Source: a virus. Taken from it: 64,000 nucleotides of DNA. The notes below the pieces were generated by a model. That model worked only from the letters and a program-made list of their open reading frames with translations, was not told the DNA's origin and made no database searches. The position numbers and the translations under genes were made by a program. Below, one piece after another: positions 1 to 64,000 of this stretch; the first letter of the stretch is position 1; the number at the start of each line of letters is the position of its first letter. The stretch lies in IMG/VR virus record IMGVR_UViG_3300045988_081205; one strand, given 5' to 3'.

Positions 1-19
1 ATAAAATGTTGGAAAATAC

Positions 20-48
20 TTGACAAGTAAAAAATTTTATGGTATAAT
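20..48 (+). promoter_or_regulatory. sigma-A/sigma-70-type early promoter
   Basis: TTGACA 20-25, 17-nt spacer, extended -10 TGgTATAAT 40-48. The same tacTTGACAa...TGnTATAAT layout recurs across the + strand blocks. Confidence 0.75.
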
Positions 49-61
49 ATAAGAAAGGTTA

Positions 62-140
62 ATAGAGGGTAGCTAACTTCTATTATTTAGGAGAGTTGCT
101 TATACCAACTCTCCACTTTTAATATTTCTTGTATAAGGAG
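62..140 (+). promoter_or_regulatory. structured 5' leader of HNH gene 1 (hairpin 1, terminator-like hairpin 2, loop-SD pairing)
   Basis: Hairpin 1 at 62-83 (ATAGAGG/CTTCTAT). Hairpin 2 at 90-114 (GGAGAGTTG/CAACTCTCC) followed by a T-rich run. Loop CTTATAC (99-105) is complementary to GTATAAG (131-137), which overlaps the SD AAGGAG (135-140). Homologous leaders lie at 2815-2901 and 15258-15336. Confidence 0.6.
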
Positions 141-151
141 AATATATACAT

Positions 152-826
152 ATGGAAGAAAAAGAAATCTGGAAAGATGTAGTTGGGTATGAAGGTTATT
201 ATCAAGTAAGTAATTTAGGACAAGTAAAATCGTTGGACAGGTATGTTAAATACAAGAGAACTGGATTGCGGTTGATAAAAGGTAAAATTTTATCACAGAA
301 AACAGATAGAAATGGATATAAATGTGTATTGATATGTATAGATAACAAAAGGTGGTATGTGACAGTGCATAGACTTGTGGCATTGATGTTTGTACCAAAT
401 CCAGATAATAAGCCACAAGTTGGACATAAAGATGAAACTAAAACAAATAATCGAGCAGATAATCTCGAATGGGTAACTCCAAAAGAAAATAGTAATATGC
501 CAAAACATATAGAAAGATTGTCTGTTGTGTTATCTGGTGAAAATAATCCAATGTATGGAAATTACGGAAAGTTAAGTTCTAGATGGAAAGCTGTTGTAAC
601 TGAAGAAACACGTGCAAAAATGTCTAAGAAATCAAAAGGAAGATTTACAAGAGCAACCCATCCAGCTTCTAAAAAAGTTATGTGTGATGGAATTGTTTAT
701 GATACTATTCTGGATTGTGCAGAGCATTATGGAATGAATCGTAATACATTTAGTAATTATTTGAACGGAAGAGTAAAAATGCCAGATAAATGGAAAAATC
801 TAGGGCTTTCTTTTTATAAGAAATAA
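152..826 (+). CDS. free-standing HNH homing endonuclease (NUMOD4-like N-terminus + HNH_3-like core)
   Basis: N-terminal EIWKDVVGYEGYYQVSNLGQVKS and VHRLVA...GHKDETKTNNRADNLEWVTPKEN motifs. Paralogue of 2910-3473. Own promoter and SD. Confidence 0.85.
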   Translation: MEEKEIWKDVVGYEGYYQVSNLGQVKSLDRYVKYKRTGLRLIKGKILSQKTDRNGYKCVLICIDNKRWYVTVHRLVALMFVPNPDNKPQVGHKDETKTNNRADNLEWVTPKENSNMPKHIERLSVVLSGENNPMYGNYGKLSSRWKAVVTEETRAKMSKKSKGRFTRATHPASKKVMCDGIVYDTILDCAEHYGMNRNTFSNYLNGRVKMPDKWKNLGLSFYKK

Positions 827-914
827 AATGAAAAAGGATGAAAACGGTGAATGGGTGACGCTGAACGAAAAAATTGTGGAGATGAAATGTTGGAAGAAAT
901 TGGAGGTGTAAATA

Positions 915-1262
915 ATGGATACTGTTGAATTTTTGAATGAAGGTACTAGGATGTGTAATAATTATGAAGCATGTGTTGGTTGTCCTATGGAGGAAACAGA
1001 TGATTGCTGTATGGTTAATATGAATCTCAAGCAAATGATAAGTATTGTGGAGCAATGGGCAAAAGAACATCCTATAAAAACAAGGCAGAGCGAATTGCTT
1101 AAGCTATTTCCTGAAGCTAGTGTGCTATATGATGAATATCTAAATATCTGTCCAGCTCAACTTTCAAGTGAATGTCGTGATAAGGAAACTGGTGGATGTT
1201 ATGACCCCGGAATGGATTGTGGCAAATGCAAACGTGATTTTTGGCTAAAAGAAATTGAATGA
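915..1262 (+). CDS. hypothetical Cys-rich protein
   Basis: 115-aa ORF preceded by GGAGGTG. Several Cys pairs. No recognised family. Confidence 0.55.
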   Translation: MDTVEFLNEGTRMCNNYEACVGCPMEETDDCCMVNMNLKQMISIVEQWAKEHPIKTRQSELLKLFPEASVLYDEYLNICPAQLSSECRDKETGGCYDPGMDCGKCKRDFWLKEIE

Positions 1263-1270
1263 GGTGAATG

Positions 1271-1432
1271 ATGACAAATCAAGAAGCTGCCACATTGATA
1301 GTCAAGGAATATGGCAATTATAGAGGAATTTGTATTGAATATAAGCAATTTTCTTATATCAACCCAAATCTATCTGAAGCTATTGCTATGGCTATAGCAG
1401 CATTAAATAAAGAAAATAATAAGGAGGATTAA
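1271..1432 (+). CDS. hypothetical small protein (53 aa)
   Basis: Not in the ORF track (<60 aa). ATG follows GAGGTGA and fills the gap between neighbouring genes in the same orientation. Confidence 0.35.
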   Translation: MTNQEAATLIVKEYGNYRGICIEYKQFSYINPNLSEAIAMAIAALNKENNKED

Positions 1433-1440
1433 GTAAGTAA

Positions 1441-2073
1441 ATGAGTAAAGCAATTATGATTATTGGGGCAAGCGGTTCCGGTAAGACAACTAGCCTAGAG
1501 CATCTTGACCCAAAGCTGACATTTTACATTGATGCAGATGGTAAAGGACTAAGTTGGAAGGGATGGCGCAATCAATATAATAAGACTAATAAGAATTATT
1601 TTGTATGTGATGACCCTAATTCTATTTATAGTCTAATGCAGCAAATCAATGATAAACAGAAGCAGATTAAGTATCTTGTGATTGACACACTGAATGGCTG
1701 TATGGTAGCAGATGAGATGCGCCGAGCTAAGGAAAAGGCGTATGACAAGTGGATGGATTTAGCGCAGAGCGTATATAGCATTGTTGATTTCTCTAATAAG
1801 ATGCGTGATGATCTTACGGTGATTCTCATTGGTCATACTCAGACAAGCGATGATGGATTTACTTGTATGCTCACCAATGGGCGCAAGCTCAATAAGATTT
1901 GTCTTGAAAGCAAGATGACCACTGTGCTACTATCTCGAATCAACGATAATGGCGAATATGTGTTTGAAACAAGAGCAAAGAATAGCACGGCTAAGACCCC
2001 AAGAGGCGCGTTTGAAAAGGATGAAATTCCTAATGATATTATGTTAGTCATTGATGCTCTGAAAGATTTCTAA
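1441..2073 (+). CDS. P-loop ATPase, Sak4-like / AAA_24-type recombination protein
   Basis: Walker A GASGSGKTT at the N-terminus, ~210 aa. Followed by a DUF669-like gene, as is typical for phage Sak4 modules. Confidence 0.65.
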   Translation: MSKAIMIIGASGSGKTTSLEHLDPKLTFYIDADGKGLSWKGWRNQYNKTNKNYFVCDDPNSIYSLMQQINDKQKQIKYLVIDTLNGCMVADEMRRAKEKAYDKWMDLAQSVYSIVDFSNKMRDDLTVILIGHTQTSDDGFTCMLTNGRKLNKICLESKMTTVLLSRINDNGEYVFETRAKNSTAKTPRGAFEKDEIPNDIMLVIDALKDF

Positions 2074-2151
2074 CTACTCCAGCTAAAAAAGCTGAGTAAA
2101 ATATAAACAATCTATTTATTAAAATCAAATTAAAGCGAGGTTAAATTTATT

Positions 2152-2763
2152 ATGAAGCGAATCAATAATTGGGAGAATATTCAGGAAAGCACATCTTTTA
2201 AGCGTCTAACGCCAAATGGCTATATTGTTAAGATTCTCAATGTAGAAGATCATCCTGAAAAGGAATATCTCAAGATTTATTTTGACATCGTAAAGGGCGA
2301 TGATAAGGGTTATTTCAAGAAGCAGTATGACGGCGATACGCGCAAGGAACGCAAATGGCCCAATGCTGGTACATTCATCCGTTCTTATAAGGATTCTGCG
2401 GCATCTATGTTTAAGGGATTTATCAATGCCATTGAAAAGTCCAATAAGGGCTATCAGTGGAATTTTGACGAAAAGACGCTTGTCAATAAGGTCGTTGGTC
2501 TAATTATTGCCGATGAGCAGTATCAGAATCAGAAGGGTCAGGTTCGTGTCCGTAACTATGTCGCGGCCGTTCGCTCTGTTGAGACTATTGAAAAGGACGA
2601 ATATGAAATTCCTGCGCTCAAGGAGCTGACCACCACAAAGACCACAACTGCTCCTGCTAATGACCTAATCCCTGATTTTGGCGATGTGTTTAACACTACA
2701 CCAACCCCTGCTGAATCAGAAAATCCTTGGGATGATTCTGACGAGAATAATCCCTTCATGTAA
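2152..2763 (+). CDS. DUF669-like protein (putative ssDNA-binding partner of Sak4) with acidic C-terminal tail
   Basis: Position directly after the AAA_24-like ATPase. Acidic tail DDSDENNPF resembles SSB tails. Confidence 0.5.
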   Translation: MKRINNWENIQESTSFKRLTPNGYIVKILNVEDHPEKEYLKIYFDIVKGDDKGYFKKQYDGDTRKERKWPNAGTFIRSYKDSAASMFKGFINAIEKSNKGYQWNFDEKTLVNKVVGLIIADEQYQNQKGQVRVRNYVAAVRSVETIEKDEYEIPALKELTTTKTTTAPANDLIPDFGDVFNTTPTPAESENPWDDSDENNPFM

Positions 2764-2772
2764 AAATAATAC

Positions 2773-2801
2773 TTGACAAAAAGTTAATGCTGTGATATAA
2801 T
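2773..2801 (+). promoter_or_regulatory. sigma-A-type early promoter
   Basis: TTGACA 2773-2778, 17-nt spacer, TGaTATAAT ending at 2801. Confidence 0.75.
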
Positions 2802-2814
2802 TACAATAGAGGTT

Positions 2815-2901
2815 GATAAGAAGTTGCAAATTCTTATCATTTGAAGGAAGGTTGCTCGTCTCGACCTTCCTTACTCTACAAATTAAATCTAAGACGAGGA
2901 G
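2815..2901 (+). promoter_or_regulatory. structured 5' leader of HNH gene 2
   Basis: Hairpin 1 at 2815-2838 (GATAAGAA/TTCTTATC). Hairpin 2 at 2844-2872 (AAGGAAGGT/ACCTTCCTT). Loop CTCGTCT (2855-2861) is complementary to AGACGAG (2892-2898), which overlaps the SD GAGGAG. Confidence 0.6.
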
Positions 2902-2909
2902 ATTTTATT

Positions 2910-3473
2910 ATGGAAGAAATTTGGAAACCAGTTAAAGTTAGGGGAGAAGATTTCACAGGATATTATGAAGTTAGCAATTTAGGAAGAATTAAAAAATTGT
3001 CAACATGGAGTTGTGACGGTAAAAGATTTCTAAAAGAGCGGATTATGAAACAAACTCTTGATAAGAAGGGTTATTTGACTGTAAATTTGCAAAAGGGAAG
3101 TCGCCGTTTTACTCGTATATTTGTGCATAGAATAGTAGCAGAGGCATTTATTCCTAATCCAAATGATCTACCTCAAGTTGGGCATAAAGACGATACGGTA
3201 TTAAAGACTAATAACTGTATTGAAAATCTTTATTGGACAACTAACAAAGAAAATGCAAATACAGAAGGAAGAAAACAAAGATTATCTATGTCTCATATGG
3301 GCGCAAAAAATCATGGTGCTAGAGCTGTGATATGTGAAGGCATTACATTTCCAACGATGTCCGATTGCGCTAAACATTATAATATATTTGTTCAAAATAT
3401 ATGTGCGTGGTTAAATGGGAGAGAAAAAATGCCAAACCTATGGATTCAAAGAGGACTAAAAAGAGTTGATTAA
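2910..3473 (+). CDS. free-standing HNH homing endonuclease (NUMOD4-like + HNH_3-like)
   Basis: MEEIWKPV...GYYEVSNLGRIKKL and VHRIVAEAFIPNP...GHKDD...NLYWTTNKEN. The ATG at 2910 is preferred over the track start 2841 because of the SD GAGGAG and the alignment with 152-826. Confidence 0.85.
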   Translation: MEEIWKPVKVRGEDFTGYYEVSNLGRIKKLSTWSCDGKRFLKERIMKQTLDKKGYLTVNLQKGSRRFTRIFVHRIVAEAFIPNPNDLPQVGHKDDTVLKTNNCIENLYWTTNKENANTEGRKQRLSMSHMGAKNHGARAVICEGITFPTMSDCAKHYNIFVQNICAWLNGREKMPNLWIQRGLKRVD

Positions 3474-3499
3474 CGATAAGAATTCATAAAAATATTAAA

Positions 3500-3526
3500 G
3501 GCGGGGCTTGACAATCCCGCCTTTTT
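3500..3526 (+). terminator. intrinsic terminator
   Basis: GGCGGG (3500-3505) / CCCGCC (3516-3521) stem followed by TTTTT. Confidence 0.6.
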
Positions 3527-3536
3527 ATTATATGAT
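3508..3536 (+). promoter_or_regulatory. sigma-A-type promoter whose -35 lies in the terminator loop
   Basis: TTGACA 3508-3513, 17-nt spacer, TATGAT 3531-3536. Confidence 0.5.
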
Positions 3537-3555
3537 AACTGTGAGGTGATGATGC

Positions 3556-4185
3556 TTGAATAGATTTCTATGTGTAGCTCAACTGCAAGAACTGCGAATC
3601 GACCTATATCAGACCCATATGAAAGCCAAATTCAGCGTCATCACTAATCATCAATGCCTTACTATGAGCCAAACATTGAGCCGCAAATGGAATGAGCCGC
3701 AAATCAAATCATGGCTGACAATGGCACAATATATCCATCCACGTATAGACAGCTATATATATGTCAAAAATAAACATTATTATACAATGAAAAAATCTGA
3801 TATACCTACTAGGCTATTGGTATCAGGCAATATCAATGAATGGAAAAAATCATTATATTATAATGTGCAATATTGCCGTATAGTTGAATATAATGCAGCT
3901 GATAGCATGAATATAGAAATGGATGGGCAATGGCTGGATTCATGGAGATTCTTGAATATATGCGGCGATTCACCTAGAGTGTTTACTATCAAGCGTCCTG
4001 ACGGCTGTGAGGGCTGTATATGCCGATTGCGGCTTGAATATGATGCAGGATATAACATAGAGCAAAATCGGGTCATAGCGCATCCTAGCGGTCTTGGTGT
4101 GGTTGATTGCAAGAAAACAGATGCGGTTATGAGCCAAGAAGAAATTGATAAGTGGATGTTAGAATATGAGATAATTTCCTCTTGA
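3556..4185 (+). CDS. hypothetical protein
   Basis: 209-aa ORF (TTG start in the track; true start uncertain). No recognised motif. Confidence 0.5.
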   Translation: MNRFLCVAQLQELRIDLYQTHMKAKFSVITNHQCLTMSQTLSRKWNEPQIKSWLTMAQYIHPRIDSYIYVKNKHYYTMKKSDIPTRLLVSGNINEWKKSLYYNVQYCRIVEYNAADSMNIEMDGQWLDSWRFLNICGDSPRVFTIKRPDGCEGCICRLRLEYDAGYNIEQNRVIAHPSGLGVVDCKKTDAVMSQEEIDKWMLEYEIISS

Positions 4186-4210
4186 CAAATCAATCAACAT
4201 ATGATATACT
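4182..4210 (+). promoter_or_regulatory. sigma-A-type promoter
   Basis: TTGACA 4182-4187, 17-nt spacer, TGaTATACT ending at 4210. Confidence 0.7.
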
Positions 4211-4240
4211 TGGATTATCAAAAAGATGGAGGTAATAAAT

Positions 4241-4387
4241 ATGAAATGGGAAGCGTGGTATTATGACTATATCAATGGCAACAAGAAAACGTACATTTAC
4301 GTTGAAGCCGATTCTTTTGATGAGGCGATTGCTAAAGCTCGTCGTATTGACCTTAGAGTAAACGCGGCAAGAGTGGTAAGTGAATGA
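4241..4387 (+). CDS. hypothetical small protein (48 aa)
   Basis: ATG 9 nt after GGAGGT. The stop overlaps the next ATG (ATGA coupling at 4384). This makes the antisense track ORF 4190-4396 spurious. Confidence 0.5.
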   Translation: MKWEAWYYDYINGNKKTYIYVEADSFDEAIAKARRIDLRVNAARVVSE

Positions 4388-4866
4388 GCAAGCCACCTAC
4401 AGTTAAATGCCGCCAATGCGGTAAATCAACGCCAAAACAAGATGCAATCGAATATAAGCCTAAGTTCTATTTCTGCTGTGAACAATGTAGGCAGGATTAT
4501 ATCAATGCTCATATCGTTAAGCCCAAAGCAGAATCAAAAGATGATAGGCGCAAATTGCTGGATTATATACGTCAAGTTGCCCCTGATGCCAATATGCGGC
4601 TTGTAGGTATCCAGCTTGCTCAGTTGATGAAAGATAATCCTGATATGACATATGGCGGCATTGCTTATACTATCAGATATATCCATAAAGAGCTTGGAAA
4701 GGATATATCTCAATCGCCGCTTGGACTGGTCAAGTATAAGTATGATGAATGTAAAAAATATTATGCTTGGCTAAATCAGGTAAGACAGAATATACAGCAA
4801 TGGCAAGCTGAAGATGGAGTTGAGACGATTGTGAAAAGAAATGATGAGGAGGATGTGTTTGGATGA
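4384..4866 (+). CDS. hypothetical Zn-ribbon protein
   Basis: N-terminal CxxC...CCxxC. 160 aa. Confidence 0.6.
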   Translation: MSKPPTVKCRQCGKSTPKQDAIEYKPKFYFCCEQCRQDYINAHIVKPKAESKDDRRKLLDYIRQVAPDANMRLVGIQLAQLMKDNPDMTYGGIAYTIRYIHKELGKDISQSPLGLVKYKYDECKKYYAWLNQVRQNIQQWQAEDGVETIVKRNDEEDVFG

Positions 4867-5123
4867 AACATAAAATGATTGGATGTTCTGAAGAATGCCT
4901 AGAATTTGCCTGTTGCGATTTCTGCATCTATGTTCACCATGATTTTTTCTTTGATAAAGACGGTGATATTGTCCGTGGCGGACCAGTTGGATGTGGATTG
5001 CATGACGATGAGCGTCATCAAGATATCGCTGAAAGCTGTGGTCATTGTCCTGATTTCCATTGTTTTAGAGCACATGAAGATAATATGGTTGTAAAGGAGA
5101 TTGATGATGATGACGTGGTATAG
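4863..5123 (+). CDS. hypothetical Cys/His-rich protein
   Basis: 86-aa ORF, translationally coupled. TAG stop. Confidence 0.5.
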   Translation: MKHKMIGCSEECLEFACCDFCIYVHHDFFFDKDGDIVRGGPVGCGLHDDERHQDIAESCGHCPDFHCFRAHEDNMVVKEIDDDDVV

Positions 5124-5331
5124 TATTGGCAAAAATAGTAAACCAGATGATTATGAATGGGTGCTTGTTTCATTTCTTACAGAAGACAGTAGACAAAGAT
5201 GCTCTGGCACTTGTGTTGTAGCTGCACTTTGGGAAGATGATGAGGGATGTGCTATATGGTATGACGGTAATCGATTCTATAACATTCATACAACAGACCG
5301 TTGGGCATATATTGAATTGCCGGAGGAATAA
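5101..5331 (+). CDS. DUF551-like small protein
   Basis: The W...P...EWVLV...W...RWAYIELP pattern is shared with 8846-9079. Confidence 0.45.
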   Translation: MMMMTWYSIGKNSKPDDYEWVLVSFLTEDSRQRCSGTCVVAALWEDDEGCAIWYDGNRFYNIHTTDRWAYIELPEE

Positions 5332-5334
5332 TCA

Positions 5335-6807
5335 TTGCTCTATGACCAAAATTCTGTTAGGCTGCTATTAGGTTGTTTGCTAATTAAGCCATCTCTTGCT
5401 ATTTCTGATAAGTACCCTCTAAGCCGTGATGATTTTACGGTCGATTTTCATCTCAGATTATGGCAAGGGTGTGTTGCCCTAGCTAAGCGTGGAGCTGAGT
5501 CCATATCGTCACTAGACATTTATATGCTATGTAAGAACAATAAGCAGGTAGAGGATATATTCAAGTTAAATCAGTTAGACGATTTCATTGATACAGTCAA
5601 GCAGCTTGCTAATGTAGGTAATTTTGAGGTCTATTACAACAACACGCGCCGAGCCACATTACTTCGTTCTTACAAAAACGCTGGCTATAATGTAGACAAA
5701 TTTGAGCAAGACGATAAAGCGACCATAGAGGATATAGTACAATACTTTGACGCACAGCAAATAGCTATAAAAAAGCAATTTTATAAAGACAAGGATATAG
5801 ACGAGCTAAAAGCCGGTGATGGATTTGAAGCGGTTAAAGAGGGATTTAAGGCAGAGCCGCTATTCGGTGCAACGACTTTTAGTGAATATCTAAACACAGC
5901 AGCTAGAGGCTGGATTCCGGGGCAGCTATCTATCTATTCAGTCGGTTCAGGCGTAGGAAAGTCAACTATTGGCTTGGCTAATCTTGTGCAAGTATGTTGT
6001 CCTAGAATCTATGATATGGATAAGGGGCAATATGTAGACAATCCATGTTATCAACATAAAGCTGGTCTATATCTTCAATTTGAAATGGCTGGTGATACTG
6101 AAATTACGCCTAAAATTGTGGCTACAATTAGCGGCGTACCATGCTTTAGCATCTTGAATGGGCGGTATGAAGAAGGTGAAGAAGAGCGTGTGGATGAGGC
6201 TATTAAAATTCTGCATGAATCTAAGTTATATATCGTCACCATGCCCAATTATACTGTTGATTTGATTGAATCCTATGTAAAGGATTATGTAGTCAATAAG
6301 CAAGTGGGCTTCCTATGTTATGATTATATCGTTGAATCCTCATCTGTATCGAGCGACTTAGCTAAAAAGAATGGCGTATCTACTCGTTCAGATCAGGTGC
6401 TATCTGGCATAGCAAGTAAGCTCAAGGATTTAGCTGTTGAATATAATATCGCCGTCTTGACATTTACTCAGGTCAATGCTAATGCTATGACGCAAGAAAT
6501 TATGGATAGCGGCGTTGCGGCTGGTTCAAGAGCAATTCAGAACAAGGCTGATGTAGCTGGCGTAATCATGCCATTACGCCGTAAGGAGCAAGAGATAGCT
6601 GATATGATGATGGAGAAATATTCTGATAAGATAAAGCCAAATCGCGTATTACACCTCTATAAGATGCGCTTCTCACAGGTTGAGCAAGGTATTAAGATAT
6701 ATTTTAATCTTGATTTGAATACAGGTCGAACAAAGGATTGTTTTGTAACCACAAAATTCGATAATCCTTATCAATTAACTAAGACAAGGTTGGTGTATGC
6801 TAAATGA
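5335..6807 (+). CDS. replicative DNA helicase, DnaB-like
   Basis: N-terminal LLGCLLIKPSL-type DnaB N-domain. Walker A GSGVGKST. ~490 aa. TTG start. Confidence 0.8.
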   Translation: MLYDQNSVRLLLGCLLIKPSLAISDKYPLSRDDFTVDFHLRLWQGCVALAKRGAESISSLDIYMLCKNNKQVEDIFKLNQLDDFIDTVKQLANVGNFEVYYNNTRRATLLRSYKNAGYNVDKFEQDDKATIEDIVQYFDAQQIAIKKQFYKDKDIDELKAGDGFEAVKEGFKAEPLFGATTFSEYLNTAARGWIPGQLSIYSVGSGVGKSTIGLANLVQVCCPRIYDMDKGQYVDNPCYQHKAGLYLQFEMAGDTEITPKIVATISGVPCFSILNGRYEEGEEERVDEAIKILHESKLYIVTMPNYTVDLIESYVKDYVVNKQVGFLCYDYIVESSSVSSDLAKKNGVSTRSDQVLSGIASKLKDLAVEYNIAVLTFTQVNANAMTQEIMDSGVAAGSRAIQNKADVAGVIMPLRRKEQEIADMMMEKYSDKIKPNRVLHLYKMRFSQVEQGIKIYFNLDLNTGRTKDCFVTTKFDNPYQLTKTRLVYAK

Positions 6808-6977
6808 CATGGGTGATTTATGGAATAGCATTGTGTGTATCGTTTTTAGCCATTCTTTTTGGAGAATACGAATACAAGAGAACCAATAAATATAGCGATT
6901 TGCTCATATGCGGCATTGGTTGTGGTTTATTGGCGTTTACGTTGATGTTCGGCGCGACATTGATTTTTGTCTTATGA
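6804..6977 (+). CDS. small two-TM membrane protein (57 aa)
   Basis: Not in the track. ATGA-coupled to the helicase stop and TTATGA-coupled to the primase ATG. Two hydrophobic segments. Confidence 0.4.
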   Translation: MTWVIYGIALCVSFLAILFGEYEYKRTNKYSDLLICGIGCGLLAFTLMFGATLIFVL

Positions 6978-8023
6978 TCGACATTCAATCTCTTAAATCT
7001 CAGCTAACCGATGACCGCATTATAGAGCTAATGGATGCTCTAGGTGCTCCATTGATGAAGGCTGATAGCAACAATTTGATATTTCCAAGCATATGCCATC
7101 AGAGCGACCCGTTAGCTCATTCCGCTAAATTATGGCTATACCTCGATTCTATGCAATTCCACTGTTGGAGCTGCGGCTTTTCAGGTGATGCTATATCTCT
7201 AGTTCAACACGTCAAGCATCTTGACTTTAATCAAGCTGTCTCATATATCTGCTCAGTCCTACATCTACAAGTAGGGCAAATAGAGCAAAATGAGCAGCTT
7301 GATAATTGGGCTGAATTGCGCCGATTTTTACCTAATGCTGAGCCAGAGCCAGATAAGCTCTTGACATATGACAAGTCTATATTATCTCTATTTGACCATT
7401 TATATCCGCAAGAATGGCTAGATTATGGCATTTCAGTGGATATACTTGATAAATTTGGCATAGGCTGGTATGCGCGTCAGGCGTGTATTTCCATACCTGT
7501 TGTGTTTAATGGTCAACTAGTAGGCGTGAGAGGGCGATACACAAGAGAGCAGAATGTGGCTAAGGGTAAGTATAGACCAATATGTACGCTGGATGGGACA
7601 GTTCTAAAGTTGGCAACATCACAAGTCATGTATGGCTATGACCAAAATAAAGCCGCTATTGAAAAGTCACGCCAAGTAGTGCTATTTGAGAGTGAAAAGT
7701 CAGTACTAAAAGCGCCAAGTTACAATTTGCATAATGCTCTGGCCGTCTTTGGCTCTAATATAAGTAGACAACACATACAGCTATTACTAGAGCTAGGTGT
7801 GAATGATGTGGTGCTATGCATGGATAGCGACTATAAGCAAGTAGGTGATGATGAATTTAAGTTCTTTGTTGTCAAGATGAAGAAATTAGCAGCTAAGCTA
7901 AAGCCATTCTTTAACTGTTCGATAGTATATAACAATCAAGGCTATGATATGTATAAATGCAATATGATGGATATGCCATATGAGCAAGCTATGAAATTAT
8001 GGGAAAGTAGGGTGAGAGTATGA
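6974..8023 (+). CDS. DNA primase, DnaG-like (CHC2 zinc finger + TOPRIM)
   Basis: CHQ...HCWSCGFSGDAISLV zinc finger. TOPRIM-like VVLFESEKS and CMDSD. The ATG at 6974 is preferred over the track start 6908. Confidence 0.8.
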   Translation: MIDIQSLKSQLTDDRIIELMDALGAPLMKADSNNLIFPSICHQSDPLAHSAKLWLYLDSMQFHCWSCGFSGDAISLVQHVKHLDFNQAVSYICSVLHLQVGQIEQNEQLDNWAELRRFLPNAEPEPDKLLTYDKSILSLFDHLYPQEWLDYGISVDILDKFGIGWYARQACISIPVVFNGQLVGVRGRYTREQNVAKGKYRPICTLDGTVLKLATSQVMYGYDQNKAAIEKSRQVVLFESEKSVLKAPSYNLHNALAVFGSNISRQHIQLLLELGVNDVVLCMDSDYKQVGDDEFKFFVVKMKKLAAKLKPFFNCSIVYNNQGYDMYKCNMMDMPYEQAMKLWESRVRV

Positions 8024-8343
8024 GAACACCATGCAAGTATGCGCATGAAAACCGGTATGATAGATATGTAGACGGTAAAATTCGTGAAGTAATAATCAAT
8101 GAATGCTGGGCTACCAAAGAACCATTTGAATGTGACAGTAAATGTAAGGAGACGTGCGGTGTATATGAATCAGCCAATAAAGGCAAGGCGTTAAAATGGC
8201 TCAATGCAGGATACTTTGATGAATGGTATGGTTGTACTTGTAAATGCGCGAGATGTGGGGCTGAAGTATGTGGATGTGATGCCCGTAATTATTGCCCTAA
8301 TTGTGGTTACGAATACAAGGCATGGGATGGCAAAATTCTATAA
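8020..8343 (+). CDS. hypothetical Cys-rich protein
   Basis: 107-aa ORF with several CxxC pairs, coupled to the primase stop. Confidence 0.55.
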   Translation: MRTPCKYAHENRYDRYVDGKIREVIINECWATKEPFECDSKCKETCGVYESANKGKALKWLNAGYFDEWYGCTCKCARCGAEVCGCDARNYCPNCGYEYKAWDGKIL

Positions 8344-8352
8344 ATTTAATAC

Positions 8353-8381
8353 TTGACAATCAACCTCCTTTATGATATAAT
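8353..8381 (+). promoter_or_regulatory. sigma-A-type promoter
   Basis: TTGACA 8353-8358, 17-nt spacer, TGaTATAAT ending at 8381. Confidence 0.75.
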
Positions 8382-8408
8382 CACTATATCAACAATAAGG
8401 AGGTTGAT
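8359..8408 (+). promoter_or_regulatory. 12-bp inverted repeat pairing the promoter spacer with the Shine-Dalgarno of 8415-8849
   Basis: ATCAACCTCCTT (8359-8370) is the exact reverse complement of AAGGAGGTTGAT (8397-8408). Confidence 0.6.
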
Positions 8409-8414
8409 TTTATT

Positions 8415-8849
8415 ATGAGTAAATTCAAAGTAGGAGATAAGGTGGCTTATGTAACCAAGCCAGATGAAGAAATTGGCGAGGTGAATTGTGTCGTAGAGGA
8501 CAGATATGGTTGTCATATCTTTGTTGCGTTCAACAAAAAGAAAGTATATGAAATGCAACTAGCCGGTTATAACTATGATGAAGATAAGTTAGTTAAGATT
8601 GACGAGTATACCTTATCAGATGATGAAATCTATACCATGCTCAAGCCGAAGCTCGAAAGTATGTGTATGAAAACAGAATATCACAAATTATTGCCAACTG
8701 TATTTGAATTAGAATTTGAATCACAAAAGGATTATGACCCATATGTTCCAGAAAGTGATGTAATTAAAGCTATTGCTCTAGCATATCGTTCTGGTTATCT
8801 TAGAGCTAAGAAAGGAAGACCATTTAAGATTGGAGGAGAGAAAGAATGA
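8415..8849 (+). CDS. hypothetical protein
   Basis: 144-aa ORF with a strong SD. Confidence 0.65.
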   Translation: MSKFKVGDKVAYVTKPDEEIGEVNCVVEDRYGCHIFVAFNKKKVYEMQLAGYNYDEDKLVKIDEYTLSDDEIYTMLKPKLESMCMKTEYHKLLPTVFELEFESQKDYDPYVPESDVIKAIALAYRSGYLRAKKGRPFKIGGEKE

Positions 8850-9079
8850 TTGAATGGCATAAAGTAACAGATGAATTGCCACCATATGATACGCCAGTTC
8901 TTGTGTCTGGTTCAGACACAGGCACATATCTAGAGGAATATGTTCATGTAATGAAAATATTTATTAAGAATCATACATATCTGTGGCAATGCATGTGGGA
9001 CGCTGATGTGTATGAAGTATATGAAGATGATTATTGGGCATATATTAACTTACCAAAAAAGGACGGTGATTCAGATTAA
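8846..9079 (+). CDS. DUF551-like small protein
   Basis: EWHKV...LPPYDTPVLV...YWAYINLP pattern. Confidence 0.45.
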   Translation: MIEWHKVTDELPPYDTPVLVSGSDTGTYLEEYVHVMKIFIKNHTYLWQCMWDADVYEVYEDDYWAYINLPKKDGDSD

Positions 9080-10685
9080 GATTCATCCACTACTAGATTC
9101 CCTTAATGAAGTCACATTTTTAAGGGAATACTTAACCGCTTGTGGCATAGCTGATGTTGACTCATATCTCAATCCAGATAGTATTGAATATCAATCACAT
9201 GATATGTATAAAAATATGGACAAGGCGATTAGCTTATTCAATTATCATATGCCAAATGGAAAGATTGTGATTGTTCAAGACAGCGATAATGATGGCAGTT
9301 GTTCAGCAGCAATTACATATATGCTATGTCGTGAATTTGGCGCAACTGATATTGAAGTGTTATATCATGCAAATAAGCAACATGGATTATCTGACCTCAT
9401 GCCGCAAATTATCACTGAATCACCTAGCTTAGTTATTGTTCCTGATGCTGGCAGTAATAATATCTCAGAATGTCAAGAGTTGTTTCAGCGCAATATTGCC
9501 GTATTGATTTTAGACCATCATAACATTGAGTCACATAATTATTGTGCTATTGTGGTAAACCCATTTAATGATGAACAGGATGAACATATCAATAAATCAA
9601 TCTCTGGTACAGGTGTTGTAGAAAAATTTGCTTGTGCTCTTGGCTCAAATCAATCTTTCAAAGACCTCGTGGCTATTAGCCTAATCTCTGATATTTGCAG
9701 CTTACGTTCATCTGAGAACCGTAAATATGTATATGATGGCTTGACTAATCCAACTAATCCATTTATCAAATATTGCTTAGAGCATTGTTGCAATCGTGGC
9801 GTCAATCCAGAGGGTGTGGCATTTGGTATTGCACCACTTGCTAATGCTCTTGCTCGTAGTGATGACCAGTCTACCAAGCGGCTATTTTTTGATGCACTGA
9901 TTGGTAAGATTGAACCAGAAGTCGCTGTGAAGGCTATGAAAGCCGTAAAGTCCAAGCAGGATTATCAGGTTAAAAAGGTCGTAGATAAGCTGTCAGATGG
10001 GCTTGACACGTCTCACAAGGTCATTATCGGCTTTGGTGAGCCTGAGAATAAATCCTATTTAGGGCTTGTAGCTAATAAATTCTGTGGCAAATATAATAAG
10101 CCTACGTTCTTGCTAAGAGAGCTAAATAGCACAACATGGTCTGGCTCGATGCGCAGTCCTATTGATTTGCTTGAGATTATCAATGAATCAGGGTTGGCTA
10201 AATGTCAAGGACATGATGCTGCAGCTGGTATCACTGTCAAGAAATCAAATCTCAAGCGATTTGCACGATTCTTAGATGGGCTGGATTTGGACGTAGAGCC
10301 AGATATTGAAATAGCGGCTCAGATTGAGCCTAATAATATCACACACAATCTTGCAAATGTGTGTGTAGAAAATAATATCCTATGGGGCAAGGATATAAAC
10401 AAGCCGTTATTTCATTGTACTTTAACATCTCCGCAGATTTATGTATATCGTAATCGCTCAACTACTGTCAAGCTGATTCAGGATGGCATTGAGTTTATCA
10501 AATTCTTTGTTAATAATGAAGAAGCAAGCCAATTTGAATCAGCTCAAGGTAAATCCATAGAGGTAGTAGTATCGCTTGGATTGAATGAATATAATGGACA
10601 AATTAAGCCTCAAGCTATTATTGAGCGATATGAGATTATTGATAAGACAGAAAATGAAATTGATTGGAGTGAATATTTTAATTGA
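9066..10685 (+). CDS. RecJ-like DHH-family ssDNA exonuclease
   Basis: VIVQDSDNDGSCSAA (DHH motifs I/II), PDAGSN and LDHHN motifs. The start is uncertain: GTG 9066 is chosen, while the track ORF opens at 9006. Confidence 0.7.
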   Translation: MIQIKIHPLLDSLNEVTFLREYLTACGIADVDSYLNPDSIEYQSHDMYKNMDKAISLFNYHMPNGKIVIVQDSDNDGSCSAAITYMLCREFGATDIEVLYHANKQHGLSDLMPQIITESPSLVIVPDAGSNNISECQELFQRNIAVLILDHHNIESHNYCAIVVNPFNDEQDEHINKSISGTGVVEKFACALGSNQSFKDLVAISLISDICSLRSSENRKYVYDGLTNPTNPFIKYCLEHCCNRGVNPEGVAFGIAPLANALARSDDQSTKRLFFDALIGKIEPEVAVKAMKAVKSKQDYQVKKVVDKLSDGLDTSHKVIIGFGEPENKSYLGLVANKFCGKYNKPTFLLRELNSTTWSGSMRSPIDLLEIINESGLAKCQGHDAAAGITVKKSNLKRFARFLDGLDLDVEPDIEIAAQIEPNNITHNLANVCVENNILWGKDINKPLFHCTLTSPQIYVYRNRSTTVKLIQDGIEFIKFFVNNEEASQFESAQGKSIEVVVSLGLNEYNGQIKPQAIIERYEIIDKTENEIDWSEYFN

Positions 10686-10848
10686 GCAATTTAAGAAAAT
10701 GGACTAAGGCGATTAGTATGGTTACATCTGTTATACTATATACACTGATTTTACGTGGTTATAGCAACAGATTGGTGTTGTTGGTAGTGGCTGTTATTGC
10801 TTGTATGACAAATAGCCTAGATGGTTGGATTGGAGGGGATGAGTCTAA

Positions 10849-11028
10849 TTGAGTAGAGCAGAAAGAAATCGTCGCAAACGGATTGAGCGTCCCCTAAAAT
10901 ATGCTCCTATCAAATGCCCAAATTGCGGCTTAATGGTAGATGAAAAATATGTAGTTGACATAAATTCTACCTGTCCTATTTGTGGTAATGAGTTATTTGC
11001 AGAATTAAAGAAAATGATTGAAAAATAA
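10849..11028 (+). CDS. hypothetical Zn-ribbon protein (59 aa)
   Basis: TTG start after GGAGGGGA. CPNCG...CPICG. The antisense track ORF 10845-11081 is considered spurious. Confidence 0.4.
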   Translation: MSRAERNRRKRIERPLKYAPIKCPNCGLMVDEKYVVDINSTCPICGNELFAELKKMIEK

Positions 11029-11041
11029 TTAAAATAGGGTA

Positions 11042-11070
11042 TTGACAAAGCCTCCTGTTCATGGTATACT
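11042..11070 (+). promoter_or_regulatory. sigma-A-type promoter
   Basis: TTGACA 11042-11047, 17-nt spacer, TGgTATACT ending at 11070. Confidence 0.75.
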
Positions 11071-11092
11071 TGATTTATCAAAGAACAGGAGG
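11051..11092 (+). promoter_or_regulatory. 10-bp inverted repeat pairing the promoter spacer with the Shine-Dalgarno of 11101-11361
   Basis: CCTCCTGTTC (11051-11060) is the exact reverse complement of GAACAGGAGG (11083-11092). Confidence 0.6.
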
Positions 11093-11100
11093 TTGTTTTA

Positions 11101-11361
11101 ATGCAAGACGTATTAACCTATGAAGCATGGCTCGATGCTGTATGTCATATCTGTAATAGCTTGTTGAAAGCAAATGTAAGCATAACAGGCAATAACGAAT
11201 TTAAGGTGACAGCTACAAAATATCGTTGGATTACATTTGTTGATTGCATTGGATTTGAAGTAATGTACAATGAAGGCTTTGAGCCAGCATTTGGTGCAAC
11301 TAAGCTGATGGAAATTATTATTGATAGATGGGAACAACTGCTGGTTGAGGAGGATAAATAA
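11101..11361 (+). CDS. hypothetical protein
   Basis: 86-aa ORF, SD GGAGG 9 nt upstream. Confidence 0.6.
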   Translation: MQDVLTYEAWLDAVCHICNSLLKANVSITGNNEFKVTATKYRWITFVDCIGFEVMYNEGFEPAFGATKLMEIIIDRWEQLLVEEDK

Positions 11362-12056
11362 TGCAATATATGGGTGGCAAAAGCCGCATTTCTAAACAAA
11401 TTGCAGAGGTATTAAATTCAGCTATCAACAAAGATACACCGTTTGTAAGCCTGTTTTGCGGCTCATGTGCTATTGAATCAAAAGTACAAGCAGATGTTAA
11501 AATTCTTAATGACAAGCATCCATATCTCATTGCTATGTGGCAAGCACTACAAAATGGCTGGACACCGCCTGATGTTGTGACCAAAGAAGAATATTATCGT
11601 GTTAAAGCTAATATGGACGAAAATCCTGCATTGACTGGATTTGTTGGATTTGGTTGCTCATTCGGCGGAAAATGGTTTGGAGGTCTAGCAAGCAATAAAA
11701 AAGGCGATAATTATTGTGCAAGAGCAGAGCGTAGTTTGCTCAAAGATTTGCGCGGAGTACAATCTGCTACATTCACTTGCCTTGACTATCATGACGTAGA
11801 AATCCCGGATGGTGCGGTTGTATATTGTGACCCACCCTATGCCAATACGACGGGATATACAGTTGGACAATTTGATACGAATGAATTTTGGTATTATATG
11901 CGTCAGCTGTCTAAGCGATGTGATGTATATATCAGTGAGGAATCTGCGCCTGATGATTTTGAATGTGTATGGTCACAAGAATTAACGAGAACGCTTGACT
12001 TCAATAAATCCAATCAACCAAAGAAAGTAGAAAAATTGTTCAAATATAAGGGATAA
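11361..12056 (+). CDS. DNA N6-adenine methyltransferase, Dam-like (D12 class)
   Basis: N-terminal YMGGKSR and catalytic DPPY (YCDPPYANT). Confidence 0.8.
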   Translation: MQYMGGKSRISKQIAEVLNSAINKDTPFVSLFCGSCAIESKVQADVKILNDKHPYLIAMWQALQNGWTPPDVVTKEEYYRVKANMDENPALTGFVGFGCSFGGKWFGGLASNKKGDNYCARAERSLLKDLRGVQSATFTCLDYHDVEIPDGAVVYCDPPYANTTGYTVGQFDTNEFWYYMRQLSKRCDVYISEESAPDDFECVWSQELTRTLDFNKSNQPKKVEKLFKYKG

Positions 12057-12057
12057 T

Positions 12058-15000
12058 ATGCAAACAGTAAAATTAACCCCAATGCGCATGATATTCAATA
12101 ACCCTGAATCCAATTTCTCAATTATATCATGCAGCACTAAGGATGAAACAATAGAAATCAACCCTCAATATGGCACAATCAGCCTAAAAGGAACTGGCAT
12201 TGCCGATCTGAAAATGGGGCAATCCATTGATTGTATCATAGAGCCATGTGTGGATGATAAATACAAATACAGCTATAAATTCATTGGCTTTGCTGGATTT
12301 GTAGCTAAAGATGGCAAATTCAACCTAACTGAAAAAGCCGAGCTACAGACATTGCGTAGTTTAATGACTAATGGGCAAGCTGAATCATGTCATGCCGCAT
12401 ATCCTCATTTTGTCAGTATGGTGCTGAATGGTGAAGCCGACAAGCTAGACTACAAAAAAATTCGTGGCGTAGGCAAGGTGTTATTGCCAAGATATATTGA
12501 TAAAATCAAGACGATCAACAAGCGTGTGGAATTTATGGGAGAAACATATGCTTGGGGCATTGAGCATGATGAGGATATAAACAAAATCGCCGCGGCATAT
12601 AAGAACGTATATGGATTCAGCCAAGATATAAATACCAATCCATATGCTATTATGATTAACTTGCTTGAATGGTCATTTGATAGAGCAGATAGGGTGATAA
12701 CTAAGAAAACAGCAAAATGGCTGGATAGCTATGAACGATGTGAGGCGGCTACTATCTATGCTCTAAAGCATAATGAGCTGGACGGCAATACAAGGATGCA
12801 AGCCAAGATGTTGTTTGATATGGTAAAGCGCAAAGCCCCTCAATGCGTTCATCATCTCCTCGATGTTGTGACGAAATCGGCGCAAGTACACTATGACGCT
12901 CCTAGCCAAAACACAGCTCTACAAGTCACATATAGTGCTGAACAGCATATTGCTGATGTTATCAAGAAAAAAATAGCCAATCCACATTACTATCCTATGG
13001 ATTGGCAGAAGTTTACAAGTGTAGACGGTTTAGAGCTGACTGATGAACAAACGCAGATTCTTGAAATGGCTTGTAAACAAGATGTTATGATGCTGACTGG
13101 TTCGGCTGGTTGTGTTGATTGCGATACTGAATTTTTTACTGGTACTGGTTGGAAGCGAATTGCGGATTATCAAGACGGCGACAGGGTGCTTCAGTACAAC
13201 GAGGACGGAACAGCAGAACTTGTAAATCCCATTGCTTATATCAAGAAGACATGCAATACGTTATGGCATTTTGAGACGCTTCGAGGATTAAATCAAACTG
13301 TCTGTGATGATCATAGAATTATATATGAAACAAGAGACGGTGTATTAAAAGAATGTAATATTGAACAACTAAAACAAATGCACTTACCGTCAACCAAGAA
13401 TTTCCAAGGGAGGTTTCTCACAACATTCAACCTTGGTGGTTCTGGTATAGATTTAAATGAATGGCAAATTCGTCTAATGTGCGCGGTTTTGGCAGATGGG
13501 CATTTCAACGCCGGTAATAAAAATAGCACAAGATGTACATTTCATATAAAAAAGCAACGTAAGAAAGATAGACTGATTTATCTTTTCAATAAAAATGGAC
13601 TTGAATATAAAGAACATGAAAGTACAGAAGAAGGATATACTGACTATCATGTGTATGTTCCAAGGAGAGAAAAGCAATTTACAGAGTATTGGTATGGGTG
13701 TTCTAATGAACAATTAAAGATAATTGTAGATGAGGTTGTTTATTGGGATGGATGTATAAGATACACAAAAAATAATACTAAGTATTTAACTTATTGTTCA
13801 TCTATAAAATCAGACGCAGATTTCATTCAATATGCAGCATCCGCGATTGGAATTAGAGCGTCTATAAGCACTTGTAATAGAATTGGTGAAATCAAGCATT
13901 TGAACGGGAAAGAATATATTAGAAAGACAAATGTATATACGGTTCATTTTTCCAACAGAACAAAAGTAGGATTGTGTTCAGATAATAGAAGTAAATGTAC
14001 TAAAACGCCCATAACTCAAGTGCCAACCACTGATGGATATAAATACTGCTTTACAGTACCATCACATATGCTCGTACTAAGAAGAAAAGATTGCATTTTC
14101 ATTACTGGCAACTGTGGCAAAACAACAAGTATGCAAGCACTTGTTAATATGCTAGATAGCAATGGGTACACATATACTCTACTTGCCCCGACAGGAATAT
14201 CTAGCAAAAAATTACGAGAAGCAACGCAAAAAGAAGCGTCCACCATCCATATGTTTTTAACCATGAGTGAGAACCTAGGAGATTATCTAATCATAGATGA
14301 AGCCAGTCAAATTAGCGTCCATTTGCTATCAATGCTATTTGATAAGGTAACAGACCGTACTAAGATAATCTTCATAGCCGACCCATCTCAGCTTGCATCT
14401 ATTGCTTGCGGCAACATTGTTGAGGATATGCTTGATAGCGGCATCGTGCCTGTATGTAACTTGACTAAGGTATTCAGATATAACACATCTGGCATTATTA
14501 CTATAGCTACTGATGTACGAAATGGAGTAAATGACCATCTGACAGATACTTTCACAGATTATAAGTTCATTGAAACTGATACATTAGTAATCAAGCAAAT
14601 TGAGCAAGAATATGCGCGGCTCTTAGCAGATGGATACAGTAAGGATGATGTGCTGATTCTATCTCCATTCAATAAGGGTGATGTTGGCTCATTGGCTATC
14701 AATGCGGCGATTCAAGCCAAATTCAATCCAAATGAATTAAGCAAGGTTGGGCATACTGTCAATGATGTACCTATATATTTCAAAGTTGGCGATAAGGTAA
14801 TCAATAAAAAGAATGAATATGCTATGCCGCTTGTTGATGATGATACGGCTTTTGTAGCAAATGGCGATATTGGCACAGTGATGGAAATTGTGCCTGATGA
14901 AAAAGAGCCATATATGATTGTGCGATATGATTGCGGCGATTGTATAGTAGATAAGGCGCATATCAAGAATACGCTACTTAGTTATTGTGTCAGCATCCAT

Positions 15001-15210
15001 TCAGCGCAAGGTAGCCAAGCAAAGGCTGTGATTGTAGTGATTGATAGAAGCCACGTAAGGATGCTATCGCGCAACTTGTGCTATACAGCGGTATCACGCG
15101 CACAAGAGCGGCTAATATTGATTGGAGATGAGGCGGCTATTCAAGATGGGCTAAAGGTGCAAGAGGAAAAGGAAAGGGATACTTATTTGCGATATTTTTT
15201 AATAAAATAA
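12058..15210 (+). CDS. RecD/Dda-like SF1 DNA helicase precursor containing an intein in the P-loop
   Basis: The Walker A motif is split as GSAG | intein | CGKTTS. C-terminal SIHSAQGSQ and YTAVSRAQERL helicase motifs. Confidence 0.8.
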   Translation: MQTVKLTPMRMIFNNPESNFSIISCSTKDETIEINPQYGTISLKGTGIADLKMGQSIDCIIEPCVDDKYKYSYKFIGFAGFVAKDGKFNLTEKAELQTLRSLMTNGQAESCHAAYPHFVSMVLNGEADKLDYKKIRGVGKVLLPRYIDKIKTINKRVEFMGETYAWGIEHDEDINKIAAAYKNVYGFSQDINTNPYAIMINLLEWSFDRADRVITKKTAKWLDSYERCEAATIYALKHNELDGNTRMQAKMLFDMVKRKAPQCVHHLLDVVTKSAQVHYDAPSQNTALQVTYSAEQHIADVIKKKIANPHYYPMDWQKFTSVDGLELTDEQTQILEMACKQDVMMLTGSAGCVDCDTEFFTGTGWKRIADYQDGDRVLQYNEDGTAELVNPIAYIKKTCNTLWHFETLRGLNQTVCDDHRIIYETRDGVLKECNIEQLKQMHLPSTKNFQGRFLTTFNLGGSGIDLNEWQIRLMCAVLADGHFNAGNKNSTRCTFHIKKQRKKDRLIYLFNKNGLEYKEHESTEEGYTDYHVYVPRREKQFTEYWYGCSNEQLKIIVDEVVYWDGCIRYTKNNTKYLTYCSSIKSDADFIQYAASAIGIRASISTCNRIGEIKHLNGKEYIRKTNVYTVHFSNRTKVGLCSDNRSKCTKTPITQVPTTDGYKYCFTVPSHMLVLRRKDCIFITGNCGKTTSMQALVNMLDSNGYTYTLLAPTGISSKKLREATQKEASTIHMFLTMSENLGDYLIIDEASQISVHLLSMLFDKVTDRTKIIFIADPSQLASIACGNIVEDMLDSGIVPVCNLTKVFRYNTSGIITIATDVRNGVNDHLTDTFTDYKFIETDTLVIKQIEQEYARLLADGYSKDDVLILSPFNKGDVGSLAINAAIQAKFNPNELSKVGHTVNDVPIYFKVGDKVINKKNEYAMPLVDDDTAFVANGDIGTVMEIVPDEKEPYMIVRYDCGDCIVDKAHIKNTLLSYCVSIHSAQGSQAKAVIVVIDRSHVRMLSRNLCYTAVSRAQERLILIGDEAAIQDGLKVQEEKERDTYLRYFLIK
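13111..14112 (+). mobile_element. intein (334 aa) with LAGLIDADG homing-endonuclease domain
   Basis: Starts CVDCDTEFF (block A-like) and ends FITGN followed by Cys +1. Internal LMCAVLADGHF and IVDEVVYWDGC LAGLIDADG-like motifs. Removal restores GSAGCGKTT. Confidence 0.8.
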
Positions 15211-15214
15211 TATA

Positions 15215-15243
15215 TTGACAAATATCTATATATGTGATATAAT
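15215..15243 (+). promoter_or_regulatory. sigma-A-type early promoter
   Basis: TTGACA 15215-15220, 17-nt spacer, TGaTATAAT ending at 15243. Confidence 0.75.
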
Positions 15244-15257
15244 ATAAATAAGGGTAA

Positions 15258-15336
15258 ATGGAAGGTGTACAACTTCTATTCTTTAAGGAGAACGCTTATC
15301 TCGTTCTCCTACCTTAATATTTTCTAAGATAAGGAG
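15258..15336 (+). promoter_or_regulatory. structured 5' leader of HNH-like gene 3
   Basis: Hairpin 1 at 15258-15279 (ATGGAAG/CTTCTAT). Hairpin 2 at 15287-15309 (GGAGAACG/CGTTCTCC). Loop CTTATCT (15295-15301) is complementary to AGATAAG (15327-15333), which overlaps the SD AAGGAG. Confidence 0.6.
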
Positions 15337-15347
15337 AAATATGTGTT

Positions 15348-16019
15348 ATGAGTAAATTCAAAAATTTGACAGGAATGAGATTTGGGAAACTAACAGCGGT
15401 TAAAATAGTAAAAAATTGTGAGCATAAGTGTAAAAGTGTAATTTGGCAATGCAAATGTGATTGCGGAAATATAGTGAACGTTAGAAGTAGTAATTTAATA
15501 AACGGACATACAAAATCCTGTGGATGTATAAGAAAAGAAATAATCATGAACAGAGACAAAGAACGAGCGATTCATAATGATTGTAACTCGAGGCTTTATA
15601 GAATTTGGCATGGTATGAAAAATAGATGTAATAATCCAAACGCTTACAACTATAAAAATTATGGTGGTAGAGGTATTACGATTTGTCCAGAATGGGAAGA
15701 ATTTATTCCATTTAGAGAATGGTCCAACAGCAACGGTTATGCAGACAATCTTACTATTGATAGAATTGACGTCAATGGAAATTATTGCCCTGAAAATTGT
15801 AGATGGGCTGATATAAAGACCCAAAATAACAATACCACTAGAAACAGATTGCTAACAGCGTTTGGAGAAACAATGAATGTTGCTCAGTGGAGTGAAAAGG
15901 TAGGTATAAAAAGAGGAGTTATATATACTAGAATCGATACTTATAAATGGGATGTGGAAAAAGCTCTAACAACACCAGTTGAGCAAAGAAAGCCTAGAAT
16001 TAAAGGAGATGCTGATTAA
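15348..16019 (+). CDS. putative free-standing homing endonuclease (HNH/AP2-associated family)
   Basis: RLYRIWHGMKNRCNNP..YKNYGGRGITICPEW and IDRIDVNGNYCPENCRWADIKTQNNN motifs. Own promoter and a leader like the two NUMOD4-HNH genes. Confidence 0.6.
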   Translation: MSKFKNLTGMRFGKLTAVKIVKNCEHKCKSVIWQCKCDCGNIVNVRSSNLINGHTKSCGCIRKEIIMNRDKERAIHNDCNSRLYRIWHGMKNRCNNPNAYNYKNYGGRGITICPEWEEFIPFREWSNSNGYADNLTIDRIDVNGNYCPENCRWADIKTQNNNTTRNRLLTAFGETMNVAQWSEKVGIKRGVIYTRIDTYKWDVEKALTTPVEQRKPRIKGDAD

Positions 16020-16301
16020 ATGACGGTTGGTGAATTAAGGAAACGGCTTGAAAGATATAACGACGATGAAATTATTGACATGAAGTGCTTAGTTGACAAC
16101 AATTACTATAAAGGATATATTAAAGATGTCTATAAGCTATTCGTGTCAAAGGCACAGAAAGAGCAACCAGTGACCATTGAATTAAAAGTAGATTGGAATT
16201 TATCCATCAGACAGAGATTTGATATGTTGGGTAAAGCAGTAGAAGATGCTATTGACCGTAACTCAACAGAGCTTACAAATATTGCATATGGAGGACGCTA
16301 A
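16020..16301 (+). CDS. hypothetical protein
   Basis: 93-aa ORF, TAAATG coupling. Confidence 0.55.
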   Translation: MTVGELRKRLERYNDDEIIDMKCLVDNNYYKGYIKDVYKLFVSKAQKEQPVTIELKVDWNLSIRQRFDMLGKAVEDAIDRNSTELTNIAYGGR

Positions 16302-16305
16302 TTAA

Positions 16306-16635
16306 ATGAATTATCCAACACCGCAGCTATGCGGCATCCGCGATTTAGATGCAGAATATAACAAAGAGCTAGAACGATACACTGCTCTAGTAAAAGAAAA
16401 GAAAGAAATTGGCGAACTTGAAGATATTGAAAATATCGATGTGAAAGACTGGTTGCCCGTCTTTGTAGTGCATTGTATCAGAGATTGCGTTGAGAGAATG
16501 GCAACAGGTGCGCCAAGATGGTTCACAGCTTATAGTTCTGATTATACTCCACATACGTTTGATGAATATGAGGCGGCTATGTATCTACAAGATTTGATTG
16601 ATGAAAAATTTGGAAATAGGAGGCATCACAGATGA
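16306..16635 (+). CDS. hypothetical protein
   Basis: 109-aa ORF in the operon. Confidence 0.55.
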   Translation: MNYPTPQLCGIRDLDAEYNKELERYTALVKEKKEIGELEDIENIDVKDWLPVFVVHCIRDCVERMATGAPRWFTAYSSDYTPHTFDEYEAAMYLQDLIDEKFGNRRHHR

Positions 16636-17003
16636 ACTATGAATTTCATGTAGGAGATTATGTTAAAACAAGAGCTGGTTATATTGGGTATATTGATAAC
16701 ATCAGCGATTTAGAAAATGATAATATTGCAGTTCATGTATGCTTTAGCGATGGAGATACCGCGCTCTTTAGAGTTAACGACTTAAATGTCACAAATAATT
16801 TTCTTCGTATCGGTGCATATGATTTCACTAAGAAAGAAAAGAAGAAGATTGAGCCAATCAGTGATTGCAACAAGCATATTTTTTCAAATGCAATCAAATC
16901 AGATAGTCAAATAGTAAGAGTGGTAAGTGATGATATTTTGAATAAAATCAATGAGCTTGTTGATGCGGTGAATAAATTGATAGATAAGGAGAATGTGAGA
17001 TGA
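16632..17003 (+). CDS. hypothetical protein
   Basis: 123-aa ORF, ATGA coupling. Confidence 0.55.
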   Translation: MNYEFHVGDYVKTRAGYIGYIDNISDLENDNIAVHVCFSDGDTALFRVNDLNVTNNFLRIGAYDFTKKEKKKIEPISDCNKHIFSNAIKSDSQIVRVVSDDILNKINELVDAVNKLIDKENVR

Positions 17004-17197
17004 ATACCGCTTGGGGCTTTATTGAAAAAGACTATGAGTCAAGAGCTACAATTAAGAAGCCAACCAGAGTATGCTCAGTATGTGGTGCAAATGAGCTTGG
17101 ATATACCGGCTCGTATTATAGTAAGGCTGAATTTTGGATTTGTCCAGAATGTATAAAGAAGTTAAAGAAATTGCTTGACAAGGAGAATGAGGAATGA
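17000..17197 (+). CDS. hypothetical Zn-ribbon protein
   Basis: CSVCG...CPEC. 65 aa. Confidence 0.5.
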   Translation: MNTAWGFIEKDYESRATIKKPTRVCSVCGANELGYTGSYYSKAEFWICPECIKKLKKLLDKENEE

Positions 17198-17391
17198 TTA
17201 AACGGCTATGCGATATTTGTGGTAAAGAGATTATAGGACTTAGAGATAGATATGCTGTTAGCATTGACAATGATTGCGTAAAAGCTGAATATTTTAAAGT
17301 TATTGAGGACGTATGCTCAGATTGCGCAAATTCTATTTATCACTATATTGAAGGCTTAAAAAAGCCTATTGACAAATCAACTGAATCGTGA
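17194..17391 (+). CDS. hypothetical Zn-ribbon protein
   Basis: CDICG...CSDC. 65 aa. Confidence 0.5.
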   Translation: MIKRLCDICGKEIIGLRDRYAVSIDNDCVKAEYFKVIEDVCSDCANSIYHYIEGLKKPIDKSTES

Positions 17392-17397
17392 TAATAT
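17369..17397 (+). promoter_or_regulatory. sigma-A-type promoter
   Basis: TTGACA 17369-17374, 17-nt spacer, TGaTAATAT ending at 17397. Confidence 0.6.
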
Positions 17398-17419
17398 ATA
17401 TGACAAGGAGGTAATGTAA

Positions 17420-17593
17420 TTGACAAAGCTACAGCTAATTCTAGCTTTGACAAAAATGCGCACAATGGCTGAAGGTACGTCACAAGTTCGCATCCACATT
17501 GGCAACCTACTATATGATATTGACCACATTGGCACAGTAATTGATATGGACACCAATAAGCCAAATATTGTTATTCATGTTAAGGAGAATTAA
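17420..17593 (+). CDS. hypothetical small protein (57 aa)
   Basis: TTG start 8 nt after AAGGAGG. Not in the track. The antisense track ORF 17343-17564 is considered spurious. Confidence 0.4.
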   Translation: MTKLQLILALTKMRTMAEGTSQVRIHIGNLLYDIDHIGTVIDMDTNKPNIVIHVKEN

Positions 17594-17608
17594 AAGGAGG
17601 ACGATTTA

Positions 17609-20047
17609 TTGTTTGTAAATGAGGTATATGAATCTATCTGGAAAGATAGATACCAAAAGGACGGTGAGTCATATGATAACCAGCTATGGCGTGTAGCTGA
17701 TTTTGTAGCATCCGCAGAAGGGGATTGGAACGCGCCTAAATGGGCAGAGAAATTCTTCAGTATTATGAAAGAAGGCTATTTCTTCCCTGCCGGACGCACA
17801 ATGAGCAATGCTGGCATTGGTGAAAAGCTAACTCTTAACAACTGCTTTGTAGCACCTATTGTTGGCAACAGCATGGAGCAGATTTTTAATGCGGTTAAGC
17901 TAGGTGCTATGACACATAAGGCTGGTGGCGGCATTGGATACGCTTTTAGCAATCTAGCACCCAATGGTTATAGAACCCGTAATGACGCGATTGCATCTGG
18001 TCCAGTTAGCTTCATGGATGTGTTTAATGCTCAGACGGCTACTGTGCAGCAAGGCTCAAGGCGCGGTGCAAATATGGGTATGCTCAGTGTGTATCATCCT
18101 GACATTCTTGAATTTATTCATGCGAAGTCAGCGACAGAAGGACGGCTCAATCATTTCAACCTATCTGTTGTTGTAGATGATGCTTTTATGCAGCTTGTCA
18201 TTGATAATGGTCAAGTTCAGCTACACTGGCCTATCTATGACGAGAAGGGTAATAAGCTACCGCCAGATAAGTGGGATAAGCAATTTACTAAGCTAGTACC
18301 AGCTCGTGATATTTGGAATGAAATTATGCAGATGGCATATGATAATGGCGAACCGGGCGTATTCTATGAAGATAATGCTAATAACCGAAATCCTGCATGG
18401 TATGTAGAAAGAATTGTTTGTAGCAATCCATGCGCTGAATATCTAGCAGGGACAATCAATGCAACAGACCCATCGCAGTATGGCGGCGCGTGCAATCTCG
18501 GCTCATTATTCCTACACAATTTTGTAAAGAATCCATTTACCAAGCAAGCTCATCTTGATACTGATGCTCTAAGAAATACAATTTCTGTTGCCGTCCGTAT
18601 GCTTGATGATATTATTGATGTAAATAAATTCCCTGACAAGATTTATGAAAATTATCAGAAGGGTATGCGCACTATTGGTATTGGTATCACTGGTTTAGCA
18701 GATATGCTTGCTATGCTAGGCATGAAGTATGATAGTCAAGAAGCAAGAGATTACGTTGAATCTCTAATGCAAATGATTACCAATGCTGAATATTATGCGT
18801 CCGTTCAACTTGCTAAAGAAAAGGGTTGTTTCCCTCTATGTGAACCAGACAAACACGTAAATAGCAACTATGTCAAATCTGTGTTAGAACATGATGTAAT
18901 TGCCGAGATGTCTGAATATGGTATTCGCAATGCCAAGATTCAGGCGGTTGCACCATGCGGTACAATCTCTATGGTATTTGGCAACAACTGCTCTAGTGGT
19001 ATCGAGCCAATCTTCTCATTGAGCTATGACCGTAAGGTAAAAATTGGCGGTCAGGATGATAAGGACGTAAAAATCGTCAAGATGATGGATTATGCTTATT
19101 ATCTTTATCACAAGCTAAAGGATCAAGGTAAGCAACTTGATTTTGACGAGTATGATATTTTCCCAACTGCGCTTAATATGTCTGTTGATGACCATGTAGC
19201 TATGCTTGCTATTATTAGCAAATATACCGACATGAGCGTCAGTAAGACAATCAATGTACCTACTGAAGCATCATTTGATGAAGTCAAGGATATTTACATT
19301 CAGTGCTGGAAGAAGGGCATTAAGGGTTGCACTATTTTTAGACCAAATGCAATCCGTCAGGGTATTTTGCTTACTGACAATAAGAAAGATACTGAATCTA
19401 AGCCAGAATCTACATCTCTTACTCTGCCTCGCGGCTCAATCATCGAGCCAAGTAACGACCTGATTGGCAAAAAGCGCAAAATCCAGACAGGATGCGGCTC
19501 ACTTCATGTTCTAGCATTCTTTGACCCTATTGACGGAAATCTACAAGAGGTATATTTCAACAAAGGCTCAACTGGCGGATGTGCCAATTTCATGACAGGT
19601 CTAAGCCGAATGGTCAGTCTACTATGCCGTGCTGGTGTAGATATTATGACTATTAAAGACCAGCTTGATTCGACTGGTGTATGCCCATCCTATGCTACTA
19701 GAAAGGCAACTCACCATGATACTAGCAAGGGGTCTTGTTGCCCTATGGCTATTGGCAATGCTCTAGTAGAGATGTACAATGAGATGCAATCAGAGTTAGA
19801 TGATAAAGAGGACGATATTCCTATCACATCAAGAAAGCTAAATAAGGCATCTAAAACAGTTACTGAGAATTTTGATAAGGCAACAGAGGCATTCAATAAA
19901 GTTGTCGATAAGCTTGCTCAACTGGCAAAGGATAGCGGCAATGTTTACAACGCGCCAACTGAGGTATGTCCTGAATGCGGCGAACCCGTAATGTTTGAAG
20001 GTGGTTGCAAAATTTGTAAGTCGTGTGGTTGGACAAAATGTGAATAA
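17609..20047 (+). CDS. nrdJ: ribonucleotide reductase, class II (adenosylcobalamin-dependent, NrdJ-like)
   Basis: 812 aa in a single chain. SNPCAEY active-site loop, TISMVFGNNCSSGIEPIFS, and a C-terminal CPECG...CKICKSCG Zn-ribbon tail. TTG start after AAGGAGG. Confidence 0.75.
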   Translation: MFVNEVYESIWKDRYQKDGESYDNQLWRVADFVASAEGDWNAPKWAEKFFSIMKEGYFFPAGRTMSNAGIGEKLTLNNCFVAPIVGNSMEQIFNAVKLGAMTHKAGGGIGYAFSNLAPNGYRTRNDAIASGPVSFMDVFNAQTATVQQGSRRGANMGMLSVYHPDILEFIHAKSATEGRLNHFNLSVVVDDAFMQLVIDNGQVQLHWPIYDEKGNKLPPDKWDKQFTKLVPARDIWNEIMQMAYDNGEPGVFYEDNANNRNPAWYVERIVCSNPCAEYLAGTINATDPSQYGGACNLGSLFLHNFVKNPFTKQAHLDTDALRNTISVAVRMLDDIIDVNKFPDKIYENYQKGMRTIGIGITGLADMLAMLGMKYDSQEARDYVESLMQMITNAEYYASVQLAKEKGCFPLCEPDKHVNSNYVKSVLEHDVIAEMSEYGIRNAKIQAVAPCGTISMVFGNNCSSGIEPIFSLSYDRKVKIGGQDDKDVKIVKMMDYAYYLYHKLKDQGKQLDFDEYDIFPTALNMSVDDHVAMLAIISKYTDMSVSKTINVPTEASFDEVKDIYIQCWKKGIKGCTIFRPNAIRQGILLTDNKKDTESKPESTSLTLPRGSIIEPSNDLIGKKRKIQTGCGSLHVLAFFDPIDGNLQEVYFNKGSTGGCANFMTGLSRMVSLLCRAGVDIMTIKDQLDSTGVCPSYATRKATHHDTSKGSCCPMAIGNALVEMYNEMQSELDDKEDDIPITSRKLNKASKTVTENFDKATEAFNKVVDKLAQLAKDSGNVYNAPTEVCPECGEPVMFEGGCKICKSCGWTKCE

Positions 20048-20060
20048 GGAGTAAATTAAA

Positions 20061-20285
20061 ATGACAGAAAATCGTATCAATTTTTATCTAGGCAGACTAG
20101 GTAATGAAGACTGGATTTGCTCATGCGATGAACTAGACCTAATGGGCGAACCAAATAAGGGCGATTTGGTGTATCTACCGATCAATGCTGACGATGATGA
20201 ACAGGAAATGTATGTGGTGCTACAGAAATATGTTGCGCCAAATGAAATTAGCTATTTCTGCAAGCCATATAATTGGGAGGATTGA
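20061..20285 (+). CDS. hypothetical protein
   Basis: 74-aa ORF. Confidence 0.5.
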   Translation: MTENRINFYLGRLGNEDWICSCDELDLMGEPNKGDLVYLPINADDDEQEMYVVLQKYVAPNEISYFCKPYNWED

Positions 20286-20289
20286 ACGA

Positions 20290-20547
20290 ATGGAATTTCT
20301 ACTAAGATATTTTATTGATGGCAATGTGGATTGTGAAGGACGTGTATGGACATATACTCATGCCGCGCAGATGATTATTCCTAGGATTGGTGAACGCGTA
20401 TGGGTCGATGATAACACCTGTGTAGAGGTTGATATGGTAACATATTCGCCTGATTACTATGATGAGGATAACCTATATCTAGTAGATGTAGAATGTCATG
20501 ATATTACAGAGGATGTCCTAGCTGAATGTGATGAGGAGGACTGCTAA
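20290..20547 (+). CDS. hypothetical acidic protein
   Basis: The ATG at 20290 after GGGAGGA is preferred over the track start 20185. Confidence 0.5.
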   Translation: MEFLLRYFIDGNVDCEGRVWTYTHAAQMIIPRIGERVWVDDNTCVEVDMVTYSPDYYDEDNLYLVDVECHDITEDVLAECDEEDC

Positions 20548-21168
20548 TTGCCTAATGTATCTAATGTTCGCGTATATGCACTAAATGATTCCATTAGAGC
20601 AGCTAAGTATCCAAAGGCGGTTGAGCTTGACGGCTTGACCGCAGAGCTCACCAAGGGTATTTTGGCTTGCTTGAATTGTCCAACAGGTGAGGGACATGAT
20701 AATGCTCTAAATGGTATTATTGTCCAATTTGACCTTACATTCAGCCAGAAGGCATGGGTAGAATTGCAAAGATACCACTTCGTTGATTTCGTCTCATCTT
20801 GCTCTACAATGCATAAACTACAGAATATGAATCCCAGATTGCAATGCAATCGCTATGTTGACCCTAGAGCTATTGATATTCTACAAGAAAAGATAAATGA
20901 ATATAACAGGTTACTCAAAGCAAAGAAAGAACAAGGGCTTGCCGTTGCAGATGAAGAATTGAAGTGGGCGCGACTTGAGATGCTATATAATATCCCTAGC
21001 GGTTTTGAGCTTACAGCTGCAATGACTACCAATTATAGACAGCTCAAAACAATCTATCAACAGCGTCGCAATCACGCTCTTACTGATTGGCAGGTGTTCT
21101 GTGATTTTTGCGAGACACTACCACGCTTCCTAGAACTAACACAGAGAGGATATGAACCAAATGAGTAA
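20548..21168 (+). CDS. ThyX-fold protein with degenerate active-site motifs
   Basis: Aligns without gaps (from memory) with Thermotoga ThyX over GH....I.F...F and IP....T.N.R.L......R. RHR is replaced by RYH, and the Ser/Arg of the ELSGRY segment by Cys/Thr. Confidence 0.5.
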   Translation: MPNVSNVRVYALNDSIRAAKYPKAVELDGLTAELTKGILACLNCPTGEGHDNALNGIIVQFDLTFSQKAWVELQRYHFVDFVSSCSTMHKLQNMNPRLQCNRYVDPRAIDILQEKINEYNRLLKAKKEQGLAVADEELKWARLEMLYNIPSGFELTAAMTTNYRQLKTIYQQRRNHALTDWQVFCDFCETLPRFLELTQRGYEPNE

Positions 21169-21484
21169 AATTTTTATCTCTCAGCCGATGAACGGCAAGA
21201 CAACTGAAGAAATTGAGAATGAACGCAATGATATCATTGACAGACTAGCAACACAGTTTGCCAGAGAAAACGAGTGTATTGAAGTTATTTATTCATTCTT
21301 CAAAAACACGCCGCATGACGTTAAACCCCTATGGTATCTAGGTGAGTCAATTAAGCTAATGAGTGAAGCTGATGTTGTATTCTTCTGTGATGGTTGGCAG
21401 ACAGCTAGAGGATGCCAAATTGAGCATGATTGCGCTCTTGAATATGGTATTGATACTATGTATGAGGAGGACTTAATTGATTGA
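21152..21484 (+). CDS. DUF4406 / nucleoside 2-deoxyribosyltransferase-like protein
   Basis: KIFISQPMNGK ... ADVVFFCDGWQTARGCQIEHDCALEYG pattern. The start may be the ATG at 21161. Confidence 0.55.
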   Translation: MNQMSKIFISQPMNGKTTEEIENERNDIIDRLATQFARENECIEVIYSFFKNTPHDVKPLWYLGESIKLMSEADVVFFCDGWQTARGCQIEHDCALEYGIDTMYEEDLID

Positions 21485-21987
21485 AGATTAAAGCAAAGCG
21501 ACTATCAGATACCGCCAAGCTACCTACTTATGGTAGTGAAAAAGCGGCTTGTGCGGATTTATATTGTGACCTACGTGTAGATAAGTGCATCGACCTAAAT
21601 CCTGCACATGTCGATTTCAAGCATATGGAATATAGCGGTGATTGTTTTGATAGAGTTAATATTGCTCCTCATGAGACAATTAAGATTCTTACAGGTTGGG
21701 CATTCCAGCCGCCTGAAGGATATGCCGGATTCATCTATGCGCGGTCTGGGCTTGCTACTAAAAATGGCTTGCGTCCTAGCAACTGTGTAGGTGTATGCGA
21801 CGAGGATTATTCTGGAGAATATATTGTCGCTGTCCATAACGACACAGACAAATATCAAGTCATCAACAATGGGGATCGCATTGCCCAACTTGAATTTAGA
21901 CCATATGAACAAGCTGAATTTGAGCTAGTAGATGAACTAGATGAAACAGAGCGTGGTCAGGGTGGATTTGGAAGTACAGGTGCTTAA
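21481..21987 (+). CDS. dut: dUTP diphosphatase (trimeric dUTPase)
   Basis: Motifs AACADLY, ARSGLATKNGL, GVCDEDYSGE, GDRIAQL and C-terminal RGQGGFGSTG. TTG start. Confidence 0.85.
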   Translation: MKIKAKRLSDTAKLPTYGSEKAACADLYCDLRVDKCIDLNPAHVDFKHMEYSGDCFDRVNIAPHETIKILTGWAFQPPEGYAGFIYARSGLATKNGLRPSNCVGVCDEDYSGEYIVAVHNDTDKYQVINNGDRIAQLEFRPYEQAEFELVDELDETERGQGGFGSTGA

Positions 21988-21989
21988 CC

Positions 21990-22220
21990 ATGATTCTACC
22001 ACGACTATGTATCAATGGTAGTAGATACCGTGTAGAGCTGTATTATCCAGAAGAACCAGATAAGCCAATCGCTATCATGTCCGGTTCAGCTAAATCATCA
22101 TGTGATTTATTTGCTAATATGCTATATATGGCATTAGAGAATTACGATGATGGATATGATATTGGATATAATGACGCTATAGAGGATATGGAAGGAGGTG
22201 AATTTGATGTGGAAGTTTAG
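21990..22220 (+). CDS. hypothetical acidic protein with GYDxGY repeats
   Basis: 76-aa ORF. TAG stop. Confidence 0.5.
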   Translation: MILPRLCINGSRYRVELYYPEEPDKPIAIMSGSAKSSCDLFANMLYMALENYDDGYDIGYNDAIEDMEGGEFDVEV

Positions 22221-22548
22221 ACCAATAGGAAAATACTATGAACTATTAGTCGATGGTGATAGCGTTTATCTATGCCGCAAACAAGATACTATCATTCAAG
22301 CCGTGATTGAAGAATTATGCAATAGACACAATACTGAGATGGCTAAATATGAGAATCTGGACGTTGAAATTGTCAGCTGTGATGAGGCATATTTGAATGG
22401 GCTTGAAGATGGTAAGGAAGAAGCTGCTCAAGAACGATATGACGCTGGCTATGACGAAGGATATCAAATTGGCAAAACAGATGGATATGACTTAGGCTAT
22501 AGACGAGGATTAGCTGATGCCATTGCTTGTGAAGATAAATTGACATAG
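22207..22548 (+). CDS. hypothetical protein with GYDxGY repeats
   Basis: ATG after GGAGGTG. YDAGYDEGYQIGKTDGYDLGY. TAG-TAA tandem stop. Confidence 0.5.
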   Translation: MWKFRPIGKYYELLVDGDSVYLCRKQDTIIQAVIEELCNRHNTEMAKYENLDVEIVSCDEAYLNGLEDGKEEAAQERYDAGYDEGYQIGKTDGYDLGYRRGLADAIACEDKLT

Positions 22549-22556
22549 TAAAAAAA

Positions 22557-22598
22557 TGGGGAACATGGTAGACATAATAATCTATCCAATGTTCCCCA
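22557..22598. terminator. bidirectional intrinsic terminator between the convergent blocks
   Basis: TGGGGAACAT (22557-22566) / ATGTTCCCCA (22589-22598). An A7 run lies upstream (a T7 run for the - strand) and a T-rich stretch downstream. Confidence 0.7.
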
Positions 22599-22608
22599 TA
22601 AATTTATA

Positions 22609-23136
22609 TTAAGCAGATGCTTGCATTACAATCTTTAACGTCTGGTCGCCTGTATTCTTGACTTGTTTAGCTTCAGTAGTATATCCTGTCTTAGTAGCTG
22701 TAACAGTATATGTATCGCCAATACCGCTTAGTAGGAACTGCTTAGCGTTGCCACTCACTGGGTCAACCGTCTCACCATCGACATCGGTCACAGTGATAAT
22801 AGCATCCTTTGGCGTTACATCAACAGTAAGTAGAAAGCCCTCTTGTAGTGTAACTGCACCCTTTACAATCTTGAAAAAGCGTCCATCAAGACCAACACCA
22901 CAATTACCACGACCCATAACAGGCGCACCAATTTCTTCGCCTTCTGAACCATGTAGAGTGATATAACCAGCGCCGCCAACTTTAACCACGGTAAATAATG
23001 CTCCATCCCAGAGCTGACCGCAAGTAGATACTGCTTTACTTCTGTCAACGCTTGTTGCCCCAACATCACAAATCACCCCGTTAATAATCTTGAGTGTGGT
23101 TGAATCTAGTCTTATGCCGCCACAAAAATTAGCCAT
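22609..23136 (-). CDS. hypothetical structural/adhesin-like protein with C-terminal Ig/CarboxypepD_reg-like beta domain
   Basis: 175-aa ORF. The C-terminal TVDVTPKDAIITVTD...YTVTATKTGY pattern is typical of small beta-sandwich domains. Confidence 0.45.
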   Translation of the reverse strand: MANFCGGIRLDSTTLKIINGVICDVGATSVDRSKAVSTCGQLWDGALFTVVKVGGAGYITLHGSEGEEIGAPVMGRGNCGVGLDGRFFKIVKGAVTLQEGFLLTVDVTPKDAIITVTDVDGETVDPVSGNAKQFLLSGIGDTYTVTATKTGYTTEAKQVKNTGDQTLKIVMQASA

Positions 23137-23157
23137 ATTTCATTCCCCTCTCTATAA

Positions 23158-23970
23158 TTATGCTTTAGCTACCCATGCTAATGCGCCATTTACAATGCCT
23201 AGCACCTTATCATTATCAGCAGCCGTGAATGCTGGCAAAATGGCGTCAACATATGCCTTATCAACTGCGTCATTATCTTCAGTTGGTTCGGCTGTTAGCT
23301 TGAGCTTGCCTACCATAGTGCCGCCTGATTTAAGGATTGCACTAGCTTGAATTGCACCTGTCTTACCATCTACATATTCTTTAGTAGTAGCATGATTCAC
23401 TGATGTTGGCGCACCTACGCTGACAGGTACATAAGTAGCCTGCGTATCAGCCTTAACGAATGCCGCTGTGCCATCATTTGAGCCTGTTAACCTAGGCGCA
23501 TTTGTACCAGTTGGCTCAATGGTCGAGCCAATATATAATGGTGCTGGACCGTCTGTACTGATTCTATGAGCATTGACAATACCATGCTCATTCATGTTCA
23601 GGTCACTGTCAATCTTACCATCATCGCCTAGTAGGCTATGCTCATCTACATATGCCTTGGTTGCGGCATCTTGGTCTGCAACTGGGTCAAGCAGGTCAGT
23701 GATTTTATGATTGTTTAGACTGACCTCTGATTCAATAGCCATGCCACTATCTGTATTGCTAATAGACTTAACGCCCATGATGTTATTGCCATTCATGTAT
23801 AGGTTGCCGCTCATTGGCACTGTGCCATCTGACTTAAAATCGCCGGATGCACCGCCATCGCCGCCTACACCTTTTACATTGAGCACTGGTCTGCCTTGTT
23901 CATCTTTAGTATAATTAAATTGGTCTGAATTTAATAGATAGCCACCATCTGCGGCTCTAATTGTTGCCAT
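23158..23970 (-). CDS. tail-fibre-like protein
   Basis: Repeated (A/T)TK(A/E)YVD motifs (DAATKAYVD, HATTKEYVD, DAVDKAYVD) and Gly-rich segments. Confidence 0.55.
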   Translation of the reverse strand: MATIRAADGGYLLNSDQFNYTKDEQGRPVLNVKGVGGDGGASGDFKSDGTVPMSGNLYMNGNNIMGVKSISNTDSGMAIESEVSLNNHKITDLLDPVADQDAATKAYVDEHSLLGDDGKIDSDLNMNEHGIVNAHRISTDGPAPLYIGSTIEPTGTNAPRLTGSNDGTAAFVKADTQATYVPVSVGAPTSVNHATTKEYVDGKTGAIQASAILKSGGTMVGKLKLTAEPTEDNDAVDKAYVDAILPAFTAADNDKVLGIVNGALAWVAKA

Positions 23971-23986
23971 ATATTATCACATCCTA

Positions 23987-24253
23987 TCAACTATATTCGT
24001 CTGGATCTTCATTCTTTTTAGCAAAGATGCGCTTAAATGCTAGAGAAATCAGCTCAAAGCTAAAAGCACCAGCTGCATATATCAGGACATCGCTAAGGTC
24101 GCATCCAATCGTCTCGCCCCAACGTATAACAGCATATGTCTTTAGGCAAGCTGCCCATATCATTACTAAAGTTAAGAGCCGGAGACAGTATATTACTATC
24201 GTCCGGCTCATTTCTCCTTTAGCCCATCTTCGCTTATTTCTAAGTTTAAGCAT
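23987..24253 (-). CDS. small membrane protein downstream of the endolysin (holin-like / lysis accessory)
   Basis: 88 aa with two hydrophobic segments and charged ends. Confidence 0.4.
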   Translation of the reverse strand: MLKLRNKRRWAKGEMSRTIVIYCLRLLTLVMIWAACLKTYAVIRWGETIGCDLSDVLIYAAGAFSFELISLAFKRIFAKKNEDPDEYS

Positions 24254-24259
24254 GGGTTA

Positions 24260-24928
24260 TCATCCCTTATTAGCTAATTTCTCCATCAAGTCTTTATTGT
24301 ATTTATATGTATCTAGCCAATCTACTGTAGCATCAGTAAATCCAAAGCGGCTCTTTACTTTTGCTTTATTCGCCTCATGCTTTTCGTCAATCTTCTCAGC
24401 TTTAGACCCATCGTTAAGCACCATTACAGTATGTCTAGATTCATTGACTAGCACATCGCCACGCTTGAGATAATCACTAGATGTTAGATATTTCTTGTCT
24501 GTAATCATCTCAAATTTGCCCGTCTTAGCCCATTGCTGTTTCATCTGGAATGTAGCAGGAGCATTGCCCTGTGCATATGCTACATCCATATTAACACCAG
24601 CCGCCTCAGCACATACCGCCATAAATGCGCTACAGTCTGTTTCACATGGCGTCTTGATTGCAGCTAGATTCCAAGCAACTTTCTTTGCTTCGGCTCTAAG
24701 CGTGTTTCTTTGCCATTGGTCATAGCCAATATTTTTATTAGCTACACCGGCTTCACATGCTTTAGCCATCTTTTCAGCCGTCTTTGGGTCTTTGGCTCGA
24801 ATCAACAAGGTCCATCCGCCATTATACCAGTTAGACCGATTCAACTCACGACCTGATTGATTGCCAGCTTGACCACCATGAATACCACCATGTTCATCAA
24901 TGCTGGCTTGACCGATATATACAGCCAT
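24260..24928 (-). CDS. endolysin, cysteine-peptidase type (NlpC/P60- or CHAP-like)
   Basis: Candidate catalytic Cys in ETDCSAFMAVC and His in ESRHTVMV. Lies immediately after a holin gene. Confidence 0.6.
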   Translation of the reverse strand: MAVYIGQASIDEHGGIHGGQAGNQSGRELNRSNWYNGGWTLLIRAKDPKTAEKMAKACEAGVANKNIGYDQWQRNTLRAEAKKVAWNLAAIKTPCETDCSAFMAVCAEAAGVNMDVAYAQGNAPATFQMKQQWAKTGKFEMITDKKYLTSSDYLKRGDVLVNESRHTVMVLNDGSKAEKIDEKHEANKAKVKSRFGFTDATVDWLDTYKYNKDLMEKLANKG

Positions 24929-25245
24929 TATTTATTCTCCTCTTGCTTAGTGCCATATAGCTCATTATGGAGCAGTAAGACACTAGATTCAATCATGTTC
25001 TCAATAGTAGCCGAATCAAACTTGATACCGTGCTCAGACAGATAGTTGACAACATATGCCTTTTTCTCTTGTGCCTGTTCGGTCTTGAACAGTTGTTCTG
25101 CGGCTCTGACAGCAATATCTACATATTGCTGTGTCTGAGCAATCTTGGTTTCACCATATTTCTGCTTGAGATATGGTACAAGAACACCCGTAAGAACAGC
25201 CACGATAAGACTAAGAACGCTAACAATAATCTGAGTATAATCCAT
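24928..25245 (-). CDS. holin (LL-H-like family)
   Basis: One N-terminal TM helix followed by an amphipathic charged region (VDIAVRAAEQ...). ATGA-coupled to the endolysin. Confidence 0.6.
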   Translation of the reverse strand: MDYTQIIVSVLSLIVAVLTGVLVPYLKQKYGETKIAQTQQYVDIAVRAAEQLFKTEQAQEKKAYVVNYLSEHGIKFDSATIENMIESSVLLLHNELYGTKQEENK

Positions 25246-25268
25246 TTTATATTCCTCCTATATTCCTA

Positions 25269-25922
25269 TTATTCAGTAATTTCTTTCCATCCAGCAGGAT
25301 ATGCAGATGGACTATATACATTGGCATCAATCAAGCTTTCATATACCTTACCTTCAAACTTAACCTTGTCGCCCTTCTTATACGCATCATGTGCGCCTGT
25401 TGGTTGTACAAAATCTGGTACTGTTTCAGCGGGTGGGGTTTCTGGTTCAGTTGTGCCGCCTCCACCAGTTTCACCTGAATCACCGCCATCTCCAGTTGAT
25501 TCTGTATATTCTTCCCATCCGGCAGGATATACGTCTGGTGCCCATACATTGGCGTTGATAATGGATTTATATAGCTTACCATTATAGCTTACAATATCCC
25601 CAATATTATAGGCATCTGTTGCGCCTAGTGGTTGAACCCATAGAGGATAACCACTTGGGTCAATGCCAACCTTTTTATATAAGCTAGTAGCCGTATCTGG
25701 CGTCCATTGAGCCGCAGATATATGATCTTGTAGTACCTGATATAACTGTGGATCACCTACAGCATTAACGCCATACACTACCCATTCACCAGTTACATAC
25801 TTTACATTAACCGCCCATTCATCAAAGATGCTAGATACAACTAGCGCCTTTTCTTCTGGTAGAGTTGTAGCGAAATATTGTACTGCTTTTCTAAATTGCT
25901 CTGCATACGCAATTCTTTCCAT
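25269..25922 (-). CDS. protein with two CBM5/12-like carbohydrate-binding repeats
   Basis: Two copies of W/FVQP.GA.DAY..GD.V.(Y/F).GK.Y.S.I.ANV..P...PAGW.E joined by a Gly/Thr/Pro linker. Confidence 0.55.
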   Translation of the reverse strand: MERIAYAEQFRKAVQYFATTLPEEKALVVSSIFDEWAVNVKYVTGEWVVYGVNAVGDPQLYQVLQDHISAAQWTPDTATSLYKKVGIDPSGYPLWVQPLGATDAYNIGDIVSYNGKLYKSIINANVWAPDVYPAGWEEYTESTGDGGDSGETGGGGTTEPETPPAETVPDFVQPTGAHDAYKKGDKVKFEGKVYESLIDANVYSPSAYPAGWKEITE

Positions 25923-26140
25923 TATTCAGCCACCTCCTCTTTTGTAGACAAGCCAATCATAGTATCGATAATCTTATTGGCTTCATCCAGTTTTGTTTGT
26001 AGCTCATCAATTAGAGCCTGTTGTGCCTGTTTATCAATCGTCTCTTGAGTTGGCGCATATACATGATTGCCATTCTCATCTATGATTTCTACGTAACCAG
26101 CTTTTGCAGGTAATGTCGGTTGATTTATCATATACACCAT
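25922..26140 (-). CDS. hypothetical small protein
   Basis: 72-aa ORF, coupled. Confidence 0.5.
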   Translation of the reverse strand: MVYMINQPTLPAKAGYVEIIDENGNHVYAPTQETIDKQAQQALIDELQTKLDEANKIIDTMIGLSTKEEVAE

Positions 26141-26145
26141 CCTCT

Positions 26146-27444
26146 TTAATTCTTTGCTTTAATATAAGCATGTAACCCAGTAGCAGGAGAATATGTTGGA
26201 AGCAGAACATTTGCACTATCAAAACTCAAGATTTTTGTAGCAGCACTACCAATGATATATACCTTATGATCTTGAGGATTCTCAAGCATGTCATATAGAG
26301 TTCCAACATCCAAATCATTTATCAAAACATTCCATGTATTAGCATGATCGACAGACTGATATAATTTTGTTCCATTCAAATAGAAAAATCCATGAGAACT
26401 ACCAAATACTCTATCTGATGTTGGGAGAGTTATCGGCGTAGCTTCTGTAGAATTTTCTAAAATTATATATGGGCTAGCTGCTGTAAATTTACTTGATGCA
26501 TAATTTAACAAAGCAACTGTGCCATCACATGCAAAGAACGTATTTTTTGTACCACTTGTTACAACCGCGCTCCCTAATAACGATGTTCCAAATTTGTTAA
26601 ATATATAACATCGTGGATTTATGACGCCACCATTTACATATCCAGCATACATTATATATTTTCCACCCAATTTTACAATGTTATTATATTGTGTATACAA
26701 ACTATTAGGTATTGTTGCTCCTGCTTCCCTAACATTAAAAGTATTAGGAAATGATGTTACTAAGCATGGCTGAACATTTTCAAAAGTCTGAACAACATAA
26801 AATAAATCTCCATCTACTTCCCATCCACCACTTACTGTCATGCGTTCAAAAGTTGTAGACACTGGCATACTGTTCAAATCGTAAGTATAATATCCATTAG
26901 TATCATGTCCCTGAGAACTCTGCTGTTTAATAGTTGTATACATATATTTCTTTTGACTTGGAACATAAAAAAACGTTAATGTGTCAACATTTGAAGATTG
27001 CGAAGACAATGATGTATAAAAATCATAAGAATTTATTGGGCTGTCTTGGAACGTATCTTTCCACAATATCTCTCCTGCCTTGCCCGGTCTGTATAACGTA
27101 TCTGCACTTGCGCCAATACTTTTGAATGTGCCTACATGCGGAGCGCTTTTCAATAGGTTCTTTAAGACAGGATATTGTGAACCATCTACAATTGCGCCAT
27201 TGCACAATAGCCAATTGTCTCCCAGATTGTTTCTAGCTGTTACAAGTACGTCTCCAATTACATATGAGCCTCCACCATATGCTATATGATTGAAAGCATT
27301 ATTTAATGTGTCGCCAGATGGCAAATTTAAGATACGTTGCGCTTGATCATCTAGTAACACCTGTCCACTAATTGTTTCTGGATATAGAGTATCATAATCT
27401 GTGCCATTATAATTCTCTATAATAAAATTTTTCTTTTCAGCCAA
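26146..27444 (-). CDS. putative receptor-binding / tail fibre protein
   Basis: 432 aa, beta-rich. Distal end of the tail module. TTG start. Confidence 0.4.
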   Translation of the reverse strand: MAEKKNFIIENYNGTDYDTLYPETISGQVLLDDQAQRILNLPSGDTLNNAFNHIAYGGGSYVIGDVLVTARNNLGDNWLLCNGAIVDGSQYPVLKNLLKSAPHVGTFKSIGASADTLYRPGKAGEILWKDTFQDSPINSYDFYTSLSSQSSNVDTLTFFYVPSQKKYMYTTIKQQSSQGHDTNGYYTYDLNSMPVSTTFERMTVSGGWEVDGDLFYVVQTFENVQPCLVTSFPNTFNVREAGATIPNSLYTQYNNIVKLGGKYIMYAGYVNGGVINPRCYIFNKFGTSLLGSAVVTSGTKNTFFACDGTVALLNYASSKFTAASPYIILENSTEATPITLPTSDRVFGSSHGFFYLNGTKLYQSVDHANTWNVLINDLDVGTLYDMLENPQDHKVYIIGSAATKILSFDSANVLLPTYSPATGLHAYIKAKN

Positions 27445-27450
27445 TTATAT

Positions 27451-27738
27451 TCACTCCTTCAATTTGAAGTATACTTGCCCACTTGTCATGCCAGCAGGAG
27501 GTTGAGTAGCAACCTTGATTACATCCTGTTTGAATGTAGAGTCGGATGTTGATTGAACTGCTACAATTCGGCTCGTCACATAGTTAAATAAAGCCGCTAC
27601 TACTGTCTTATCTGTCAACTGGTCGTTCTGTAAAATAGCTAGAGCCGCCTCATATTGTCCGGCTGACATATATTGCTTGAACTGCGTATTCAAATCAACA
27701 TCAGACAAATGCAAGTCTTGATATTTCATTGTCATCAT
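27451..27738 (-). CDS. hypothetical tail-module protein
   Basis: The ATG at 27738 overlaps the upstream stop. The track start 27768 is less likely. Confidence 0.45.
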   Translation of the reverse strand: MMTMKYQDLHLSDVDLNTQFKQYMSAGQYEAALAILQNDQLTDKTVVAALFNYVTSRIVAVQSTSDSTFKQDVIKVATQPPAGMTSGQVYFKLKE

Positions 27739-28061
27739 ACAATAGCCGCTCCTGTTACATGAAACCAAAAATCTGTGGCTTGTTGAAATGTTGGTTGCGT
27801 CTCAGATACAATATAAGCTGGGCTATATCTATCGCCAAAATATTGCTCTGTTGCTGTTAAGCCATCTAGCACATCATTTATAAGCCCAGCTGAAATAATC
27901 TTCTGTTGATTATTTGGTATTTGAGACAATACCTGCTGTGCTACATCATAACTACCAACCTCCATAGCATCTTGATACTGCTTTACCAACTCAGCGTCAT
28001 CAGTTGTAATATCTAGCATAGTTGGAAATGTATCAACTTGATTAGGAAAATTAGTTGCCAT
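27735..28061 (-). CDS. hypothetical tail-module protein
   Basis: 108-aa ORF with SD GGAGAG. Confidence 0.5.
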   Translation of the reverse strand: MATNFPNQVDTFPTMLDITTDDAELVKQYQDAMEVGSYDVAQQVLSQIPNNQQKIISAGLINDVLDGLTATEQYFGDRYSPAYIVSETQPTFQQATDFWFHVTGAAIV

Positions 28062-28076
28062 CTAATCTCTCCTTTC

Positions 28077-28637
28077 TTATTCGTTGAATTTTGGTCCAGC
28101 TATAAATTTACCAGTGCCAAAATTACCATAAAATACGCTATTCACCTTATCCCACAAGCCAACGTCACCTAGCTTATTCTGATATGGGATATAATCTCTA
28201 ATCAATACGCCATCATTCCATATTTTACATGAATGTAGGAATGCTGATAGAGCCGGTGTTTGGAAATAACCGTCTTTACTATAAGTCAATAGCGCCATAT
28301 TATTTTTCATCTTAAATTCACTTGCATCGTATTGTACTGATTGCCCATTTACAGTAAGCTGGTTTTTATTCATATCTAGAGTCATCTTAGTGAATGACGT
28401 GCCAACTGATATTGTCTTACTATTGTCTTGATTATAGCCAAATGTAATTGTTCCATTGTTATATGATGCGCCTAGATATGTATATGTATCAGGGTCTTCC
28501 TGTGCCGCCTTTTCGTTTGTATATATCGAGCCAAATAGATAGCCACTTGCTCCATTAAGCACAGTTAGTTCCATCTGAACACGTGTATTATTGTTAGGAA
28601 TAAAGCCCGTACTGATAAACTGTGTACCTGTAGACAT
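28077..28637 (-). CDS. hypothetical baseplate/fibre-associated protein
   Basis: 186-aa beta-rich ORF. Confidence 0.45.
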   Translation of the reverse strand: MSTGTQFISTGFIPNNNTRVQMELTVLNGASGYLFGSIYTNEKAAQEDPDTYTYLGASYNNGTITFGYNQDNSKTISVGTSFTKMTLDMNKNQLTVNGQSVQYDASEFKMKNNMALLTYSKDGYFQTPALSAFLHSCKIWNDGVLIRDYIPYQNKLGDVGLWDKVNSVFYGNFGTGKFIAGPKFNE

Positions 28638-28661
28638 AATATATTTTAGCTCAACCGGCTC

Positions 28662-30155
28662 TTATGTTCCATCTACTAGATAATATGGATACCAGCTTGA
28701 CGCTGATATGGTCATACTATTTGTATCACCGTATTGTGCATTATATGACTGTATCATATATTTCTTTGGGTCACCCTGTAATTTCATAGCATGACTCATA
28801 ATAATATTGACATCAAGCCAAGGAATTGGTATAGTAGCTAATGAAATACTATCATTAAGCCGACAGCGCCAATATAGCTCTATATCAGCTCTTTGTTTAG
28901 CCAAATCATTAGACATGATATTATCATATTCGCCGCTATAGCATACATGGCGAATAATACCAACGGAGCTAGAACCAACAGGGTTACCAACGTAGAACGG
29001 GCTATCTGGATTATCGTCATATGCCACAGCTGATGCTTGGTCATTACCCAAGTCTAAGAACGTGTGATTTGCTTGAAACTGAGCGACATAATATTTGTCT
29101 TTTTCAAGATAGTTTGCACCAGACCCATCTTTATTAACAAGTTTATATGTACCTAATATGGTTGGCGCTGCTTCACTAGCGCCAGCTGTAATCTTTAGAT
29201 AGATAGAACCTGTCACCTTACTAGGAGGCACAAAGCCAACCAACGTCCATTCTTGTAATGGTGAACCACCTGTTGCAGTTGGCGTTAATGATGGTATATG
29301 CAAAGTAACGGTCGAGCCATCCACTGTGGTATTATCGCTAAAATGGTCAATATTATGACTACGCCCATATACCTCTATATAATTCTTGACATTCTCAAAA
29401 TCTGTGTTTACTGATTCTGAGATGAGAATGTTCTGCCATACATCGTCATCAATCAATACAGGGTCATTTGCACCAGTTGGAATAAGCTCATAGTGAAATA
29501 CGCCATCTACGTCAAAATACATCTGATATTGTGGCAAGATAGCACATAGCTCTTTGAGAATATCATATACAGTACCGCCTTGAGCTATCTCAATATCATA
29601 TGGCACTTCTTGAATTGCGCCATCTACGTTCTTACATTCACTAACAATATACTTGTTGAACCCGCCTAATTCCAATGCGGCGATTATAGCACCACGCACA
29701 TCTGAACCTTGTGGCACTTTAGTAGGTACGCCCGGCAATTCGCCATTTCTCAATCCTGTTAATTTTGACATCAAGTCAAGCCCTGAGAAAGATAGAGTAT
29801 ATGTCGCCGCATCATATTGATAACTAGGCGCATTGATTAGATAGATGCCCTGATTATACCATTGGATATTACCAGTACGAATATTAAGATATCCTATCCA
29901 TGGTCTGATATATTTGTCAAGGAAAATCTTGCCACCGGGTTTAATCTCAAATGAGCTATCTGTTACAACTAAGCTGCACTCACACGAACGCCGCAAATCA
30001 GCATTAGCATCAACTGTGACTGATAACCCAATCAGGTTGCCGCTTAGTTCATCTACTACGTTCATGTTGAAATCCAACAGGTCTAGCTTAATATATTGCT
30101 TGATATATGATTGTCTAAGGATGTTATAATCATCCTGTGTGATATTCAATGCCAT
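28662..30155 (-). CDS. putative baseplate / tail-associated structural protein
   Basis: 497 aa. Position downstream of the tape measure. Confidence 0.45.
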   Translation of the reverse strand: MALNITQDDYNILRQSYIKQYIKLDLLDFNMNVVDELSGNLIGLSVTVDANADLRRSCECSLVVTDSSFEIKPGGKIFLDKYIRPWIGYLNIRTGNIQWYNQGIYLINAPSYQYDAATYTLSFSGLDLMSKLTGLRNGELPGVPTKVPQGSDVRGAIIAALELGGFNKYIVSECKNVDGAIQEVPYDIEIAQGGTVYDILKELCAILPQYQMYFDVDGVFHYELIPTGANDPVLIDDDVWQNILISESVNTDFENVKNYIEVYGRSHNIDHFSDNTTVDGSTVTLHIPSLTPTATGGSPLQEWTLVGFVPPSKVTGSIYLKITAGASEAAPTILGTYKLVNKDGSGANYLEKDKYYVAQFQANHTFLDLGNDQASAVAYDDNPDSPFYVGNPVGSSSVGIIRHVCYSGEYDNIMSNDLAKQRADIELYWRCRLNDSISLATIPIPWLDVNIIMSHAMKLQGDPKKYMIQSYNAQYGDTNSMTISASSWYPYYLVDGT

Positions 30156-30158
30156 ATA

Positions 30159-31067
30159 TTATGCCTCCGTGGGGATAAGTCCATTCATAAACAGGTCCGA
30201 CTTATTATCCGGTTTGCCTGTCTCTGTCCAGCTTGCATTAACATCGCACATACCCATACCATAATTGCTATCATAAGACACCGAGGGATTGCCTGTGATA
30301 AGGCAGAGCCACGCCTCACCATTCCAGTCCTTTATTATCTTGGGCTTACCATTCGTTAAGAATTTCAACAGGGTATTCTTTCTAGCTGTGATTTCCTGTC
30401 TATCAATATTGCCAGTTTGCTCAAAGTCAGCAGGTAGCACCTTGCCTTGAATTGAGCCAGTCTGATAATTCTGTAGTCCATTGCTAATAACAACAGGATA
30501 TTGCCGCCCATATGGTGTGAATACGCCTACTTGCCGCATTTGGTCATTATTGCCATATGCAACACCACAATATAGTTTATATACCGTGTCATAGTCACAA
30601 ATGAAGACACCCTTGAAATTGGTAGCAATTTGCTCGACAATATAATCGCCCTCAACATGGCTCATCATAGGCACATAAGCATATTGATATTCAGTGAAGT
30701 TAAGTGCCAAATTATCAGTGAATGTAAACGTCAATTCTGATAGGCTGTTAATTTCAGCCTCTTTAATTATGGTCCATTCAAACTCGCCTACTTTACGCCG
30801 TTTGAGTCTGTACCCTGTAACATCCTTTGCTATCTGGTCGACATTGCCAGCAGAGATGTTGTTCTCAAAGTTACAATCCATGACCGTCTCCCAGTCCCAA
30901 TCAGTAGGGATAGTTGGATTATATGGTTTAGTTACATTTTTGCTTACATTAAAATGGTCATATACGCCGCTCTCAATGCGCGTCTTAGTGATATGTGAGA
31001 CGTTGGTTGGCATAGGGTCAATAGCGTTTCTATCAGAACAAAAATTATAGCCTAATACAGCAATCAT
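30159..31067 (-). CDS. putative baseplate structural protein
   Basis: 302 aa, coupled to its neighbours. Confidence 0.4.
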   Translation of the reverse strand: MIAVLGYNFCSDRNAIDPMPTNVSHITKTRIESGVYDHFNVSKNVTKPYNPTIPTDWDWETVMDCNFENNISAGNVDQIAKDVTGYRLKRRKVGEFEWTIIKEAEINSLSELTFTFTDNLALNFTEYQYAYVPMMSHVEGDYIVEQIATNFKGVFICDYDTVYKLYCGVAYGNNDQMRQVGVFTPYGRQYPVVISNGLQNYQTGSIQGKVLPADFEQTGNIDRQEITARKNTLLKFLTNGKPKIIKDWNGEAWLCLITGNPSVSYDSNYGMGMCDVNASWTETGKPDNKSDLFMNGLIPTEA

Positions 31068-32146
31068 ACCGTCTCACCTCTATTCTCTATCTTTAAGTCG
31101 TATACATTGTTGATGCGCCGATTCCAGATGAATAGATATTCTGTATCAGCTGGCTTTGCTATCTTATTGGAGAATATACTGTAATAATGCCGCCATTTTG
31201 GATGAATGGCAACCAGCTCAATCCATACATAATTGCCCTCTTCACGATATGTTATTGTAACCGTCGCGCCATCATCATTGGTGAACGTTAGAATGGTTGA
31301 ATTAGGGTTAAAGTCACGTCCCCATATACCCATAGTGTAATCGCTAGCTATCTCATAGTTATCTTTCCATTCTACATACGTTCCACTTTGTCTGAGGTCA
31401 ACCTCTTTATCGTCAATATAAGTAGGAGGGTATGGGTTAGAATCACCCGGAATACCAACCATATTATTCTCAATTGTCACATATCCATCATGGCAATTGT
31501 TGGTCAAATACATAGTTGTATATAATCTTGGTATGACATATACAATATATATATTAACCTTGCCCGATTCGACCGCTGTTCCTTCTACAGTTTGCCCAAC
31601 TACCTCAATCTGATATGCCAACTTATCCTCAAAGCCTGAGAACATATAAGATACAGTTGTTGGTACGGCTTGATTCTGTAGGTATTTAACGCCGCTTGTT
31701 GCTACCAAATCGCCCTGAGCATCATATAAATTGAATTGATATTGCGCCAACTGCTCAGATTCAGCCTGATTATATTGTGCCTCAAACTCAAATGACGCAT
31801 TGGGGATATTATTGCTAGGCGGTATATTGCTAAAAGTTAAAGTAGGTTGAGTATAGCAATAGAATAAAATAGGGTTTGATTCAACTGATATATTGCCCTG
31901 TGCGTCAATCGTCTGAATCGTCGCTTGATATTTTGTACCATTAGCTAATGTATTGGCTGGTAATGTATGTATATAAGCAAATGTTGTAACCGTCTGTTTA
32001 TATACTTGCTCTAACGTCACATTATTTTTTATTGTTAATATGTTGCCTGTGACCTGAGAGCCACCTTGTGAATAGAACTTGAACTGCTGTGACTTAGTTG
32101 CGTCAAATGCCGCAATTTGAGCTAATGTTGGTTTGGTTAATACCAT
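31064..32146 (-). CDS. putative distal tail / baseplate protein
   Basis: 360 aa, strong SD AAAGGAGGA. Second gene after the tape measure. Confidence 0.4.
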   Translation of the reverse strand: MVLTKPTLAQIAAFDATKSQQFKFYSQGGSQVTGNILTIKNNVTLEQVYKQTVTTFAYIHTLPANTLANGTKYQATIQTIDAQGNISVESNPILFYCYTQPTLTFSNIPPSNNIPNASFEFEAQYNQAESEQLAQYQFNLYDAQGDLVATSGVKYLQNQAVPTTVSYMFSGFEDKLAYQIEVVGQTVEGTAVESGKVNIYIVYVIPRLYTTMYLTNNCHDGYVTIENNMVGIPGDSNPYPPTYIDDKEVDLRQSGTYVEWKDNYEIASDYTMGIWGRDFNPNSTILTFTNDDGATVTITYREEGNYVWIELVAIHPKWRHYYSIFSNKIAKPADTEYLFIWNRRINNVYDLKIENRGETV

Positions 32147-32161
32147 ATCTCATCCTCCTTT

Positions 32162-32491
32162 CTATATTGTTTTCCAAATCAAGTTACCTTCTGAATCTAT
32201 TGATAACACCTTACCGGCATCTGCTTTTGTATAAGGTGGTAAAATATCAACTGTTATAATAAACGCCTGATTCATTGAACCATTTGGACAAAATACCCTA
32301 TAACTCTTATTTACAGTTGGTGTATCGCCATAATACGCTATATTACTGTGTGTCTTGCCATTAGCTCTAACTGAGCATGTATTATTATCCCCTACAGCCG
32401 TTACTATAGCCGTATATATCTTAACTGAATCCTTGACTGCGTTTTGAGCCAAGATGTCCATTGATTGTAATAATTCTTCACTAGGTAACAC
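32162..32491 (-). CDS. hypothetical tail protein
   Basis: 109 aa. GTG start. TAG stop followed by an in-frame TGA 4 codons later. Confidence 0.45.
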   Translation of the reverse strand: MLPSEELLQSMDILAQNAVKDSVKIYTAIVTAVGDNNTCSVRANGKTHSNIAYYGDTPTVNKSYRVFCPNGSMNQAFIITVDILPPYTKADAGKVLSIDSEGNLIWKTI

Positions 32492-32512
32492 TAAATCACC
32501 TCTTTTAGATAA

Positions 32513-32548
32513 TCATGGTAGCCATATATTTCTATACAGCTACCATGA
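32513..32548 (-). terminator. 10-bp hairpin just after the tape-measure stop (attenuator or RNA-stabilising hairpin)
   Basis: TCATGGTAGC (32513-32522) / GCTACCATGA (32539-32548). No clear U-tract. Confidence 0.35.
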
Positions 32549-32555
32549 TGTTATA

Positions 32556-35500
32556 CTAACTACGTCTTGTCACATATTGTTGCGCCAATTCTCTAAGTCC
32601 ACTTACGAACGATTGAGCATCGCGCACATTGGGTAATGTAACATTGCTAATGTTGAGCGTCTGCGCCAAACTCTGTGCTTTTTGAGCCAAAGACGACAAC
32701 ATATCGCTAGGTGTCATAGACCCCCAACGCCATAGATTGTCCGTAATGCCGCTTGGTAGGATACCATCGCCCTGATTCAGCACTCTCAGCTCTGGACCAT
32801 TTTCACCAACTAAAGATAAGCCGCTGTCGGCATTACGTGTGCCACGAGCATAACCTTGAGCGCCTATCTTCTTCATTTCGGATGCATAGTTTAATAAGTA
32901 TCCTTTAGTAATATCATATTGAGCTTTATCATATAAGTCTTGAACTTCGTCTTTCGTTAATGATTCACTAAATAATTTGTCATATAATCGTTGATCGGCA
33001 AGTCCCTCAAAATCAAGCGCATCTGCTACATTGTATTCAGTCGCTAAAAGATCAGCTGGTATTTTTTTGTAGCCACCATGCATAGCGGCTGATGTATTGC
33101 TTTGGTCAATATAACCGAGCTCATCTTGCTTAAATTCTCCCGGTTTAGTGCTCCAAGCATCGGTCTGATGCTCCCAAGCCTCTTTGTATAAATCACGGTT
33201 GCTAGCCCATGTGTCTTGTTTGCTAACATCTGTTCCGAAATATTTTGAAGCGGCTTCATCGCCATATGCCTCTCTATATTCCTTAATCATTTGTTGCTTA
33301 GTATCTCTGAGCTGAGTCCAATATGCAACTTCAGCCTGAGACTGAGCGTTCTTTATCTTTTCGCCAAAGTCGGTTTGAACACCATAAGACCTTACATTTT
33401 CTTCACGAATCTGTTTCTTTAGCTCGGCTTCACGTTGCCGCCTTTCTTCTCTGGCTGCCTGTGCTTCGTTATATGCTATAAGAATTTGTTTGTAAGCATC
33501 ACCGGGCTTCATTGCCTCACCGAAAGTATCATATAGACCCTCTTCAGACATCCCCTCATACACAGTTCCAGATATCTGTCCTTGGGCATATTGTAACAGA
33601 TGCTTACGAAGAGCGTTTGGGTAATTTAGAACATCACCGCCATTGCTGAAATACTTTTTAAAGAACGCTTTCGATTCATCGCCTAGCATAGACATTAAGT
33701 CTTTAGTTTGGCTCTGTTCTATACCACGATACGTCTCTTGATAGTCTTTCTGCGCACTAGATATAGCATCGGAATCTTGCATATATTGGAAGCGCCCTTC
33801 ACTATATACTAGCATACGGCGCTGTTTAGCTTTTTCTAATGCCTCTAGCTTTTCTTCAAGGGCTATCTTATCCTCTAGTAGCTGATTCTGACGGTCATAT
33901 TCTTCTGCTGCTTCTTCAGCTATTCCTTTTTCAGCGGAGGCGTTCTTTACAGCTTTCGCAACTGCGGCATTATATTGTTCTTCGATGCTGGCACCCATCT
34001 GACGAATCATCGCCCAAGCTTCTTCAATGGCCGTAATAGCGCTATTCGCGTTTCCGCTTGCAAATGCCTGATGAATAGAGCCTGTTATAGATGATACAGT
34101 AGACGATACTTTGTCTTTTAGCCCATCTAGCAAACCACTAATAGAACCGGACAAATCGCCGCAATTCTTCTCAATATAAGTGATAAGCTCGTCAACACTA
34201 TATGTGCCCTCAGATACAATCTCAGAAAATAGCGTTTTTAGTACTTCAACAAATTGAGCAAATTCAGCCTCAGCTTGTTTATACTGTTCACTTGTTTCAT
34301 CAAATCCTTGTTGCTTGAGCTGAGATAGGTAATCCTGATAGGATTGATATATAGTGGCTACTTCTGATAGAGTTGACTGTAAATCAGATTTACTAATATC
34401 TGGGTCAATTAGTTTGAGACGTGTTGACTCGTCTGTTAGATATTCGCGCAGTTCTTCAATGGTATTGATGGTTTGAGCTTTGACCTCTTCTTGGTCTTTT
34501 TTGGTTGAGGATGAACCTCCTCCGCCACCACCACCTGTTGAGACAAACGGCTTGATGGATTCGAGCTGTTTCTTATACTCTTCCATCTTCTTTTTGTAAT
34601 TGCTTTGCCCAGCCGATTGTATTTGAGACGTAACCCATTTATTAAATCCCGCTATATCAGCATCAGCGCTTTTACCAAAAGTACGAAAATAAGCTTGTCG
34701 CAAGCCCTCCATATCGCTAGTTGTACCAGCGGCTCTACCACCAACAAGGTCAGACGCAGTACTAACGCCAGCCATATCCATCATAGACGCTAATTGGCTA
34801 GTGGTAATCATTGCAGCATTGCCAACCTCTTGAATAGCTAGTATCAACGCGCTAAAATCAGCTTGAGCTTGTGCCTGTTGTGCCTGAATAAATGACTGAG
34901 CCATACTAGCCATAGAACCAGATGTAGATAATGCCTGTTTAGCCGCTTCTGTTAATTGTCCATTAGCATCAAATAGAGAATTGACCAGTACACCACTAGC
35001 ATCATCCGCATTTTCATTTGCACCACGATATTGGTCAAGCGCGGCTATGTAGGTATCTAGCTTAGATGCTGATTCTTCTTCTGCTACACCAAGCTCTTGT
35101 ACGTCATTAGCTGCTCCGCTTAAATCAGTATTTTGTACTACACCATTAAGCGTTTCCCAGTTATTGATAAAATCAACTTGCCACTGGTCAAGATTTTCGC
35201 CATTATCTGCAAGAATTTTTAGAGCATTATAATAATCCTCTGTTGATGTTACAAGCTCACCTACTTGCCGAGTAGCAGAATCACTAGACGTAATAACATC
35301 TTGAGTATATTTTGACCAATTAGCTAATGACTGCCCTTGAGATTGCGCCCAATCAATCGTCTTTTGCTTTGTTTCGGTGATTGTAACACCCAATCCATTA
35401 AGAGCGTTTTTAGCAATTTCAGCAGCCTCGCTCCAATTTCCAAGAGAGGATGCCTCTAAATAGGCATCATATGATGTAGAATCTACATACTCATGTAGAG

Positions 35501-36956
35501 CTTCAAACGCTGCATTGGTTGCATCTTCAACAGACTCGAACGTTCCCTTTAGCGCATTTGCTTGTTCATCTGTTATAGTTAGAGTTTGTTGCCAAGTTGT
35601 AAGTGTTTTGTTACCAAATTCATCTGTGCTTAATCCGCTTACGGTTGCGCCAGTTACTTGTTTACCACCAGTTGTAACTTTACGGGCTGCCTCAACTGTG
35701 TCTGTCTGACGTAATTCAATCAGCTTTTCATAAGCTTCAATCTGCTTCTCTAGCTGCTCACGTTCTGCTTGTAGTTCTGCTTCGTTACCATCATATGGTG
35801 TATTATTAAGCTCATCTAGCTTTTTCTTAGTTTCTTCATACCCTGTCTTGGTATTTTCTAGCTCTTGGTTAGCTTCGTCCATAGAGGCAACAAGATTCTC
35901 AAACTTATTGTTTTCTACGGCTTGATTTACAGCTTTAATAACTTCAACTAAAGCTGTAATAGCTGCAACTGTGCCACCAACTATGAGCGCGATTTTGCCA
36001 CTGGCAAGCATACCTAGGAACGAGTCGCCACCAACTCCTAGATTTTTAAGTTGTAAACCAACCTCAGCTATCTTGCCTACAGTTTGCCCAACGATACCAA
36101 CTAGACCAGTAACACCAGTGCTTAATACACCAATTCTAGTAACAGCTGCGCCGACATCATTGTTAGCAAAATTAAGCATAGCTGTACCAGCATTGATGAA
36201 ACCGCCAACTAGGTCTTTTGATAATACGCGATTTGCAAAATCTTCAAATTCTGCTTTAAGAGCCTGTTGCTTTGCTTCTAGGCTCTCCATATATTTACTG
36301 TTTTCCTGTGCCGCAGAGCCAGCAGACTCTAAGGCTGCTTTGGTTGCATCAGCCGCATGACCAAAGTTCTGCATCACACTGGCAAGGACTTTATATTGAT
36401 TCTGTCCCGCGATAGTATCACCAAGAGCCGTTCTTTGTGCATCTGTCATTGAATCCCATTTAGGCTTCAATTCAGACAGCACATCAAATGTACTCTTTAG
36501 ACTACCGTCTACATTTTCTACTGTAATGCCATATTCTGCAAGCGCATCTTGATTCTTTACAATACGAGCCGCAATAGTAGATAATCCACGCGCAACCTGA
36601 CTACTGCGCCCTTGCATGATTTCTGTACCGCTAGTTACGAGACCTATGACTTGTTCAAATGAATTGCCATAAGTAGCCATACCACTAGCGGCAATTTCCA
36701 TTGCTTGTGATATGTCATTGGTGCCTACACTAAAATTGTTTGCCACTTCATTGTATGCGTCTATAACATGAGTGGCAAAATTAGCATCTTTACCAAATGC
36801 ACGAATCTGAGAAACAATAGATGCGGCTGCATCTTCTGCTGAAACAGCCGTATCAGCTACGTTCTGATAAGAAGCAGCAACTTTTGCAAGCATAGCGGCA
36901 TCCGAATCGTTGAATCCGCTCTTGCGGAACATAGATGCTGCTGATACCATCTCTGA
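32556..36956 (-). CDS. tail tape-measure protein, exon 2
   Basis: About 1466 codons, Ala/Gln-rich and helical, with TP901-type core (FRKSGFNDSDAAMLAKVAASYQNVAD...). Joins in frame to exon 1 after intron removal. Confidence 0.85.
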   Translation of the reverse strand, partial: SEMVSAASMFRKSGFNDSDAAMLAKVAASYQNVADTAVSAEDAAASIVSQIRAFGKDANFATHVIDAYNEVANNFSVGTNDISQAMEIAASGMATYGNSFEQVIGLVTSGTEIMQGRSSQVARGLSTIAARIVKNQDALAEYGITVENVDGSLKSTFDVLSELKPKWDSMTDAQRTALGDTIAGQNQYKVLASVMQNFGHAADATKAALESAGSAAQENSKYMESLEAKQQALKAEFEDFANRVLSKDLVGGFINAGTAMLNFANNDVGAAVTRIGVLSTGVTGLVGIVGQTVGKIAEVGLQLKNLGVGGDSFLGMLASGKIALIVGGTVAAITALVEVIKAVNQAVENNKFENLVASMDEANQELENTKTGYEETKKKLDELNNTPYDGNEAELQAEREQLEKQIEAYEKLIELRQTDTVEAARKVTTGGKQVTGATVSGLSTDEFGNKTLTTWQQTLTITDEQANALKGTFESVEDATNAAFEALHEYVDSTSYDAYLEASSLGNWSEAAEIAKNALNGLGVTITETKQKTIDWAQSQGQSLANWSKYTQDVITSSDSATRQVGELVTSTEDYYNALKILADNGENLDQWQVDFINNWETLNGVVQNTDLSGAANDVQELGVAEEESASKLDTYIAALDQYRGANENADDASGVLVNSLFDANGQLTEAAKQALSTSGSMASMAQSFIQAQQAQAQADFSALILAIQEVGNAAMITTSQLASMMDMAGVSTASDLVGGRAAGTTSDMEGLRQAYFRTFGKSADADIAGFNKWVTSQIQSAGQSNYKKKMEEYKKQLESIKPFVSTGGGGGGGSSSTKKDQEEVKAQTINTIEELREYLTDESTRLKLIDPDISKSDLQSTLSEVATIYQSYQDYLSQLKQQGFDETSEQYKQAEAEFAQFVEVLKTLFSEIVSEGTYSVDELITYIEKNCGDLSGSISGLLDGLKDKVSSTVSSITGSIHQAFASGNANSAITAIEEAWAMIRQMGASIEEQYNAAVAKAVKNASAEKGIAEEAAEEYDRQNQLLEDKIALEEKLEALEKAKQRRMLVYSEGRFQYMQDSDAISSAQKDYQETYRGIEQSQTKDLMSMLGDESKAFFKKYFSNGGDVLNYPNALRKHLLQYAQGQISGTVYEGMSEEGLYDTFGEAMKPGDAYKQILIAYNEAQAAREERRQREAELKKQIREENVRSYGVQTDFGEKIKNAQSQAEVAYWTQLRDTKQQMIKEYREAYGDEAASKYFGTDVSKQDTWASNRDLYKEAWEHQTDAWSTKPGEFKQDELGYIDQSNTSAAMHGGYKKIPADLLATEYNVADALDFEGLADQRLYDKLFSESLTKDEVQDLYDKAQYDITKGYLLNYASEMKKIGAQGYARGTRNADSGLSLVGENGPELRVLNQGDGILPSGITDNLWRWGSMTPSDMLSSLAQKAQSLAQTLNISNVTLPNVRDAQSFVSGLRELAQQYVTRRS

Positions 36957-36976
36957 CGGTTATAAATTATCTAATA

Positions 36977-37180
36977 TTATAGCTTTCCCCAACGCCAATC
37001 ATCATCTAATCCCCATTCATTGATTCGCCGCTCTTCCTCTTTTGCTCGGCTATCAATATGATAAGGTTGTTGATTATTTTGTTGATTGTCATGTTTTCCA
37101 AACAATCCAACTATCACACAGTATAATGTCCAGATACCAATAGCTGGAAAAATCAACATAATAAGCATTAAAGCAAACAT
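36977..37180 (-). CDS. intron-encoded small membrane protein (67 aa), not a homing endonuclease
   Basis: ATG at 37180 after AAAGGAGG. N-terminal TM segment (MFALMLIMLIFPAIGIWTLYCVIVGLF) and a charged Gln/Asp/Trp-rich tail. Bracketed by a 14-bp stem (36964-36977 / 37217-37230). Confidence 0.55.
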   Translation of the reverse strand: MFALMLIMLIFPAIGIWTLYCVIVGLFGKHDNQQNNQQPYHIDSRAKEEERRINEWGLDDDWRWGKL

Positions 37181-37206
37181 GATAGATACCTCCTTTAAGT
37201 ATCTAT

Positions 37207-37235
37207 AACATAGCACATATTAGATAATTTGTCAA
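37207..37235 (-). promoter_or_regulatory. promoter-like element inside the intron, upstream of the cargo ORF
   Basis: On the - strand: TTGACA (37235-37230), 17-nt spacer, TATGTT (37212-37207). Confidence 0.35.
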
Positions 37236-37574
37236 GGGGTTTTCAAGCCCTTCCCGAATAATTCTTTACCCTATATATTTGGAGGGTCGCCCTGTATATT
37301 CTGTTGACACATCCCTCATCAGGACTTCGCGCCCAATCTGCCCTTTTATGATACATTATTTATCATTGATTCTTTAGGTTTTTCAACCATGGAATCATCC
37401 TTATCGTCTTTCTGCTTTCGCACTAATTCATTGTTAATAATGAATAATTTTCACACTCAGGCATATCTCATCCTCATGTTGTAGTGATAAGGCTCTTGAG
37501 GCTTTCAAGGGTTTAGGGGCTGTTCTCTATGCACATTTACCATCTGTACATACCGGCTCAGACCGATTTGGTTT

Positions 37575-37973
37575 ACCGGTTCTTGCTACTTCTCTGCCAG
37601 ATTGACTTAGCTTTGTAACATATTTATCAAGTGCTGTACCCTGTAAATCACTGACCTTCTTAAAGTCGGTCATAGCATCATCAAGATTCTTGACTTGCTC
37701 ATACATACTGCTTAAAGCACCTGTTGCTAAATCAAGAACTTGTCTAAACTGCTGATAAGTAACAGCAATATTTTCTGTTTCTGCGTTAAGATTTTTCGTG
37801 GATTGAGTTACACCATCTAGCTCTTTTTTAGTTCGCTCTGCACCATCTGCTGTAACACCAATCTTTAACTTAGTATCTTTATTATTTTGGATTTCTCTAA
37901 GTTGTTTCTTTATACTCTCTTCCTGCAGCTGAACATCAACCAGAATCGAGTAGTTAGAGTTACTTCCAGCCAT
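37575..37973 (-). CDS. tail tape-measure protein, exon 1
   Basis: 133 codons ending ...SGREVARTG at the proposed 5' splice site. The track ORF 37527-37973 reads 16 codons into the intron before a TAG. Confidence 0.75.
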
Positions 37974-37976
37974 TCA

Positions 37977-38477
37977 TCACACTCCCTTTTTTATTTGTGA
38001 GTAGGCTATGAGGATTCCTTCTGCGCAATCATCCTCATTTTTTTTGCTACTTGGGGCAACCCATGCCAATTCGAGGCCAAATTCTTCATTCGCCATCTCT
38101 ATGGCTTTTTTCTTCAGAACATCTCTTTGTAATCCAGCTCTAGTACCATCAAAGAGATTAAGGTCGCCACGCCATTTACTTGGCATCAAGAAGCATGGCT
38201 TTATCTTGAAGCCAGCACATAATGCTAATATCACGCCTTGTACTGCGCCCAATTTTTCTATGGTAGACGCTCCTTTTTTTAATGGCACTTCCTCAGCATA
38301 GAGAATTGTCGGCTTATACTGTCTAAATATGCTTGATAATTCCATAGTAAGCCCCATTACTCTGTCATGCCAATCATCGCCCTTTGGCTTAATTGTGCCA
38401 TATGCAATGAGCCGCCCATTATCAAATATAGACCATCCAGTAGATGACGTACTAGCATCTAATCCTGCTATAATCAT
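37977..38477 (-). CDS. RuvC-like Holliday-junction resolvase
   Basis: MIIAGLDASTSSTGWSIF (first catalytic Asp), YAEEV, and C-terminal acidic residues. 166 aa. Confidence 0.6.
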   Translation of the reverse strand: MIIAGLDASTSSTGWSIFDNGRLIAYGTIKPKGDDWHDRVMGLTMELSSIFRQYKPTILYAEEVPLKKGASTIEKLGAVQGVILALCAGFKIKPCFLMPSKWRGDLNLFDGTRAGLQRDVLKKKAIEMANEEFGLELAWVAPSSKKNEDDCAEGILIAYSQIKKGV

Positions 38478-38479
38478 AT

Positions 38480-39034
38480 CTAGTCCACCTTAGTTGTCGT
38501 GACCTCTATGGCTTTATTGTGCATCTGCACTTTAAGCCCAGCCGCCTCCAACCCCTCTTTCATCCATTGTTTCATCTTGCGTCTACCTATGCGTTTATTC
38601 AGTTCTTCCCATGCGTCACGCTTTTTTCTGAATGCGCCATCACCGAATAGCGAACCGGTCGCGCCGTTATATATCAATTCAGCTAAATATGGTCGCGCAT
38701 CTTGTCCATAGAAATCACCAACTAGACCAATATGTTGTCCATAGCTAGAGCTACTTGGGTCAGTGCTACCAATGCTCATCTTATCGGGTTTGTATTTGAA
38801 CTCGCCCTCAACTGTTCTTTCATTTACTACTTTTGTAGTACCAGCTCCCCATGCTCTATAGAAATCACCAGTCCGCTCATATTCTTCTGGGCTATATGCC
38901 ATATACACTATATCATGTATCGCGCCTATATTCTCATCATATATCTTGTCTATGACATAGTTTATAGCTTTAGCTATAGGGCTATGTAACATAGCTAAGA
39001 CTTCTTTATCATTTCGTGCTTGGGATAGAGGCAT
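38480..39034 (-). CDS. hypothetical protein
   Basis: 184-aa ORF between the chaperone-like gene and the RuvC-like gene. Confidence 0.5.
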   Translation of the reverse strand: MPLSQARNDKEVLAMLHSPIAKAINYVIDKIYDENIGAIHDIVYMAYSPEEYERTGDFYRAWGAGTTKVVNERTVEGEFKYKPDKMSIGSTDPSSSSYGQHIGLVGDFYGQDARPYLAELIYNGATGSLFGDGAFRKKRDAWEELNKRIGRRKMKQWMKEGLEAAGLKVQMHNKAIEVTTTKVD

Positions 39035-39410
39035 TTTTCATCACCTCATCTACCTTATTACTAAATCTTGGTAATTCTCTTGCAATCTGCGTAATAGACT
39101 TCTGTAGAGATTCTTCATACTTGATGGCATCATACAACTGGAAGATATTTTCAATTCTATCATGCACTTCTTCAATGATGCCCGTCTTTAACCAATAATC
39201 ATGATCATGCGCCTCAATTTCTTCTTTCTTGAGGTCAGTTGCAAAATATAGAATGCACATATCAATGCTCTGTTGCCGCTCTGCCCATGAATTTAGTTTC
39301 TTTAGCCCATCAACAATAGACTGAATTTGACTATACGTTAGATACTGATTGACCTTAATGCCATATTCTTTAATCTCTACTGGCTCTTTGCTCATAATAT
39401 TTTCCTTCAT
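39009..39410 (-). CDS. putative tail assembly chaperone
   Basis: 133 aa, acidic and helical. Located between the major tail and tape-measure genes. Confidence 0.35.
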   Translation of the reverse strand: MKENIMSKEPVEIKEYGIKVNQYLTYSQIQSIVDGLKKLNSWAERQQSIDMCILYFATDLKKEEIEAHDHDYWLKTGIIEEVHDRIENIFQLYDAIKYEESLQKSITQIARELPRFSNKVDEVMKNASIPSTK

Positions 39411-39736
39411 TATTCCTTATTCTCCTTTACAATTACCTTATATTTTCCTTTATATTTCCTTAATTCTACATTATCTGGGATATAATTATATGGGTTTTCC
39501 ACCTTAATAACCTCATCACCCACTTTGACGTATAGATAGCCATGCCGCTCAAACTGTACATTGCCAGTTGGCGCAGACTTGATTGGGCAATTCGCCATAT
39601 ATGCTAGGGGCTTCCAAATATGATGCTCAATACAACGCCTGACATGAGGACAGATAGGATTTCCCTCTTGCTTGTTGCAAGTTGGGATTTCGTCATAATT
39701 CACTACATTACAATATGGACAATCCACTATTTTCAC
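39410..39736 (-). CDS. hypothetical Cys-rich protein
   Basis: 108 aa. CPYC...C...CPH..RC. Confidence 0.5.
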   Translation of the reverse strand: MKIVDCPYCNVVNYDEIPTCNKQEGNPICPHVRRCIEHHIWKPLAYMANCPIKSAPTGNVQFERHGYLYVKVGDEVIKVENPYNYIPDNVELRKYKGKYKVIVKENKE

Positions 39737-39759
39737 CTACTTTGTTTGAATGTAATAAA

Positions 39760-39789
39760 ATGGGGAAAGATACGAATATCTCTCCCCAT
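39760..39789 (-). terminator. intrinsic terminator/attenuator after the major tail gene
   Basis: ATGGGGA / TCCCCAT stem, followed on the - strand by TTTATT. Confidence 0.55.
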
Positions 39790-39803
39790 TAAAATTAAAC
39801 GCA

Positions 39804-40874
39804 TTAGCCGGTTACAGTAACCTCAGCATAACCAACAACGGCTGGACCATTGCCGGGGTCAGCACCCTTTAGAGTTGCAGAAATATGAGCCGTGCCAGCC
39901 TTAGCCGCAGTGACTACGCCAGCCGTACTAATAGTAACCACACCATCTCCATCTTCTTCAGCGAACGTAAAGTTAGCATTATCAACAATCTTAGGAGCCT
40001 TATTGCCATCAAATAGCACATAGCAAACTAGAGCCTGAGTGCCCCCATTTGCTAGAGCAATATCAGCATCCTCAAATGCGATGGCTCTGACTTCGTTCTG
40101 CCACTTTGCGCCAAAGATTTCTTCGGTCATAGTGCCATAGTAAGATTCAGCCTCGCAAGAATCAGTGTTATCAACTGCTAGAGCAGAGCCAGACAGAGAA
40201 ACAGTAGCCGCAGAAGTTGCGGTAAGATTAAGGTCTTGTGCGCCGTCAAGCTGTAGTCTAGGAATATCAGTGATTAGACGACCAACTTTGGTTGCATTGT
40301 TCGTAGTGGAAATATCCGCATTGAACAGGTCGTTAAGAATGATGACATGAAGCTCATCTGGTACATAGTCAACTGGGATAATAATGCTATCAGCATTGGC
40401 ATTCTGATAGAAATACATCACACAATACTTCTCGCCAGCCTTAGCGTTAGGAATAGCCATTGTATATGCGCCAGCCGCTTCAGTAATAGTGCCAACGGTA
40501 TAGTCCTTCTCGCTAGGAGTACGATACCAACCAATCATAGAACCAGCAACAGCGGTTGGAGCCTGTGGCAAAGTGACCTTACCAGCAGTCTGAACGGTTA
40601 GCTCATTTTGATAAACACCAAGACCGCCCTTCTGTAGATCAACACCAAGGTTAGCGGCAATATACTCTAGCTTGAAGCAAGAGTCAGTAATCTGAACAGT
40701 TAGACCAGAGTCATGGTAATACTTACCGATTAGTGCATTGCCCTTACCTCCACGGATTTCCTCCGAAGAAATAGTAAAGCCAAAGGTTGACTCGGTTAGA
40801 GTCTTAGCGAAGCCGATGATAGTCTGACCCTTAAGGAGAATAGCATCACCAACGCCAGCTAGGAATTTTCTCAT
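39804..40874 (-). CDS. major tail protein with C-terminal Ig-like (Big_2-type) domain
   Basis: 356 aa, strong SD. The C-terminus VVTISTAGVVTAAKAGTAHISATLKG...AEVTVTG is typical of Big_2. Position and the following terminator suggest high expression. Confidence 0.55.
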   Translation of the reverse strand: MRKFLAGVGDAILLKGQTIIGFAKTLTESTFGFTISSEEIRGGKGNALIGKYYHDSGLTVQITDSCFKLEYIAANLGVDLQKGGLGVYQNELTVQTAGKVTLPQAPTAVAGSMIGWYRTPSEKDYTVGTITEAAGAYTMAIPNAKAGEKYCVMYFYQNANADSIIIPVDYVPDELHVIILNDLFNADISTTNNATKVGRLITDIPRLQLDGAQDLNLTATSAATVSLSGSALAVDNTDSCEAESYYGTMTEEIFGAKWQNEVRAIAFEDADIALANGGTQALVCYVLFDGNKAPKIVDNANFTFAEEDGDGVVTISTAGVVTAAKAGTAHISATLKGADPGNGPAVVGYAEVTVTG

Positions 40875-40888
40875 ATAAGATTTCCTCC

Positions 40889-41713
40889 TTATTGATTTAC
40901 AATGTTATTTATTTGTTTTATCATATCGGAGTTGGCTTGTTTAACTATGCCATCTCCACCCATAGATTTATTGTAAGACTCAACAGATGTAATATACCCA
41001 TCGAGCCTGTCTTTCTTTTTCTTGTATATCCAATGCTCAAGCTCTTTAGCTTTTCCAGCATATAGCATAATAGGACGCAAAGTTGTAAACTCAACCTCTC
41101 CTGCGCATTCTTCAAATAATAACTGCAATGACCGCATTGTATACTGCATCAATGTTTGCTTATCAATGCCGCAATGAGCCGTAATGATAGCCATACGCCG
41201 TTCTAGGCTCGGTGTGCTGATACCCTGACTTTTCAATCTATCTACTTCACCCATCATCTTTTTCAAATCTGGATCGATATAGGTATCATCATAGTGCGGC
41301 ACGTTCTGATACAATATGATGCGCTTAATATCATCAAATTGCTTACCTGTAATTTCAAACGAATCATCAGGCGCAAGTATGCTAATTTTTTTCTTTTCAT
41401 TCATCTTGATTTTCCAATCTGGCATACCAAGACACAATTTCAAAATATTACAGAATTTATCTAGCATCAATCCTGATTGGTCTGTAGGTAACATGACTTT
41501 AAGTAAAAAATCAAGATAGCTCATCTGTATTATCTCAACAGAATTAAGCGCGTTTTTATCTATTTGAAGAATATCACAACTTGACAAAAAGACCTCGCTG
41601 TCGTATACTGATATAGGCGTTATATCAATATGGGTCGTATCTGATAATTTATATGGTACCGGCTTATCGAAATAAAAATATCCTTTTTCAAGGACGGCAA
41701 TATCAATCGCCAC
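40889..41713 (-). CDS. hypothetical head-tail joining region protein
   Basis: 274-aa ORF. Confidence 0.45.
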   Translation of the reverse strand: MAIDIAVLEKGYFYFDKPVPYKLSDTTHIDITPISVYDSEVFLSSCDILQIDKNALNSVEIIQMSYLDFLLKVMLPTDQSGLMLDKFCNILKLCLGMPDWKIKMNEKKKISILAPDDSFEITGKQFDDIKRIILYQNVPHYDDTYIDPDLKKMMGEVDRLKSQGISTPSLERRMAIITAHCGIDKQTLMQYTMRSLQLLFEECAGEVEFTTLRPIMLYAGKAKELEHWIYKKKKDRLDGYITSVESYNKSMGGDGIVKQANSDMIKQINNIVNQ

Positions 41714-42281
41714 AATCTACCACCTTACCAGAATCACCAACATTGACCGCCATATATAGCTGAACACCTGTGAATGTCTTATTGTTACCAATAGTTGATT
41801 TAGCCGCGCTATATCGGCTCATATCATTTAAGAACATGAGCTTACCTACGCCGCCTACTTCTGCGCCATTAAGCAAATATAGCATACAATGAATGAACAA
41901 ATCGCCGCGATTAACAGGAATACCGTTATATTCAACTAGACTCATCTGACCACCATATAAACAATCAAACGCATAGACTACTGTGCTAGTATATAACTCA
42001 GAAGCATGGATGTAATATTGGTATATCTTAACAACCTGCTTGGATTCAGCCATAGCGTCCTCAATTAGATTGGTTAAGAATACACTATATATATCCTGCT
42101 TGCCCTGCGCCCATACTAGCTTCATCTTCTGTTGAAATGTAAGCGGTTCATGGCTCAACGCCTTATAGTCCTTATATGCCAGCATTTTCCAAAAGACATC
42201 GGCAACAGGGTCGGTCGATTTTGCTAAATATACCATAATATTATATGGTATTGTCGGTAAACGACTTAATGAATTATACAT
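41703..42281 (-). CDS. hypothetical head-tail joining region protein
   Basis: 192-aa ORF with SD AAGGAGGG. Confidence 0.5.
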   Translation of the reverse strand: MYNSLSRLPTIPYNIMVYLAKSTDPVADVFWKMLAYKDYKALSHEPLTFQQKMKLVWAQGKQDIYSVFLTNLIEDAMAESKQVVKIYQYYIHASELYTSTVVYAFDCLYGGQMSLVEYNGIPVNRGDLFIHCMLYLLNGAEVGGVGKLMFLNDMSRYSAAKSTIGNNKTFTGVQLYMAVNVGDSGKVVDCGD

Positions 42282-42295
42282 CTAACCGCCCTCCT

Positions 42296-43048
42296 TTAGC
42301 CCATTGGAAATGGCGCGTTTTCATCCATTGGATAATCAACAGAGCTATTATCCGCAAGTTGATTCGCAATATCATCGCCAGCATGAACCTCATCAAGATA
42401 TAGCTCAAGAGTAAGCAATGTCGGCTTATCGATACCATATGCGTTGATTGCGTTTTGATAAGATAACAGCTTGAATGGTCTGCCACCTAGAATATATCTT
42501 GTATTCAACTTGAATAGTCTATATACATCCTCATTGCCCTGAACCATAACAACAGCATGGTTGTTTGGCGTAATGATTGGTGTACTCACCTGTGCTGATG
42601 GTGATTGCATATCATAGTCGACAACGCATGGCGCGCTAAAGATTACGTCATTGACCTCATCTTTAATACGCATGACATTGTTACAACGACGCACGCCAAC
42701 GGCACGTGGCAAACCATCAAATTTGCCAGAATCATGGACAATCCACACGTTATTATCGAACTTATAATACAGTCCACGCACAACAAAATGGTCAATGTTC
42801 CTAAATATTAGCTGTAAGAAATCTATAGTATCCTTTTGTCCTGTCGATGTGGTTGCCACAGTAGGCGCAACCCATGCTTGGACACAGCTGTATTCATTAG
42901 ACCCTATTTCATTTTGTTCTAGCAATTCGCCACCATTCTCCGGCGTTTTAGCAGACGTGTTGTACCATTGCGCACAAATGTATTCTTGCGTCAAATCACG
43001 ATAATAATCATTGGGGTTTGGTTGATATTGAAACATCTCGTATGCCAT
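42296..43048 (-). CDS. hypothetical virion protein
   Basis: The ATG at 43048 is preferred (the track opens at 43069). Confidence 0.5.
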   Translation of the reverse strand: MAYEMFQYQPNPNDYYRDLTQEYICAQWYNTSAKTPENGGELLEQNEIGSNEYSCVQAWVAPTVATTSTGQKDTIDFLQLIFRNIDHFVVRGLYYKFDNNVWIVHDSGKFDGLPRAVGVRRCNNVMRIKDEVNDVIFSAPCVVDYDMQSPSAQVSTPIITPNNHAVVMVQGNEDVYRLFKLNTRYILGGRPFKLLSYQNAINAYGIDKPTLLTLELYLDEVHAGDDIANQLADNSSVDYPMDENAPFPMG

Positions 43049-43049
43049 A

Positions 43050-43316
43050 TCAATCACCCATCCTTTCAATCCTGTTCGTCATGCGCAATACACATGAACG
43101 AATAATAGGATGAGTAAGCTCAAGCCCCATTTTACTTAATCCTGCCAATGTATCAGCAATTTCACCATCAACCGCTCTAAATCGCACAGATAGCCGCTCA
43201 CAATATGTTGTATAGTCGGATTCTTCGATTGTCGGTTCAAGACTGATTAAATCTTCAAACAATAACAGAACTTTATATAAAGCATGAATTTTATCTTGCT
43301 TGTCTGTTCTACTCAT
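43050..43316 (-). CDS. hypothetical protein
   Basis: 88-aa ORF. Confidence 0.5.
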   Translation of the reverse strand: MSRTDKQDKIHALYKVLLLFEDLISLEPTIEESDYTTYCERLSVRFRAVDGEIADTLAGLSKMGLELTHPIIRSCVLRMTNRIERMGD

Positions 43317-43330
43317 ATATCCACCCCTCT

Positions 43331-43771
43331 TTAATAATTATAGGAGGATAGATATAAGAGCTGGTATTTGTCGTGAATGAGCCTATCTACATCTTCTTCT
43401 AGCTTATCAATGACGTTCTGTTTTTCTTTGAAATTCTGCGAGGATACGCCATCCATCTGGAAAGATGATGGAACTTTAAGTTTTTGTGCAATCTGTGTTG
43501 CTACGTCCGTCTCGCCGCGCCACCAGTATATTACCCAATATTCGGCAAGAATCTGAATCTCTAAATCTGTTAAATCTGCGTCAAATTGTCTAAGCTCTGA
43601 ATCGTATGTTAACGGTTGTTCACATTCTATAAACTTTGCAGCTGAACTAACGATCCACCCATCAATCTTGTCGTGAAACAGCTCAATATTTGCATCATAT
43701 AGCTTGCGTAGTTTATAGTCATCAATTACACTTAATGCTCTTTGTCCAATAACATCAAATGATGTTGCCAT
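43331..43771 (-). CDS. putative head-tail connector/adaptor protein
   Basis: 146 aa. The call rests on position after the capsid module only. Confidence 0.3.
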   Translation of the reverse strand: MATSFDVIGQRALSVIDDYKLRKLYDANIELFHDKIDGWIVSSAAKFIECEQPLTYDSELRQFDADLTDLEIQILAEYWVIYWWRGETDVATQIAQKLKVPSSFQMDGVSSQNFKEKQNVIDKLEEDVDRLIHDKYQLLYLSSYNY

Positions 43772-43777
43772 AATTTA

Positions 43778-44434
43778 TCACTCCTTGTCATCAAGGGGTT
43801 CAATATCAATTAGATTTTTACCACTAAGTTCACCAATCTTAACAAGCACGTTCGCATCGACCGGATGTCCATCAAGCACCATATTAGAAATAGTATCTAC
43901 AATGATTTGCTTCTGCTGGTCAGTTGCGCCCTTATATACTTCACAGATATCAACTACATTCTGCTTGAGTAGCTCCTTGAGCTTTGTCGCACTAAGAATA
44001 TGACGATAAATTTCATCTAGGTCGCACTTATGAACAAATTCTGGGTCATCAATATATACCATGCCGCTAGATACGGTTTCGGGCATATTATTTACAACAG
44101 AAAATGCTTCTGACTCTGGAATCATCTTATACTTATACTGTCCTTCAATTCTATGCATACGAGTTCCGCGCAAATTGATATTGCCAGGACACATATTGAT
44201 GAACTTGATATTTCTAAGCGCCTTAGATTTATCCTCGACAGATGCCACATCTGTCTTAATCTGAGACTGTGCTTGCATAAGCACCTGCATCTGCGCCATC
44301 ATTTCTTCCATGCGCTTCTGCTGTTCTGCAAGCTGTGCCTTTAATGCCTCTTTTTCGGCATCAACAACAGGTGCTTCAGTCTGCTTGGTTGTCTTGGTAG
44401 TCGTAGTGGATTTAGTGTTTGTAGTATTTGCCAT
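43778..44434 (-). CDS. hypothetical protein with Thr-rich N-terminus and coiled coil
   Basis: 218-aa ORF immediately after the major capsid gene. Confidence 0.5.
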   Translation of the reverse strand: MANTTNTKSTTTTKTTKQTEAPVVDAEKEALKAQLAEQQKRMEEMMAQMQVLMQAQSQIKTDVASVEDKSKALRNIKFINMCPGNINLRGTRMHRIEGQYKYKMIPESEAFSVVNNMPETVSSGMVYIDDPEFVHKCDLDEIYRHILSATKLKELLKQNVVDICEVYKGATDQQKQIIVDTISNMVLDGHPVDANVLVKIGELSGKNLIDIEPLDDKE

Positions 44435-44470
44435 TCCTTTTATTTTCCTTTCTTATTTCCGTTATAAATA

Positions 44471-44493
44471 GAGAGGGGTTAATAACCCCTCTC
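44471..44493 (-). terminator. hairpin attenuator/terminator after the major capsid gene
   Basis: GAGAGGGG / CCCCTCTC stem, followed on the - strand by TATTTAT. Confidence 0.5.
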
Positions 44494-44502
44494 AGATAAT
44501 TA

Positions 44503-45594
44503 TTACTCAGTGATGGTGTATAGACCAGCGAAGGATGCACCAACAAACTCGAAGCCATAGTTTTTGCGCATTGTAAAATTCTGTGTAAGATCAGCATTCT
44601 CATAGAACTGATTGCTGTTGGTTAGAGTTGTAGACATAGCACCAACAACTAGCTTAGAACCAACAGGAGAAACAACATATAGCTTGTTGTCATCAAGAGC
44701 TAGACCATAGTTAGAGCCAGTAGGCATCTGAGGTAGCTCATAGAGAGCAAAGCCATAGAAGTCACGGAGAACATGGACAGAGCCGCCATTGGCGTCGTAA
44801 GTACCACGATAGCCCATAGTGCTATCAGGTAGAACGTTAGCTAGAGCAGAAGCAGTGCCCATGATAATTGGCTTAATGCCATTGTTATAAGCCTGAACGC
44901 GCTGTGCTAGGGCAATAAGCTTCTTAGCGTCAAACGCGGCATTCTCTAGGAACTGAGAAGGATAAGAAGCACCAGCTAGACCGGCATTAAGAGCGGCAAC
45001 AGCCATCTTCTGCATATCAATCTCAATGGAAAGAACGATAGCACGGACGAAATCAGCAATATCTTCCTTGCCAGCCATTACACGATACATATCAACGTAA
45101 GTGGTGATAATGCGCTCCTGCATGGAAATTACAACATCACCAGCATACTTCTTCTGACGGAAAGTAGTGCGCTCACCAGTACCACCAGCAGAGACAGTGT
45201 AAAGGGTACGAGGCATAACCTTGACCTTAACAATATCGCCAATGCCAGCCATACGGAAATCAACGAATGGAGCAAGAGACTCAGTAACATATGCAGGAAG
45301 AACTGCATTGACTAGAGCGTTAATAACTGCGAAGTTTGCCCAACGAACCATAGGATTAGCTGCCCACGCATCAGCATTCTCAGCGTTACGAGTGCAGTTG
45401 GAAAGACGCTCAACTTCTGCAAAATATGCGGCGTTGACAACATCGTGCTTTTCAGCAAGAGGCTTAGTTGCATCATAAGCGCCTAGCTTACGGCCCTGTT
45501 CAGCCTCGGACTTGTGGAAATGATAGTCCATGAACTGCTCATAGAACTTAGTGTTTCCATTGGAGAAAGCAACAATCTCTTTACTTAGATTCAT
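44503..45594 (-). CDS. major capsid protein
   Basis: 363 aa, strong SD AAAGGAGA. Position after the protease/scaffold and decoration-like genes. Followed by a hairpin. Confidence 0.6.
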   Translation of the reverse strand: MNLSKEIVAFSNGNTKFYEQFMDYHFHKSEAEQGRKLGAYDATKPLAEKHDVVNAAYFAEVERLSNCTRNAENADAWAANPMVRWANFAVINALVNAVLPAYVTESLAPFVDFRMAGIGDIVKVKVMPRTLYTVSAGGTGERTTFRQKKYAGDVVISMQERIITTYVDMYRVMAGKEDIADFVRAIVLSIEIDMQKMAVAALNAGLAGASYPSQFLENAAFDAKKLIALAQRVQAYNNGIKPIIMGTASALANVLPDSTMGYRGTYDANGGSVHVLRDFYGFALYELPQMPTGSNYGLALDDNKLYVVSPVGSKLVVGAMSTTLTNSNQFYENADLTQNFTMRKNYGFEFVGASFAGLYTITE

Positions 45595-45629
45595 AATATA
45601 TATCTCCTTTACTTATTTATTAAATTTAA

Positions 45630-46154
45630 TTAGTTGCGGGCGCACTTGAGAATCCAAGTAGGAACAGCTTCAATACCAATATCAACGGTATGCTCAGCCT
45701 CAATGGTAAAATAAGTACCAGAAGCAGGAGCGCTAGCAACTGCGACTAGGCGACCATCAATACCAACAGAGGCAACAGTAGCACTAGCGACAGTCTTGGG
45801 GTCCTTAGCATCTTGGAATGCAGAAGCAGGAACCTCAATGAAAGTACGACCAGCAGTTAGGCCCTTAATGGAGAATGCACTGCCCTTGGGGTTATAGAAA
45901 TAACGTGGATCGCTCATCTCCTGCATTTCAACAGTAGAGCCAACAGCGGGCTTTTCAACAAGCCATAGGTCAGTAGCATTAGCGGCAGGTAGTGTACAAG
46001 CAAATTCATAGCCACCATCAGTCTTTAGACCAAGAGCACCACGAGTAACAAACTGACCATTGTCTAGATCAACAGTAGCAATACCAGCACAGTTGATGGC
46101 ATCATTCTGCCAATCGTCAAGAGTGCGGATAACAAAAGAGTGAGTATTAGCCAT
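45630..46154 (-). CDS. putative head decoration / capsid accessory protein
   Basis: 174-aa beta-rich ORF directly upstream of the capsid gene. Confidence 0.3.
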   Translation of the reverse strand: MANTHSFVIRTLDDWQNDAINCAGIATVDLDNGQFVTRGALGLKTDGGYEFACTLPAANATDLWLVEKPAVGSTVEMQEMSDPRYFYNPKGSAFSIKGLTAGRTFIEVPASAFQDAKDPKTVASATVASVGIDGRLVAVASAPASGTYFTIEAEHTVDIGIEAVPTWILKCARN

Positions 46155-46189
46155 AATATATTTGTCTCCTTTTTAATCAATTTTAGTTT

Positions 46190-47860
46190 TTAGTCCCATA
46201 GACTAGTTCTTTTCTTGCCCTCAATTGGGGCCGCAAATGAAAATACGTCAGATTTTTCTTTCTTATTTACTTTCTTAGCCACAGAGAAACAACACGCTTT
46301 AACCTTATTGCTCCAAGCGTCAACTTCTTCAAACTTACATTCAAGGCCCTCTTGGCGAAGTTGCTTATATGCGTCATCCGCTAGATAATCTTTGCATTCT
46401 GTCATTACGGATTCTACACAAATAGCCTTTTCCTTGTCCTCTACATCTTTCTTAAACTGACGTAGCGTCTCAAGCTCAGAATTTTGACCCATAATGATAT
46501 TGTCTCTATCTTCAATATCTTTTTCAAGCTGTGCAATACGAGCTTTCATATCATCAGCAGACATTTCTTCCTCATGCCCATCATCGTCATGCCCGTCACA
46601 ATCAGCTAGACGATATTCAGCAACATTCTCAGGTTCTGCAAATTTCTTGATATTATCAGTCTCAGTAAATTCCTGCTTAACCTCAACAACCTCATCTGCA
46701 AGAGTAAGACCGTCCTCAGTCAGACTAAAATCGAGCCGATATAGGGTTTTTGCACGGTCGGTAATAATAGCAAATTTCTTGTTATCTTCCTCATAAATAC
46801 CATAAATACCATACGGCCAATCGCGCTTATCAATAGCGTCCCATAGCTTGCTCCAAAGGTCACCAATTTCAACTGCGCTAAATTCAATTTCAGCCATTTT
46901 CTTGTCCTCCTTTCTTTCAGAATCGTCATCAAGGTCTAACTTCTTATAGATAGCCTTAATTTTATTTACAACCTCAGTCTCATCATTCTGCTTTGCATAT
47001 GCTAGTGCAGCGCTCAGAGCGTTTCGGTTATACACAAATTTGTCACCGTCAAGCATCATAACTGGGTACTTGAGGTGTTCAGATGGCGCATCTTTCCAAC
47101 CATCTTCTACAAGTAGATATACAGATTTAACAAGCGTGTCACGATTCTTAGCCTCCATGATTTTATCTCTCATAGCTGCCTTGTCGTAATCACCCCAATC
47201 AGCCGTAGACATGGCTTCTTTGGACTTGTCAATCTTATACGTTTTCTTTTCAGCCATTGATTGTTTACGCTCCTCAACAAAATTCTTGAGTTGTGATAAA
47301 GAGTCAGACTTTTGCGCAAAGAACTTATCTGCATCATCCTCTGAAAATCTGACAAACTCTATATCAGATTCGGGACAACTCGGTTTTATGCTTTTCCCCA
47401 AAACTGTTACGCCCATAATGTTAAAACGTTGAACAATATTATCATCTTCGTCATCTGTAAAAATTTTCATTTCTACAGAAACAGCGCGATTCTTGTCTTG
47501 CTCAAACGCCTTGCAAAAATCTTTGGCATAAATTTTAGAGATAACAGTATCTACATATGCTCTAAGGTATCCATCATCATCATAGACAAATTCAACACTT
47601 TGGCTTCTTGGGATTCTGCCAACTATATGCTCATTCTTTGTATGAGTGGTGGGTTCTCCCATAAACATATCCGCAACGACCCATTTATTCAAAGCAGATG
47701 ACGCAGATTCGCGTAAGACATCTTCATCAATGATTAAATTGTGCGCGTTCGGTCTAGTTGATAAAAAGCCCATTTTGGCTATAGCAAATTCATCATCAGA
47801 ATAGCTATCAAAGTCAATTTTTTGGACATCATCAACAGCCAATGATACAATTTTTTCCAA
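46190..47860 (-). CDS. putative prohead protease-scaffold fusion protein
   Basis: 556 aa. The C-terminal half is highly charged coiled coil (scaffold-like). Located between the portal and capsid genes. TTG start after GAAAGGAGGAAG. Confidence 0.4.
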   Translation of the reverse strand: MEKIVSLAVDDVQKIDFDSYSDDEFAIAKMGFLSTRPNAHNLIIDEDVLRESASSALNKWVVADMFMGEPTTHTKNEHIVGRIPRSQSVEFVYDDDGYLRAYVDTVISKIYAKDFCKAFEQDKNRAVSVEMKIFTDDEDDNIVQRFNIMGVTVLGKSIKPSCPESDIEFVRFSEDDADKFFAQKSDSLSQLKNFVEERKQSMAEKKTYKIDKSKEAMSTADWGDYDKAAMRDKIMEAKNRDTLVKSVYLLVEDGWKDAPSEHLKYPVMMLDGDKFVYNRNALSAALAYAKQNDETEVVNKIKAIYKKLDLDDDSERKEDKKMAEIEFSAVEIGDLWSKLWDAIDKRDWPYGIYGIYEEDNKKFAIITDRAKTLYRLDFSLTEDGLTLADEVVEVKQEFTETDNIKKFAEPENVAEYRLADCDGHDDDGHEEEMSADDMKARIAQLEKDIEDRDNIIMGQNSELETLRQFKKDVEDKEKAICVESVMTECKDYLADDAYKQLRQEGLECKFEEVDAWSNKVKACCFSVAKKVNKKEKSDVFSFAAPIEGKKRTSLWD

Positions 47861-47951
47861 TTATCTTCCTCCTTTCTTCAAGGATATAACGAGACATTCG
47901 TCCCGTCTACTGTGGCCCAAAGAGCACTATGCCCAAGCCGCCCATTTATGG

Positions 47952-48371
47952 TTAATTGACATCTTGTGAATCAACACCAGTATAGTCAACAGACCACGTT
48001 TTCATTTCTTCAATAAGCCCCTTGGTATAATGATTCTTTTGCAGCTTATTGACGTAAATATCCTCAATCTGCAACATATGCATCTTTTCATAATATGGCA
48101 ATGTCTTGGTGTCCATGTATCTATAGAACATATTCTTAATTTCACCACGACACGCCTCGGTTGTATATACTACAGTTGCATCTAGTTTACTCTCAATCCT
48201 CTTGAGCGTCGCTTTGAGGGTATTTTGTTTTACTTTATCATCTTGTTCACTCTGATATTTTTTTAGGGCATTCGCAATATATAGTTTAATAGGCTTGCAA
48301 CATAGGGTAATAACCGCTGATAATGAAAGGATTGCTCCCAAAATTGCGGCGATATTCTTGACTGTTTCCAA
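47952..48371 (-). CDS. hypothetical membrane-anchored protein
   Basis: 139 aa with an N-terminal TM helix. TTG start after AAAGGAGGTG. Confidence 0.5.
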   Translation of the reverse strand: METVKNIAAILGAILSLSAVITLCCKPIKLYIANALKKYQSEQDDKVKQNTLKATLKRIESKLDATVVYTTEACRGEIKNMFYRYMDTKTLPYYEKMHMLQIEDIYVNKLQKNHYTKGLIEEMKTWSVDYTGVDSQDVN

Positions 48372-48396
48372 TCATAGACACCTCCTTTCTAGCGTA

Positions 48397-48573
48397 TTAT
48401 CCTTCTATTCCATTCTTATTTAACCATTTTAGCAATTTTGCATTTCGCTTATAATAGTGCGCGTCCTCATCTAAGTATTTAGCAGAAAATCCAGCCCTAT
48501 CTAATTCCCAAGCAAGTGTATCATCGGCAATAAAATAATCTTCTGGATTCTTTGGGATTCCAAGGATAATCAT
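48397..48573 (-). CDS. hypothetical small protein
   Basis: The ATG at 48573 overlaps the upstream TGA. 58 aa. Confidence 0.4.
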   Translation of the reverse strand: MIILGIPKNPEDYFIADDTLAWELDRAGFSAKYLDEDAHYYKRNAKLLKWLNKNGIEG

Positions 48574-49082
48574 TGATAATCCTCCAGCCCAACAATTCCC
48601 CAACTGTCAATATGACGGTCATATTCATCATATTCTGTTGACATTTGTTTGGCTTTATCATCCAATAGAATAATCTGCGCTACAACTTTATTCATATCCT
48701 GCATAAGCTCTTGTAACATAGCGTTGGCGTTAAAATCTTTTTCTTCTTTAGCAATATAATACGTCTGCTTAATAACTTGATATAGGTCAAGCGTTTCTCT
48801 AAGCATAGTATCCATCATTTGCTCAAGATTATCATATTCGCGCTTATCGCCGCGCGTCTCAGGGTAATATGTGGTAATATTCCACTGATGCTTAAAGTCG
48901 CTTACAGTATCAGCCATAAGCGGCCAGAGATGCGCTAATTTGTGATGTATAATATTTGCAGCATTCGGCATAGCAAATTTTACTTCCATCCACGAAACGC
49001 AACGGTCGAATGTGCGATTCAACTGGAAATACTGCCCAACTAGAATATCTAGGGCTTCACTTGTTCTTTCTGATAACATCAT
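48570..49082 (-). CDS. hypothetical helical protein
   Basis: 170-aa ORF. Helical-bundle-like composition. Confidence 0.5.
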   Translation of the reverse strand: MMLSERTSEALDILVGQYFQLNRTFDRCVSWMEVKFAMPNAANIIHHKLAHLWPLMADTVSDFKHQWNITTYYPETRGDKREYDNLEQMMDTMLRETLDLYQVIKQTYYIAKEEKDFNANAMLQELMQDMNKVVAQIILLDDKAKQMSTEYDEYDRHIDSWGIVGLEDYQ

Positions 49083-49093
49083 AATATTTCACC

Positions 49094-50671
49094 TTATTCT
49101 AATGAATCTCGGCTTGCTTCGCCACTTTCGGTAAGTGATGTTTCTGACTGACGGGGTCTACCACCCTCGTTATCTGAGCCGCCCTTGGTTGTATTGGTAT
49201 TTTTCAAGAGCTGTGTATATTTATCAATCCAACCGGTATATTTACTTTCAGCCATCATTGCTTCAAATACTTGTGGTTGATAGCCCGATACAGATGCCCA
49301 TGTCTGCATAGGTAGAACAATGCCAGAATCAGCCATTTTTTTCACTTTATCAAATCGAGCTTCACGCTCAAATGGGTAGTTAGACCCGTCGAAGATAAAT
49401 TTCCACTTGTATTTCTTTGTTAGCTGATTGACATAAAATTCTAGGAAATTGCTAAACTGTGGATATAGCGGCTTCATAGTCTGGTACATGTCATTAAGTC
49501 CAGCCTCAATCTCAGCGTTGGACTGTCTATCAGAGCTATAAATAACACGGCTCACACCAGAACCAACACCAGCAGATGTAGCAAGTTGAGTTGAATACAT
49601 ATCTGTATTCTTATCCTCAAACTGGTAGAACTTAATATTTTCAAGCGGCATTGCGGCAAGTTTTGACAATGAGCCAAGACCAGCCTTTGCCTTCTGCATA
49701 AATCCACCTAGCGTCTTTGGGTCAATAGCAAACTGATTCGCTTTAGTACCAGATTTAGCCGAATCAAATAGACGAATTTCACCAGCTAGAATAGCATAGG
49801 CTGACGCAATATCCTTGTTATACTGCAACTGAGCAATATCATCATTAGCAATGGCATTCTTCAGAAATGGAGCTAAAAATGGCGTATTATTAAATGTGCT
49901 AGGATTCCACTTAAATACCCATGCACCATCACTAGGTGATGTTTGCGTCCACATAGCATATGCTCCATTGCGTCTATTTAGTGGGTTTGTAGGGCGATAA
50001 TTTTTGAACGCTTCTTCCTCAGAGCCAAATACGCGCTGATAATATTTCTTAAATGCTGGGTCAAACCCATTGATGTCTACACCAGCTTGCAGGAAATAGC
50101 TCATGTCAAAATCAAACAACATGCCCTTTTCCCAATATCCAGTAAGTAGACATCTATCTTGTGGCAAAATCTGTAGGGCGAATTTCATTCCTTTGTTGCC
50201 CCACTTCGTCTTTCTGAACCAAGTGAAATATGTTTCATGCGTCACAATCTGTGCTATAACTTTACCAAATTCGGCCTTATAATCAAATTTGTTCAAAAAA
50301 TCATATACGCGCCGCTTATCCTCTTGGTATGCGCTTGATTCATAATCACTCTGAGTAAAAGCATTGATACAAACAGGCTGTAGATCAAATGATAGAGCGT
50401 TACAATATGCTTGTAGAGTTCTGGCAAATATCATGTCCCAGAATTTCATATATTCCATATAGCCCTGAATTTGCTCTGAATTTTCCTTATATTCAGCAAG
50501 AGCCTTGCGGATTTTATCAGAGCTTGGGGTTTCTGGATTGTTGTTCAAACTCTGCAATAGTTGATTACTCAACATTGGTGACCAAAAGCCAAACTGGTCA
50601 TAAGCATATAACGCCTGTGCAAACTCTGTTACAGCTTGAGCCTGTTCAAATGTTACTAGCGGTTCTGCCAA
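49094..50671 (-). CDS. portal protein
   Basis: 525 aa. First large ORF after the large terminase. Acidic C-terminus. TTG start after AAGGAGGG. Confidence 0.6.
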   Translation of the reverse strand: MAEPLVTFEQAQAVTEFAQALYAYDQFGFWSPMLSNQLLQSLNNNPETPSSDKIRKALAEYKENSEQIQGYMEYMKFWDMIFARTLQAYCNALSFDLQPVCINAFTQSDYESSAYQEDKRRVYDFLNKFDYKAEFGKVIAQIVTHETYFTWFRKTKWGNKGMKFALQILPQDRCLLTGYWEKGMLFDFDMSYFLQAGVDINGFDPAFKKYYQRVFGSEEEAFKNYRPTNPLNRRNGAYAMWTQTSPSDGAWVFKWNPSTFNNTPFLAPFLKNAIANDDIAQLQYNKDIASAYAILAGEIRLFDSAKSGTKANQFAIDPKTLGGFMQKAKAGLGSLSKLAAMPLENIKFYQFEDKNTDMYSTQLATSAGVGSGVSRVIYSSDRQSNAEIEAGLNDMYQTMKPLYPQFSNFLEFYVNQLTKKYKWKFIFDGSNYPFEREARFDKVKKMADSGIVLPMQTWASVSGYQPQVFEAMMAESKYTGWIDKYTQLLKNTNTTKGGSDNEGGRPRQSETSLTESGEASRDSLE

Positions 50672-50913
50672 ATTTCGCCCTCCTTTCTTTATTTTATTGT
50701 TTATATATTAGAGCAGTTAGATTATGGACTTCATTAACGTATGCCAAAGTTCATTGAGCTACTTGTCCTCCCTATCCGCTCGTTTTATATTTTTGAGTGT
50801 TTTTGTTTTCAGCTTTTTGATTAAACCTAAGTTGGAACTTGGATTCCACACAACCCTAATAGCACCTCCACGGCAACATACCAACATAGCAGCCGCTTCA
50901 TAGGTAAGTCATA

Positions 50914-52758
50914 TCACCAGACAAGTTGAATAGAATCTATATCAAACTCATCTTCTTGTAACTGTTGCTGCCATGCGTTCTCAATTAAATCAATAATGTA
51001 ATTACCATACATAATGGTTACAATTCTATCCTTTGTGCCTGTGCGCGGTTCTTCTAGTTTAATTTTATCCTGCTTAATAACCGTCTTTAGATTAACAGCC
51101 TCTATAACCATCATATCAGTTTGACCATATGGCTCAAGCTGATTAGCTAATTCTTCAGCGGTATATTGATAATATTCACCGCTATCCGTTAGTTCGTTCT
51201 GATAATCTTGCATAGAAATAAGGAATTTCATATTGTTGGTTTCAAGTTGTTTACGCAATGATAACCAACCGCTACTGTTTAATTCAGGTGTGCCAATAAT
51301 CGGTATCAAACATGGTACAGCATTTTTATCAACTGTGCGGTTATGATAATCGTCTATCTTAGCTTTAGATACAACCTGATATTTATCAGCCAATCCAAAT
51401 CCGCGCGAATCCCATCTTGCGCCCAAATCGGGTCGTGGTAATGGTTCTGTAAGGTGGTTTGCTATTACCTCACCACCACTACGCGAATCGAATAGACAAT
51501 AATCTGCATCATATACCCATTTAAGGTATCTAAATCTATCAGATGCACCGATTGTATCAGATGCGTCATGACCCTCTATATAATCAACATGACGCTCGAA
51601 TCTATTCTTTTTACTGTCCCAATGAGCCGACATAAGAGTAATAATTGTATTATCGTTCTTTGTACAACCAGTGGTGTTTGCAAATGCCAAGTCCATTGAC
51701 AGTATGCGTATCTCATCCTCTTTCTTTTCTGGGAAATCAGGTTGTTCGCCAGCAAAGAATTGTAATGCAGTAGGTGGACGGAAACAATGCTCAATAATTT
51801 GGTTCTCTTTGAATGACTTTAGATTAAAGAACGCATCATCGCCCTCTGAAATCATCTCGTTCAAATCTTCCATTCTGAAGTCCATTTCGCCGCCAGCCTT
51901 ATCATTCCAATAGTCAGCCCATGTCTTAAACCCATTATCAATAACCATAAATATATCACCAGCAAAAATATTACATCTTACTTTGGTGTCGGTAAATATA
52001 CGAGTAAATGTCTTTTTGAACAATAGCCAGAACCACTCAAACTTATATCTGGCAGATGTGATATAGATATGTTGACATTCCTCTTTCCAACGAGGATTAT
52101 TACCATATACAGGGTTACTAAGATATTTGGCTTGTCTTGGATGCGCCATCTTCTCAAAGACGGAATCGACCATACCTTTTTTGAGCAAACGGGCTTCTTC
52201 GTATGTAAGAATTGTTGCTCTTGGCCCACGAGAGCTATCTTGGCATGGTAATACACGCAAAGTAGAACCGTTAAGCTTATTCTCTATTCTATAACCATCT
52301 TCTGGTTTAGTGATAACCAAATATTCGTGCTCATACATATATAAGAGATATGGCGATAATTTTTTAATCAATTCATCCCTTATTTTATCTTCAACCATCT
52401 TGTTCGCCTGTGCAACAGTTGATGATGTAATTACCGCCTCTGTATATGGATAAAGATTCATCTTTACAATATTACCTAGACCAACGATAAAAGTTTTAGA
52501 TAAGCCACGACAACATATTGCGAAGAACACATCTGATATGCCCATCAGATATATCATTATCATCTGAAATGGGCGCAACTTGATACCAAGAACTAAATCA
52601 ACATATATATGCCAATTTCGGCGTAACTAAAATAAAGTCAGCCACTCTATAGCATTTTCCTCTTTCTGCGCATCTTTCATTGCATTTTCTTTTGCTTTTG
52701 TTGTAATTAGGTGGTTTCCAAGGAACTTGCGTCTCAAGCCCCCCATCTGACTTTTCAT
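50914..52758 (-). CDS. terL: terminase large subunit, interrupted by one in-frame TAG (52627-52629)
   Basis: The segment YVDLVLGIKLRPFQ...CCRGLSKT (Walker A-like) ...ILTYEEA (Walker B-like) ...SMDLAFANT (nuclease Asp) contains no start codon between the TAG and the TTG at 52578. An ATG at 52758 with SD GGTGGTGA lies 43 codons upstream in the same frame. Confidence 0.7.
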
Positions 52759-52774
52759 TCTATATCACCACCTA

Positions 52775-53602
52775 TCATCTCTTTTGGTCTGAGGGCAAAT
52801 CTGGATATTCGCGCGTCCCCCCAACCAAATTCTTACAACATCTCAAAATATCTTTCCATGTCAGCTCAAATCCACTAAAATCCTTATACTTATTCAAGTC
52901 TTCACATTCACACGGTTTTGTATTCTCAATATTCCATGCCATGCGTTCTATGAATTTTCCAGTATCACTCTGCTTGTTTTCCTTAAATTGGTCTAGTTTT
53001 AGCACCTTCATCAATTTAAGAATTTCATCGCCAGCATCCTTATCTGTTGGGTCTTTGAACTTGCGTAGATTAGCTTGGCACAGATTTCTATACGTCATCT
53101 CTTTAGCTGTGTCCATATCAAGAATTTCGTCAGTGTATCGTTCAAATATATCATCAAGCCACTGATATTCCCATTCTTCATAATCAGCGCCCCACTGACG
53201 ATTCCATCTTGCTTTAAGCGCCACCTCATCTGTTTCTCCTTTAGCTACATCGCCCAAATCCTTGAAATTAGACAGCTCCATATCACTATCCCAAACGCCA
53301 GTTAATTTATCAGGAGATGTAGATAGATATGTATGATACAACATAAATAGACTAGGCTTTTTTCCCTTAGCCGCCTTTTCTAGCGTATCAAGACAAGCAG
53401 TATATTCAGCACGTCTCATAGGAATACCAGTCTGCATACAGGTTGACCATAATGCCGCGCCTTGATCTTTAGTGGATTCAAGAGCTTGTTTATATAGCTC
53501 AGTTACACATGATTTGCATGGTTTAATATATTCACCCGTTTTGATTGGGCTTTTATAGAATTGGCTATCTTGCTTTTCTTTGCCACAATATGGGCAAAAC
53601 AT
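52775..53602 (-). CDS. putative terminase small subunit / packaging-associated Zn-ribbon protein
   Basis: 275 aa with N-terminal CPYCG...CKSC. The functional call rests only on its position immediately upstream of terL. Confidence 0.3.
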   Translation of the reverse strand: MFCPYCGKEKQDSQFYKSPIKTGEYIKPCKSCVTELYKQALESTKDQGAALWSTCMQTGIPMRRAEYTACLDTLEKAAKGKKPSLFMLYHTYLSTSPDKLTGVWDSDMELSNFKDLGDVAKGETDEVALKARWNRQWGADYEEWEYQWLDDIFERYTDEILDMDTAKEMTYRNLCQANLRKFKDPTDKDAGDEILKLMKVLKLDQFKENKQSDTGKFIERMAWNIENTKPCECEDLNKYKDFSGFELTWKDILRCCKNLVGGTREYPDLPSDQKR

Positions 53603-54509
53603 ATTCTCATTCCTTTCCGTTCCGTTTATTTTCCTATAAATATGACGAAGCAGCCAAGATTGCTCTCGGCTGCTTCGTATTTGTTAAGGTTCAATATTCA
53701 ATTAAACAACAGTTCCCATTGAGTTGGGCTTATTGTAGATATGAGCCGATTGGCTCTGACCACCATCCTTTCTTTAATTATGCTTCGGATAAACCAGTGG
53801 ATAATTCAAGAGAATAGTGACCTCCTTTCGGATATTCATAGCCGCCAATGAGTAGTAGCGACAGGCAGTTTCAGTATATACCTAGATACAAACATTTCGT
53901 TAAAGCTCCATTTATAAAGCGCCATCGAGCATCTAGCGCCACTCACTGTTATGTTTTATTATTTTACAAATGCGACATATTCTTGCCGTGTCGCCGGGCG
54001 TTATGGTGCAATGGGTCTTAGATGCCATCACATCTCGCCTTTGCATCGTTCTAATGGCAATACGGTTTTCATTGTTGTCATATGGTATACCGCAAACCTT
54101 CGATTAACGTCCACATATTGCCGAAAGACAACCCGGTTCTATGCTTCATACGCTCGTATAACACACCTGTTGCTATACGCCTATCGTCTAGGATAGGATT
54201 TTGCAAGAGCCGCCATTAACGACTCCAAGAACTCCTTGCACGCATGGTACATGAGATGAATTGTCATATCTCACCACAGTATATGACGCGCTCGTATTAG
54301 GATCTGCTGAATTGCAGATTCACGGCGAAGATATTCAACTCTGCTAGGTGGGTCAATCGCCCCGCAAGCATGATTAACACAGCCATAGCTATCACCTAGC
54401 AGAGAATGAATCAATTTAAGGGTGGTAGCGCCATTTGCAACTGACGCTACCGATAAAATAAATTCTGTCGGATGACAGCGAAAAGCGTTCAGGCTTTTCC
54501 TCTAGTGTA
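53603..54509 (-). ncRNA. ORF-free, hairpin-dense ~0.9 kb island (candidate large structured RNA; strand uncertain)
   Basis: Stops are frequent in all six frames. Visibly richer in G+C than the flanks. At least 10 local 5-12 bp stems, e.g. 54339-54350/54393-54404 (12 bp), 54424-54430/54445-54451 (7 bp) and 53645-53655/53668-53678 (11 bp). Confidence 0.35.
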
Positions 54510-55694
54510 TTATAGATAAAATGTTTTACGCCATTCTGCCCCATCTTCTGAATACGTAGTAAACATACAAGACGGTCTTGATGCTTTACAAATAGACTTT
54601 GCAAATCCATCAACACCACATACAGAGCCAACGCGCCAACACAATTTATCGCCTAACTCAGTAATGCCAGCATTCTTCATTTCTTGTCGATGTAAATGTC
54701 CAACGTAACACTCATCAATGTCAATATTATATAAATTTTCAAAATACCGCATTGTCTCAGCTATATCACCGCCATCTCCATGATGAAACATGATTGCATT
54801 GTTTTTAATGTATTTAATAGCACAATCCGTATAATCATCAACTGTAATGCCATCTACCGACTTTAGCCGCTCTTGTAGATACCATACAATGATTTTCCCT
54901 AGATTTTCTTCTTCAAACTGTGGCTTAGATGTCAATGGGCGGCACACATCATGGTTACCACCAACCATCACCACATTAACAGGAATTTCAAGCCTGTCAT
55001 GTAACTCAACAAACCAATCAGCTAGATATTCAGACAACTTGATGACCGTATCAATGACTGGCTCTCTCAGCTTAGTCAGACTAGATGTGCGTAAAATATT
55101 CTCTACACAATCACCAAGCACAGCAACCGTAATATCATCAAGCCAGATACAATTGTCATCATTACACATCTTGTTAAGCAACCCATCAAGCCGCGCCCTC
55201 ATAATGTCAAAATCGTACTTGTTTACAATTTCATTATATGCGCCCTTGATTTCATAAGTTGAACCAGCATGAAGGTCAGAAATGCAAAGAAGTCCACTTA
55301 CATTCGTTTGTGGTAACTTGTTGAATTCGCGAATAGTAAACGGCTCAAGGTTCTTAATTGACTCAGCAATCTTTTCTTGAATCAAATCTGCTCTTGCATC
55401 AAGTCTCTGATTTTGAACATACTGTATGTTCTCACTCTGTAATTTCTTACGTTCTTTTTCTAATTCCTGTTTAGCCTCTCTTAACTGTGATAGAATACTA
55501 GCATCTTTTTCATCTGATTCACAATCATCTGCGCCATTTAGCATATTGCGGACAAATACAGCACAACGTCGTAAATATTCCTCCGACCAAACACCCCTAT
55601 AATCTTCACCAAGACAACGAGCCGTCCATTCCTGCAAGTCAATTAACTTGCTATCTAGCAGCTCAGTCGCTTGTCGTATCTTCTGTAGATTCAT
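54510..55694 (-). CDS. calcineurin-like metallophosphoesterase with N-terminal coiled coil
   Basis: Motifs ISDLHAG (DxH), VLGDCV (GD), GGNHD, FHHGDGGD and VGHLH. Confidence 0.7.
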   Translation of the reverse strand: MNLQKIRQATELLDSKLIDLQEWTARCLGEDYRGVWSEEYLRRCAVFVRNMLNGADDCESDEKDASILSQLREAKQELEKERKKLQSENIQYVQNQRLDARADLIQEKIAESIKNLEPFTIREFNKLPQTNVSGLLCISDLHAGSTYEIKGAYNEIVNKYDFDIMRARLDGLLNKMCNDDNCIWLDDITVAVLGDCVENILRTSSLTKLREPVIDTVIKLSEYLADWFVELHDRLEIPVNVVMVGGNHDVCRPLTSKPQFEEENLGKIIVWYLQERLKSVDGITVDDYTDCAIKYIKNNAIMFHHGDGGDIAETMRYFENLYNIDIDECYVGHLHRQEMKNAGITELGDKLCWRVGSVCGVDGFAKSICKASRPSCMFTTYSEDGAEWRKTFYL

Positions 55695-56226
55695 TCAATT
55701 TCTGTTCCTTTTCCTTCTTTTTCCGTTCATAATCTTCTTTTTTCTTGTTGATTACATTGATAAAATCATCATAGCTCTGTTGCTTTGCTTGCTCAATGCG
55801 GTCATCTTGCATTTGCTTCAATGTTCGTTTTGCCGTTCGTTCCATTTCAGCCTGAGTTATCAGTTTGAGATCATTTGGTGTCAACTTACGCTCACGAACA
55901 CGCTTGCGATATCTTTTTGTAACCCCTCGTCCATTGACGTTATTGATGAAATCATCATTGCTTTTATATGTAATTTTGAACCACGCCGGGATTGTTCTCT
56001 CTACGAGCTCGCCATTATCATCTTTTGCCATTCCAGTCCAAGACGGCACTTCTTTTAACTCAAATGTTCCAACTCCGGGCATTTGACATCTTCCATCAAA
56101 ATGCAACATATGGACAATAGTATCGACACATGCTTGCCAATATTTTTTTACTGTCTCTGGTTTAGATTCAAGCAAACTAGCCGCATATTCATAAAATTGC
56201 TGATTCAACTTATTATGTTCAGCCAT
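55663..56226 (-). CDS. HU/IHF-like DNA-binding protein with long charged C-terminal extension
   Basis: MPGVGTFELKEV...beta-arm...FKITYKS resembles the HU fold core. About 90 aa of Lys/Glu-rich tail. Confidence 0.5.
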   Translation of the reverse strand: MAEHNKLNQQFYEYAASLLESKPETVKKYWQACVDTIVHMLHFDGRCQMPGVGTFELKEVPSWTGMAKDDNGELVERTIPAWFKITYKSNDDFINNVNGRGVTKRYRKRVRERKLTPNDLKLITQAEMERTAKRTLKQMQDDRIEQAKQQSYDDFINVINKKKEDYERKKKEKEQKLNESTEDTTSD

Positions 56227-56638
56227 CTTCTTCTTCCTTCATAAACTTGGGATTATCAGGATAATTCTCCAATACCCAAGCATCATATTCCTCTTTGGTT
56301 GCGCCTTTCCCATACAACGTACCAGCTTTTACATAACTCGCCATATGTTTCTCAGCCTTAAATTCTAATCGATAATAGCCCTGTCTGTCTGGATAGTACA
56401 TACGCCGCTTTTGAAAGCCATTCCAATATTCACCAGCTGGACGAGGGGGATAATCGCGGAATGTAATAACACCAATATCTGGCAATGAATATTCCACGCC
56501 ATGCTGTAGTGTCTCGCGGATGATATCGTGATAGTTTCTTAACACTAACTCAATAATCTTAGAATCAACGCCTGTACGCCGTCGTAGCTCTTTACTCATG
56601 TCGGCTTTGCCTAGCCTAGGATATTTGTTTTTATGCAA
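56219..56638 (-). CDS. HU/IHF-like DNA-binding protein
   Basis: MSKELRRRTGVDSKIIELVLRNYHDIIRETLQHGVEYSLPDIGVITF...RLEFKAEK matches the HU-family helix-helix-beta-arm pattern. Confidence 0.6.
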   Translation of the reverse strand: MHKNKYPRLGKADMSKELRRRTGVDSKIIELVLRNYHDIIRETLQHGVEYSLPDIGVITFRDYPPRPAGEYWNGFQKRRMYYPDRQGYYRLEFKAEKHMASYVKAGTLYGKGATKEEYDAWVLENYPDNPKFMKEEEDG

Positions 56639-56707
56639 TTATATCGTTCCTTTCCCTATTAGTCTACCACAATATATTGTGGCTAGTTCATTTTATCCAT
56701 ATATTTT

Positions 56708-59296
56708 CTACTGTTTTAACATATCCCCCGTGCGGACAGGTGGGGCTTCACGTGATTCAGTACGCCGCTGATTATCTGCCTTCTTGTAACATTCCTCTGA
56801 GCAGTAATGTTGACATACATCTCGCGGCTTAAACCGCTTGCCACAAATGGAGCAGATTGGATTAAGTTGCGCCGTATTGATTCTCAAATTCTCTACAATC
56901 GTCCAACCAAAACAAGCCCACAACATTTTCTTATTGCTTGATTTTTTGACAGTATATAGATAAGCCACCAAGCTATTTACCACAACATCTAGCGGCTCGT
57001 TGCTATATTCCACTATATCTTGTGCAATGCGGCGATATTTATATAAATCGTCTTCATTGATATGCGGGTCATCGCCATAGTCAAATCGGCGCTGATTCCA
57101 CATCCACCAATTATACCTCTCTATGATTGGGGAATTTTCTCTAGTTGTATAATCAACTGATTTATTTATCAACATCGTCCAGTCGAATTTCCCAATCTTG
57201 TTATTATAGCGAATTCGGGAAGTAGGGATTTTAGCCGATATACGATTCATCGTGGAATTGTTTGGAGGCTCTACTTGTGTATCTGGGTCTTTGTCTTTAG
57301 CATAGATGAAAAAGTTGGGTAATTTTGATTTAGTATATTTTTTAATAATATCAGCAATTTCTTTTGGAGGTTCACTTTTCCACAACGTTTTCGCAAAATC
57401 AATAATTTGATTGTTCTTCATTGTGAGCCAAGCAATAACTCTAATTTGCTCCTCAGTCATTTTACCGCCATTGGCGTTTTTTACCTTCGATATAGAGTTA
57501 CTTATCGGGCCAATCGACCCACCTGTATATGCGGTGCTTACGCCTTCATACAATCTATCCGCATCAATAATACCCCCACGAGCCTTTTTTAAGTCATATG
57601 ACAACGGCACAATTCCTTGCATATTACGCTTCGCTACGGTTGTTAGTGTTCTATCTTTTACAACCAAACTAATATCCCCATCAAAATCTTGCTGCAATAT
57701 ACGGCTAATCATATCGTGACAACTGAAGTAAACGCATTTTGTTCCGCCTAACCATTTATCGGTTAGTTCATTCCGCTTGTTAATTCTAACTGCGTGTTCT
57801 TGATACAAGTGTGGACTTCTCAAACAATCAAGCTCATCGCCATCTTTGAATTGATTGGTGTAAACCTCTCCATTCTCAAGTATGCCGATTGGGAATTGCT
57901 CACCTTTGAACAACCACTCACAAAATGCCACAGGGTCAGGAGAAATAAACAGATATTTACCGTTAATTCTCAATCTGCCGCCTCTTGCTTGCTTTACCAA
58001 GCTTTTTTTTGTTTGTTTCAACAACTCCCGGTTATACGCATCTTTGAATAATTCTGGATATATTGTCAACGCTTCTTGCATGGCTGATTTTGTTTGATTG
58101 TATTCAGTCGCGCCTAATAGTCTCATAGTAGTTTGATAGTCTCTCCCGACGCTATCAATTTCATCTGCTGTCTTGGCAATAAGCCGCTCAATCTCATTGT
58201 CTGTCATATCACTTAAAGATTGAAGCATCTGATAATTGATTCGCGCTTTTGGTATATAATCTTCCTCAACTTTGCAACAACCAAAGTAACAACCATAACT
58301 TTTGAAATTAGACTTGTAACACAACCAAGATGGATAAAACTTATACAGCTTGAACATTGACTTCGTTAGGATATACTGAATATCATCCTCAAGAATCTTC
58401 CATTCTTTACCATATATATCAGTTACAGCCCAATCGTCAGCGGTGAAATATTCTTTGAGCCATCCTCTAAAGTCGAAATAAGATACCAATCCTTTTATCC
58501 ACGGCGCTCGAACAATTTGTGTCTTAAATCCGGGCTTACAACACATACCCCAGCCATCTGTCTCAGCTATAATCGTCTCAGACGTTTTTCGCGTAATGCT
58601 GTAATCTGTACAATCAATAAAATCTGATTCAGCTATAACCGGCATTTCAAAATCATCAACTACAATACAGCGATCTATATCAAAGTTCTCAATTCTGTCG
58701 GTTGCAGACGCCATAAGACTCTTATAACTCAATAGCTTGTTTTCATTCATGCCGCCCAGCGCATTGATTGAATCAATGGTCAGTCCGCACATAAGAGTTT
58801 GCTCAACAGCTAAATAATCTTTTTCGCAAACGGCCATAAATCGCTTTGTGCGTATCATGCCCGCTCCACATGAATAGAAAATGTAATGTTCACCATTGTA
58901 ATTAAACCCGTTGTGAATAATGCTGTTTAGCACTTCAAAAAAGAACACATTGACAATGATGATTTTGTCACTTCGCTCAAATGTCTTAATGCCAAGACTA
59001 CGAGTCAATTCAGAGCAGAACAGGTTAATAATTGTCTTGTCTGTTACCGCATCTGGATTGAGTTCTCTTGTAATATTATCCTCAAGCGATTTTCTCAGCA
59101 ACTCAACAAGTTCATCTTTATGCTTCTTGATAACACGGTTAATTGATGAAACGCGCCATTTTCGATTTTGACCATCCTTCTCGCGCATTCTCAAGGCATA
59201 TAGCTTGACAAGTCGATTATGTATTGCTTGTTCCTTCGGCGTATAAAAAGCATCTGTTGCTACAGAAGGTATATAACAGAACTCTGTCAATGGCAC
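56708..59296 (-). CDS. YonO-like single-polypeptide RNA polymerase candidate (two double-psi beta-barrel type)
   Basis: RSPHLY (57806-57820 encodes RSPHL) followed ~40 aa later by DFDGD (57674-57688), the beta-prime-type Mg-binding signature. An upstream RAPWIKGLVS (58490-58510 encodes RAPWIKG) resembles the beta-type barrel. C-terminal Zn ribbon. GTG start. Confidence 0.6.
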   Translation of the reverse strand: MPLTEFCYIPSVATDAFYTPKEQAIHNRLVKLYALRMREKDGQNRKWRVSSINRVIKKHKDELVELLRKSLEDNITRELNPDAVTDKTIINLFCSELTRSLGIKTFERSDKIIIVNVFFFEVLNSIIHNGFNYNGEHYIFYSCGAGMIRTKRFMAVCEKDYLAVEQTLMCGLTIDSINALGGMNENKLLSYKSLMASATDRIENFDIDRCIVVDDFEMPVIAESDFIDCTDYSITRKTSETIIAETDGWGMCCKPGFKTQIVRAPWIKGLVSYFDFRGWLKEYFTADDWAVTDIYGKEWKILEDDIQYILTKSMFKLYKFYPSWLCYKSNFKSYGCYFGCCKVEEDYIPKARINYQMLQSLSDMTDNEIERLIAKTADEIDSVGRDYQTTMRLLGATEYNQTKSAMQEALTIYPELFKDAYNRELLKQTKKSLVKQARGGRLRINGKYLFISPDPVAFCEWLFKGEQFPIGILENGEVYTNQFKDGDELDCLRSPHLYQEHAVRINKRNELTDKWLGGTKCVYFSCHDMISRILQQDFDGDISLVVKDRTLTTVAKRNMQGIVPLSYDLKKARGGIIDADRLYEGVSTAYTGGSIGPISNSISKVKNANGGKMTEEQIRVIAWLTMKNNQIIDFAKTLWKSEPPKEIADIIKKYTKSKLPNFFIYAKDKDPDTQVEPPNNSTMNRISAKIPTSRIRYNNKIGKFDWTMLINKSVDYTTRENSPIIERYNWWMWNQRRFDYGDDPHINEDDLYKYRRIAQDIVEYSNEPLDVVVNSLVAYLYTVKKSSNKKMLWACFGWTIVENLRINTAQLNPICSICGKRFKPRDVCQHYCSEECYKKADNQRRTESREAPPVRTGDMLKQ

Positions 59297-59440
59297 TTAA
59301 TCAATCACCTCTAATTCATTCTCTGAACTACCATATATCCAAAGCGCCCAATCACGCTCAGTTGGCTCATATTCATCATCCCATACTTCTGGCTCTATAT
59401 CTTCTGATACATACCAGTTATAGCTCATTTCGCTCCACAA
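59297..59440 (-). CDS. small acidic protein (47 aa) translationally coupled to the RNAP-like gene
   Basis: TTG start 8 nt after AAGGAGGTGG. Its TAA is immediately followed by the GTG of the 862-aa ORF. Confidence 0.4.
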   Translation of the reverse strand: MWSEMSYNWYVSEDIEPEVWDDEYEPTERDWALWIYGSSENELEVID

Positions 59441-59469
59441 TTTCTTACCACCTCCTTGAGCTTAATGCT

Positions 59470-59498
59470 ATTATATCATATAATTGATTATTTGTCAA
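59470..59498 (-). promoter_or_regulatory. sigma-A-type promoter driving the leftward RNAP operon (proximal)
   Basis: On the - strand: TTGACA (59498-59493), 17-nt spacer, TGaTATAAT (59478-59470). Confidence 0.7.
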
Positions 59499-59513
59499 TA
59501 CTAAAATTTCTAC

Positions 59514-59542
59514 TTGACAAAAATTGATTGATGTGATATAAT
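59514..59542 (+). promoter_or_regulatory. sigma-A-type rightward promoter (upstream copy)
   Basis: TTGACA 59514-59519, 17-nt spacer, TGaTATAAT ending at 59542. No ORF follows for ~260 nt. Confidence 0.65.
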
Positions 59543-59562
59543 CTCTTATAAATTATAAATAT

Positions 59563-59591
59563 ATTATACCATATATTACAGTATTTGTCAA
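59563..59591 (-). promoter_or_regulatory. sigma-A-type leftward promoter (distal), face to face with the promoter at 59514
   Basis: On the - strand: TTGACA (59591-59586), 17-nt spacer, TGgTATAAT (59571-59563). Confidence 0.65.
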
Positions 59592-59675
59592 TAGTTAATT
59601 TATTCATAATTTATTAACATATAATTCATAATACTGTAATATTTATATGATATAATATCTAGTATATATAATTAC

Positions 59676-59721
59676 AATTTAACTATTATCTACTCATAAA
59701 TTCGTAGATAATAGTTAAATT
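59676..59721. repeat. 18-bp perfect inverted repeat
   Basis: AATTTAACTATTATCTAC (59676-59693) / GTAGATAATAGTTAAATT (59704-59721), 10-nt loop. Confidence 0.8.
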
Positions 59722-59753
59722 GATGTGAAAAATCAATTTATCAAAAATTATAC

Positions 59754-59782
59754 TTGACAAGTGCAAAATGATGTGATATAAT
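59754..59782 (+). promoter_or_regulatory. sigma-A-type promoter of the right-hand early block
   Basis: TTGACA 59754-59759, 17-nt spacer, TGaTATAAT ending at 59782. Confidence 0.75.
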
Positions 59783-59802
59783 CATTGTATGAGGTGAGAT
59801 AA

Positions 59803-60018
59803 ATGAAAATGAATTGTATGTATTGCACAAAAGGATACCATTTGCCACTGCAAAGCGAATATAGCGGCATAGAAGCTGGATTTATCAACGACAATGGATT
59901 GCTTCGTATTCGAGCATTTGACGAAAATGATGACTTACAAACTCAAGATATTGTCAGTTTGAATTATTGCCCAATGTGCGGAAGGAAATTACGTAATGCC
60001 AAGAACAAAGAAAATTAA
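59803..60018 (+). CDS. hypothetical Zn-ribbon protein
   Basis: 71 aa. CMYC...CPMCG. Confidence 0.55.
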   Translation: MKMNCMYCTKGYHLPLQSEYSGIEAGFINDNGLLRIRAFDENDDLQTQDIVSLNYCPMCGRKLRNAKNKEN

Positions 60019-60226
60019 CGCAGTAGTGCAATATGGCGATACTGACTGGATTATCAATGATTGCGGCAATGGACAATTCGAGCTATATAATATCAACACA
60101 AAGCAGATTTTAGCAAAGAGCAATAATCCACTAGATTTTGATAAGCATATAGACAAGATTTTTGGCAAGGAGGCGGCTAGACGTGTTCGAGATTTTCAAG
60201 CTAAACAAGAAGAAGAAAGCGCTTGA
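59996..60226 (+). CDS. hypothetical protein
   Basis: 76-aa ORF. Confidence 0.5.
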   Translation: MPRTKKINAVVQYGDTDWIINDCGNGQFELYNINTKQILAKSNNPLDFDKHIDKIFGKEAARRVRDFQAKQEEESA

Positions 60227-61364
60227 AGAGCAGATTTCTCAACTCAAAGCAGATATTTCTAGTATGCAAACAGAGATTGATAACTATGACGAACATCGGC
60301 AAATTGCGGCACATCAATATGAAAACACCATGCGATCTGCAAAAGCGGCTCAGTCTATCCTTGATGCGTTAAATGGTAAAATTCATGCCATTGAAGAAAT
60401 GCAGGATTATAATATCCCGTATTATCAAGATTCGTTAGATGAGCTTGAGCATAAGCGCTATGAGCTACAAAGCAAAATTGAATCAGCTGTGAATACTGGA
60501 TTGTATCGCATTGAGCAAGGATATACGCTCAATGACTCTGCTAGGCGCGGCAAAGAAATGCAGGACGTGTATGGGCGCGGATTGATTTACAGTTGCAACG
60601 CATATATTGACAGCAAAGAAAAATCTGTGACAACCGGCAATATTGCTAAAAGCAAAGAATTGATTAAAAATAAATTTAATTCTTATCAGTCTAAAGCAAA
60701 TAAAGTCGGATTGGCGCTTAATGCTGAATATGTGAAGGCACGGCTTGATATGCTTGATATTAGCTTAGCTATCAAGGTCAAGCAGAAAGAAGAAAAGACG
60801 CGAATCCGTGAAGAAAAGCGCAGATTGAGAGAACAAGAACAGTTACTTGCTGAGGCTGAGCGTGAAAAAGCAGAACTTCAGAAAGAGCGCAGAATGTATG
60901 AACAATCTCTCCGAAAGACACTCAATGCTGAAGAACGTGCTAAATTTGAAGCAACGCTTAAAGCAATCGATAAGCGTATTGCAGATATTGATTACCGTGT
61001 TAATAATGCAAAGGCTGGATATCTGTACATTGCTGCAACGCCAGCCATGCCAAATTGCTGCAAGCTGGGCGTAACACGTCGCCTTCAGCCCTTGCGTAGA
61101 ATTTCCGAATTGTCATCGGCATCAGTCCCATTTCCATTCGTTTGCTATGGGCTTGTATTTGATGATGACGTGTTTGACCTTGAGACGCGCATCCATGATT
61201 ATTTTGACGATAAGCGAGTTAATAAGGAAAATAAACATAAAGAATTTTTCTATGTGAGTCCCAAAGAAGCTATTGATGTACTGCGTAATGAATTTCATGT
61301 AGATGTTCATTTTGTAGATGAAGATTGTGATGAAAATGAGGAGGATTGCGCTGATGAAGGTTAA
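60183..61364 (+). CDS. DUF4041-like coiled coil + T5orf172 (MUG113, GIY-YIG-superfamily) domain protein
   Basis: Long coiled-coil N-terminal part. C-terminal GYLYIAATPAMP..CKLGVTRRL.PLRRISELS...FFYVSPKEAI fits T5orf172. GTG at 60183 after AAGGAGG. Confidence 0.55.
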   Translation: MFEIFKLNKKKKALEEQISQLKADISSMQTEIDNYDEHRQIAAHQYENTMRSAKAAQSILDALNGKIHAIEEMQDYNIPYYQDSLDELEHKRYELQSKIESAVNTGLYRIEQGYTLNDSARRGKEMQDVYGRGLIYSCNAYIDSKEKSVTTGNIAKSKELIKNKFNSYQSKANKVGLALNAEYVKARLDMLDISLAIKVKQKEEKTRIREEKRRLREQEQLLAEAEREKAELQKERRMYEQSLRKTLNAEERAKFEATLKAIDKRIADIDYRVNNAKAGYLYIAATPAMPNCCKLGVTRRLQPLRRISELSSASVPFPFVCYGLVFDDDVFDLETRIHDYFDDKRVNKENKHKEFFYVSPKEAIDVLRNEFHVDVHFVDEDCDENEEDCADEG

Positions 61365-61512
61365 ATTCAAAGGAAAATATGATAACGATATTTATACTGT
61401 TTATAATGTGCGGGATAATAAGGCTGGTTATCCACATTTCTTAATCTATGTAGCTAAAGAATGGCGATATATCAGCGCAAAGAATTTTACACCAGTTAAG
61501 GAGGATGAATAA
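61354..61512 (+). CDS. hypothetical small protein
   Basis: The ATG at 61354 overlaps the upstream stop. 52 aa. Confidence 0.4.
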   Translation: MKVKFKGKYDNDIYTVYNVRDNKAGYPHFLIYVAKEWRYISAKNFTPVKEDE

Positions 61513-61513
61513 A

Positions 61514-61720
61514 ATGATTATCTATACTTGCCCTAAATGTGGTGGTGACATTTACCATAATTATATTTCGCCTATTGATATATGGGCTTGCCTAGATTGT
61601 GACTGGAAGTATGAAGTGCCAGATAAACTTGAATATCGCCCATTCGAGCAAATTAAAATTAAATCAGATGAAGATTGGACACTATATGAAGCGCTTGATA
61701 ATGTAATGGTAAATGGATAA
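61514..61720 (+). CDS. hypothetical Zn-ribbon protein
   Basis: CPKCGG...CLDCDW. ATG 9 nt after AAGGAGG. Confidence 0.5.
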   Translation: MIIYTCPKCGGDIYHNYISPIDIWACLDCDWKYEVPDKLEYRPFEQIKIKSDEDWTLYEALDNVMVNG

Positions 61721-61735
61721 GGAGGATGAATAAAT

Positions 61736-62275
61736 ATGACAAGAAAAGAAAAAGTTAATGTACTCGAATGGTATTGTGATTATTGTGGCAATACTTGTGA
61801 TACGTGTGAATTAAAAAATATGTACGATAAAGAAACGGATGGATTTACAGACAGCTATTCTTGTGCATTTGATGAAATGGACGATAAAATGCTTGATAAA
61901 ATCTATAATTGGTATAAAGAGCTTGACCCAGCAGCTTGTGAAAATGCAGAAACTAAACGTTATGACAAAGAGCCAGATGCCATTAAGTTGCATATTGAAC
62001 CAAAGGTGGCGCAACATTATGCAATCTGCCAGAAGCTCAATCAAGTATATAAAGCAAAGAACCATGATTATGGAGATTCGTTTGGTGATACATACAAAAA
62101 GCTTGGCATCATCAGTGCTGTGACTCGGCTTAGTGATAAGATGAATCGACTCATGTCGCTTGCTGTATCGCATGATGCTCAGGTCAAAGACGAAAAGATT
62201 GAGGATACATTGCTTGATATGGCTAATTATGCTATTATGACGTTGATTGAATTAGGATATGAGGTGGACAAATAA
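61736..62275 (+). CDS. DUF1599 (Nmad1)-like protein with Cys-rich N-terminal extension
   Basis: KNHDYGDSFGDTYKKLGIISAVTRLSDKMNRL...DTLLDMANYA matches the DUF1599 pattern as I remember it. Confidence 0.45.
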   Translation: MTRKEKVNVLEWYCDYCGNTCDTCELKNMYDKETDGFTDSYSCAFDEMDDKMLDKIYNWYKELDPAACENAETKRYDKEPDAIKLHIEPKVAQHYAICQKLNQVYKAKNHDYGDSFGDTYKKLGIISAVTRLSDKMNRLMSLAVSHDAQVKDEKIEDTLLDMANYAIMTLIELGYEVDK

Positions 62276-62439
62276 TGGCTGTTTATATCAAACTTGAGGA
62301 TGCAGTTGAAGCGTTTAAGAAAGCCGAAGCAGATGATATTGAGAGGTATGGATGCTGGATTATTGATTGTTTCCCAGCAGAAAGAGCTATTGATATTATC
62401 TGTAAATGTCATAAATATTTAATGAAAGGTGAAGTATAG
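62275..62439 (+). CDS. hypothetical small protein (54 aa)
   Basis: TAATG coupling. Not in the track. TAG stop. Confidence 0.35.
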   Translation: MAVYIKLEDAVEAFKKAEADDIERYGCWIIDCFPAERAIDIICKCHKYLMKGEV

Positions 62440-62440
62440 A

Positions 62441-62608
62441 ATGACTAATAGTGAATGGTTGCTTAACCAATCTAAAGAAGAAATTATTATAAATATGTCA
62501 AAGCCATGTCCTCATCATCATTGTCCCGACATTCTCAAATTATGTATGGAATGTTGGATTGATTGGCTTAATAAAGAGCATAAAGGACCAGATGAACCAG
62601 AGAACTAA
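62441..62608 (+). CDS. hypothetical Cys/His-rich small protein (55 aa)
   Basis: ATG 1 nt after the previous stop. CPHHHCP...CMEC. Confidence 0.35.
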   Translation: MTNSEWLLNQSKEEIIINMSKPCPHHHCPDILKLCMECWIDWLNKEHKGPDEPEN

Positions 62609-63008
62609 GCGCGGCATTGAATCGGCTTGTAGGGCAAGCAAAGAATCTGAATTTCCCAGATATCATCTCGGCGCAGCTCTGTACTATAAGGGTGTATTGC
62701 TTGCTACAGGATGCAATAGCACCAAAACAAGCCCATTGCAAAAGCGGCTTAATGCAGAGCGTGAATTTGACCCAAATCAGAGCGGTGTGATAAATTCGCT
62801 CCATGCTGAAATCAGGGCATTGAGTAAAGTAAAATATCTGGATATTGATTTTAGTAAATCGACGCTGTATGTATATCGTGAATATGCAAATGGGAACAAA
62901 GCAATGGCGCGTCCATGTCCTGCTTGTATGAAATATATAAAAGAATTAGGAATTAAGCATATTTGTTATAGTACGGCTGATGGAATTGCCGAAGAAAGGA
63001 TTGATTAA
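62592..63008 (+). CDS. dCMP/cytidine deaminase-family zinc enzyme
   Basis: HAEIRAL and PCPACMKYI zinc-binding motifs. The ATG at 62592 is preferred over the track start 62559. Confidence 0.8.
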   Translation: MNQRTKRGIESACRASKESEFPRYHLGAALYYKGVLLATGCNSTKTSPLQKRLNAEREFDPNQSGVINSLHAEIRALSKVKYLDIDFSKSTLYVYREYANGNKAMARPCPACMKYIKELGIKHICYSTADGIAEERID

Positions 63009-63680
63009 ATGGGAACTGATATTAACATGATTGCTGAGGTACGGCGTAATGGTGTGTGGGAGATGTCAACTGCCAAAGTATTCAAGAATCCATGGTATGA
63101 CCCAGCTTCAGATAAAAAATGGGCTATGACAGAATACATGAGCAAGCCCAATGATGATCGAAATTATGACTTGTTTGCTATTCTTGCAGGAGTTAGAAAT
63201 GGTGAAGGATTTGCCGGATGTAGAATCGGTGAACGATTCAAGCCGATTGCCAATCTAAAGGGTTATCCTGACGATATGTCTAAGAATGATGTGTTGTTTG
63301 GCGATGAATATGGCTCTTGGCTTACATTGAGAGAGTTGCACGAATATAATTGGGAGCAGTTACACAGAAAATACGGTTATGTTGACGAAGCCACATATCG
63401 TGATTATATTATGAATGGTAAACAACCAAATTCGTATAGCGGTGATATATGGGGACGCGATATTATTAAATTGACCGAACCAGAAATGGTTGATTTAATC
63501 AATGGAGAATATCCAAGAGACGAATCAAAGCAATATTATACTGCTTGTTATTTTGCGCCAATCACATATAGAGAATGCGCATCTTGGTTCTATGATGAAA
63601 CGACGGAAGGGCTGAGGCGACTTATTCCAGATGGTGGTACAGAAGATGATGTGCGCATTGTATTTGAATTTGATTGCTGA
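63009..63680 (+). CDS. hypothetical protein
   Basis: 223-aa ORF, TAAATG coupling. Confidence 0.6.
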   Translation: MGTDINMIAEVRRNGVWEMSTAKVFKNPWYDPASDKKWAMTEYMSKPNDDRNYDLFAILAGVRNGEGFAGCRIGERFKPIANLKGYPDDMSKNDVLFGDEYGSWLTLRELHEYNWEQLHRKYGYVDEATYRDYIMNGKQPNSYSGDIWGRDIIKLTEPEMVDLINGEYPRDESKQYYTACYFAPITYRECASWFYDETTEGLRRLIPDGGTEDDVRIVFEFDC

Positions 63681-63693
63681 AAGGATTGATTAA

Positions 63694-63876
63694 ATGAGAT
63701 ATATCACTCAAGATTATATAGAAATCAAGCCAATCGAATGTGCTGGATGTGATTATTATCAAATTGGCACAGATGCGTGGAATATCGTGGTTGGACTTGG
63801 TGGATTGGTTAATATGGTAAATCAAGCCAATAAAATTATTGAAGATTACATGAATAAACTTGAGGCGGAGGATTAA
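63694..63876 (+). CDS. hypothetical small protein
   Basis: 60-aa ORF. Confidence 0.45.
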   Translation: MRYITQDYIEIKPIECAGCDYYQIGTDAWNIVVGLGGLVNMVNQANKIIEDYMNKLEAED

Positions 63877-63881
63877 AAAGA

Positions 63882-64000
63882 ATGGCAACAAAACGAGTAT
63901 GTGACCGCTGCGGGGCGGAGATAAACCCCACAAGCTCTGCGACGTATGTAAACGTACGAAGCGCGTTCCATGAGGAATCACCTGATATTGAGCTTTGCTG
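63882..64000 (+). CDS. hypothetical Zn-ribbon protein, 5' partial (runs off the window)
   Basis: ATG after GGAGGA. CDRCG. Open to the end of the window. Confidence 0.45.
   Translation, partial: MATKRVCDRCGAEINPTSSATYVNVRSAFHEESPDIELC

What the first reader, a model, noticed from the sequence alone, without database searches (positions are those of the whole stretch)
49..151. Conserved two-hairpin leader with a covarying loop-to-Shine-Dalgarno pairing upstream of HNH endonuclease gene 1 (first of three copies)
All three free-standing homing-endonuclease genes (152, 2910, 15348) have their own consensus promoter followed by a ~100-nt leader of the same design. Hairpin 1 is a near-palindrome with an 8-nt loop of form GU-NNNN-AA whose centre is itself palindromic (gTAGCTAa, gTTGCAAa, gTGTACAa). 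Hairpin 2 keeps its stem by compensatory changes: GGAGAGUUG/CAACUCUCC here, AAGGAAGGU/ACCUUCCUU at 2844, GGAGAACG/CGUUCUCC at 15287. It is followed by a U-rich run, so it looks like a terminator. In every copy, 7 nt of the hairpin-2 loop are perfectly complementary to the 7 nt overlapping the 5' side of the SD, and both partners change together. The pairs are CUUAUAC/GUAUAAG (99-105/131-137), CUCGUCU/AGACGAG (2855-2861/2892-2898) and CUUAUCU/AGAUAAG (15295-15301/15327-15333). Three independent covariations argue for a selected pseudoknot or alternative pairing that blocks ribosome access. This would be an expression brake on potentially toxic endonucleases. I do not recognise it as a named RNA motif. 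Leaders 1 and 3 are clearly homologous even though their ORFs belong to different endonuclease families, so promoter plus leader may travel as a cassette.
Basis: seen in the sequence. Interest (0 to 1): 0.78.

Follow-up and report, generated by a model that had tools for sequence, protein, structure and literature searches.

The report
Kissing-loop leader on phage endonuclease cassettes
Three selfish endonuclease genes in this gut-phage fragment each carry a strong promoter and a conserved folded RNA leader, and this leader most likely buries the ribosome-binding site through a loop-to-loop contact, as a built-in brake that moves with the gene.

Summary
All three leaders (49-151, 2802-2909, 15244-15347) follow perfect TTGACA-17-TGnTATAAT promoters and share two hairpins. 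A covariance model found 52 copies (47 distinct) in related human-gut phage contigs, always upstream of HNH-type homing endonuclease genes or their decayed remnants. The pairing between the hairpin-2 loop and the stretch just before the SD holds through at least 11 different sequence pairs: 96% of cells are paired and 6 of 7 positions show compensatory changes.

A 4-bp helix (P1) closes a three-way junction. The 7-nt partner is itself the loop of a weak hairpin (P4), whose 3' arm is the SD core GAGAA. The contact is therefore an intramolecular kissing loop that buries the whole SD. Hairpin 2 is not a general terminator. Empty-site comparisons show that promoter, leader and gene are gained or lost as one unit, and the same leader type precedes different endonuclease families.

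The most likely function is constitutive damping of endonuclease translation. This is inferred, not shown. No Rfam family matches. The closest analogues are the T4-type SD-sequestering hairpins and the L5-L13 kissing loop of cobalamin riboswitches. The always-palindromic hairpin-1 loop remains unexplained.

The parts
20..48 (+). Copy 1 promoter: -35 TTGACA (20-25), 17-nt spacer, TG at 40-41, -10 TATAAT (43-48)
54..57 (+). Copy 1 P1 5' strand AAAG. It pairs with CTTT at 116-119 and lies at or next to the expected transcription start.
   Evidence: Variants AAAG/CTTT, AGAG/CTCT, AAGG/CCTT and GAGG/CCTC.
60..85 (+). Copy 1 hairpin 1 (P2): TAATAGAGG, loop GTAGCTAA (69-76, palindromic core TAGCTA), CTTCTATTA
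90..114 (+). Copy 1 hairpin 2 (P3): GGAGAGTTG, 7-nt loop CTTATAC (99-105), CAACTCTCC
116..119 (+). Copy 1 P1 3' strand CTTT, directly after hairpin 2. It closes the three-way junction.
126..142 (+). Copy 1 hairpin P4: 5' arm TTCTT (126-130), loop GTATAAG (131-137, complementary to 99-105), 3' arm GAGAA (138-142, the SD core). The SD AAGGAGA lies at 135-141.
152..826 (+). HNH endonuclease gene 1 (NUMOD4 + HNH_3 + NUMOD3)
2773..2801 (+). Copy 2 promoter (TTGACA 2773-2778, TATAAT 2796-2801)
2808..2909 (+). Copy 2 leader: P1 AGAG 2808-2811 with CTCT 2874-2877. P2 2814-2839 (loop GTTGCAAA 2823-2830). P3 2844-2872 (loop CTCGTCT 2855-2861). P4 AAATCT 2885-2890, loop 2891-2899 (partner AGACGAG 2892-2898), AGATTT 2900-2905.
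2910..3473 (+). HNH endonuclease gene 2 (NUMOD4 + HNH_3). The segment 2749-3485 (promoter, leader and gene) is absent from related phages.
15215..15243 (+). Copy 3 promoter (TTGACA 15215-15220, TATAAT 15238-15243)
15250..15347 (+). Copy 3 leader: P1 AAGG 15250-15253 with CCTT 15312-15315. P2 15257-15280 (loop GTGTACAA 15265-15272). P3 15286-15310 (loop CTTATCT 15295-15301). P4 TTTCT 15321-15325, loop 15326-15334 (partner AGATAAG 15327-15333), AGAAA 15335-15339.
15348..16019 (+). HNH endonuclease gene 3 (phrog_374 type). The segment ~15171-15996 (promoter, leader and gene) is absent from relatives L026, L030 and L044.

Best explanation
What it is
Each cassette is a mobile unit made of a consensus sigma-A-type promoter, a ~95-nt structured leader and an HNH homing endonuclease gene.

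The fold
- The leader RNA forms a three-way junction: P1 of 4 bp starting at about +1, hairpin P2 and hairpin P3.
- A 5-7-nt A-rich linker follows, then a weak hairpin P4. The 3' arm of P4 is the SD core (GAGAA).
- The 7-nt loop of P3 is fully complementary to the 7-nt loop of P4, whose last three bases are the 5' part of the SD (AAG or AGG).

How it most likely works
- The P3-P4 kissing contact clamps the marginal P4 stem shut, so the entire SD is base-paired and 30S binding is reduced.
- The kissing helix is perfectly Watson-Crick, so it should form without any ligand. This gives a constitutive brake that keeps endonuclease synthesis low despite a perfect promoter and a perfect SD.
- The paired 5' end may also stabilise the message.

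Shown: the helices and their covariation, the exclusive association with endonuclease genes, and gain or loss as a unit.
Inferred: that the fold lowers translation.
For: Structure
- P2 and P3 are each 9 of 9 pairs with compensatory changes. The kissing helix is 96% paired with 6 of 7 positions covarying. P4 is 93.6% paired; pair 100/116 splits A-U 21 to U-A 21.
- At least 11 loop/partner sequence pairs occur, including CTGGCT/AGCCAG in the divergent L173.
- Where the SD is AAAGGA or GAGTA instead of GAGAA, the P4 5' arm changes to UCUUUU or UUUACU.
- The P4 helix run averages 5.87 with its own partner against 4.09 +/- 0.22 with swapped partners.

RNA level, + strand
- P2 and P3 hold 75 G.U against 3 A.C non-Watson-Crick cells.

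Energetics
- P4 alone is only -1.0 to -2.6 kcal/mol.
- The kissing duplex is -4.8 to -9.0 kcal/mol. SD to anti-SD pairing, computed with an assumed generic Firmicutes-type 16S 3' tail because the host is unknown, is -8.2 to -9.4 kcal/mol. That suits a brake rather than a lock.

Context
- All 52 copies precede HNH-family ORFs or their remnants.
- The cassette is the indel unit.

Precedent
- SD-sequestering structures regulate the T4 I-TevI, I-TevII, I-TevIII and segB genes and Aeh1 mobE (PMC2988022).
- In a cobalamin riboswitch, making the RBS kissing loop perfectly paired gives ligand-independent repression (PMC5028336).
Against: - There is no expression, probing or toeprint data.
- RNAalifold recovers only P2 and P3. 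P1 and P4 rest on covariation counts in A/U-rich sequence and on a model-fitted alignment.
- The kissing helix is A/U-rich and comparable in strength to, or weaker than, SD to anti-SD pairing, so repression could be mild.
- A dedicated consensus promoter combined with a permanent brake looks wasteful, which hints at conditional control.
- The palindromic P2 loop has no role in this model.
- The transcription start is inferred from promoter geometry only.
Confidence: 0.6

Rival explanations
1. Conditional switch. The three-way junction is a sensor for a metabolite, a phage or host protein, or another RNA. The sensor strengthens or breaks the P3-P4 kissing contact, so endonuclease translation is timed during infection. 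This would work like the cobalamin riboswitch regulatory module.
For: - The topology matches the cobalamin riboswitch expression platform: P1, a short single-stranded linker, then an RBS hairpin whose loop kisses a loop of the upstream domain (PMC5028336).
- Junction bases are nearly invariant: G11, U12, U41-43 and A46 of alignment A6.
- P4 is too weak to stand alone.
- A consensus promoter plus a consensus SD suggests that high output is wanted at some moment.
Against: - The kissing helix is perfectly paired with no bulges. In the cobalamin system that arrangement abolishes ligand dependence.
- The junction is small, with few conserved unpaired bases.
- No Rfam riboswitch matches.
- No alternative mutually exclusive helix was found. 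The promoter region shows no excess complementarity to the leader.
Confidence: 0.15
2. The leader mainly stabilises or insulates the message. A paired 5' end and compact fold protect the transcript from 5'-end-dependent RNases, or isolate the inserted gene from neighbouring mRNA structure. This would keep downstream phage genes expressed after insertion. SD burial would be secondary.
For: - P1 begins at about the predicted +1.
- Cassettes sit inside operons and the endonuclease stop can overlap the next start (ATTAAATG at 16017-16022).
- The cassette promoter would drive the downstream genes.
Against: - Stabilisation does not require a loop sequence that tracks the SD flank through at least 11 variants.
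- It also does not require a P4 arm that tracks SD variants. Both point to the SD as the target.
Confidence: 0.1
3. Promoter, hairpin 1 and hairpin 2 make a short terminated sRNA. Its terminator loop pairs in trans with the SD region of endonuclease mRNAs, giving antisense control and attenuation.
For: - Copy 1 hairpin 2 is followed by ACTTTTAATATTT and is flagged as terminator-like.
- There are weak sub-threshold Rfam resemblances to the Listeria sRNAs rli28 and LhrC (E 0.08 and 3.4).
Against: - Copies 2 and 3 and most homologues have no U-run after the stem.
- The bases after the stem covary with the 5' end as helix P1.
- Each leader's loop matches its own SD flank, so action in cis is sufficient.
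Confidence: 0.05
4. The inverted repeats act in DNA, as an operator for a dimeric protein, a recombination site or a cruciform, and not in RNA.
For: - Hairpin 1 with its loop is almost a perfect 24-26-bp DNA palindrome lying just downstream of the promoter.
- The loop core is always palindromic: TAGCTA, TTGCAA, TGTACA or TGCGCA.
Against: - Non-Watson-Crick cells are 75 G.U against 3 A.C on the + strand. A double-stranded DNA element would show no such asymmetry.
- The arm sequences change freely by compensation, which a sequence-specific DNA-binding protein would not tolerate.
- The loop-loop complement has no DNA rationale.
Confidence: 0.03

Closest known systems
SD-sequestering hairpins of T-even phage homing endonuclease genes (I-TevI, I-TevII, I-TevIII, segB, Aeh1 mobE)
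   Same: Both are cis RNA structures that pair the ribosome-binding site of a phage homing endonuclease gene and limit its translation (PMC2988022). Both include free-standing HNH genes inserted between phage genes.
   Different: In T4 a single stable hairpin forms only on read-through transcripts, because a late promoter lies inside it. Here the promoter is upstream of the whole structure, and there is no promoter-leader complementarity. The SD hairpin is weak and is clamped by a kissing loop from a three-way-junction domain. The promoter and leader form a conserved, portable module shared by several HNH families.
Cobalamin riboswitch regulatory kissing loop (L5-L13)
   Same: Both have an upstream structured domain closed by P1, a short single-stranded linker, and a small hairpin that carries the RBS and whose loop kisses a hairpin loop of the upstream domain. 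Docking hides the RBS (PMC5028336).
   Different: There is no cobalamin aptamer here and no Rfam hit. The kissing helix has 7 perfect Watson-Crick pairs without the conserved bulged or non-canonical positions that make the riboswitch ligand-dependent. No ligand is implied.
ColE1 RNA I / RNA II type 7-nt loop-loop kissing complexes
   Same: Two 7-nt hairpin loops are complementary over their whole length (my own knowledge of that system; not tested here).
   Different: Those complexes form in trans between antisense RNAs that control plasmid replication. This contact is within one mRNA leader and targets an SD.
Retroviral dimerisation initiation site (HIV-1 DIS)
   Same: The hairpin-1 apical loop is a 6-nt self-complementary core flanked by unpaired purines (G-UNNNNA-A). 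Four different palindromes are conserved. This is the sequence signature of a homodimerising kissing loop (my own knowledge).
   Different: There is no evidence of dimerisation here, and a phage mRNA leader is a different biological setting. This is a resemblance only.

Membership tests
T4-type homing endonuclease translational control hairpin | The SD of the endonuclease gene is base-paired in a conserved RNA structure | tested here: met
   The SD is split between the kissing helix (AAG or AGG) and the P4 3' arm (GAGAA), and both covary.
T4-type homing endonuclease translational control hairpin | The proximal promoter lies inside or after the inhibitory arm, so promoter-proximal transcripts escape repression | tested here: not met
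   The promoter lies upstream of all helices. Promoter-to-leader duplex energy is no better than shuffled controls: mean -14.8 against -16.1 kcal/mol.
Cobalamin riboswitch (Rfam clan CL00101) | Cobalamin aptamer core recognisable by covariance model | tested here: not met
   There was no Cobalamin hit at gathering score in the window, nor at E<=10 in bases 1-200.
Cobalamin riboswitch (Rfam clan CL00101) | Kissing loop between a receptor hairpin loop and the RBS hairpin loop, interrupted by unpaired or non-canonical positions | tested here: not met
   A kissing loop is present, but it is a continuous 7-bp Watson-Crick helix in nearly all 47 variants.
Intrinsic (Rho-independent) terminator | A G+C-rich stem immediately followed by a U-run | tested here: not met
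   Only copy 1 (90-114) passes the scan. Copies 2 and 3 do not, and the homologues have ACUCUA or ACCUUA after the stem.
Any Rfam 15 family | Score at or above the family gathering threshold | tested here: not met
   The only hit in the window is drum RNA at 50792-50906(-). The best hit on the leader is rli28 at 26.9 bits against a threshold of 45.
Kissing-loop dimerisation element (DIS-like), for hairpin 1 | Self-complementary hexamer in an apical loop, flanked by unpaired purines | tested here: met
   The loops are GTTGCAAA (35), GTGTACAA (8), GTAGCTAA (2) and GTGCGCAC (2) among 47 distinct leaders.
Kissing-loop dimerisation element (DIS-like), for hairpin 1 | RNA homodimer formation through the loop | not testable with these tools
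   This needs native gels, SEC or probing of wild-type against loop-mutant RNA.
Free-standing homing endonuclease cassette | Presence/absence polymorphism between otherwise collinear genomes, with an endonuclease-family ORF | tested here: met
   Relatives lack window 2749-3485 and ~15171-15996 precisely. The ORFs are HNH families. Cleavage and homing were not tested.

The most novel reading that the evidence does not exclude
The leader is more than a passive brake. It may be a portable, factor-responsive kissing-loop translational switch whose three-way junction senses a signal, or whose always-palindromic hairpin-1 loop makes the mRNAs dimerise. In that case selfish endonuclease cassettes would carry their own timing device. 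The at least 11 naturally orthogonal loop pairs would then form a ready-made library of programmable RNA-RNA regulators.
Probability: 0.15. Interest if true: 0.82.

Novelty: new variant of a known kind. Interest (0 to 1): 0.62.

Why it matters
- Homing endonuclease genes must be expressed enough to spread but not enough to harm the phage. Outside the T4 family, little is known about how they manage this.
- This is a well-supported, previously uncatalogued RNA family in human-gut phages. It shows a different solution: a self-contained promoter-plus-leader module that moves with the gene and is swapped between endonuclease families.
- The design is compact. A weak SD hairpin is clamped by a 7-bp loop-loop contact, and the contact has diversified into many specific sequence pairs. 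That makes it directly testable and possibly useful as a set of orthogonal translational attenuators.
- The conserved self-complementary loop of hairpin 1 is an unexplained feature that deserves an experiment.

Tried and rejected
- Megablast of window 1-3000 against cultured phages found no match. The nearest cultured relative by the RecD-like helicase is Enterocloster phage PMBT24, at 35% identity.
- The first DNA pattern on viral contigs was too loose. Tighter patterns worked.
- The scan of bacterial genome representatives gave 82 pattern matches. The 80 loci listed were searched with the model and gave no hit, so there is no sign of the motif in sequenced bacterial genomes or prophages.
- HNH homologues from Bacteroidota-type phages (L001, L002, L004) have unrelated upstream regions.
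- The terminator reading was rejected.
- A T4-like arrangement, with the promoter inside the inhibitory hairpin, was rejected for these leaders. A different promoter in the window, at 8353, does show it.
- I looked for a second copy of the hairpin-1 palindrome near each leader as an intramolecular partner. There was none at a consistent place.
- No upstream small ORF exists in the leader (reading of the sequence).
- My automatic helix parser over-extended stems through G.U pairs and failed on stems with a mismatch. I used the model-based alignment instead.
- RNAalifold does not predict P1 or P4.

Full report
**1. The observation**

The three sites read exactly as described. Each has a perfect TTGACA-17-TATAAT promoter with a TG two bases upstream of the -10 hexamer. 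The window holds eight such perfect promoters against 0.10 expected by chance. The other five have short leaders, so the ~100-nt leader is specific to these three genes.

The ORFs at 152-826 and 2910-3473 carry NUMOD4 and HNH_3 domains. The ORF at 15348-16019 belongs to a different HNH group, phrog_374. phmmer with the three HNH proteins of the window, plus two leader-associated proteins from related loci, found no further homologue in the window. Single-sequence folding gives both hairpins in all three leaders.

**2. Relatives**

The window has no close cultured relative. Megablast found nothing, and the best helicase match is Enterocloster phage PMBT24 at 35% identity. Related uncultured contigs were fetched through the helicase and the HNH proteins, and through DNA patterns in viral and metagenome collections. 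Several of the metagenome records are labelled human gut.

A covariance model built from the three leaders, using only hairpins 1 and 2 and no promoter, found 52 copies, of which 47 are distinct. Of 82 promoter-pattern matches in bacterial genome representatives, the 80 loci listed gave no model hit. Every promoter I inspected upstream of a model hit is a perfect consensus promoter, although the model contained no promoter.

**3. Structure**

On the 47 distinct sequences, all 9 pairs of hairpin 1 (P2) and all 9 pairs of hairpin 2 (P3) show compensatory changes. These helices are 95% and 98.8% paired, and RNAalifold recovers both independently.

The pairing between the P3 loop and the 7-mer before the SD is 96% paired, and 6 of 7 positions show changes on both sides. 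Sliding the partner by 1-3 columns drops pairing over all helices to 39-57%. The loop/partner pairs seen are:
- CTTATAC/GTATAAG
- CTTATCT/AGATAAG
- CTCGTCT/AGACGAG
- CTTGTCT/AGACAAG
- CCTATAT/ATATAGG
- CTTACTC/GAGTAAG
- CTTACAT/ATGTAAG
- CTTACCT/AGGTAAG
- CCTATTC/GAATAGG
- CCTACT/AGTAGG
- CTGGCT/AGCCAG, in the divergent copy L173

Three single-base variants give U.G pairs. One copy has a C.A mismatch; it is L169, whose ORF is truncated to 48 aa.

In P2 and P3 the non-Watson-Crick cells are 75 G.U against 3 A.C. This places the selection on RNA of the + strand, not on double-stranded DNA.

**4.

P1: The four bases at about +1 (AGAG in most copies, AAAG in copy 1, AAGG in copy 3, GAGG in L045) pair with CUCU, CUUU, CCUU or CCUC one base after P3. 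This closes a three-way junction and occupies the place of the supposed terminator U-run. Support is moderate: 87% of cells are paired and there are few variants.

P4: The 7-nt partner is the loop of a short hairpin. The conserved UCUU just upstream of it pairs with GAGA just downstream, which is the core of the SD. In 30 distinct versions, positions 2-5 of this stem pair in 29-30 cases. Position 5 alternates U-A (17), A-U (8) and C-G (3), and position 6 alternates A-U and U-A. Where the SD is AAAGGA the 5' arm becomes UCUUUU, and where it is GAGUA the arm becomes UUUACU. The mean helix run is 5.87 with the leader's own partner against 4.09 +/- 0.22 with swapped partners. The tool count gives 93.6% paired, with one pair split 21 A-U to 21 U-A.

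P4 alone is worth only -1.0 to -2.6 kcal/mol, and RNAalifold does not predict it. The contact is therefore an intramolecular kissing loop between P3 and P4. With it, the whole SD (A/G)AGGAGA is paired: the first three bases in the loop-loop helix and the rest in the P4 stem.

**5. Hairpin 1 loop**

The 8-nt loop is G-U-NNNN-A-A (A-C in two copies). Its six-base core is TTGCAA, TGTACA, TAGCTA or TGCGCA, and every one is a palindrome. The middle bases cannot pair within one loop. No second copy lies at a consistent place nearby. The three copies in the window each carry a different palindrome. Self-complementarity therefore seems to be selected, and homodimerisation through a kissing loop is the obvious RNA-level reading. 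Nothing here tests it.

**6. Genomic behaviour**

Relatives L026, L030 and L044 join the helicase gene directly to the next gene and lack window ~15171-15996. Six relatives lack window 2749-3485. In both cases the missing piece is promoter + leader + ORF.

Locus L003 has leader 1 with a single base difference, in the promoter spacer, while its ORF is only about 50% identical in protein.

All 52 copies precede either ORFs of two HNH superclusters or decayed remnants of such ORFs; the divergent extra copy at L173 precedes a DUF7487+HTH protein. The same leader type (for example, loop CCTATAT, CTTATCT or CTTACTC) precedes members of both HNH superclusters. This argues against autoregulation by a particular endonuclease and supports a portable module.

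**7. Function**

The kissing duplex is -4.8 to -9.0 kcal/mol. SD to anti-SD pairing is -8.2 to -9.4 kcal/mol, computed with an assumed generic Firmicutes-type 16S 3' tail because the host is unknown. The fold should therefore lower 30S binding rather than abolish it.

The biological precedent is the set of SD-sequestering hairpins of T-even phage endonuclease genes (PMC2988022). There, however, an internal late promoter frees the SD. Here the promoter is upstream of everything, and the promoter region shows no excess complementarity to the leader.

The closest mechanical precedent is the L5-L13 kissing loop of cobalamin riboswitches. It has the same layout: P1, a short linker, then an RBS hairpin. 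In that system, irregularities in the kissing helix make docking ligand-dependent, and a perfectly paired version represses without ligand (PMC5028336). The perfect 7-bp helix here therefore points to a constitutive brake. A conditional switch remains possible.

Hairpin 2 as a terminator is rejected. Only copy 1 passes the terminator scan.

**8. Novelty**

No Rfam family matches the leader. The best hit, rli28, scores 26.9 bits against a threshold of 45. Full-text searches found no description of such a leader. The principle, hiding the SD of a homing endonuclease gene, is known. The architecture, its portability with a promoter and the palindromic loop are new. I rate it a new variant of a known kind.

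Noticed in passing
window 8353-8414: The spacer of the consensus promoter (8360-8370, TCAACCTCCTT) is the perfect reverse complement of the SD region 8397-8407 (AAGGAGGTTGA) of ORF 8415-8849. Read-through transcripts could hide the SD in an 11-bp hairpin, while transcripts started at this promoter could not. This is the T4 I-TevI logic. The module is conserved in relatives in front of different ORFs, with a G.U-compatible variant TCAGCCTCC.
   Followed up: partly
window 50792-50906 (-): There is a full-length drum RNA (RF02958, 54.2 bits; function unknown) between two large ORFs, 49094-50671 and 50914-52578, both on the - strand. Neither ORF has a Pfam match.
   Followed up: partly
window 3497-3536: A terminator-like hairpin AAAGGCGGGG-CTTGACAA-TCCCGCCTTT carries the -35 TTGACA of the next promoter (TATGAT at 3531-3536) in its loop. 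Terminator and promoter overlap. The element is part of the backbone and is kept in relatives that lack the cassette.
   Followed up: no
window 59470-59782: Four perfect consensus promoters lie within about 320 bp, two on each strand, in an A/T-rich intergenic region. This is probably the divergent early control region of the phage.
   Followed up: no
L166:237-350, L166:7325-7446, L169:4444-4690: Intact promoter and leader are followed by decayed endonuclease ORFs: none, 5 aa and 48 aa. L169 also has the only C.A mismatch in the kissing helix.
   Followed up: partly
window 15990-16022, and L026 around 12100-12150: The last ~25 nt of HNH gene 3 match the 3' end of the helicase gene in relatives with an empty site. 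This stretch contains the SD of the next gene, and the HNH stop overlaps the next start (ATTAAATG). The insertion therefore preserved the translational signals of the downstream gene.
   Followed up: partly
L173:1924-2601: The most divergent leader (loop CTGGCT with partner AGCCAG, P1 GGTGG/CCACC) precedes an HTH + DUF7487 protein rather than an HNH protein. The module may therefore also serve another putative endonuclease family.
   Followed up: partly

Follow-up and report, generated by a model that had tools for sequence, protein, structure and literature searches.

Two sites in the window (the whole stretch of 64,000 nucleotides analysed here) pair the SD of a gene with a complementary arm lying inside that gene's own promoter, and we lean towards the view that each is a compact promoter/leader/SD cassette that would insulate against transcriptional read-through by SD occlusion. 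What is observed are the sequences, the predicted folds, their conservation and covariation, and an exclusive association with promoters; from these we infer where transcription starts, that read-through RNA is made and how translation is affected. An initial annotation of the first site had proposed a read-through-OFF/own-promoter-ON logic, and the predictions that it makes at the sequence level all hold, in the sequence itself, in the predicted folds and in comparison with relatives.

The window belongs to an uncultured gut phage with a genome of roughly 90 kb. Its replication module occupies the plus strand, where a DnaB helicase, a primase, a RecJ-like exonuclease, a methyltransferase and an exonuclease V/Dda-type helicase are encoded. 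On the minus strand lie many long ORFs, the large terminase among them, in a block that we take to serve structure and packaging. Among cultured phages, Enterocloster phages are the nearest (protein identity 48% for the terminase and 30% for RecJ), which places the cassettes outside the T4-type myoviruses. A megablast search of positions 7000–12000 against cultured phages gave zero matches; an IMG/VR contig is the nearest record, and related contigs number about 35. In five relatives, the pattern TTGACA-17-TATAAT (at most one mismatch) occurs 20–25 times per genome, with 18–22 occurrences on one strand, compared with 0–2 matches per genome for a control pattern. These promoters are therefore real features.

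Site 1 (8353–8417) starts only 9 nt after the stop codon of the upstream ORF, counted to the −35 hexamer, and comprises the following parts:

8020–8343, plus strand: upstream ORF of 107 aa, Cys-rich, matching no family; stop codon at 8341–8343
8353–8358, plus strand: −35 hexamer TTGACA
8358–8370, plus strand: 5′ arm AATCAACCTCCTT, an anti-SD segment in the promoter spacer, complement of the 3′ arm
8373–8381, plus strand: extended −10 TGaTATAAT, of which 8373–8379 is also the 5′ half of an inner helix
8385–8391, plus strand: TATATCA box, the 3′ half of this 7-bp inner helix
8397–8409, plus strand: 3′ arm AAGGAGGTTGATT, containing the SD GGAGG (8399–8403)
8408–8416, plus strand: U-rich tail TTTTATTAT, the stretch from helix to start codon and a possible terminator U tract
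8415–8849, plus strand: gene 8415, the first of the site 1 unit, an ORFan of 144 aa with its ATG at 8415

As first noticed in the initial annotation, ATCAACCTCCTT (8359–8370) sits inside the 17-nt spacer between TTGACA and TGaTATAAT and is the perfect reverse complement of AAGGAGGTTGAT (8397–8408), in the 3′ arm that holds the SD of gene 8415. The perfect helix extends one base beyond the 12 originally described, to 13 bp (8358–8370/8397–8409). The promoter around it is a perfect TTGACA-17-TGnTATAAT consensus, the 5′ arm AATCAACCTCCTT is similar to the 3′ tail of 16S rRNA, and the putative transcription start, A8388, would fall within the TATATCA box (8385–8391).

The same architecture had been said to recur further downstream, and it does so at site 2 (11042–11103) with an equivalent helix of 12 bp. 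Here 13 nt separate the upstream stop codon from the −35, and the parts are:

10849–11028, plus strand: upstream ORF of 59 aa with weak zinc-ribbon matches, all below the Pfam cut-offs
11042–11047, plus strand: −35 hexamer TTGACA
11049–11060, plus strand: 5′ arm AGCCTCCTGTTC, in the promoter spacer
11062–11070, plus strand: extended −10 TGgTATACT
11083–11094, plus strand: 3′ arm GAACAGGAGGTT, containing the SD GGAGG (11088–11092)
11095–11100, plus strand: U-rich tail GTTTTA; in the predicted fold, the AUG is also covered, by a second helix
11101–11361, plus strand: first gene of the site 2 unit, an ORFan of 86 aa with its ATG at 11101

The two arms, AGCCTCCTGTTC and GAACAGGAGGTT, form 11 Watson–Crick pairs and one G·U pair. 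Downstream of the first gene (11101–11361) follow a methyltransferase gene and then exonuclease V/helicase genes.

Folding predictions separate the two kinds of RNA that these sites could give. In the RNAfold calculation proposed as a check in the initial annotation, read-through RNA has an MFE of −24.1 kcal/mol (z −6.6) at site 1 and −29.0 kcal/mol (z −5.6) at site 2; both folds leave no base of the SD unpaired, and 0 of 200 shuffles fold as well at either site. RNA beginning after the −10, which had been expected to leave the SD free, folds at −3.7 (site 1) and −5.3 (site 2), indistinguishable from its shuffles; opening the ribosome-binding region is predicted to cost about 20–21 kcal/mol on read-through RNA versus about 7 on own-promoter RNA. 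In the partition function, GGAGG has a P(unpaired) of 0 on read-through RNA; the values for own-promoter RNA are about 0.9 for four of the five GGAGG bases at site 1 and about 0.5–0.8 at site 2, the latter for a segment that is one base off and corresponds to GAGGT. The own-promoter RNA of site 1, starting AUCAAC, can pair with GUUGAU, with most of GGAGG predicted to stay unpaired. At promoter 4182, which served as a negative control, such a fold was not found (z +0.9). Inverted repeats of at least 11 nt within 60 nt number only 14 in the 64 kb, and sites 1 and 2 are two of them. In Rfam, the window has no match at the gathering threshold for either site, and positions 1–17000 have none at E ≤ 1.

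On the reading that we lean towards, RNA from the upstream operon would carry both arms and form a bipartite hairpin: an outer helix of 12–16 bp would join the −35/spacer region to the SD region, and an inner helix of 5–7 bp, which would shorten the loop, would join the extended −10 (TGATA) to a TATCA box at about +1 to +11. The hairpin would bury the SD, and at site 2 the AUG as well, such that the first gene would not be initiated on read-through mRNA. The embedded sigma-A-type promoter, a perfect or near-perfect consensus with its −10 in the loop, would start RNA there, at about 8388 and 11077; the 5′ arm precedes every plausible start, and such transcripts would have this arm missing and the SD free. 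The first gene, a variable small ORFan, and any genes translationally coupled to it would then be expressed from their own promoter only. The U-rich tail 3′ of the helix probably adds partial intrinsic termination of read-through; SD occlusion is likely to be the common denominator and termination an additional output.

Read-through from upstream is expected from the layout of the sites. The initial annotation saw no terminator ahead of site 1, and we likewise found no separate one between the upstream ORF and the site 1 promoter; a canonical terminator within 150 nt upstream is present in 0 of 23 arm cassettes. In cassettes with an assignable upstream ORF, its stop codon mostly lies 5–12 nt from the −35. 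With the upstream terminator absent and the stop codon this near to the −35, transcripts should therefore run into the cassettes. The embedded promoters and the nearest upstream ones (4182, 8353) are all of the TTGACA-17-TATAAT type. Because upstream and embedded promoters share this host sigma-A type, the role would be insulation rather than an early/late switch. The same likeness also weighs against an insulator, since with promoters of one class upstream and inside, the benefit of a purely translational block is less obvious than in T4. A further point against it is that the cassette is tied to position and not to a gene, a pattern that suits an operon-boundary element at least as well as it suits translational control of one gene.

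Two additional candidates were considered and rejected. One was unmasking of the SD by a ribosome terminating at the upstream stop codon: the helix begins 15 nt (site 1) or about 10–11 nt or more (family B, the site 2 family described below) after this codon, distances judged to be just out of reach of the ribosome footprint. The other was a YonO-type late polymerase as the source of read-through: the late genes lie on the other strand, behind the bidirectional hairpin at 22549–22606. This hairpin, an imperfect inverted repeat of 27 nt, is located where the plus-strand early block and the minus-strand block converge, and is likely a bidirectional terminator.

Helices of this kind go together with promoters. 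Among 196 unique GGAGG gene starts from seven genomes, a helix of at least 10 bp that includes the SD and reaches a segment within 75 nt upstream is found at 13 of the 22 starts preceded by a consensus promoter versus 0 of the 174 others. Comparison of relatives gives the same picture at single loci: homologues of genes 8415 and 11101 that have an upstream promoter always have the anti-SD arm as well, and where a different gene lies directly upstream of the homologue, promoter and arm are both absent. Whole-genome scans of six relatives, together with all loci retrieved, yielded 380 unique promoter-like cassettes. The ungapped helix between −35/spacer and leader measures 3–7 bp in most of them; a separate group, made up almost entirely of anti-SD cassettes, has helices of 10–16 bp.

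The anti-SD cassettes of related IMG/VR phages fall into at least five families that differ in the sequence and register of their arms:

Family A (site 1): 5′ arm AUCAACCUCCUU, 3′ arm AAGGAGGUUGAU
Family B (site 2): 5′ arm (G)ACAACCUCCUG or GACAACCUCCUG; 3′ arm CAGGAGGUUGU(U) or CAGGAGGUUGUU
Family C (an unusual SD, copied by the arm): 5′ arm AACCGCUCC, 3′ arm GGGGCGGUU
Family D: B-like
Family E (distant phages L021 and L022): 5′ arm AACCUCCUUGGU, 3′ arm ACCAAGGAGGUU

In one family, the unusual SD GGGGCGG is matched by the arm CCGCUCC. Family B, whose helix often extends into the −35, is almost invariant from the −10 to the SD, and the 17-nt spacer is its most variable part; all eight spacer variants form an arm duplex with the SD region at −18 to −25 kcal/mol. 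Covariation is seen at one family B pair, which is A-U in L026, G·U in the window and G-C in L048, and family C shows C-to-U and G-to-A changes that both keep the pairing. Most arm mismatches are G·U and thus compatible with plus-strand RNA only; disruptive changes occur in three cassettes (L018, L037 and G004:10506). A simulation of random substitutions within families was not significant (fractions 0.06–1.0, rough Fisher combination about 0.12). In these comparisons, what speaks for selection is the link to promoters and the independence of families, registers and lineages, not the substitutions within families.

The inner helix between TGATA of the extended −10 and the TATCA box (about +1 to +11) is conserved, and it is present in arm-less cassettes too. 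RNAalifold, applied to an ungapped family B alignment, recovered only this inner helix and a short hairpin of the own transcript; it misses the outer helix because the latter occupies two registers, and pairs were hence counted by script. More generally, a TATCA(A) box complementary to TGATA lies about 5–11 nt after the −10 in approximately 38 of 132 unique strong promoters, including those of arm-less cassettes such as G001:61277, G006:79567 and window position 4182.

The cassette fills the intergenic space with an AT-rich upstream region, a strong sigma-70-like promoter, a stem-loop overlapping this promoter, the SD and the ATG. It is tied to its genome position, after the same upstream ORF, whereas the gene that follows is highly variable: family B cassettes stand ahead of at least eight different small ORFans, and in other genomes the same genes occur without a cassette.

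Cassettes that keep fixed operon boundaries while their first gene varies could also serve mainly to end the upstream transcript. In this alternative, the hairpin and its U-rich tail are chiefly an intrinsic terminator of the upstream operon, packed around the next promoter in the manner of the PeSLs, the promoter-early stem-loop cassettes of RB49/phi1 T4-type phages (Arbiol et al, 2010; PMC2839356). Own-promoter RNA, being without the 5′ arm, would escape termination, and the SD would be included merely as the sole G+C-rich element in a short leader. Termination at the hairpin, a possibility that the initial annotation did not consider, would lead to the same OFF/ON result by a different route. 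We regard this as possible, if on the whole unlikely. PeSL stem-loops in sigma-70 promoters of T4-type phages have been shown to terminate (PMC2839356), and a canonical terminator overlaps promoter 3508 in the phage studied here. All 13 of 13 arm cassettes have six T in the eight nucleotides after GGAGG, a number that 180 promoter-less starts do not reach (mean 2.4, maximum 5). The G+C-rich core (CCUCC or CCGCUCC) with an A-rich 5′ side and a U-rich 3′ side is likewise found in many terminators, and the inner helix reduces the effective loop to 5–9 nt.

Compared with a canonical terminator, however, the sites combine a G+C-rich stem core and 4–6 U in the next 8 nt with a loop of 22–32 nt that contains the inner helix. 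A loop of this length with internal loops is beyond the usual criteria for intrinsic terminators, and a terminator scan (loop 3–8) made no call at the sites. The base of the site 1 helix is rich in A-U pairs. Much of the T-richness reflects pairing with GACAA of the −35, and extending the helix leaves few U in families B and C; in the unrelated L119, the tail is A-rich and a U tract after the helix is absent. Moreover, a stop signal downstream of a promoter gives that promoter no protection from occlusion. A terminator also does not need the SD, yet every family uses it, and the helix was never seen without a promoter (0 of 174). The ordinary terminator of the same phage at 3497–3524 lies wholly upstream of a start site; termination alone would therefore not require the SD.

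Two minor rivals account for the paired arms in other ways. The bipartite helix (about 20 bp with an internal loop) could be a processing site for an RNase III-type, double-strand-specific enzyme, which would cut the early polycistronic RNA. The upstream message would then end in a stabilising 3′ hairpin, and the downstream SD would be either inactivated or released. RNase III-type processing is known from T7 early RNA and from SP82 early RNA in Bacillus, and both the geometry of outer and inner helix and the intergenic position directly before a ribosome-binding site recall such phage sites. Nevertheless, registers, loop sizes and internal loops vary between families, conserved features of a cleavage site are not present, RNase III would find the outer helix by itself rather short, and the inclusion of the SD and the occurrence at promoters only would be left unexplained, making this reading highly improbable.

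We consider it very improbable that the inverted repeat acts as DNA, be it as the operator of a dimeric phage regulator that shuts early promoters or as a recombination/cruciform site for cassette shuffling. The −10 and the start site do lie between the two halves of the repeat, first-gene exchange has its hot spots at the cassettes, and the TGATA...TATCA inner repeat is found in arm-less cassettes too. Yet outside the SD core, the arms are wholly different between families and offer no common protein site, their spacing is variable, many G·U positions would be A·C mismatches in DNA or on the other strand, and the arms follow each gene's own SD, the unusual GGGGCGG included.

The design by which a read-through hairpin would occlude the SD is already known from phage T4 and from insertion sequences; here it is seen in an unrelated phage group. 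The analogy to T4 drawn in the initial annotation proves accurate (PMC3014915, PMC2988022). T4-type phages nest promoters in SD-sequestering hairpins at e (lysozyme), soc, 49, I-TevI/II/III, segB and Aeh1 mobE (PMC3014915, PMC2988022), and gene e, which has the same geometry, shows a 100-fold translational effect (PMC3014915). As in these genes, the SD and/or the AUG would be buried in a helix on long transcripts, and the promoter lies in the DNA that encodes the 5′ strand, such that locally started RNA, which in T4 is translated, would be without that strand. In T4, however, the inner promoter is a late one (TATAAATA, gp55-dependent) and provides a temporal switch, whereas here it is a full host-type TTGACA-17-TGnTATAAT, the arm fills the −35/−10 spacer, and inner and upstream promoters belong to the same class rather than to different temporal classes. 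The present cases also come from an unrelated gut phage with Firmicutes-type signals.

In IS10/Tn10, and likewise in IS50, an upstream segment of the incoming transcript pairs with the transposase ribosome-binding site, and the element's own promoter starts inside the structure; the protection of IS10/Tn10 from external transcription was reportedly described by Davis, Simons and Kleckner in 1985 (cited in PMC13181058). In IS200, a terminator and an SD hairpin form a pair (PMC3196728, PMC4513863). The cassettes resemble all three in that externally started RNA carries the SD-pairing segment and the own promoter lies inside the structure. These insertion sequences, however, have weak transposase promoters and keep transposition low, whereas consensus-strength early promoters head operons here.

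In layout, the cassettes match the PeSLs. These, too, are short intergenic cassettes (AT-rich upstream region, strong sigma-70-type promoter, overlapping stem-loop, SD and ATG) that follow directly on the upstream stop codon. Many copies occur in the early region, where they precede variable ORFans and fall at gene-swap junctions; their proposed role is to prevent the build-up of upstream transcription. In contrast to the present arms, PeSLs have a compact G/C hairpin placed between the promoter boxes or over them; these hairpins were tested as terminators, and SD pairing was not described for them. The arms analysed here are about 26–32 nt apart, enclose the −10 and the start site, and use the SD itself as the 3′ arm, and the phage belongs to a different lineage, not to the T4-type myoviruses.

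Matches outside this clade come from an IMG/VR scan with TTGACA..CCTCC..TGnTATAAT, which matched at least 119 stretches. Among the matches listed, 19 non-redundant CCTCC-spacer promoters have GGAGG downstream; extra complementarity of at least 5 pairs is present in 8 of these 19 (1.06 expected), and at least 8 extra flanking pairs are present in 5 of the 19 (0.11 expected). For three of the five, L083, L119 and L154, similarity to the clade of the present phage is not detectable. Taken together, the excess of cases with at least 8 pairs and the unrelatedness of these three contigs argue for a read-through design that, judged from sequence, is recurrent and convergent.

A different arrangement is seen in 11 unrelated IMG/VR contigs (L080, L085, L093, L098, L109, L111, L125, L129, L132, L152 and L157), whose TTGACA-CCTCC-TTCG/TACG/TGCG-GGAGG-TGT-TATAAT promoters hold a whole CCUCC/GGAGG tetraloop hairpin within the 17-nt spacer. 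The next gene is conserved and starts MSHTDPIIDKI; the geometry is PeSL-like, unlike that of sites 1 and 2. A scan of the 3′ half (50001–99962) of the Enterocloster phage PMBT24 gave a single spacer-to-leader helix, at L198:31395 on the minus strand, where the promoter spacer AATTAAATTGTTGT can pair with ATAACAATTTAATT of the leader. This helix stops 8 nt short of GGAGG and so leaves out the SD, which makes PMBT24 no ready model for experiments.

A broader interpretation, which we offer tentatively, is that the cassettes are the Firmicutes-signal counterpart of the T4-type PeSLs: portable self-insulating units whose hairpin would both occlude the SD and terminate, which would mark slots for swapping small early ORFans, and which would have evolved independently in several unrelated lineages (L083, L119 and L154). 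If this is true, arrays of strong early promoters in tandem would, as a general and convergent rule, be built with anti-SD spacer arms. With tandem early promoters of consensus strength, transcription would otherwise accumulate on the downstream genes, and a hairpin that forms in incoming RNA only would let each unit's expression be set by its own promoter at zero cost in genome space. That T4-type phages, insertion sequences, a gut-phage clade and three unrelated viral contigs all show the design points to convergence. For annotation, a CCTCC-like spacer run that extends the complement of the next SD would indicate a unit boundary and a likely slot of ORFan exchange; for engineering, the cassette could be a compact insulator part for synthetic operons in Gram-positive hosts.

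Further regulatory elements were noted in the same phage. The canonical terminator at 3497–3536 (AAAGGCGGGG-CTTGACAA-TCCCGCCTTT and a T run) is interlocked with promoter 3508: the −35 of this promoter forms the terminator loop, and the promoter spacer is taken up by the 3′ arm and the T run. This arrangement, which is kept in four relatives, is a second way in this phage of overlapping a stop signal with the next promoter. At 59498–59790, four consensus promoters, two per strand and divergent, are interleaved with perfect inverted repeats of 13–19 nt (59573–59585/59630–59642 and 59675–59693/59704–59722); this cluster is likely an early-gene control region. Three copies of a consensus promoter followed by a conserved two-hairpin leader lie at 20–150, 2773–2900 and 15215–15345; these leaders are without an Rfam match, and their second hairpin consists of GGAGAGTTG...CAACTCTCC and a T run. 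Finally, a drum RNA (Rfam RF02958; 54.2 bits versus a gathering score of 43) is found on the minus strand at 50792–50906, just after the large terminase gene.

What the first reader, a model, noticed from the sequence alone, without database searches (positions are those of the whole stretch)
36957..37574. Group I intron splitting the tail tape-measure gene, with P1, P10 and terminal G all readable
The tape-measure N-terminus (37575-37973) and body (32556-36956) are separated by 618 nt. On the - strand, exon 1 ends ...ACC GGU. Seventeen nt into the intervening sequence lies UCUGA-GCCGGU. GCCGGU pairs with the exon end ACCGGU, leaving the diagnostic U.G at the cleavage site (P1). The adjacent UCUGA pairs with UCAGA, the first five bases of exon 2 (P10). 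The base before exon 2 is G (omega-G). Ligation is in frame (…REVARTG|SEMVSAASMFRKSGF…) and yields a continuous TP901-type tape-measure sequence. Phage group I introns are best known in nucleotide-metabolism, polymerase and some structural genes. A tape-measure location is unusual, and it makes tail length and assembly dependent on RNA splicing.
Basis: partly seen in the sequence, partly recalled or inferred. Interest (0 to 1): 0.75.

Follow-up and report, generated by a model that had tools for sequence, protein, structure and literature searches.

The report
Group I intron in tape-measure gene
The 618-base interruption of this phage's tail tape-measure gene is very probably a self-splicing group I intron, a known kind of element, but this one escapes the standard detection model and carries a promoter-driven small membrane-protein gene where a homing nuclease would normally sit.

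Summary
On the minus strand, exon 1 (37973-37575) and exon 2 (36956-32556) are separated by 618 nt. Joining them gives one in-frame TP901-type tape-measure protein that aligns without a gap to uninterrupted homologues.

The insert has group I architecture, P1 to P10. Across 37 distinct copies from related viral contigs, 96.6% of cells pair and 36 of 84 pairs show changes on both sides. These include exon-guide compensations in P1, the P3/P7 pseudoknot and a P7 guanosine-site motif. The last base is G in all 57 complete copies with a mapped 3' end (59 loci, 2 mis-mapped).

Rfam RF00028 does not detect it. It does detect other introns in the same gene of relatives, and intermediate paralogues link the two.

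No homing endonuclease is present. After P9 lie a conserved sigma-70-type promoter and a 67-aa membrane-protein gene under purifying selection. A long helix loops this cassette out and places the 3' splice site near the core.

Tape-measure group I introns were described in 2008, so the location is not unusual. The divergent core and the cargo are new. Splicing itself is inferred, not shown.

The parts
37575..37973 (-). Tape-measure exon 1 (133 codons). It ends ACCGGU, and its last 5 nt (37579-37575) form the 5' strand of P1.
   Evidence: Uninterrupted homologues align through this end without a gap. The P1 exon bases covary with the guide sequence.
36957..37574 (-). Group I intron, 618 nt.
37553..37562 (-). 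Internal guide sequence UCUGA-GCCGG. Intron nt 13-17 pair with the first 5 nt of exon 2 (P10). Intron nt 18-22 pair with the end of exon 1 (P1, with U.G at the splice site).
37236..37552 (-). Ribozyme body, intron numbering. P2 23-47. P3 55-58/283-286. P4 64-66/241-243. P5 73-76/232-235. Branched P5 extension 83-227 with two GAAA loops. P6 245-268. P7 272,274-278/315-320 with bulged nt 273. P8 288-307. P9 325-339.
   Evidence: Alignment A1. Pair counts: 96.6% paired, and 36 pairs changed on both sides against 22.3 +/- 2.0 in shuffles and 3-6 in slid controls. P4 and P5 are supported by paralogues.
37255..37303 (-). Catalytic centre: P7 5' strand C(A)GAAUA, J7/3, P3 3' strand GGGC, P8, J8/7 AAAGAAU, and P7 3' strand UAUUCG. 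The G274-C319 pair next to the bulge is the presumed guanosine-binding site.
   Evidence: pair 276-317 occurs as A-U 25, G-C 10 and C-G 2; pair 272-320 as U-A 29 and C-G 7; P3 pair 57-284 as C-G 29 and U-A 8. Copies L056 and L061 carry the canonical GACUA/UAGUC.
37207..37235 (-). Sigma-70-type promoter inside the intron: TTGACA, 17 nt, TG-n-TATGTT.
   Evidence: 10 of 12 matches plus the TG extension. TTGACA occurs at the corresponding position, just after P9, in every copy examined.
36977..37180 (-). Intron-borne gene for a 67-aa protein, MFALML...INEWGLDDDWRWGKL. It has an N-terminal membrane helix and an acidic tail with a W/Y-G motif. The ribosome-binding site AAAGGAGG lies at 37196-37189.
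   Evidence: 57 unnamed protein clusters of 50-72 aa. pN/pS is 0.08 among 7 alleles. No Pfam, NCBIfam, PHROG or PADLOC family matches.
37217..37230 (-). 5' strand of the long-range helix (P9.1-like), AAAUUAUCUAAUAU. It overlaps the last base of the promoter -35 hexamer and its spacer.
36964..36977 (-). 3' strand of the long-range helix, AUAUUAGAUAAUUU. It ends 7 nt before the 3' splice site, so the helix loops out the gene cassette.
   Evidence: perfect Watson-Crick runs of 8-16 bp (at least 10 bp in 32 of 35 distinct introns), against a shuffled mean of about 5.8. Thirteen different helix sequences occur.
36957..36957 (-). Terminal G of the intron (omega-G).
   Evidence: G in all 57 complete copies with a mapped 3' end.
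32556..36956 (-). Tape-measure exon 2 (1466 codons plus stop). Its first 5 nt, UCAGA, form the 3' strand of P10.

Best explanation
The 618 nt at 37574..36957 (minus strand) are a group I intron in the tape-measure gene of a roughly 90-kb tailed phage. In the late pre-mRNA, the guide sequence pairs with the last bases of exon 1 to form P1, with a U.G wobble at the cleavage site. A free guanosine bound in P7 attacks that site. The long helix between the promoter region and the 3' tail, together with P10, then brings the terminal G into the same site, and the exons are ligated. The product is one 1599-codon reading frame (...ARTG|SEMV...). Without splicing, translation stops 15 codons into the intron. 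No ribosome-binding site precedes exon 2, so the full-length tape-measure protein depends on splicing. The intron has no homing endonuclease and is present in every close relative found, so it is probably inherited vertically. After P9 it carries a sigma-70-type promoter and a small membrane-protein gene. Host RNA polymerase can presumably express that gene independently of the late operon. Shown here: the anatomy, the covariation, the exon continuity and the coding status of the cargo. Inferred: catalysis, splicing in vivo, promoter activity and the function of the cargo.
For: (1) Exon continuity. The joined protein matches TIGR01760 and PF10145 across the junction. It aligns in a single piece, without a gap, to the uninterrupted tape-measure protein of Enterocloster phage PMBT24 and its relatives. 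(2) Conservation of the site. The insert sits at exactly aa 133/134 in 20 viral contigs whose exon 1 identity falls as low as 38-39%. The core motif occurs once in each of 48 contigs. It lies in the same exon context in the 47 where the upstream flank was recoverable. (3) Structure. 84 pairs in 17 helices are 96.6% paired over 37 distinct sequences. 36 pairs change on both sides, against 22.3 +/- 2.0 in shuffles and 3-6 in slid controls. (4) Group I hallmarks. Compensatory exon-guide changes in P1. The P3/P7 pseudoknot with covarying pairs. A C-(bulge)-G-A-N-U-A / U-A-N-U-C-G P7 with three pair types at one position. J8/7 AAGAAU. Terminal G in 57 of 57 copies. P10 kept through a G.U change. 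(5) Links to canonical introns. RF00028 scores 60-101 bits on other insertions in the same gene of relatives. Paralogues L061 6048-6310 and L059 1399-1574 match this family (nhmmer E 1e-16 and 3e-17; model R1 43 and 35 bits). They carry the canonical GACUA/UAGUC, and L061b scores 36 bits for RF00028 at E 1e-7. A 101-bit RF00028 intron has a P5 extension weakly similar in sequence (nhmmer E 1.3e-3), read here as homologous. (6) A covarying helix of mostly 10-16 bp loops out the gene cassette and ends 5-17 nt (mostly 5-9) before the 3' splice site. This is the usual arrangement for genes carried in group I introns.
Against: Rfam RF00028 gives no hit for the window copy, even at E<=10 on 371 nt. 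The best score for a same-site copy is 11.6 bits. P3 and P4 are short, at 4 and 3 bp. P4 and P5 are invariant within the family, so an alternative pairing (CCCUU 64-68 with AAGGG 230-234) can be excluded only by reference to the paralogues. Two of the 37 distinct copies (L006, L018) have C instead of U at the 5' splice site. That gives C-G instead of the near-universal U.G. P10 shows no change on both sides. Single-sequence folding is only marginally better than shuffles (z -1.9). There are no RNA data, so splicing has not been observed.
Confidence: 0.9

Rival explanations
1. The tape-measure function is carried by two polypeptides encoded by naturally separate genes. The interval between them is an inserted promoter-plus-gene cassette (a 'moron') preceded by a structured RNA that does not splice.
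For: The interval has its own promoter, ribosome-binding site and a gene under purifying selection. An ATG lies two codons into exon 2. Rfam does not call an intron here.
Against: Exon bases covary with the intron's guide sequence. That has no explanation unless the RNA pairs with the exon end. The terminal G, P10 and a complete P3-P9 core are conserved. No Shine-Dalgarno sequence precedes the exon 2 ATG (AUAACCGUCAGAGAUG). That Met is a conserved internal residue in uninterrupted homologues (DEMV and SEMV). The read-through tail of exon 1 varies with the P2 sequence and is not conserved as protein.
Confidence: 0.04
2. It is a decayed group I intron that no longer splices, so the tape-measure gene in this window is a pseudogene of a defective phage.
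For: It has no homing endonuclease, short P3 and P4, no P7.1/P7.2, and no Rfam hit.
Against: Compensatory changes maintain the helices across 37 distinct copies. The exons stay intact and in frame while diverging to 38-39% identity. The element lies on many 80-100-kb viral contigs. No intron-less allele of close relatives was found in the viral or metagenome collections.
Confidence: 0.04
3. It is another kind of intervening element: a group II intron, an IStron, an intein or a translational bypass.
For: None beyond the fact that the gene is interrupted.
Against: The boundaries are AAACC...CCG, not GUGYG...AY. There is no group II Rfam hit, no reverse transcriptase and no transposase. Stop codons occur in all frames of the insert, which excludes an intein. 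618-1066 nt is far beyond any known bypass.
Confidence: 0.01

Closest known systems
Group I introns in tape-measure genes of Bacillus cereus-group prophages (TMP-IVS1/2/3; Tourasse and Kolsto 2008, PMC2504315)
   Same: Self-splicing-type introns that interrupt the tape-measure gene of siphovirus-type tails. Several sites occur per gene, some copies lack a complete homing endonuclease gene, and the introns are carried passively by the phage.
   Different: The phage lineage differs (about 90-kb gut phages related to Enterocloster phage PMBT24). So do the insertion site, the core sequence and the cargo. Sequence similarity to those introns was not tested here.
Canonical phage group I introns of the IA type (Rfam RF00028 matches), in the same gene of related contigs
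   Same: The same gene and the same overall architecture. The J6/7-P7 and J8/7-P7' elements match (GUCAACAGAAUA and AAGAAUUAUUC here, against GUUCAACGACUA and AAGAUAUAGUC). The branched P5 extension is weakly similar in sequence (nhmmer E 1.3e-3) and is read here as homologous.
   Different: The window intron has no P7.1/P7.2, only 4 nt between P7 and P3', a 3-bp P4 and a 4-bp P3. Most copies have GAAUA/UAUUC instead of GACUA/UAGUC in P7. It falls below every RF00028 threshold.
T4 nrdD (sunY) intron and other group I introns with a gene downstream of the core (from general knowledge, not tested here)
   Same: The ribozyme core lies at the 5' end. The gene sits in a peripheral loop 3' of P9 and has its own promoter. 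The 3' splice site is brought back by long-range pairing and P10.
   Different: The gene here is not a homing endonuclease. It encodes a 67-aa membrane protein, and relatives carry one to three tandem paralogues of it.
IStrons (a group I intron fused to an IS200/IS605 element, e.g. CdISt1 of Clostridioides difficile; from general knowledge)
   Same: A group I core at the 5' end, followed by non-endonuclease cargo before the 3' splice site.
   Different: There are no transposase genes, and the cargo is about 260 nt. There is no sign of multiple copies or transposition: one copy per contig, always at the same site.

Membership tests
Group I intron | The 5' splice site follows a U that pairs with a G of an internal guide sequence (P1), and the exon-guide pairing is maintained. 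| tested here: met
   In the window, U.G plus 4 Watson-Crick pairs. Among 37 distinct copies P1 is 100% paired, with two positions showing compensatory changes. Two copies have C-G instead of U.G.
Group I intron | The intron ends in G (omega-G). | tested here: met
   57 of 57 complete copies with a mapped 3' end finish in G.
Group I intron | P10: the guide segment 5' of the P1 strand pairs with the start of the 3' exon. | tested here: met
   UCUGA pairs with UCAGA over 5 bp, directly adjacent to P1. The UCGGA variants keep the pairing through G.U. There is no change on both sides, so support is by complementarity only.
Group I intron | Conserved core topology: P3-P4-P5-P6-P7-P3'-P8-P7'-P9 with the P3/P7 pseudoknot. 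| tested here: met
   One search shows covariation in P2, P3, the P5 extension, P6, P7, P8 and P9. P4 and P5 are invariant in the family but covary in the paralogues L061b (ACC/GGU) and L059b.
Group I intron | Guanosine-binding site: a G-C pair in P7 next to a bulged nucleotide. | tested here: met
   C272-(A/C273 bulge)-G274 pairs with C319-G320. G274-C319 is invariant in 36 of 37 rows, and the one exception (L021) is the truncated row. Binding itself was not tested.
Group I intron | Score at or above the gathering threshold of Rfam RF00028 (50 bits). | tested here: not met
   No hit at E<=10 for the window. L056, a same-site copy, scores 11.6 bits. The paralogue L061b scores 36.2 bits. Other introns in the same gene of relatives score 60-101 bits.
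Group I intron | Guanosine-dependent self-splicing, or a ligated-exon RNA in vivo. | not testable with these tools
   No RNA data are available. A search for the ligated junction in viral and metagenome contigs found only chance matches.
Mobile (homing) group I intron | Encodes a homing endonuclease, and the insertion site is polymorphic (alleles with and without the intron). | tested here: not met
   The only genes are membrane proteins of 60-110 aa with no nuclease family match. Every close relative carries the intron.
TP901-type tape-measure protein (TIGR01760 / PF10145) | A continuous match of the host gene product to the family profile across the junction. | tested here: met
   TIGR01760 scores 99.5 bits over aa 84-377. 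PF10145 scores 81.7 bits over profile positions 6-201.
Group II intron | GUGYG...AY boundaries, domain V, and usually a reverse-transcriptase gene. | tested here: not met
   The boundaries are AAACC...CCG. There is no group II Rfam hit and no reverse transcriptase.

The most novel reading that the evidence does not exclude
[quoted passage not shown] The cargo is a promoter-driven cassette of one to three small membrane proteins of a previously undescribed family, with an N-terminal membrane helix and a C-terminal (K)YDNDWG or WGLDDDWRWG tail. Host RNA polymerase would express it independently of the late tail operon. A plausible role is early superinfection exclusion or another envelope function related to the DNA injection that the tape-measure protein mediates. 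Under this reading the intron is kept by selection on its cargo rather than by homing.
Probability: 0.2. Interest if true: 0.65.

Novelty: new variant of a known kind. Interest (0 to 1): 0.45.

Why it matters
Three practical points follow.

- **Annotation.** The standard model (RF00028) misses this intron lineage. Gene callers therefore report a 148-aa orphan protein, a 67-aa orphan protein and an N-terminally truncated tape-measure protein. The paper on the related phage PMBT24 noted a tape-measure gene split into two ORFs in phage CB457P1 and did not mention introns. Tail-length inferences drawn from gene length would be wrong for such genomes.
- **Intron load.** In this clade of gut phages the tape-measure gene is an intron hotspot. 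Relatives carry at least four to five introns, and one has a 23-nt mini-exon. That makes the clade a good system for studying intron gain, loss and decay.
- **Cargo.** The cargo is a conserved promoter plus a small membrane-protein gene under strong purifying selection, instead of a homing endonuclease. This suggests a way for an immobile intron to persist, and it identifies a new small-protein family whose function can be tested.

None of this changes the basic picture of phage group I introns.

Tried and rejected
- Rfam at gathering threshold on the whole window, and at E<=10 on 1101 nt and on 371 nt, gave no group I hit. The only Rfam hit in the window is a drum RNA elsewhere.
- blastn of the region against GenBank phages found no match.
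- Single-sequence folding gave z -1.9 and a minimum-energy structure that misses the pseudoknot, so it is uninformative.
- An all-against-all column covariation scan was too noisy because the sequences are related. It was replaced by explicit helix counts.
- The RNAalifold pairing CCCUU(64-68)/AAGGG(230-234) was considered for P4. It was rejected in favour of CCC/GGG plus GCCU/GGGC, because only the latter is kept in the paralogues L059b and L061b and matches the order seen in RF00028-positive relatives.
- A CUGAUGAG motif in the P6 loop looked hammerhead-like. No hammerhead fold or Rfam hit supports that.
- The duplex-energy control for the long-range helix was weak, because AT-rich sequence pairs easily. 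It was replaced by a count of perfect Watson-Crick runs.
- PHROGs, PADLOC, Pfam and NCBIfam gave nothing for the intron-borne proteins.
- A genome-contig scan gave only one hit, in a MAG contig labelled Bacteroidales, so it offers no host or prophage clue.
- The ligated-junction pattern gave 0 hits in viral contigs and 9 in metagenome contigs. All 9 are chance matches outside tape-measure genes.
- The exon boundaries of the paralogue L061b could not be fixed in frame by eye and were left unresolved.

Full report
**Observation.**
On the minus strand, the ORF 37973-37527 reads into the interval and stops 15 codons after ...ACC GGU (37575). The next long ORF in the same direction covers 36950-32556. 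Removing 37574..36957 (618 nt) joins 399 nt to 4401 nt in frame, giving ...REVARTG|SEMVSAASMFRKSGF... with no internal stop. Exon 2 alone matches PF10145 only from profile position 21 (74.3 bits). The joined protein matches from position 6 (81.7 bits). It also matches TIGR01760 in one stretch, aa 84-377, which runs across the junction at aa 133/134. A tblastn search of GenBank phages aligns residues 1-383 of the joined protein in a single piece to the tape-measure gene of Enterocloster phage PMBT24 and related phages, at 34-36% identity. In the multiple alignment, VARTG|SEMV lies opposite VARTADEMV with no gap.

**Relatives.**
Twenty IMG/VR contigs of 31-97 kb carry an insertion at exactly aa 133/134, 616-800 nt long in the 19 that were measured. 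Their exon 1 identity to the window falls as low as 38-39%. A conserved 18-mer from the insert occurs once in each of 48 viral contigs. It lies in the same exon context in the 47 where the upstream flank could be recovered. Across 59 loci where the 3' end was mapped, the insert is 601-1066 nt long in the 57 with reliable ends (L056 and L061 were mis-mapped). In all 57 the insert ends in G, and exon 2 begins UCAGA or UCGGA. Many relatives carry further insertions at aa 204/205, 238, 251/252 and 317/319 of the same gene.

**Structure.**
I aligned 37 distinct copies, each comprising 14 nt of exon 1 plus intron nt 1-339 (A1), and tested an explicit structure.
- 84 pairs in 17 helices are 96.6% paired.
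- 36 pairs show changes on both sides, against 22.3 +/- 2.0 in shuffles (0 of 500 shuffles reach the observed value) and 3-6 when the 3' partners are slid by 1-3 columns.

The helices follow group I order:
- **P1:** exon -4..0 with intron 18-22.
- **P2:** 23-30 with 40-47.
- **P3:** 55-58 with 283-286.
- **P4:** 64-66 with 241-243.
- **P5:** 73-76 with 232-235.
- **P5 extension:** branched, 83-227, with two GAAA tetraloops.
- **P6:** 245-268.
- **P7:** 272 and 274-278 with 315-320, with nt 273 bulged.
- **P8:** 288-307.
- **P9:** 325-339.

The diagnostic points are these:
- **(a) P1 covaries between exon and intron.** ACCGGU with GCCGG becomes ACUGGU with GCCAG in L032 and L055. It becomes AGCGGU with GCCGC in L056 and L061.
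- **(b) The P3/P7 pseudoknot covaries.** Pair C57-G284 becomes U-A in eight sequences. Pair 276-317 occurs as A-U (25), G-C (10) and C-G (2). Pair 272-320 occurs as U-A (29) and C-G (7).
- **(c) P7 has the canonical form.** It reads C-(bulge)-G-A-N-U-A paired with U-A-N-U-C-G. This matches the Tetrahymena C262-(A263)-G264 guanosine site (comparison from general knowledge). L056 and L061 carry exactly GACUA/UAGUC.
- **(d) The flanking junctions resemble the classical R and S elements.** GUCAACAGAAUA and AAGAAUUAUUC correspond to GUUCAACGACUA and AAGAUAUAGUC, as seen in the RF00028 consensus printed.

P4 and P5 never vary within the family. RNAalifold preferred CCCUU with AAGGG. I chose the canonical arrangement because the paralogues keep it: CCC/GGG becomes ACC/GGU in L061b, and GCC/GGC becomes UCC/GGA in L059b. 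RF00028-positive relatives also show the same order, P4-J4/5-P5-extension-P5'-J5/4-P4'-P6.

**Relation to canonical group I introns.**
RF00028 does not hit the window copy at any threshold tried. L056, a same-site copy, reaches 11.6 bits. RF00028 does score 60-101 bits on twelve other insertions in or next to the tape-measure genes of related contigs. Two further insertions bridge the gap: L061 6048-6310 and L059 1399-1574, both on the minus strand.
- An HMM of the window family matches them at E 1e-16 and 3e-17.
- A covariance model of the window family's P6-P9 core (R1) scores them at 43 and 35 bits.
- They have canonical P7 sequences.
- L061b scores 36 bits for RF00028 at E 1e-7 in a 501-nt search.

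R1 also gives weak matches (18.6 and 15.7 bits, E 0.05 and 0.2). Their 3' ends lie one base short of the 3' ends of two RF00028 hits. A 101-bit RF00028 intron in L061 has a P5 extension that the A1 HMM matches weakly (E 1.3e-3), and I read it as homologous. My conclusion is that the window intron is a trimmed derivative of the IA-type phage introns around it. It has no P7.1/P7.2, only four nucleotides between P7 and P3', and short P3 and P4. The derivation is an inference.

**3' part and cargo.**
Every copy has the same elements directly after P9:
- TTGACA, a 17-nt spacer, then TG-n-TAxxxT. In the window this lies at 37235-37207 and matches 10 of 12 consensus positions plus the TG extension.
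- A ribosome-binding site, AAGGAGG.
- One to three tandem small genes.

The window gene (37180-36977) encodes 67 aa: a hydrophobic N-terminal helix, a basic stretch, an acidic stretch, and the tail INEWGLDDDWRWGKL. The variants differ widely but keep the membrane helix or helices and a C-terminal (K)YDNDWG-like motif. Seven distinct alleles of the window type give pN/pS of 0.08. The large protein collection holds 57 clusters of 50-72 aa, all unnamed and without Pfam domains. The one context I examined is the same: RuvC-like gene, exon 1, small gene, exon 2. No Pfam, NCBIfam, PHROG or PADLOC family matches. There is no homing endonuclease.

The promoter region pairs with the 3' tail. In the window, AAAUUAUCUAAUAU (37230-37217) pairs with AUAUUAGAUAAUUU (36977-36964), and the 3' strand ends 7 nt before the terminal G. 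Perfect Watson-Crick runs of 8-16 bp occur at the equivalent place in all 35 distinct introns tested, and reach at least 10 bp in 32 of them. The shuffled mean is about 5.8, and thirteen different helix sequences occur. This P9.1-like helix loops out the cassette and brings the 3' splice site next to the core. That is the usual solution in gene-bearing group I introns.

**Mechanism.**
This is the standard two-step group I pathway, inferred rather than observed.
1. P1 forms with the U.G wobble at the splice site.
2. Guanosine bound at the G274-C319 pair attacks the 5' splice site.
3. The long-range helix and P10 (UCUGA with UCAGA) position the terminal G.
4. The exons are ligated.

Unspliced RNA would yield only a 148-aa fragment. 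Exon 2 has no ribosome-binding site upstream (AUAACCGUCAGAGAUG). Its early Met is a conserved internal residue in uninterrupted homologues.

The intron appears fixed in this clade. The degenerate ligated-junction pattern has no hit in IMG/VR. In JGI metagenome contigs it has nine hits, all chance matches outside tape-measure genes. Only distant homologues, at 26-36% identity, lack the intron. The closest cultured relative, PMBT24, is a virulent siphovirus (PMC11035940). The intron's 20-mer occurs in only one of 185,579 representative genomes, on a MAG contig. The element is therefore not a common prophage feature.

**Caveats.**
- No RNA evidence is available.
- RF00028 is negative.
- Two of the 37 distinct copies (L006, L018) have C at the 5' splice site. 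That gives a C-G pair where group I introns almost always have U.G. In the Tetrahymena ribozyme this substitution slows the first step (from general knowledge). These natural variants deserve testing.
- P10 support rests on complementarity only.

**Comparison with what is known.**
Group I introns in tape-measure genes were described in 2008, at three sites in B. cereus-group prophages including B. anthracis lambda01. Some of those lack a complete endonuclease gene (PMC2504315). The location is therefore not unusual.

Three things are new here:
- a core lineage that the standard Rfam model does not recognise;
- a cargo of promoter-driven small membrane-protein genes in place of an endonuclease;
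- fixation of the intron in a clade whose tape-measure genes carry up to at least four or five introns.

I found no description of such a cargo in the literature searches I ran. Those searches are not exhaustive.

**Verdict.**
I rate it a new variant of a known kind, of moderate interest.

Noticed in passing
window 50792-50906 (-): The only Rfam gathering-threshold hit in the window is a drum RNA (RF02958, 54.2 bits). It lies in the gap between two long minus-strand ORFs (49094-50671 and 50914-52578) that have no Pfam match.
   Followed up: partly
window 37977-38477 (-): A RuvC-like endonuclease gene (PF02075, 26.5 bits) sits immediately upstream of the tape-measure gene. The same order is annotated in Enterocloster phage PMBT24 and is seen in L072.
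   Followed up: partly
L061 (reverse-complement coordinates about 4044-9072); also L009, L010, L012-L017, L020, L021, L032, L056: Tape-measure genes of related contigs are riddled with introns. They carry RF00028-positive insertions near aa 104, 204/205, 238, 251/252 and 317/319, some 1.2-1.6 kb long and presumably holding endonuclease genes. L061 has at least four or five introns in this one gene.
   Followed up: partly
L061 reverse-complement 5482-5504: A mini-exon of about 23 nt (UCAGAAAUGAUUGAGGCAGCAAC) separates the aa 133/134 intron from the next, RF00028-positive, intron.
   Followed up: partly
L006 3257, L018 3285, L027: Three contigs have C instead of U as the last exon 1 base (ACCGGC). 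This gives a C-G pair at the 5' splice site. A nearly identical intron in L007 has U.
   Followed up: no
L004, L005, L035, L040/L049, L042, L051, L062 (introns of 799-1066 nt): Longer copies of the same intron hold two or three tandem paralogous small membrane-protein genes, each ending in a YDNDWG- or WRWGKL-type tail. The cassette therefore expands by duplication inside the intron.
   Followed up: partly
L059 1149-1300 (-), downstream of the paralogous intron core: The paralogous intron in L059 is followed after P9 by a ribosome-binding site and an ORF starting MSKKITIEETRKLFEQVGL.... This is probably a homing endonuclease in the position that the membrane-protein cassette occupies in the window intron.
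   Followed up: no
GenBank OP172753.1 (Enterocloster phage CB457P1), hit H6: The PMBT24 paper reports that the CB457P1 tape-measure protein is split into two ORFs separated by an unrelated 157-aa ORF, and does not mention introns. This is probably another unrecognised intron with an endonuclease gene.
   Followed up: no
L073 (SFEA01000039.1, 20.8-kb contig of a 'Bacteroidales bacterium' MAG): This is the only representative-genome contig that carries the intron's 5' 20-mer. It is most likely a phage contig binned into the MAG by mistake.
   Followed up: no
window 37566-37553 (-), intron nt 9-22: The P1 loop contains AUCGGU, which mimics the exon end ACCGGU and could compete for the guide sequence. 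It does not change in copies where the exon and guide covary, and it is absent in L056 and L061. It is therefore probably not a conserved pairing.
   Followed up: yes
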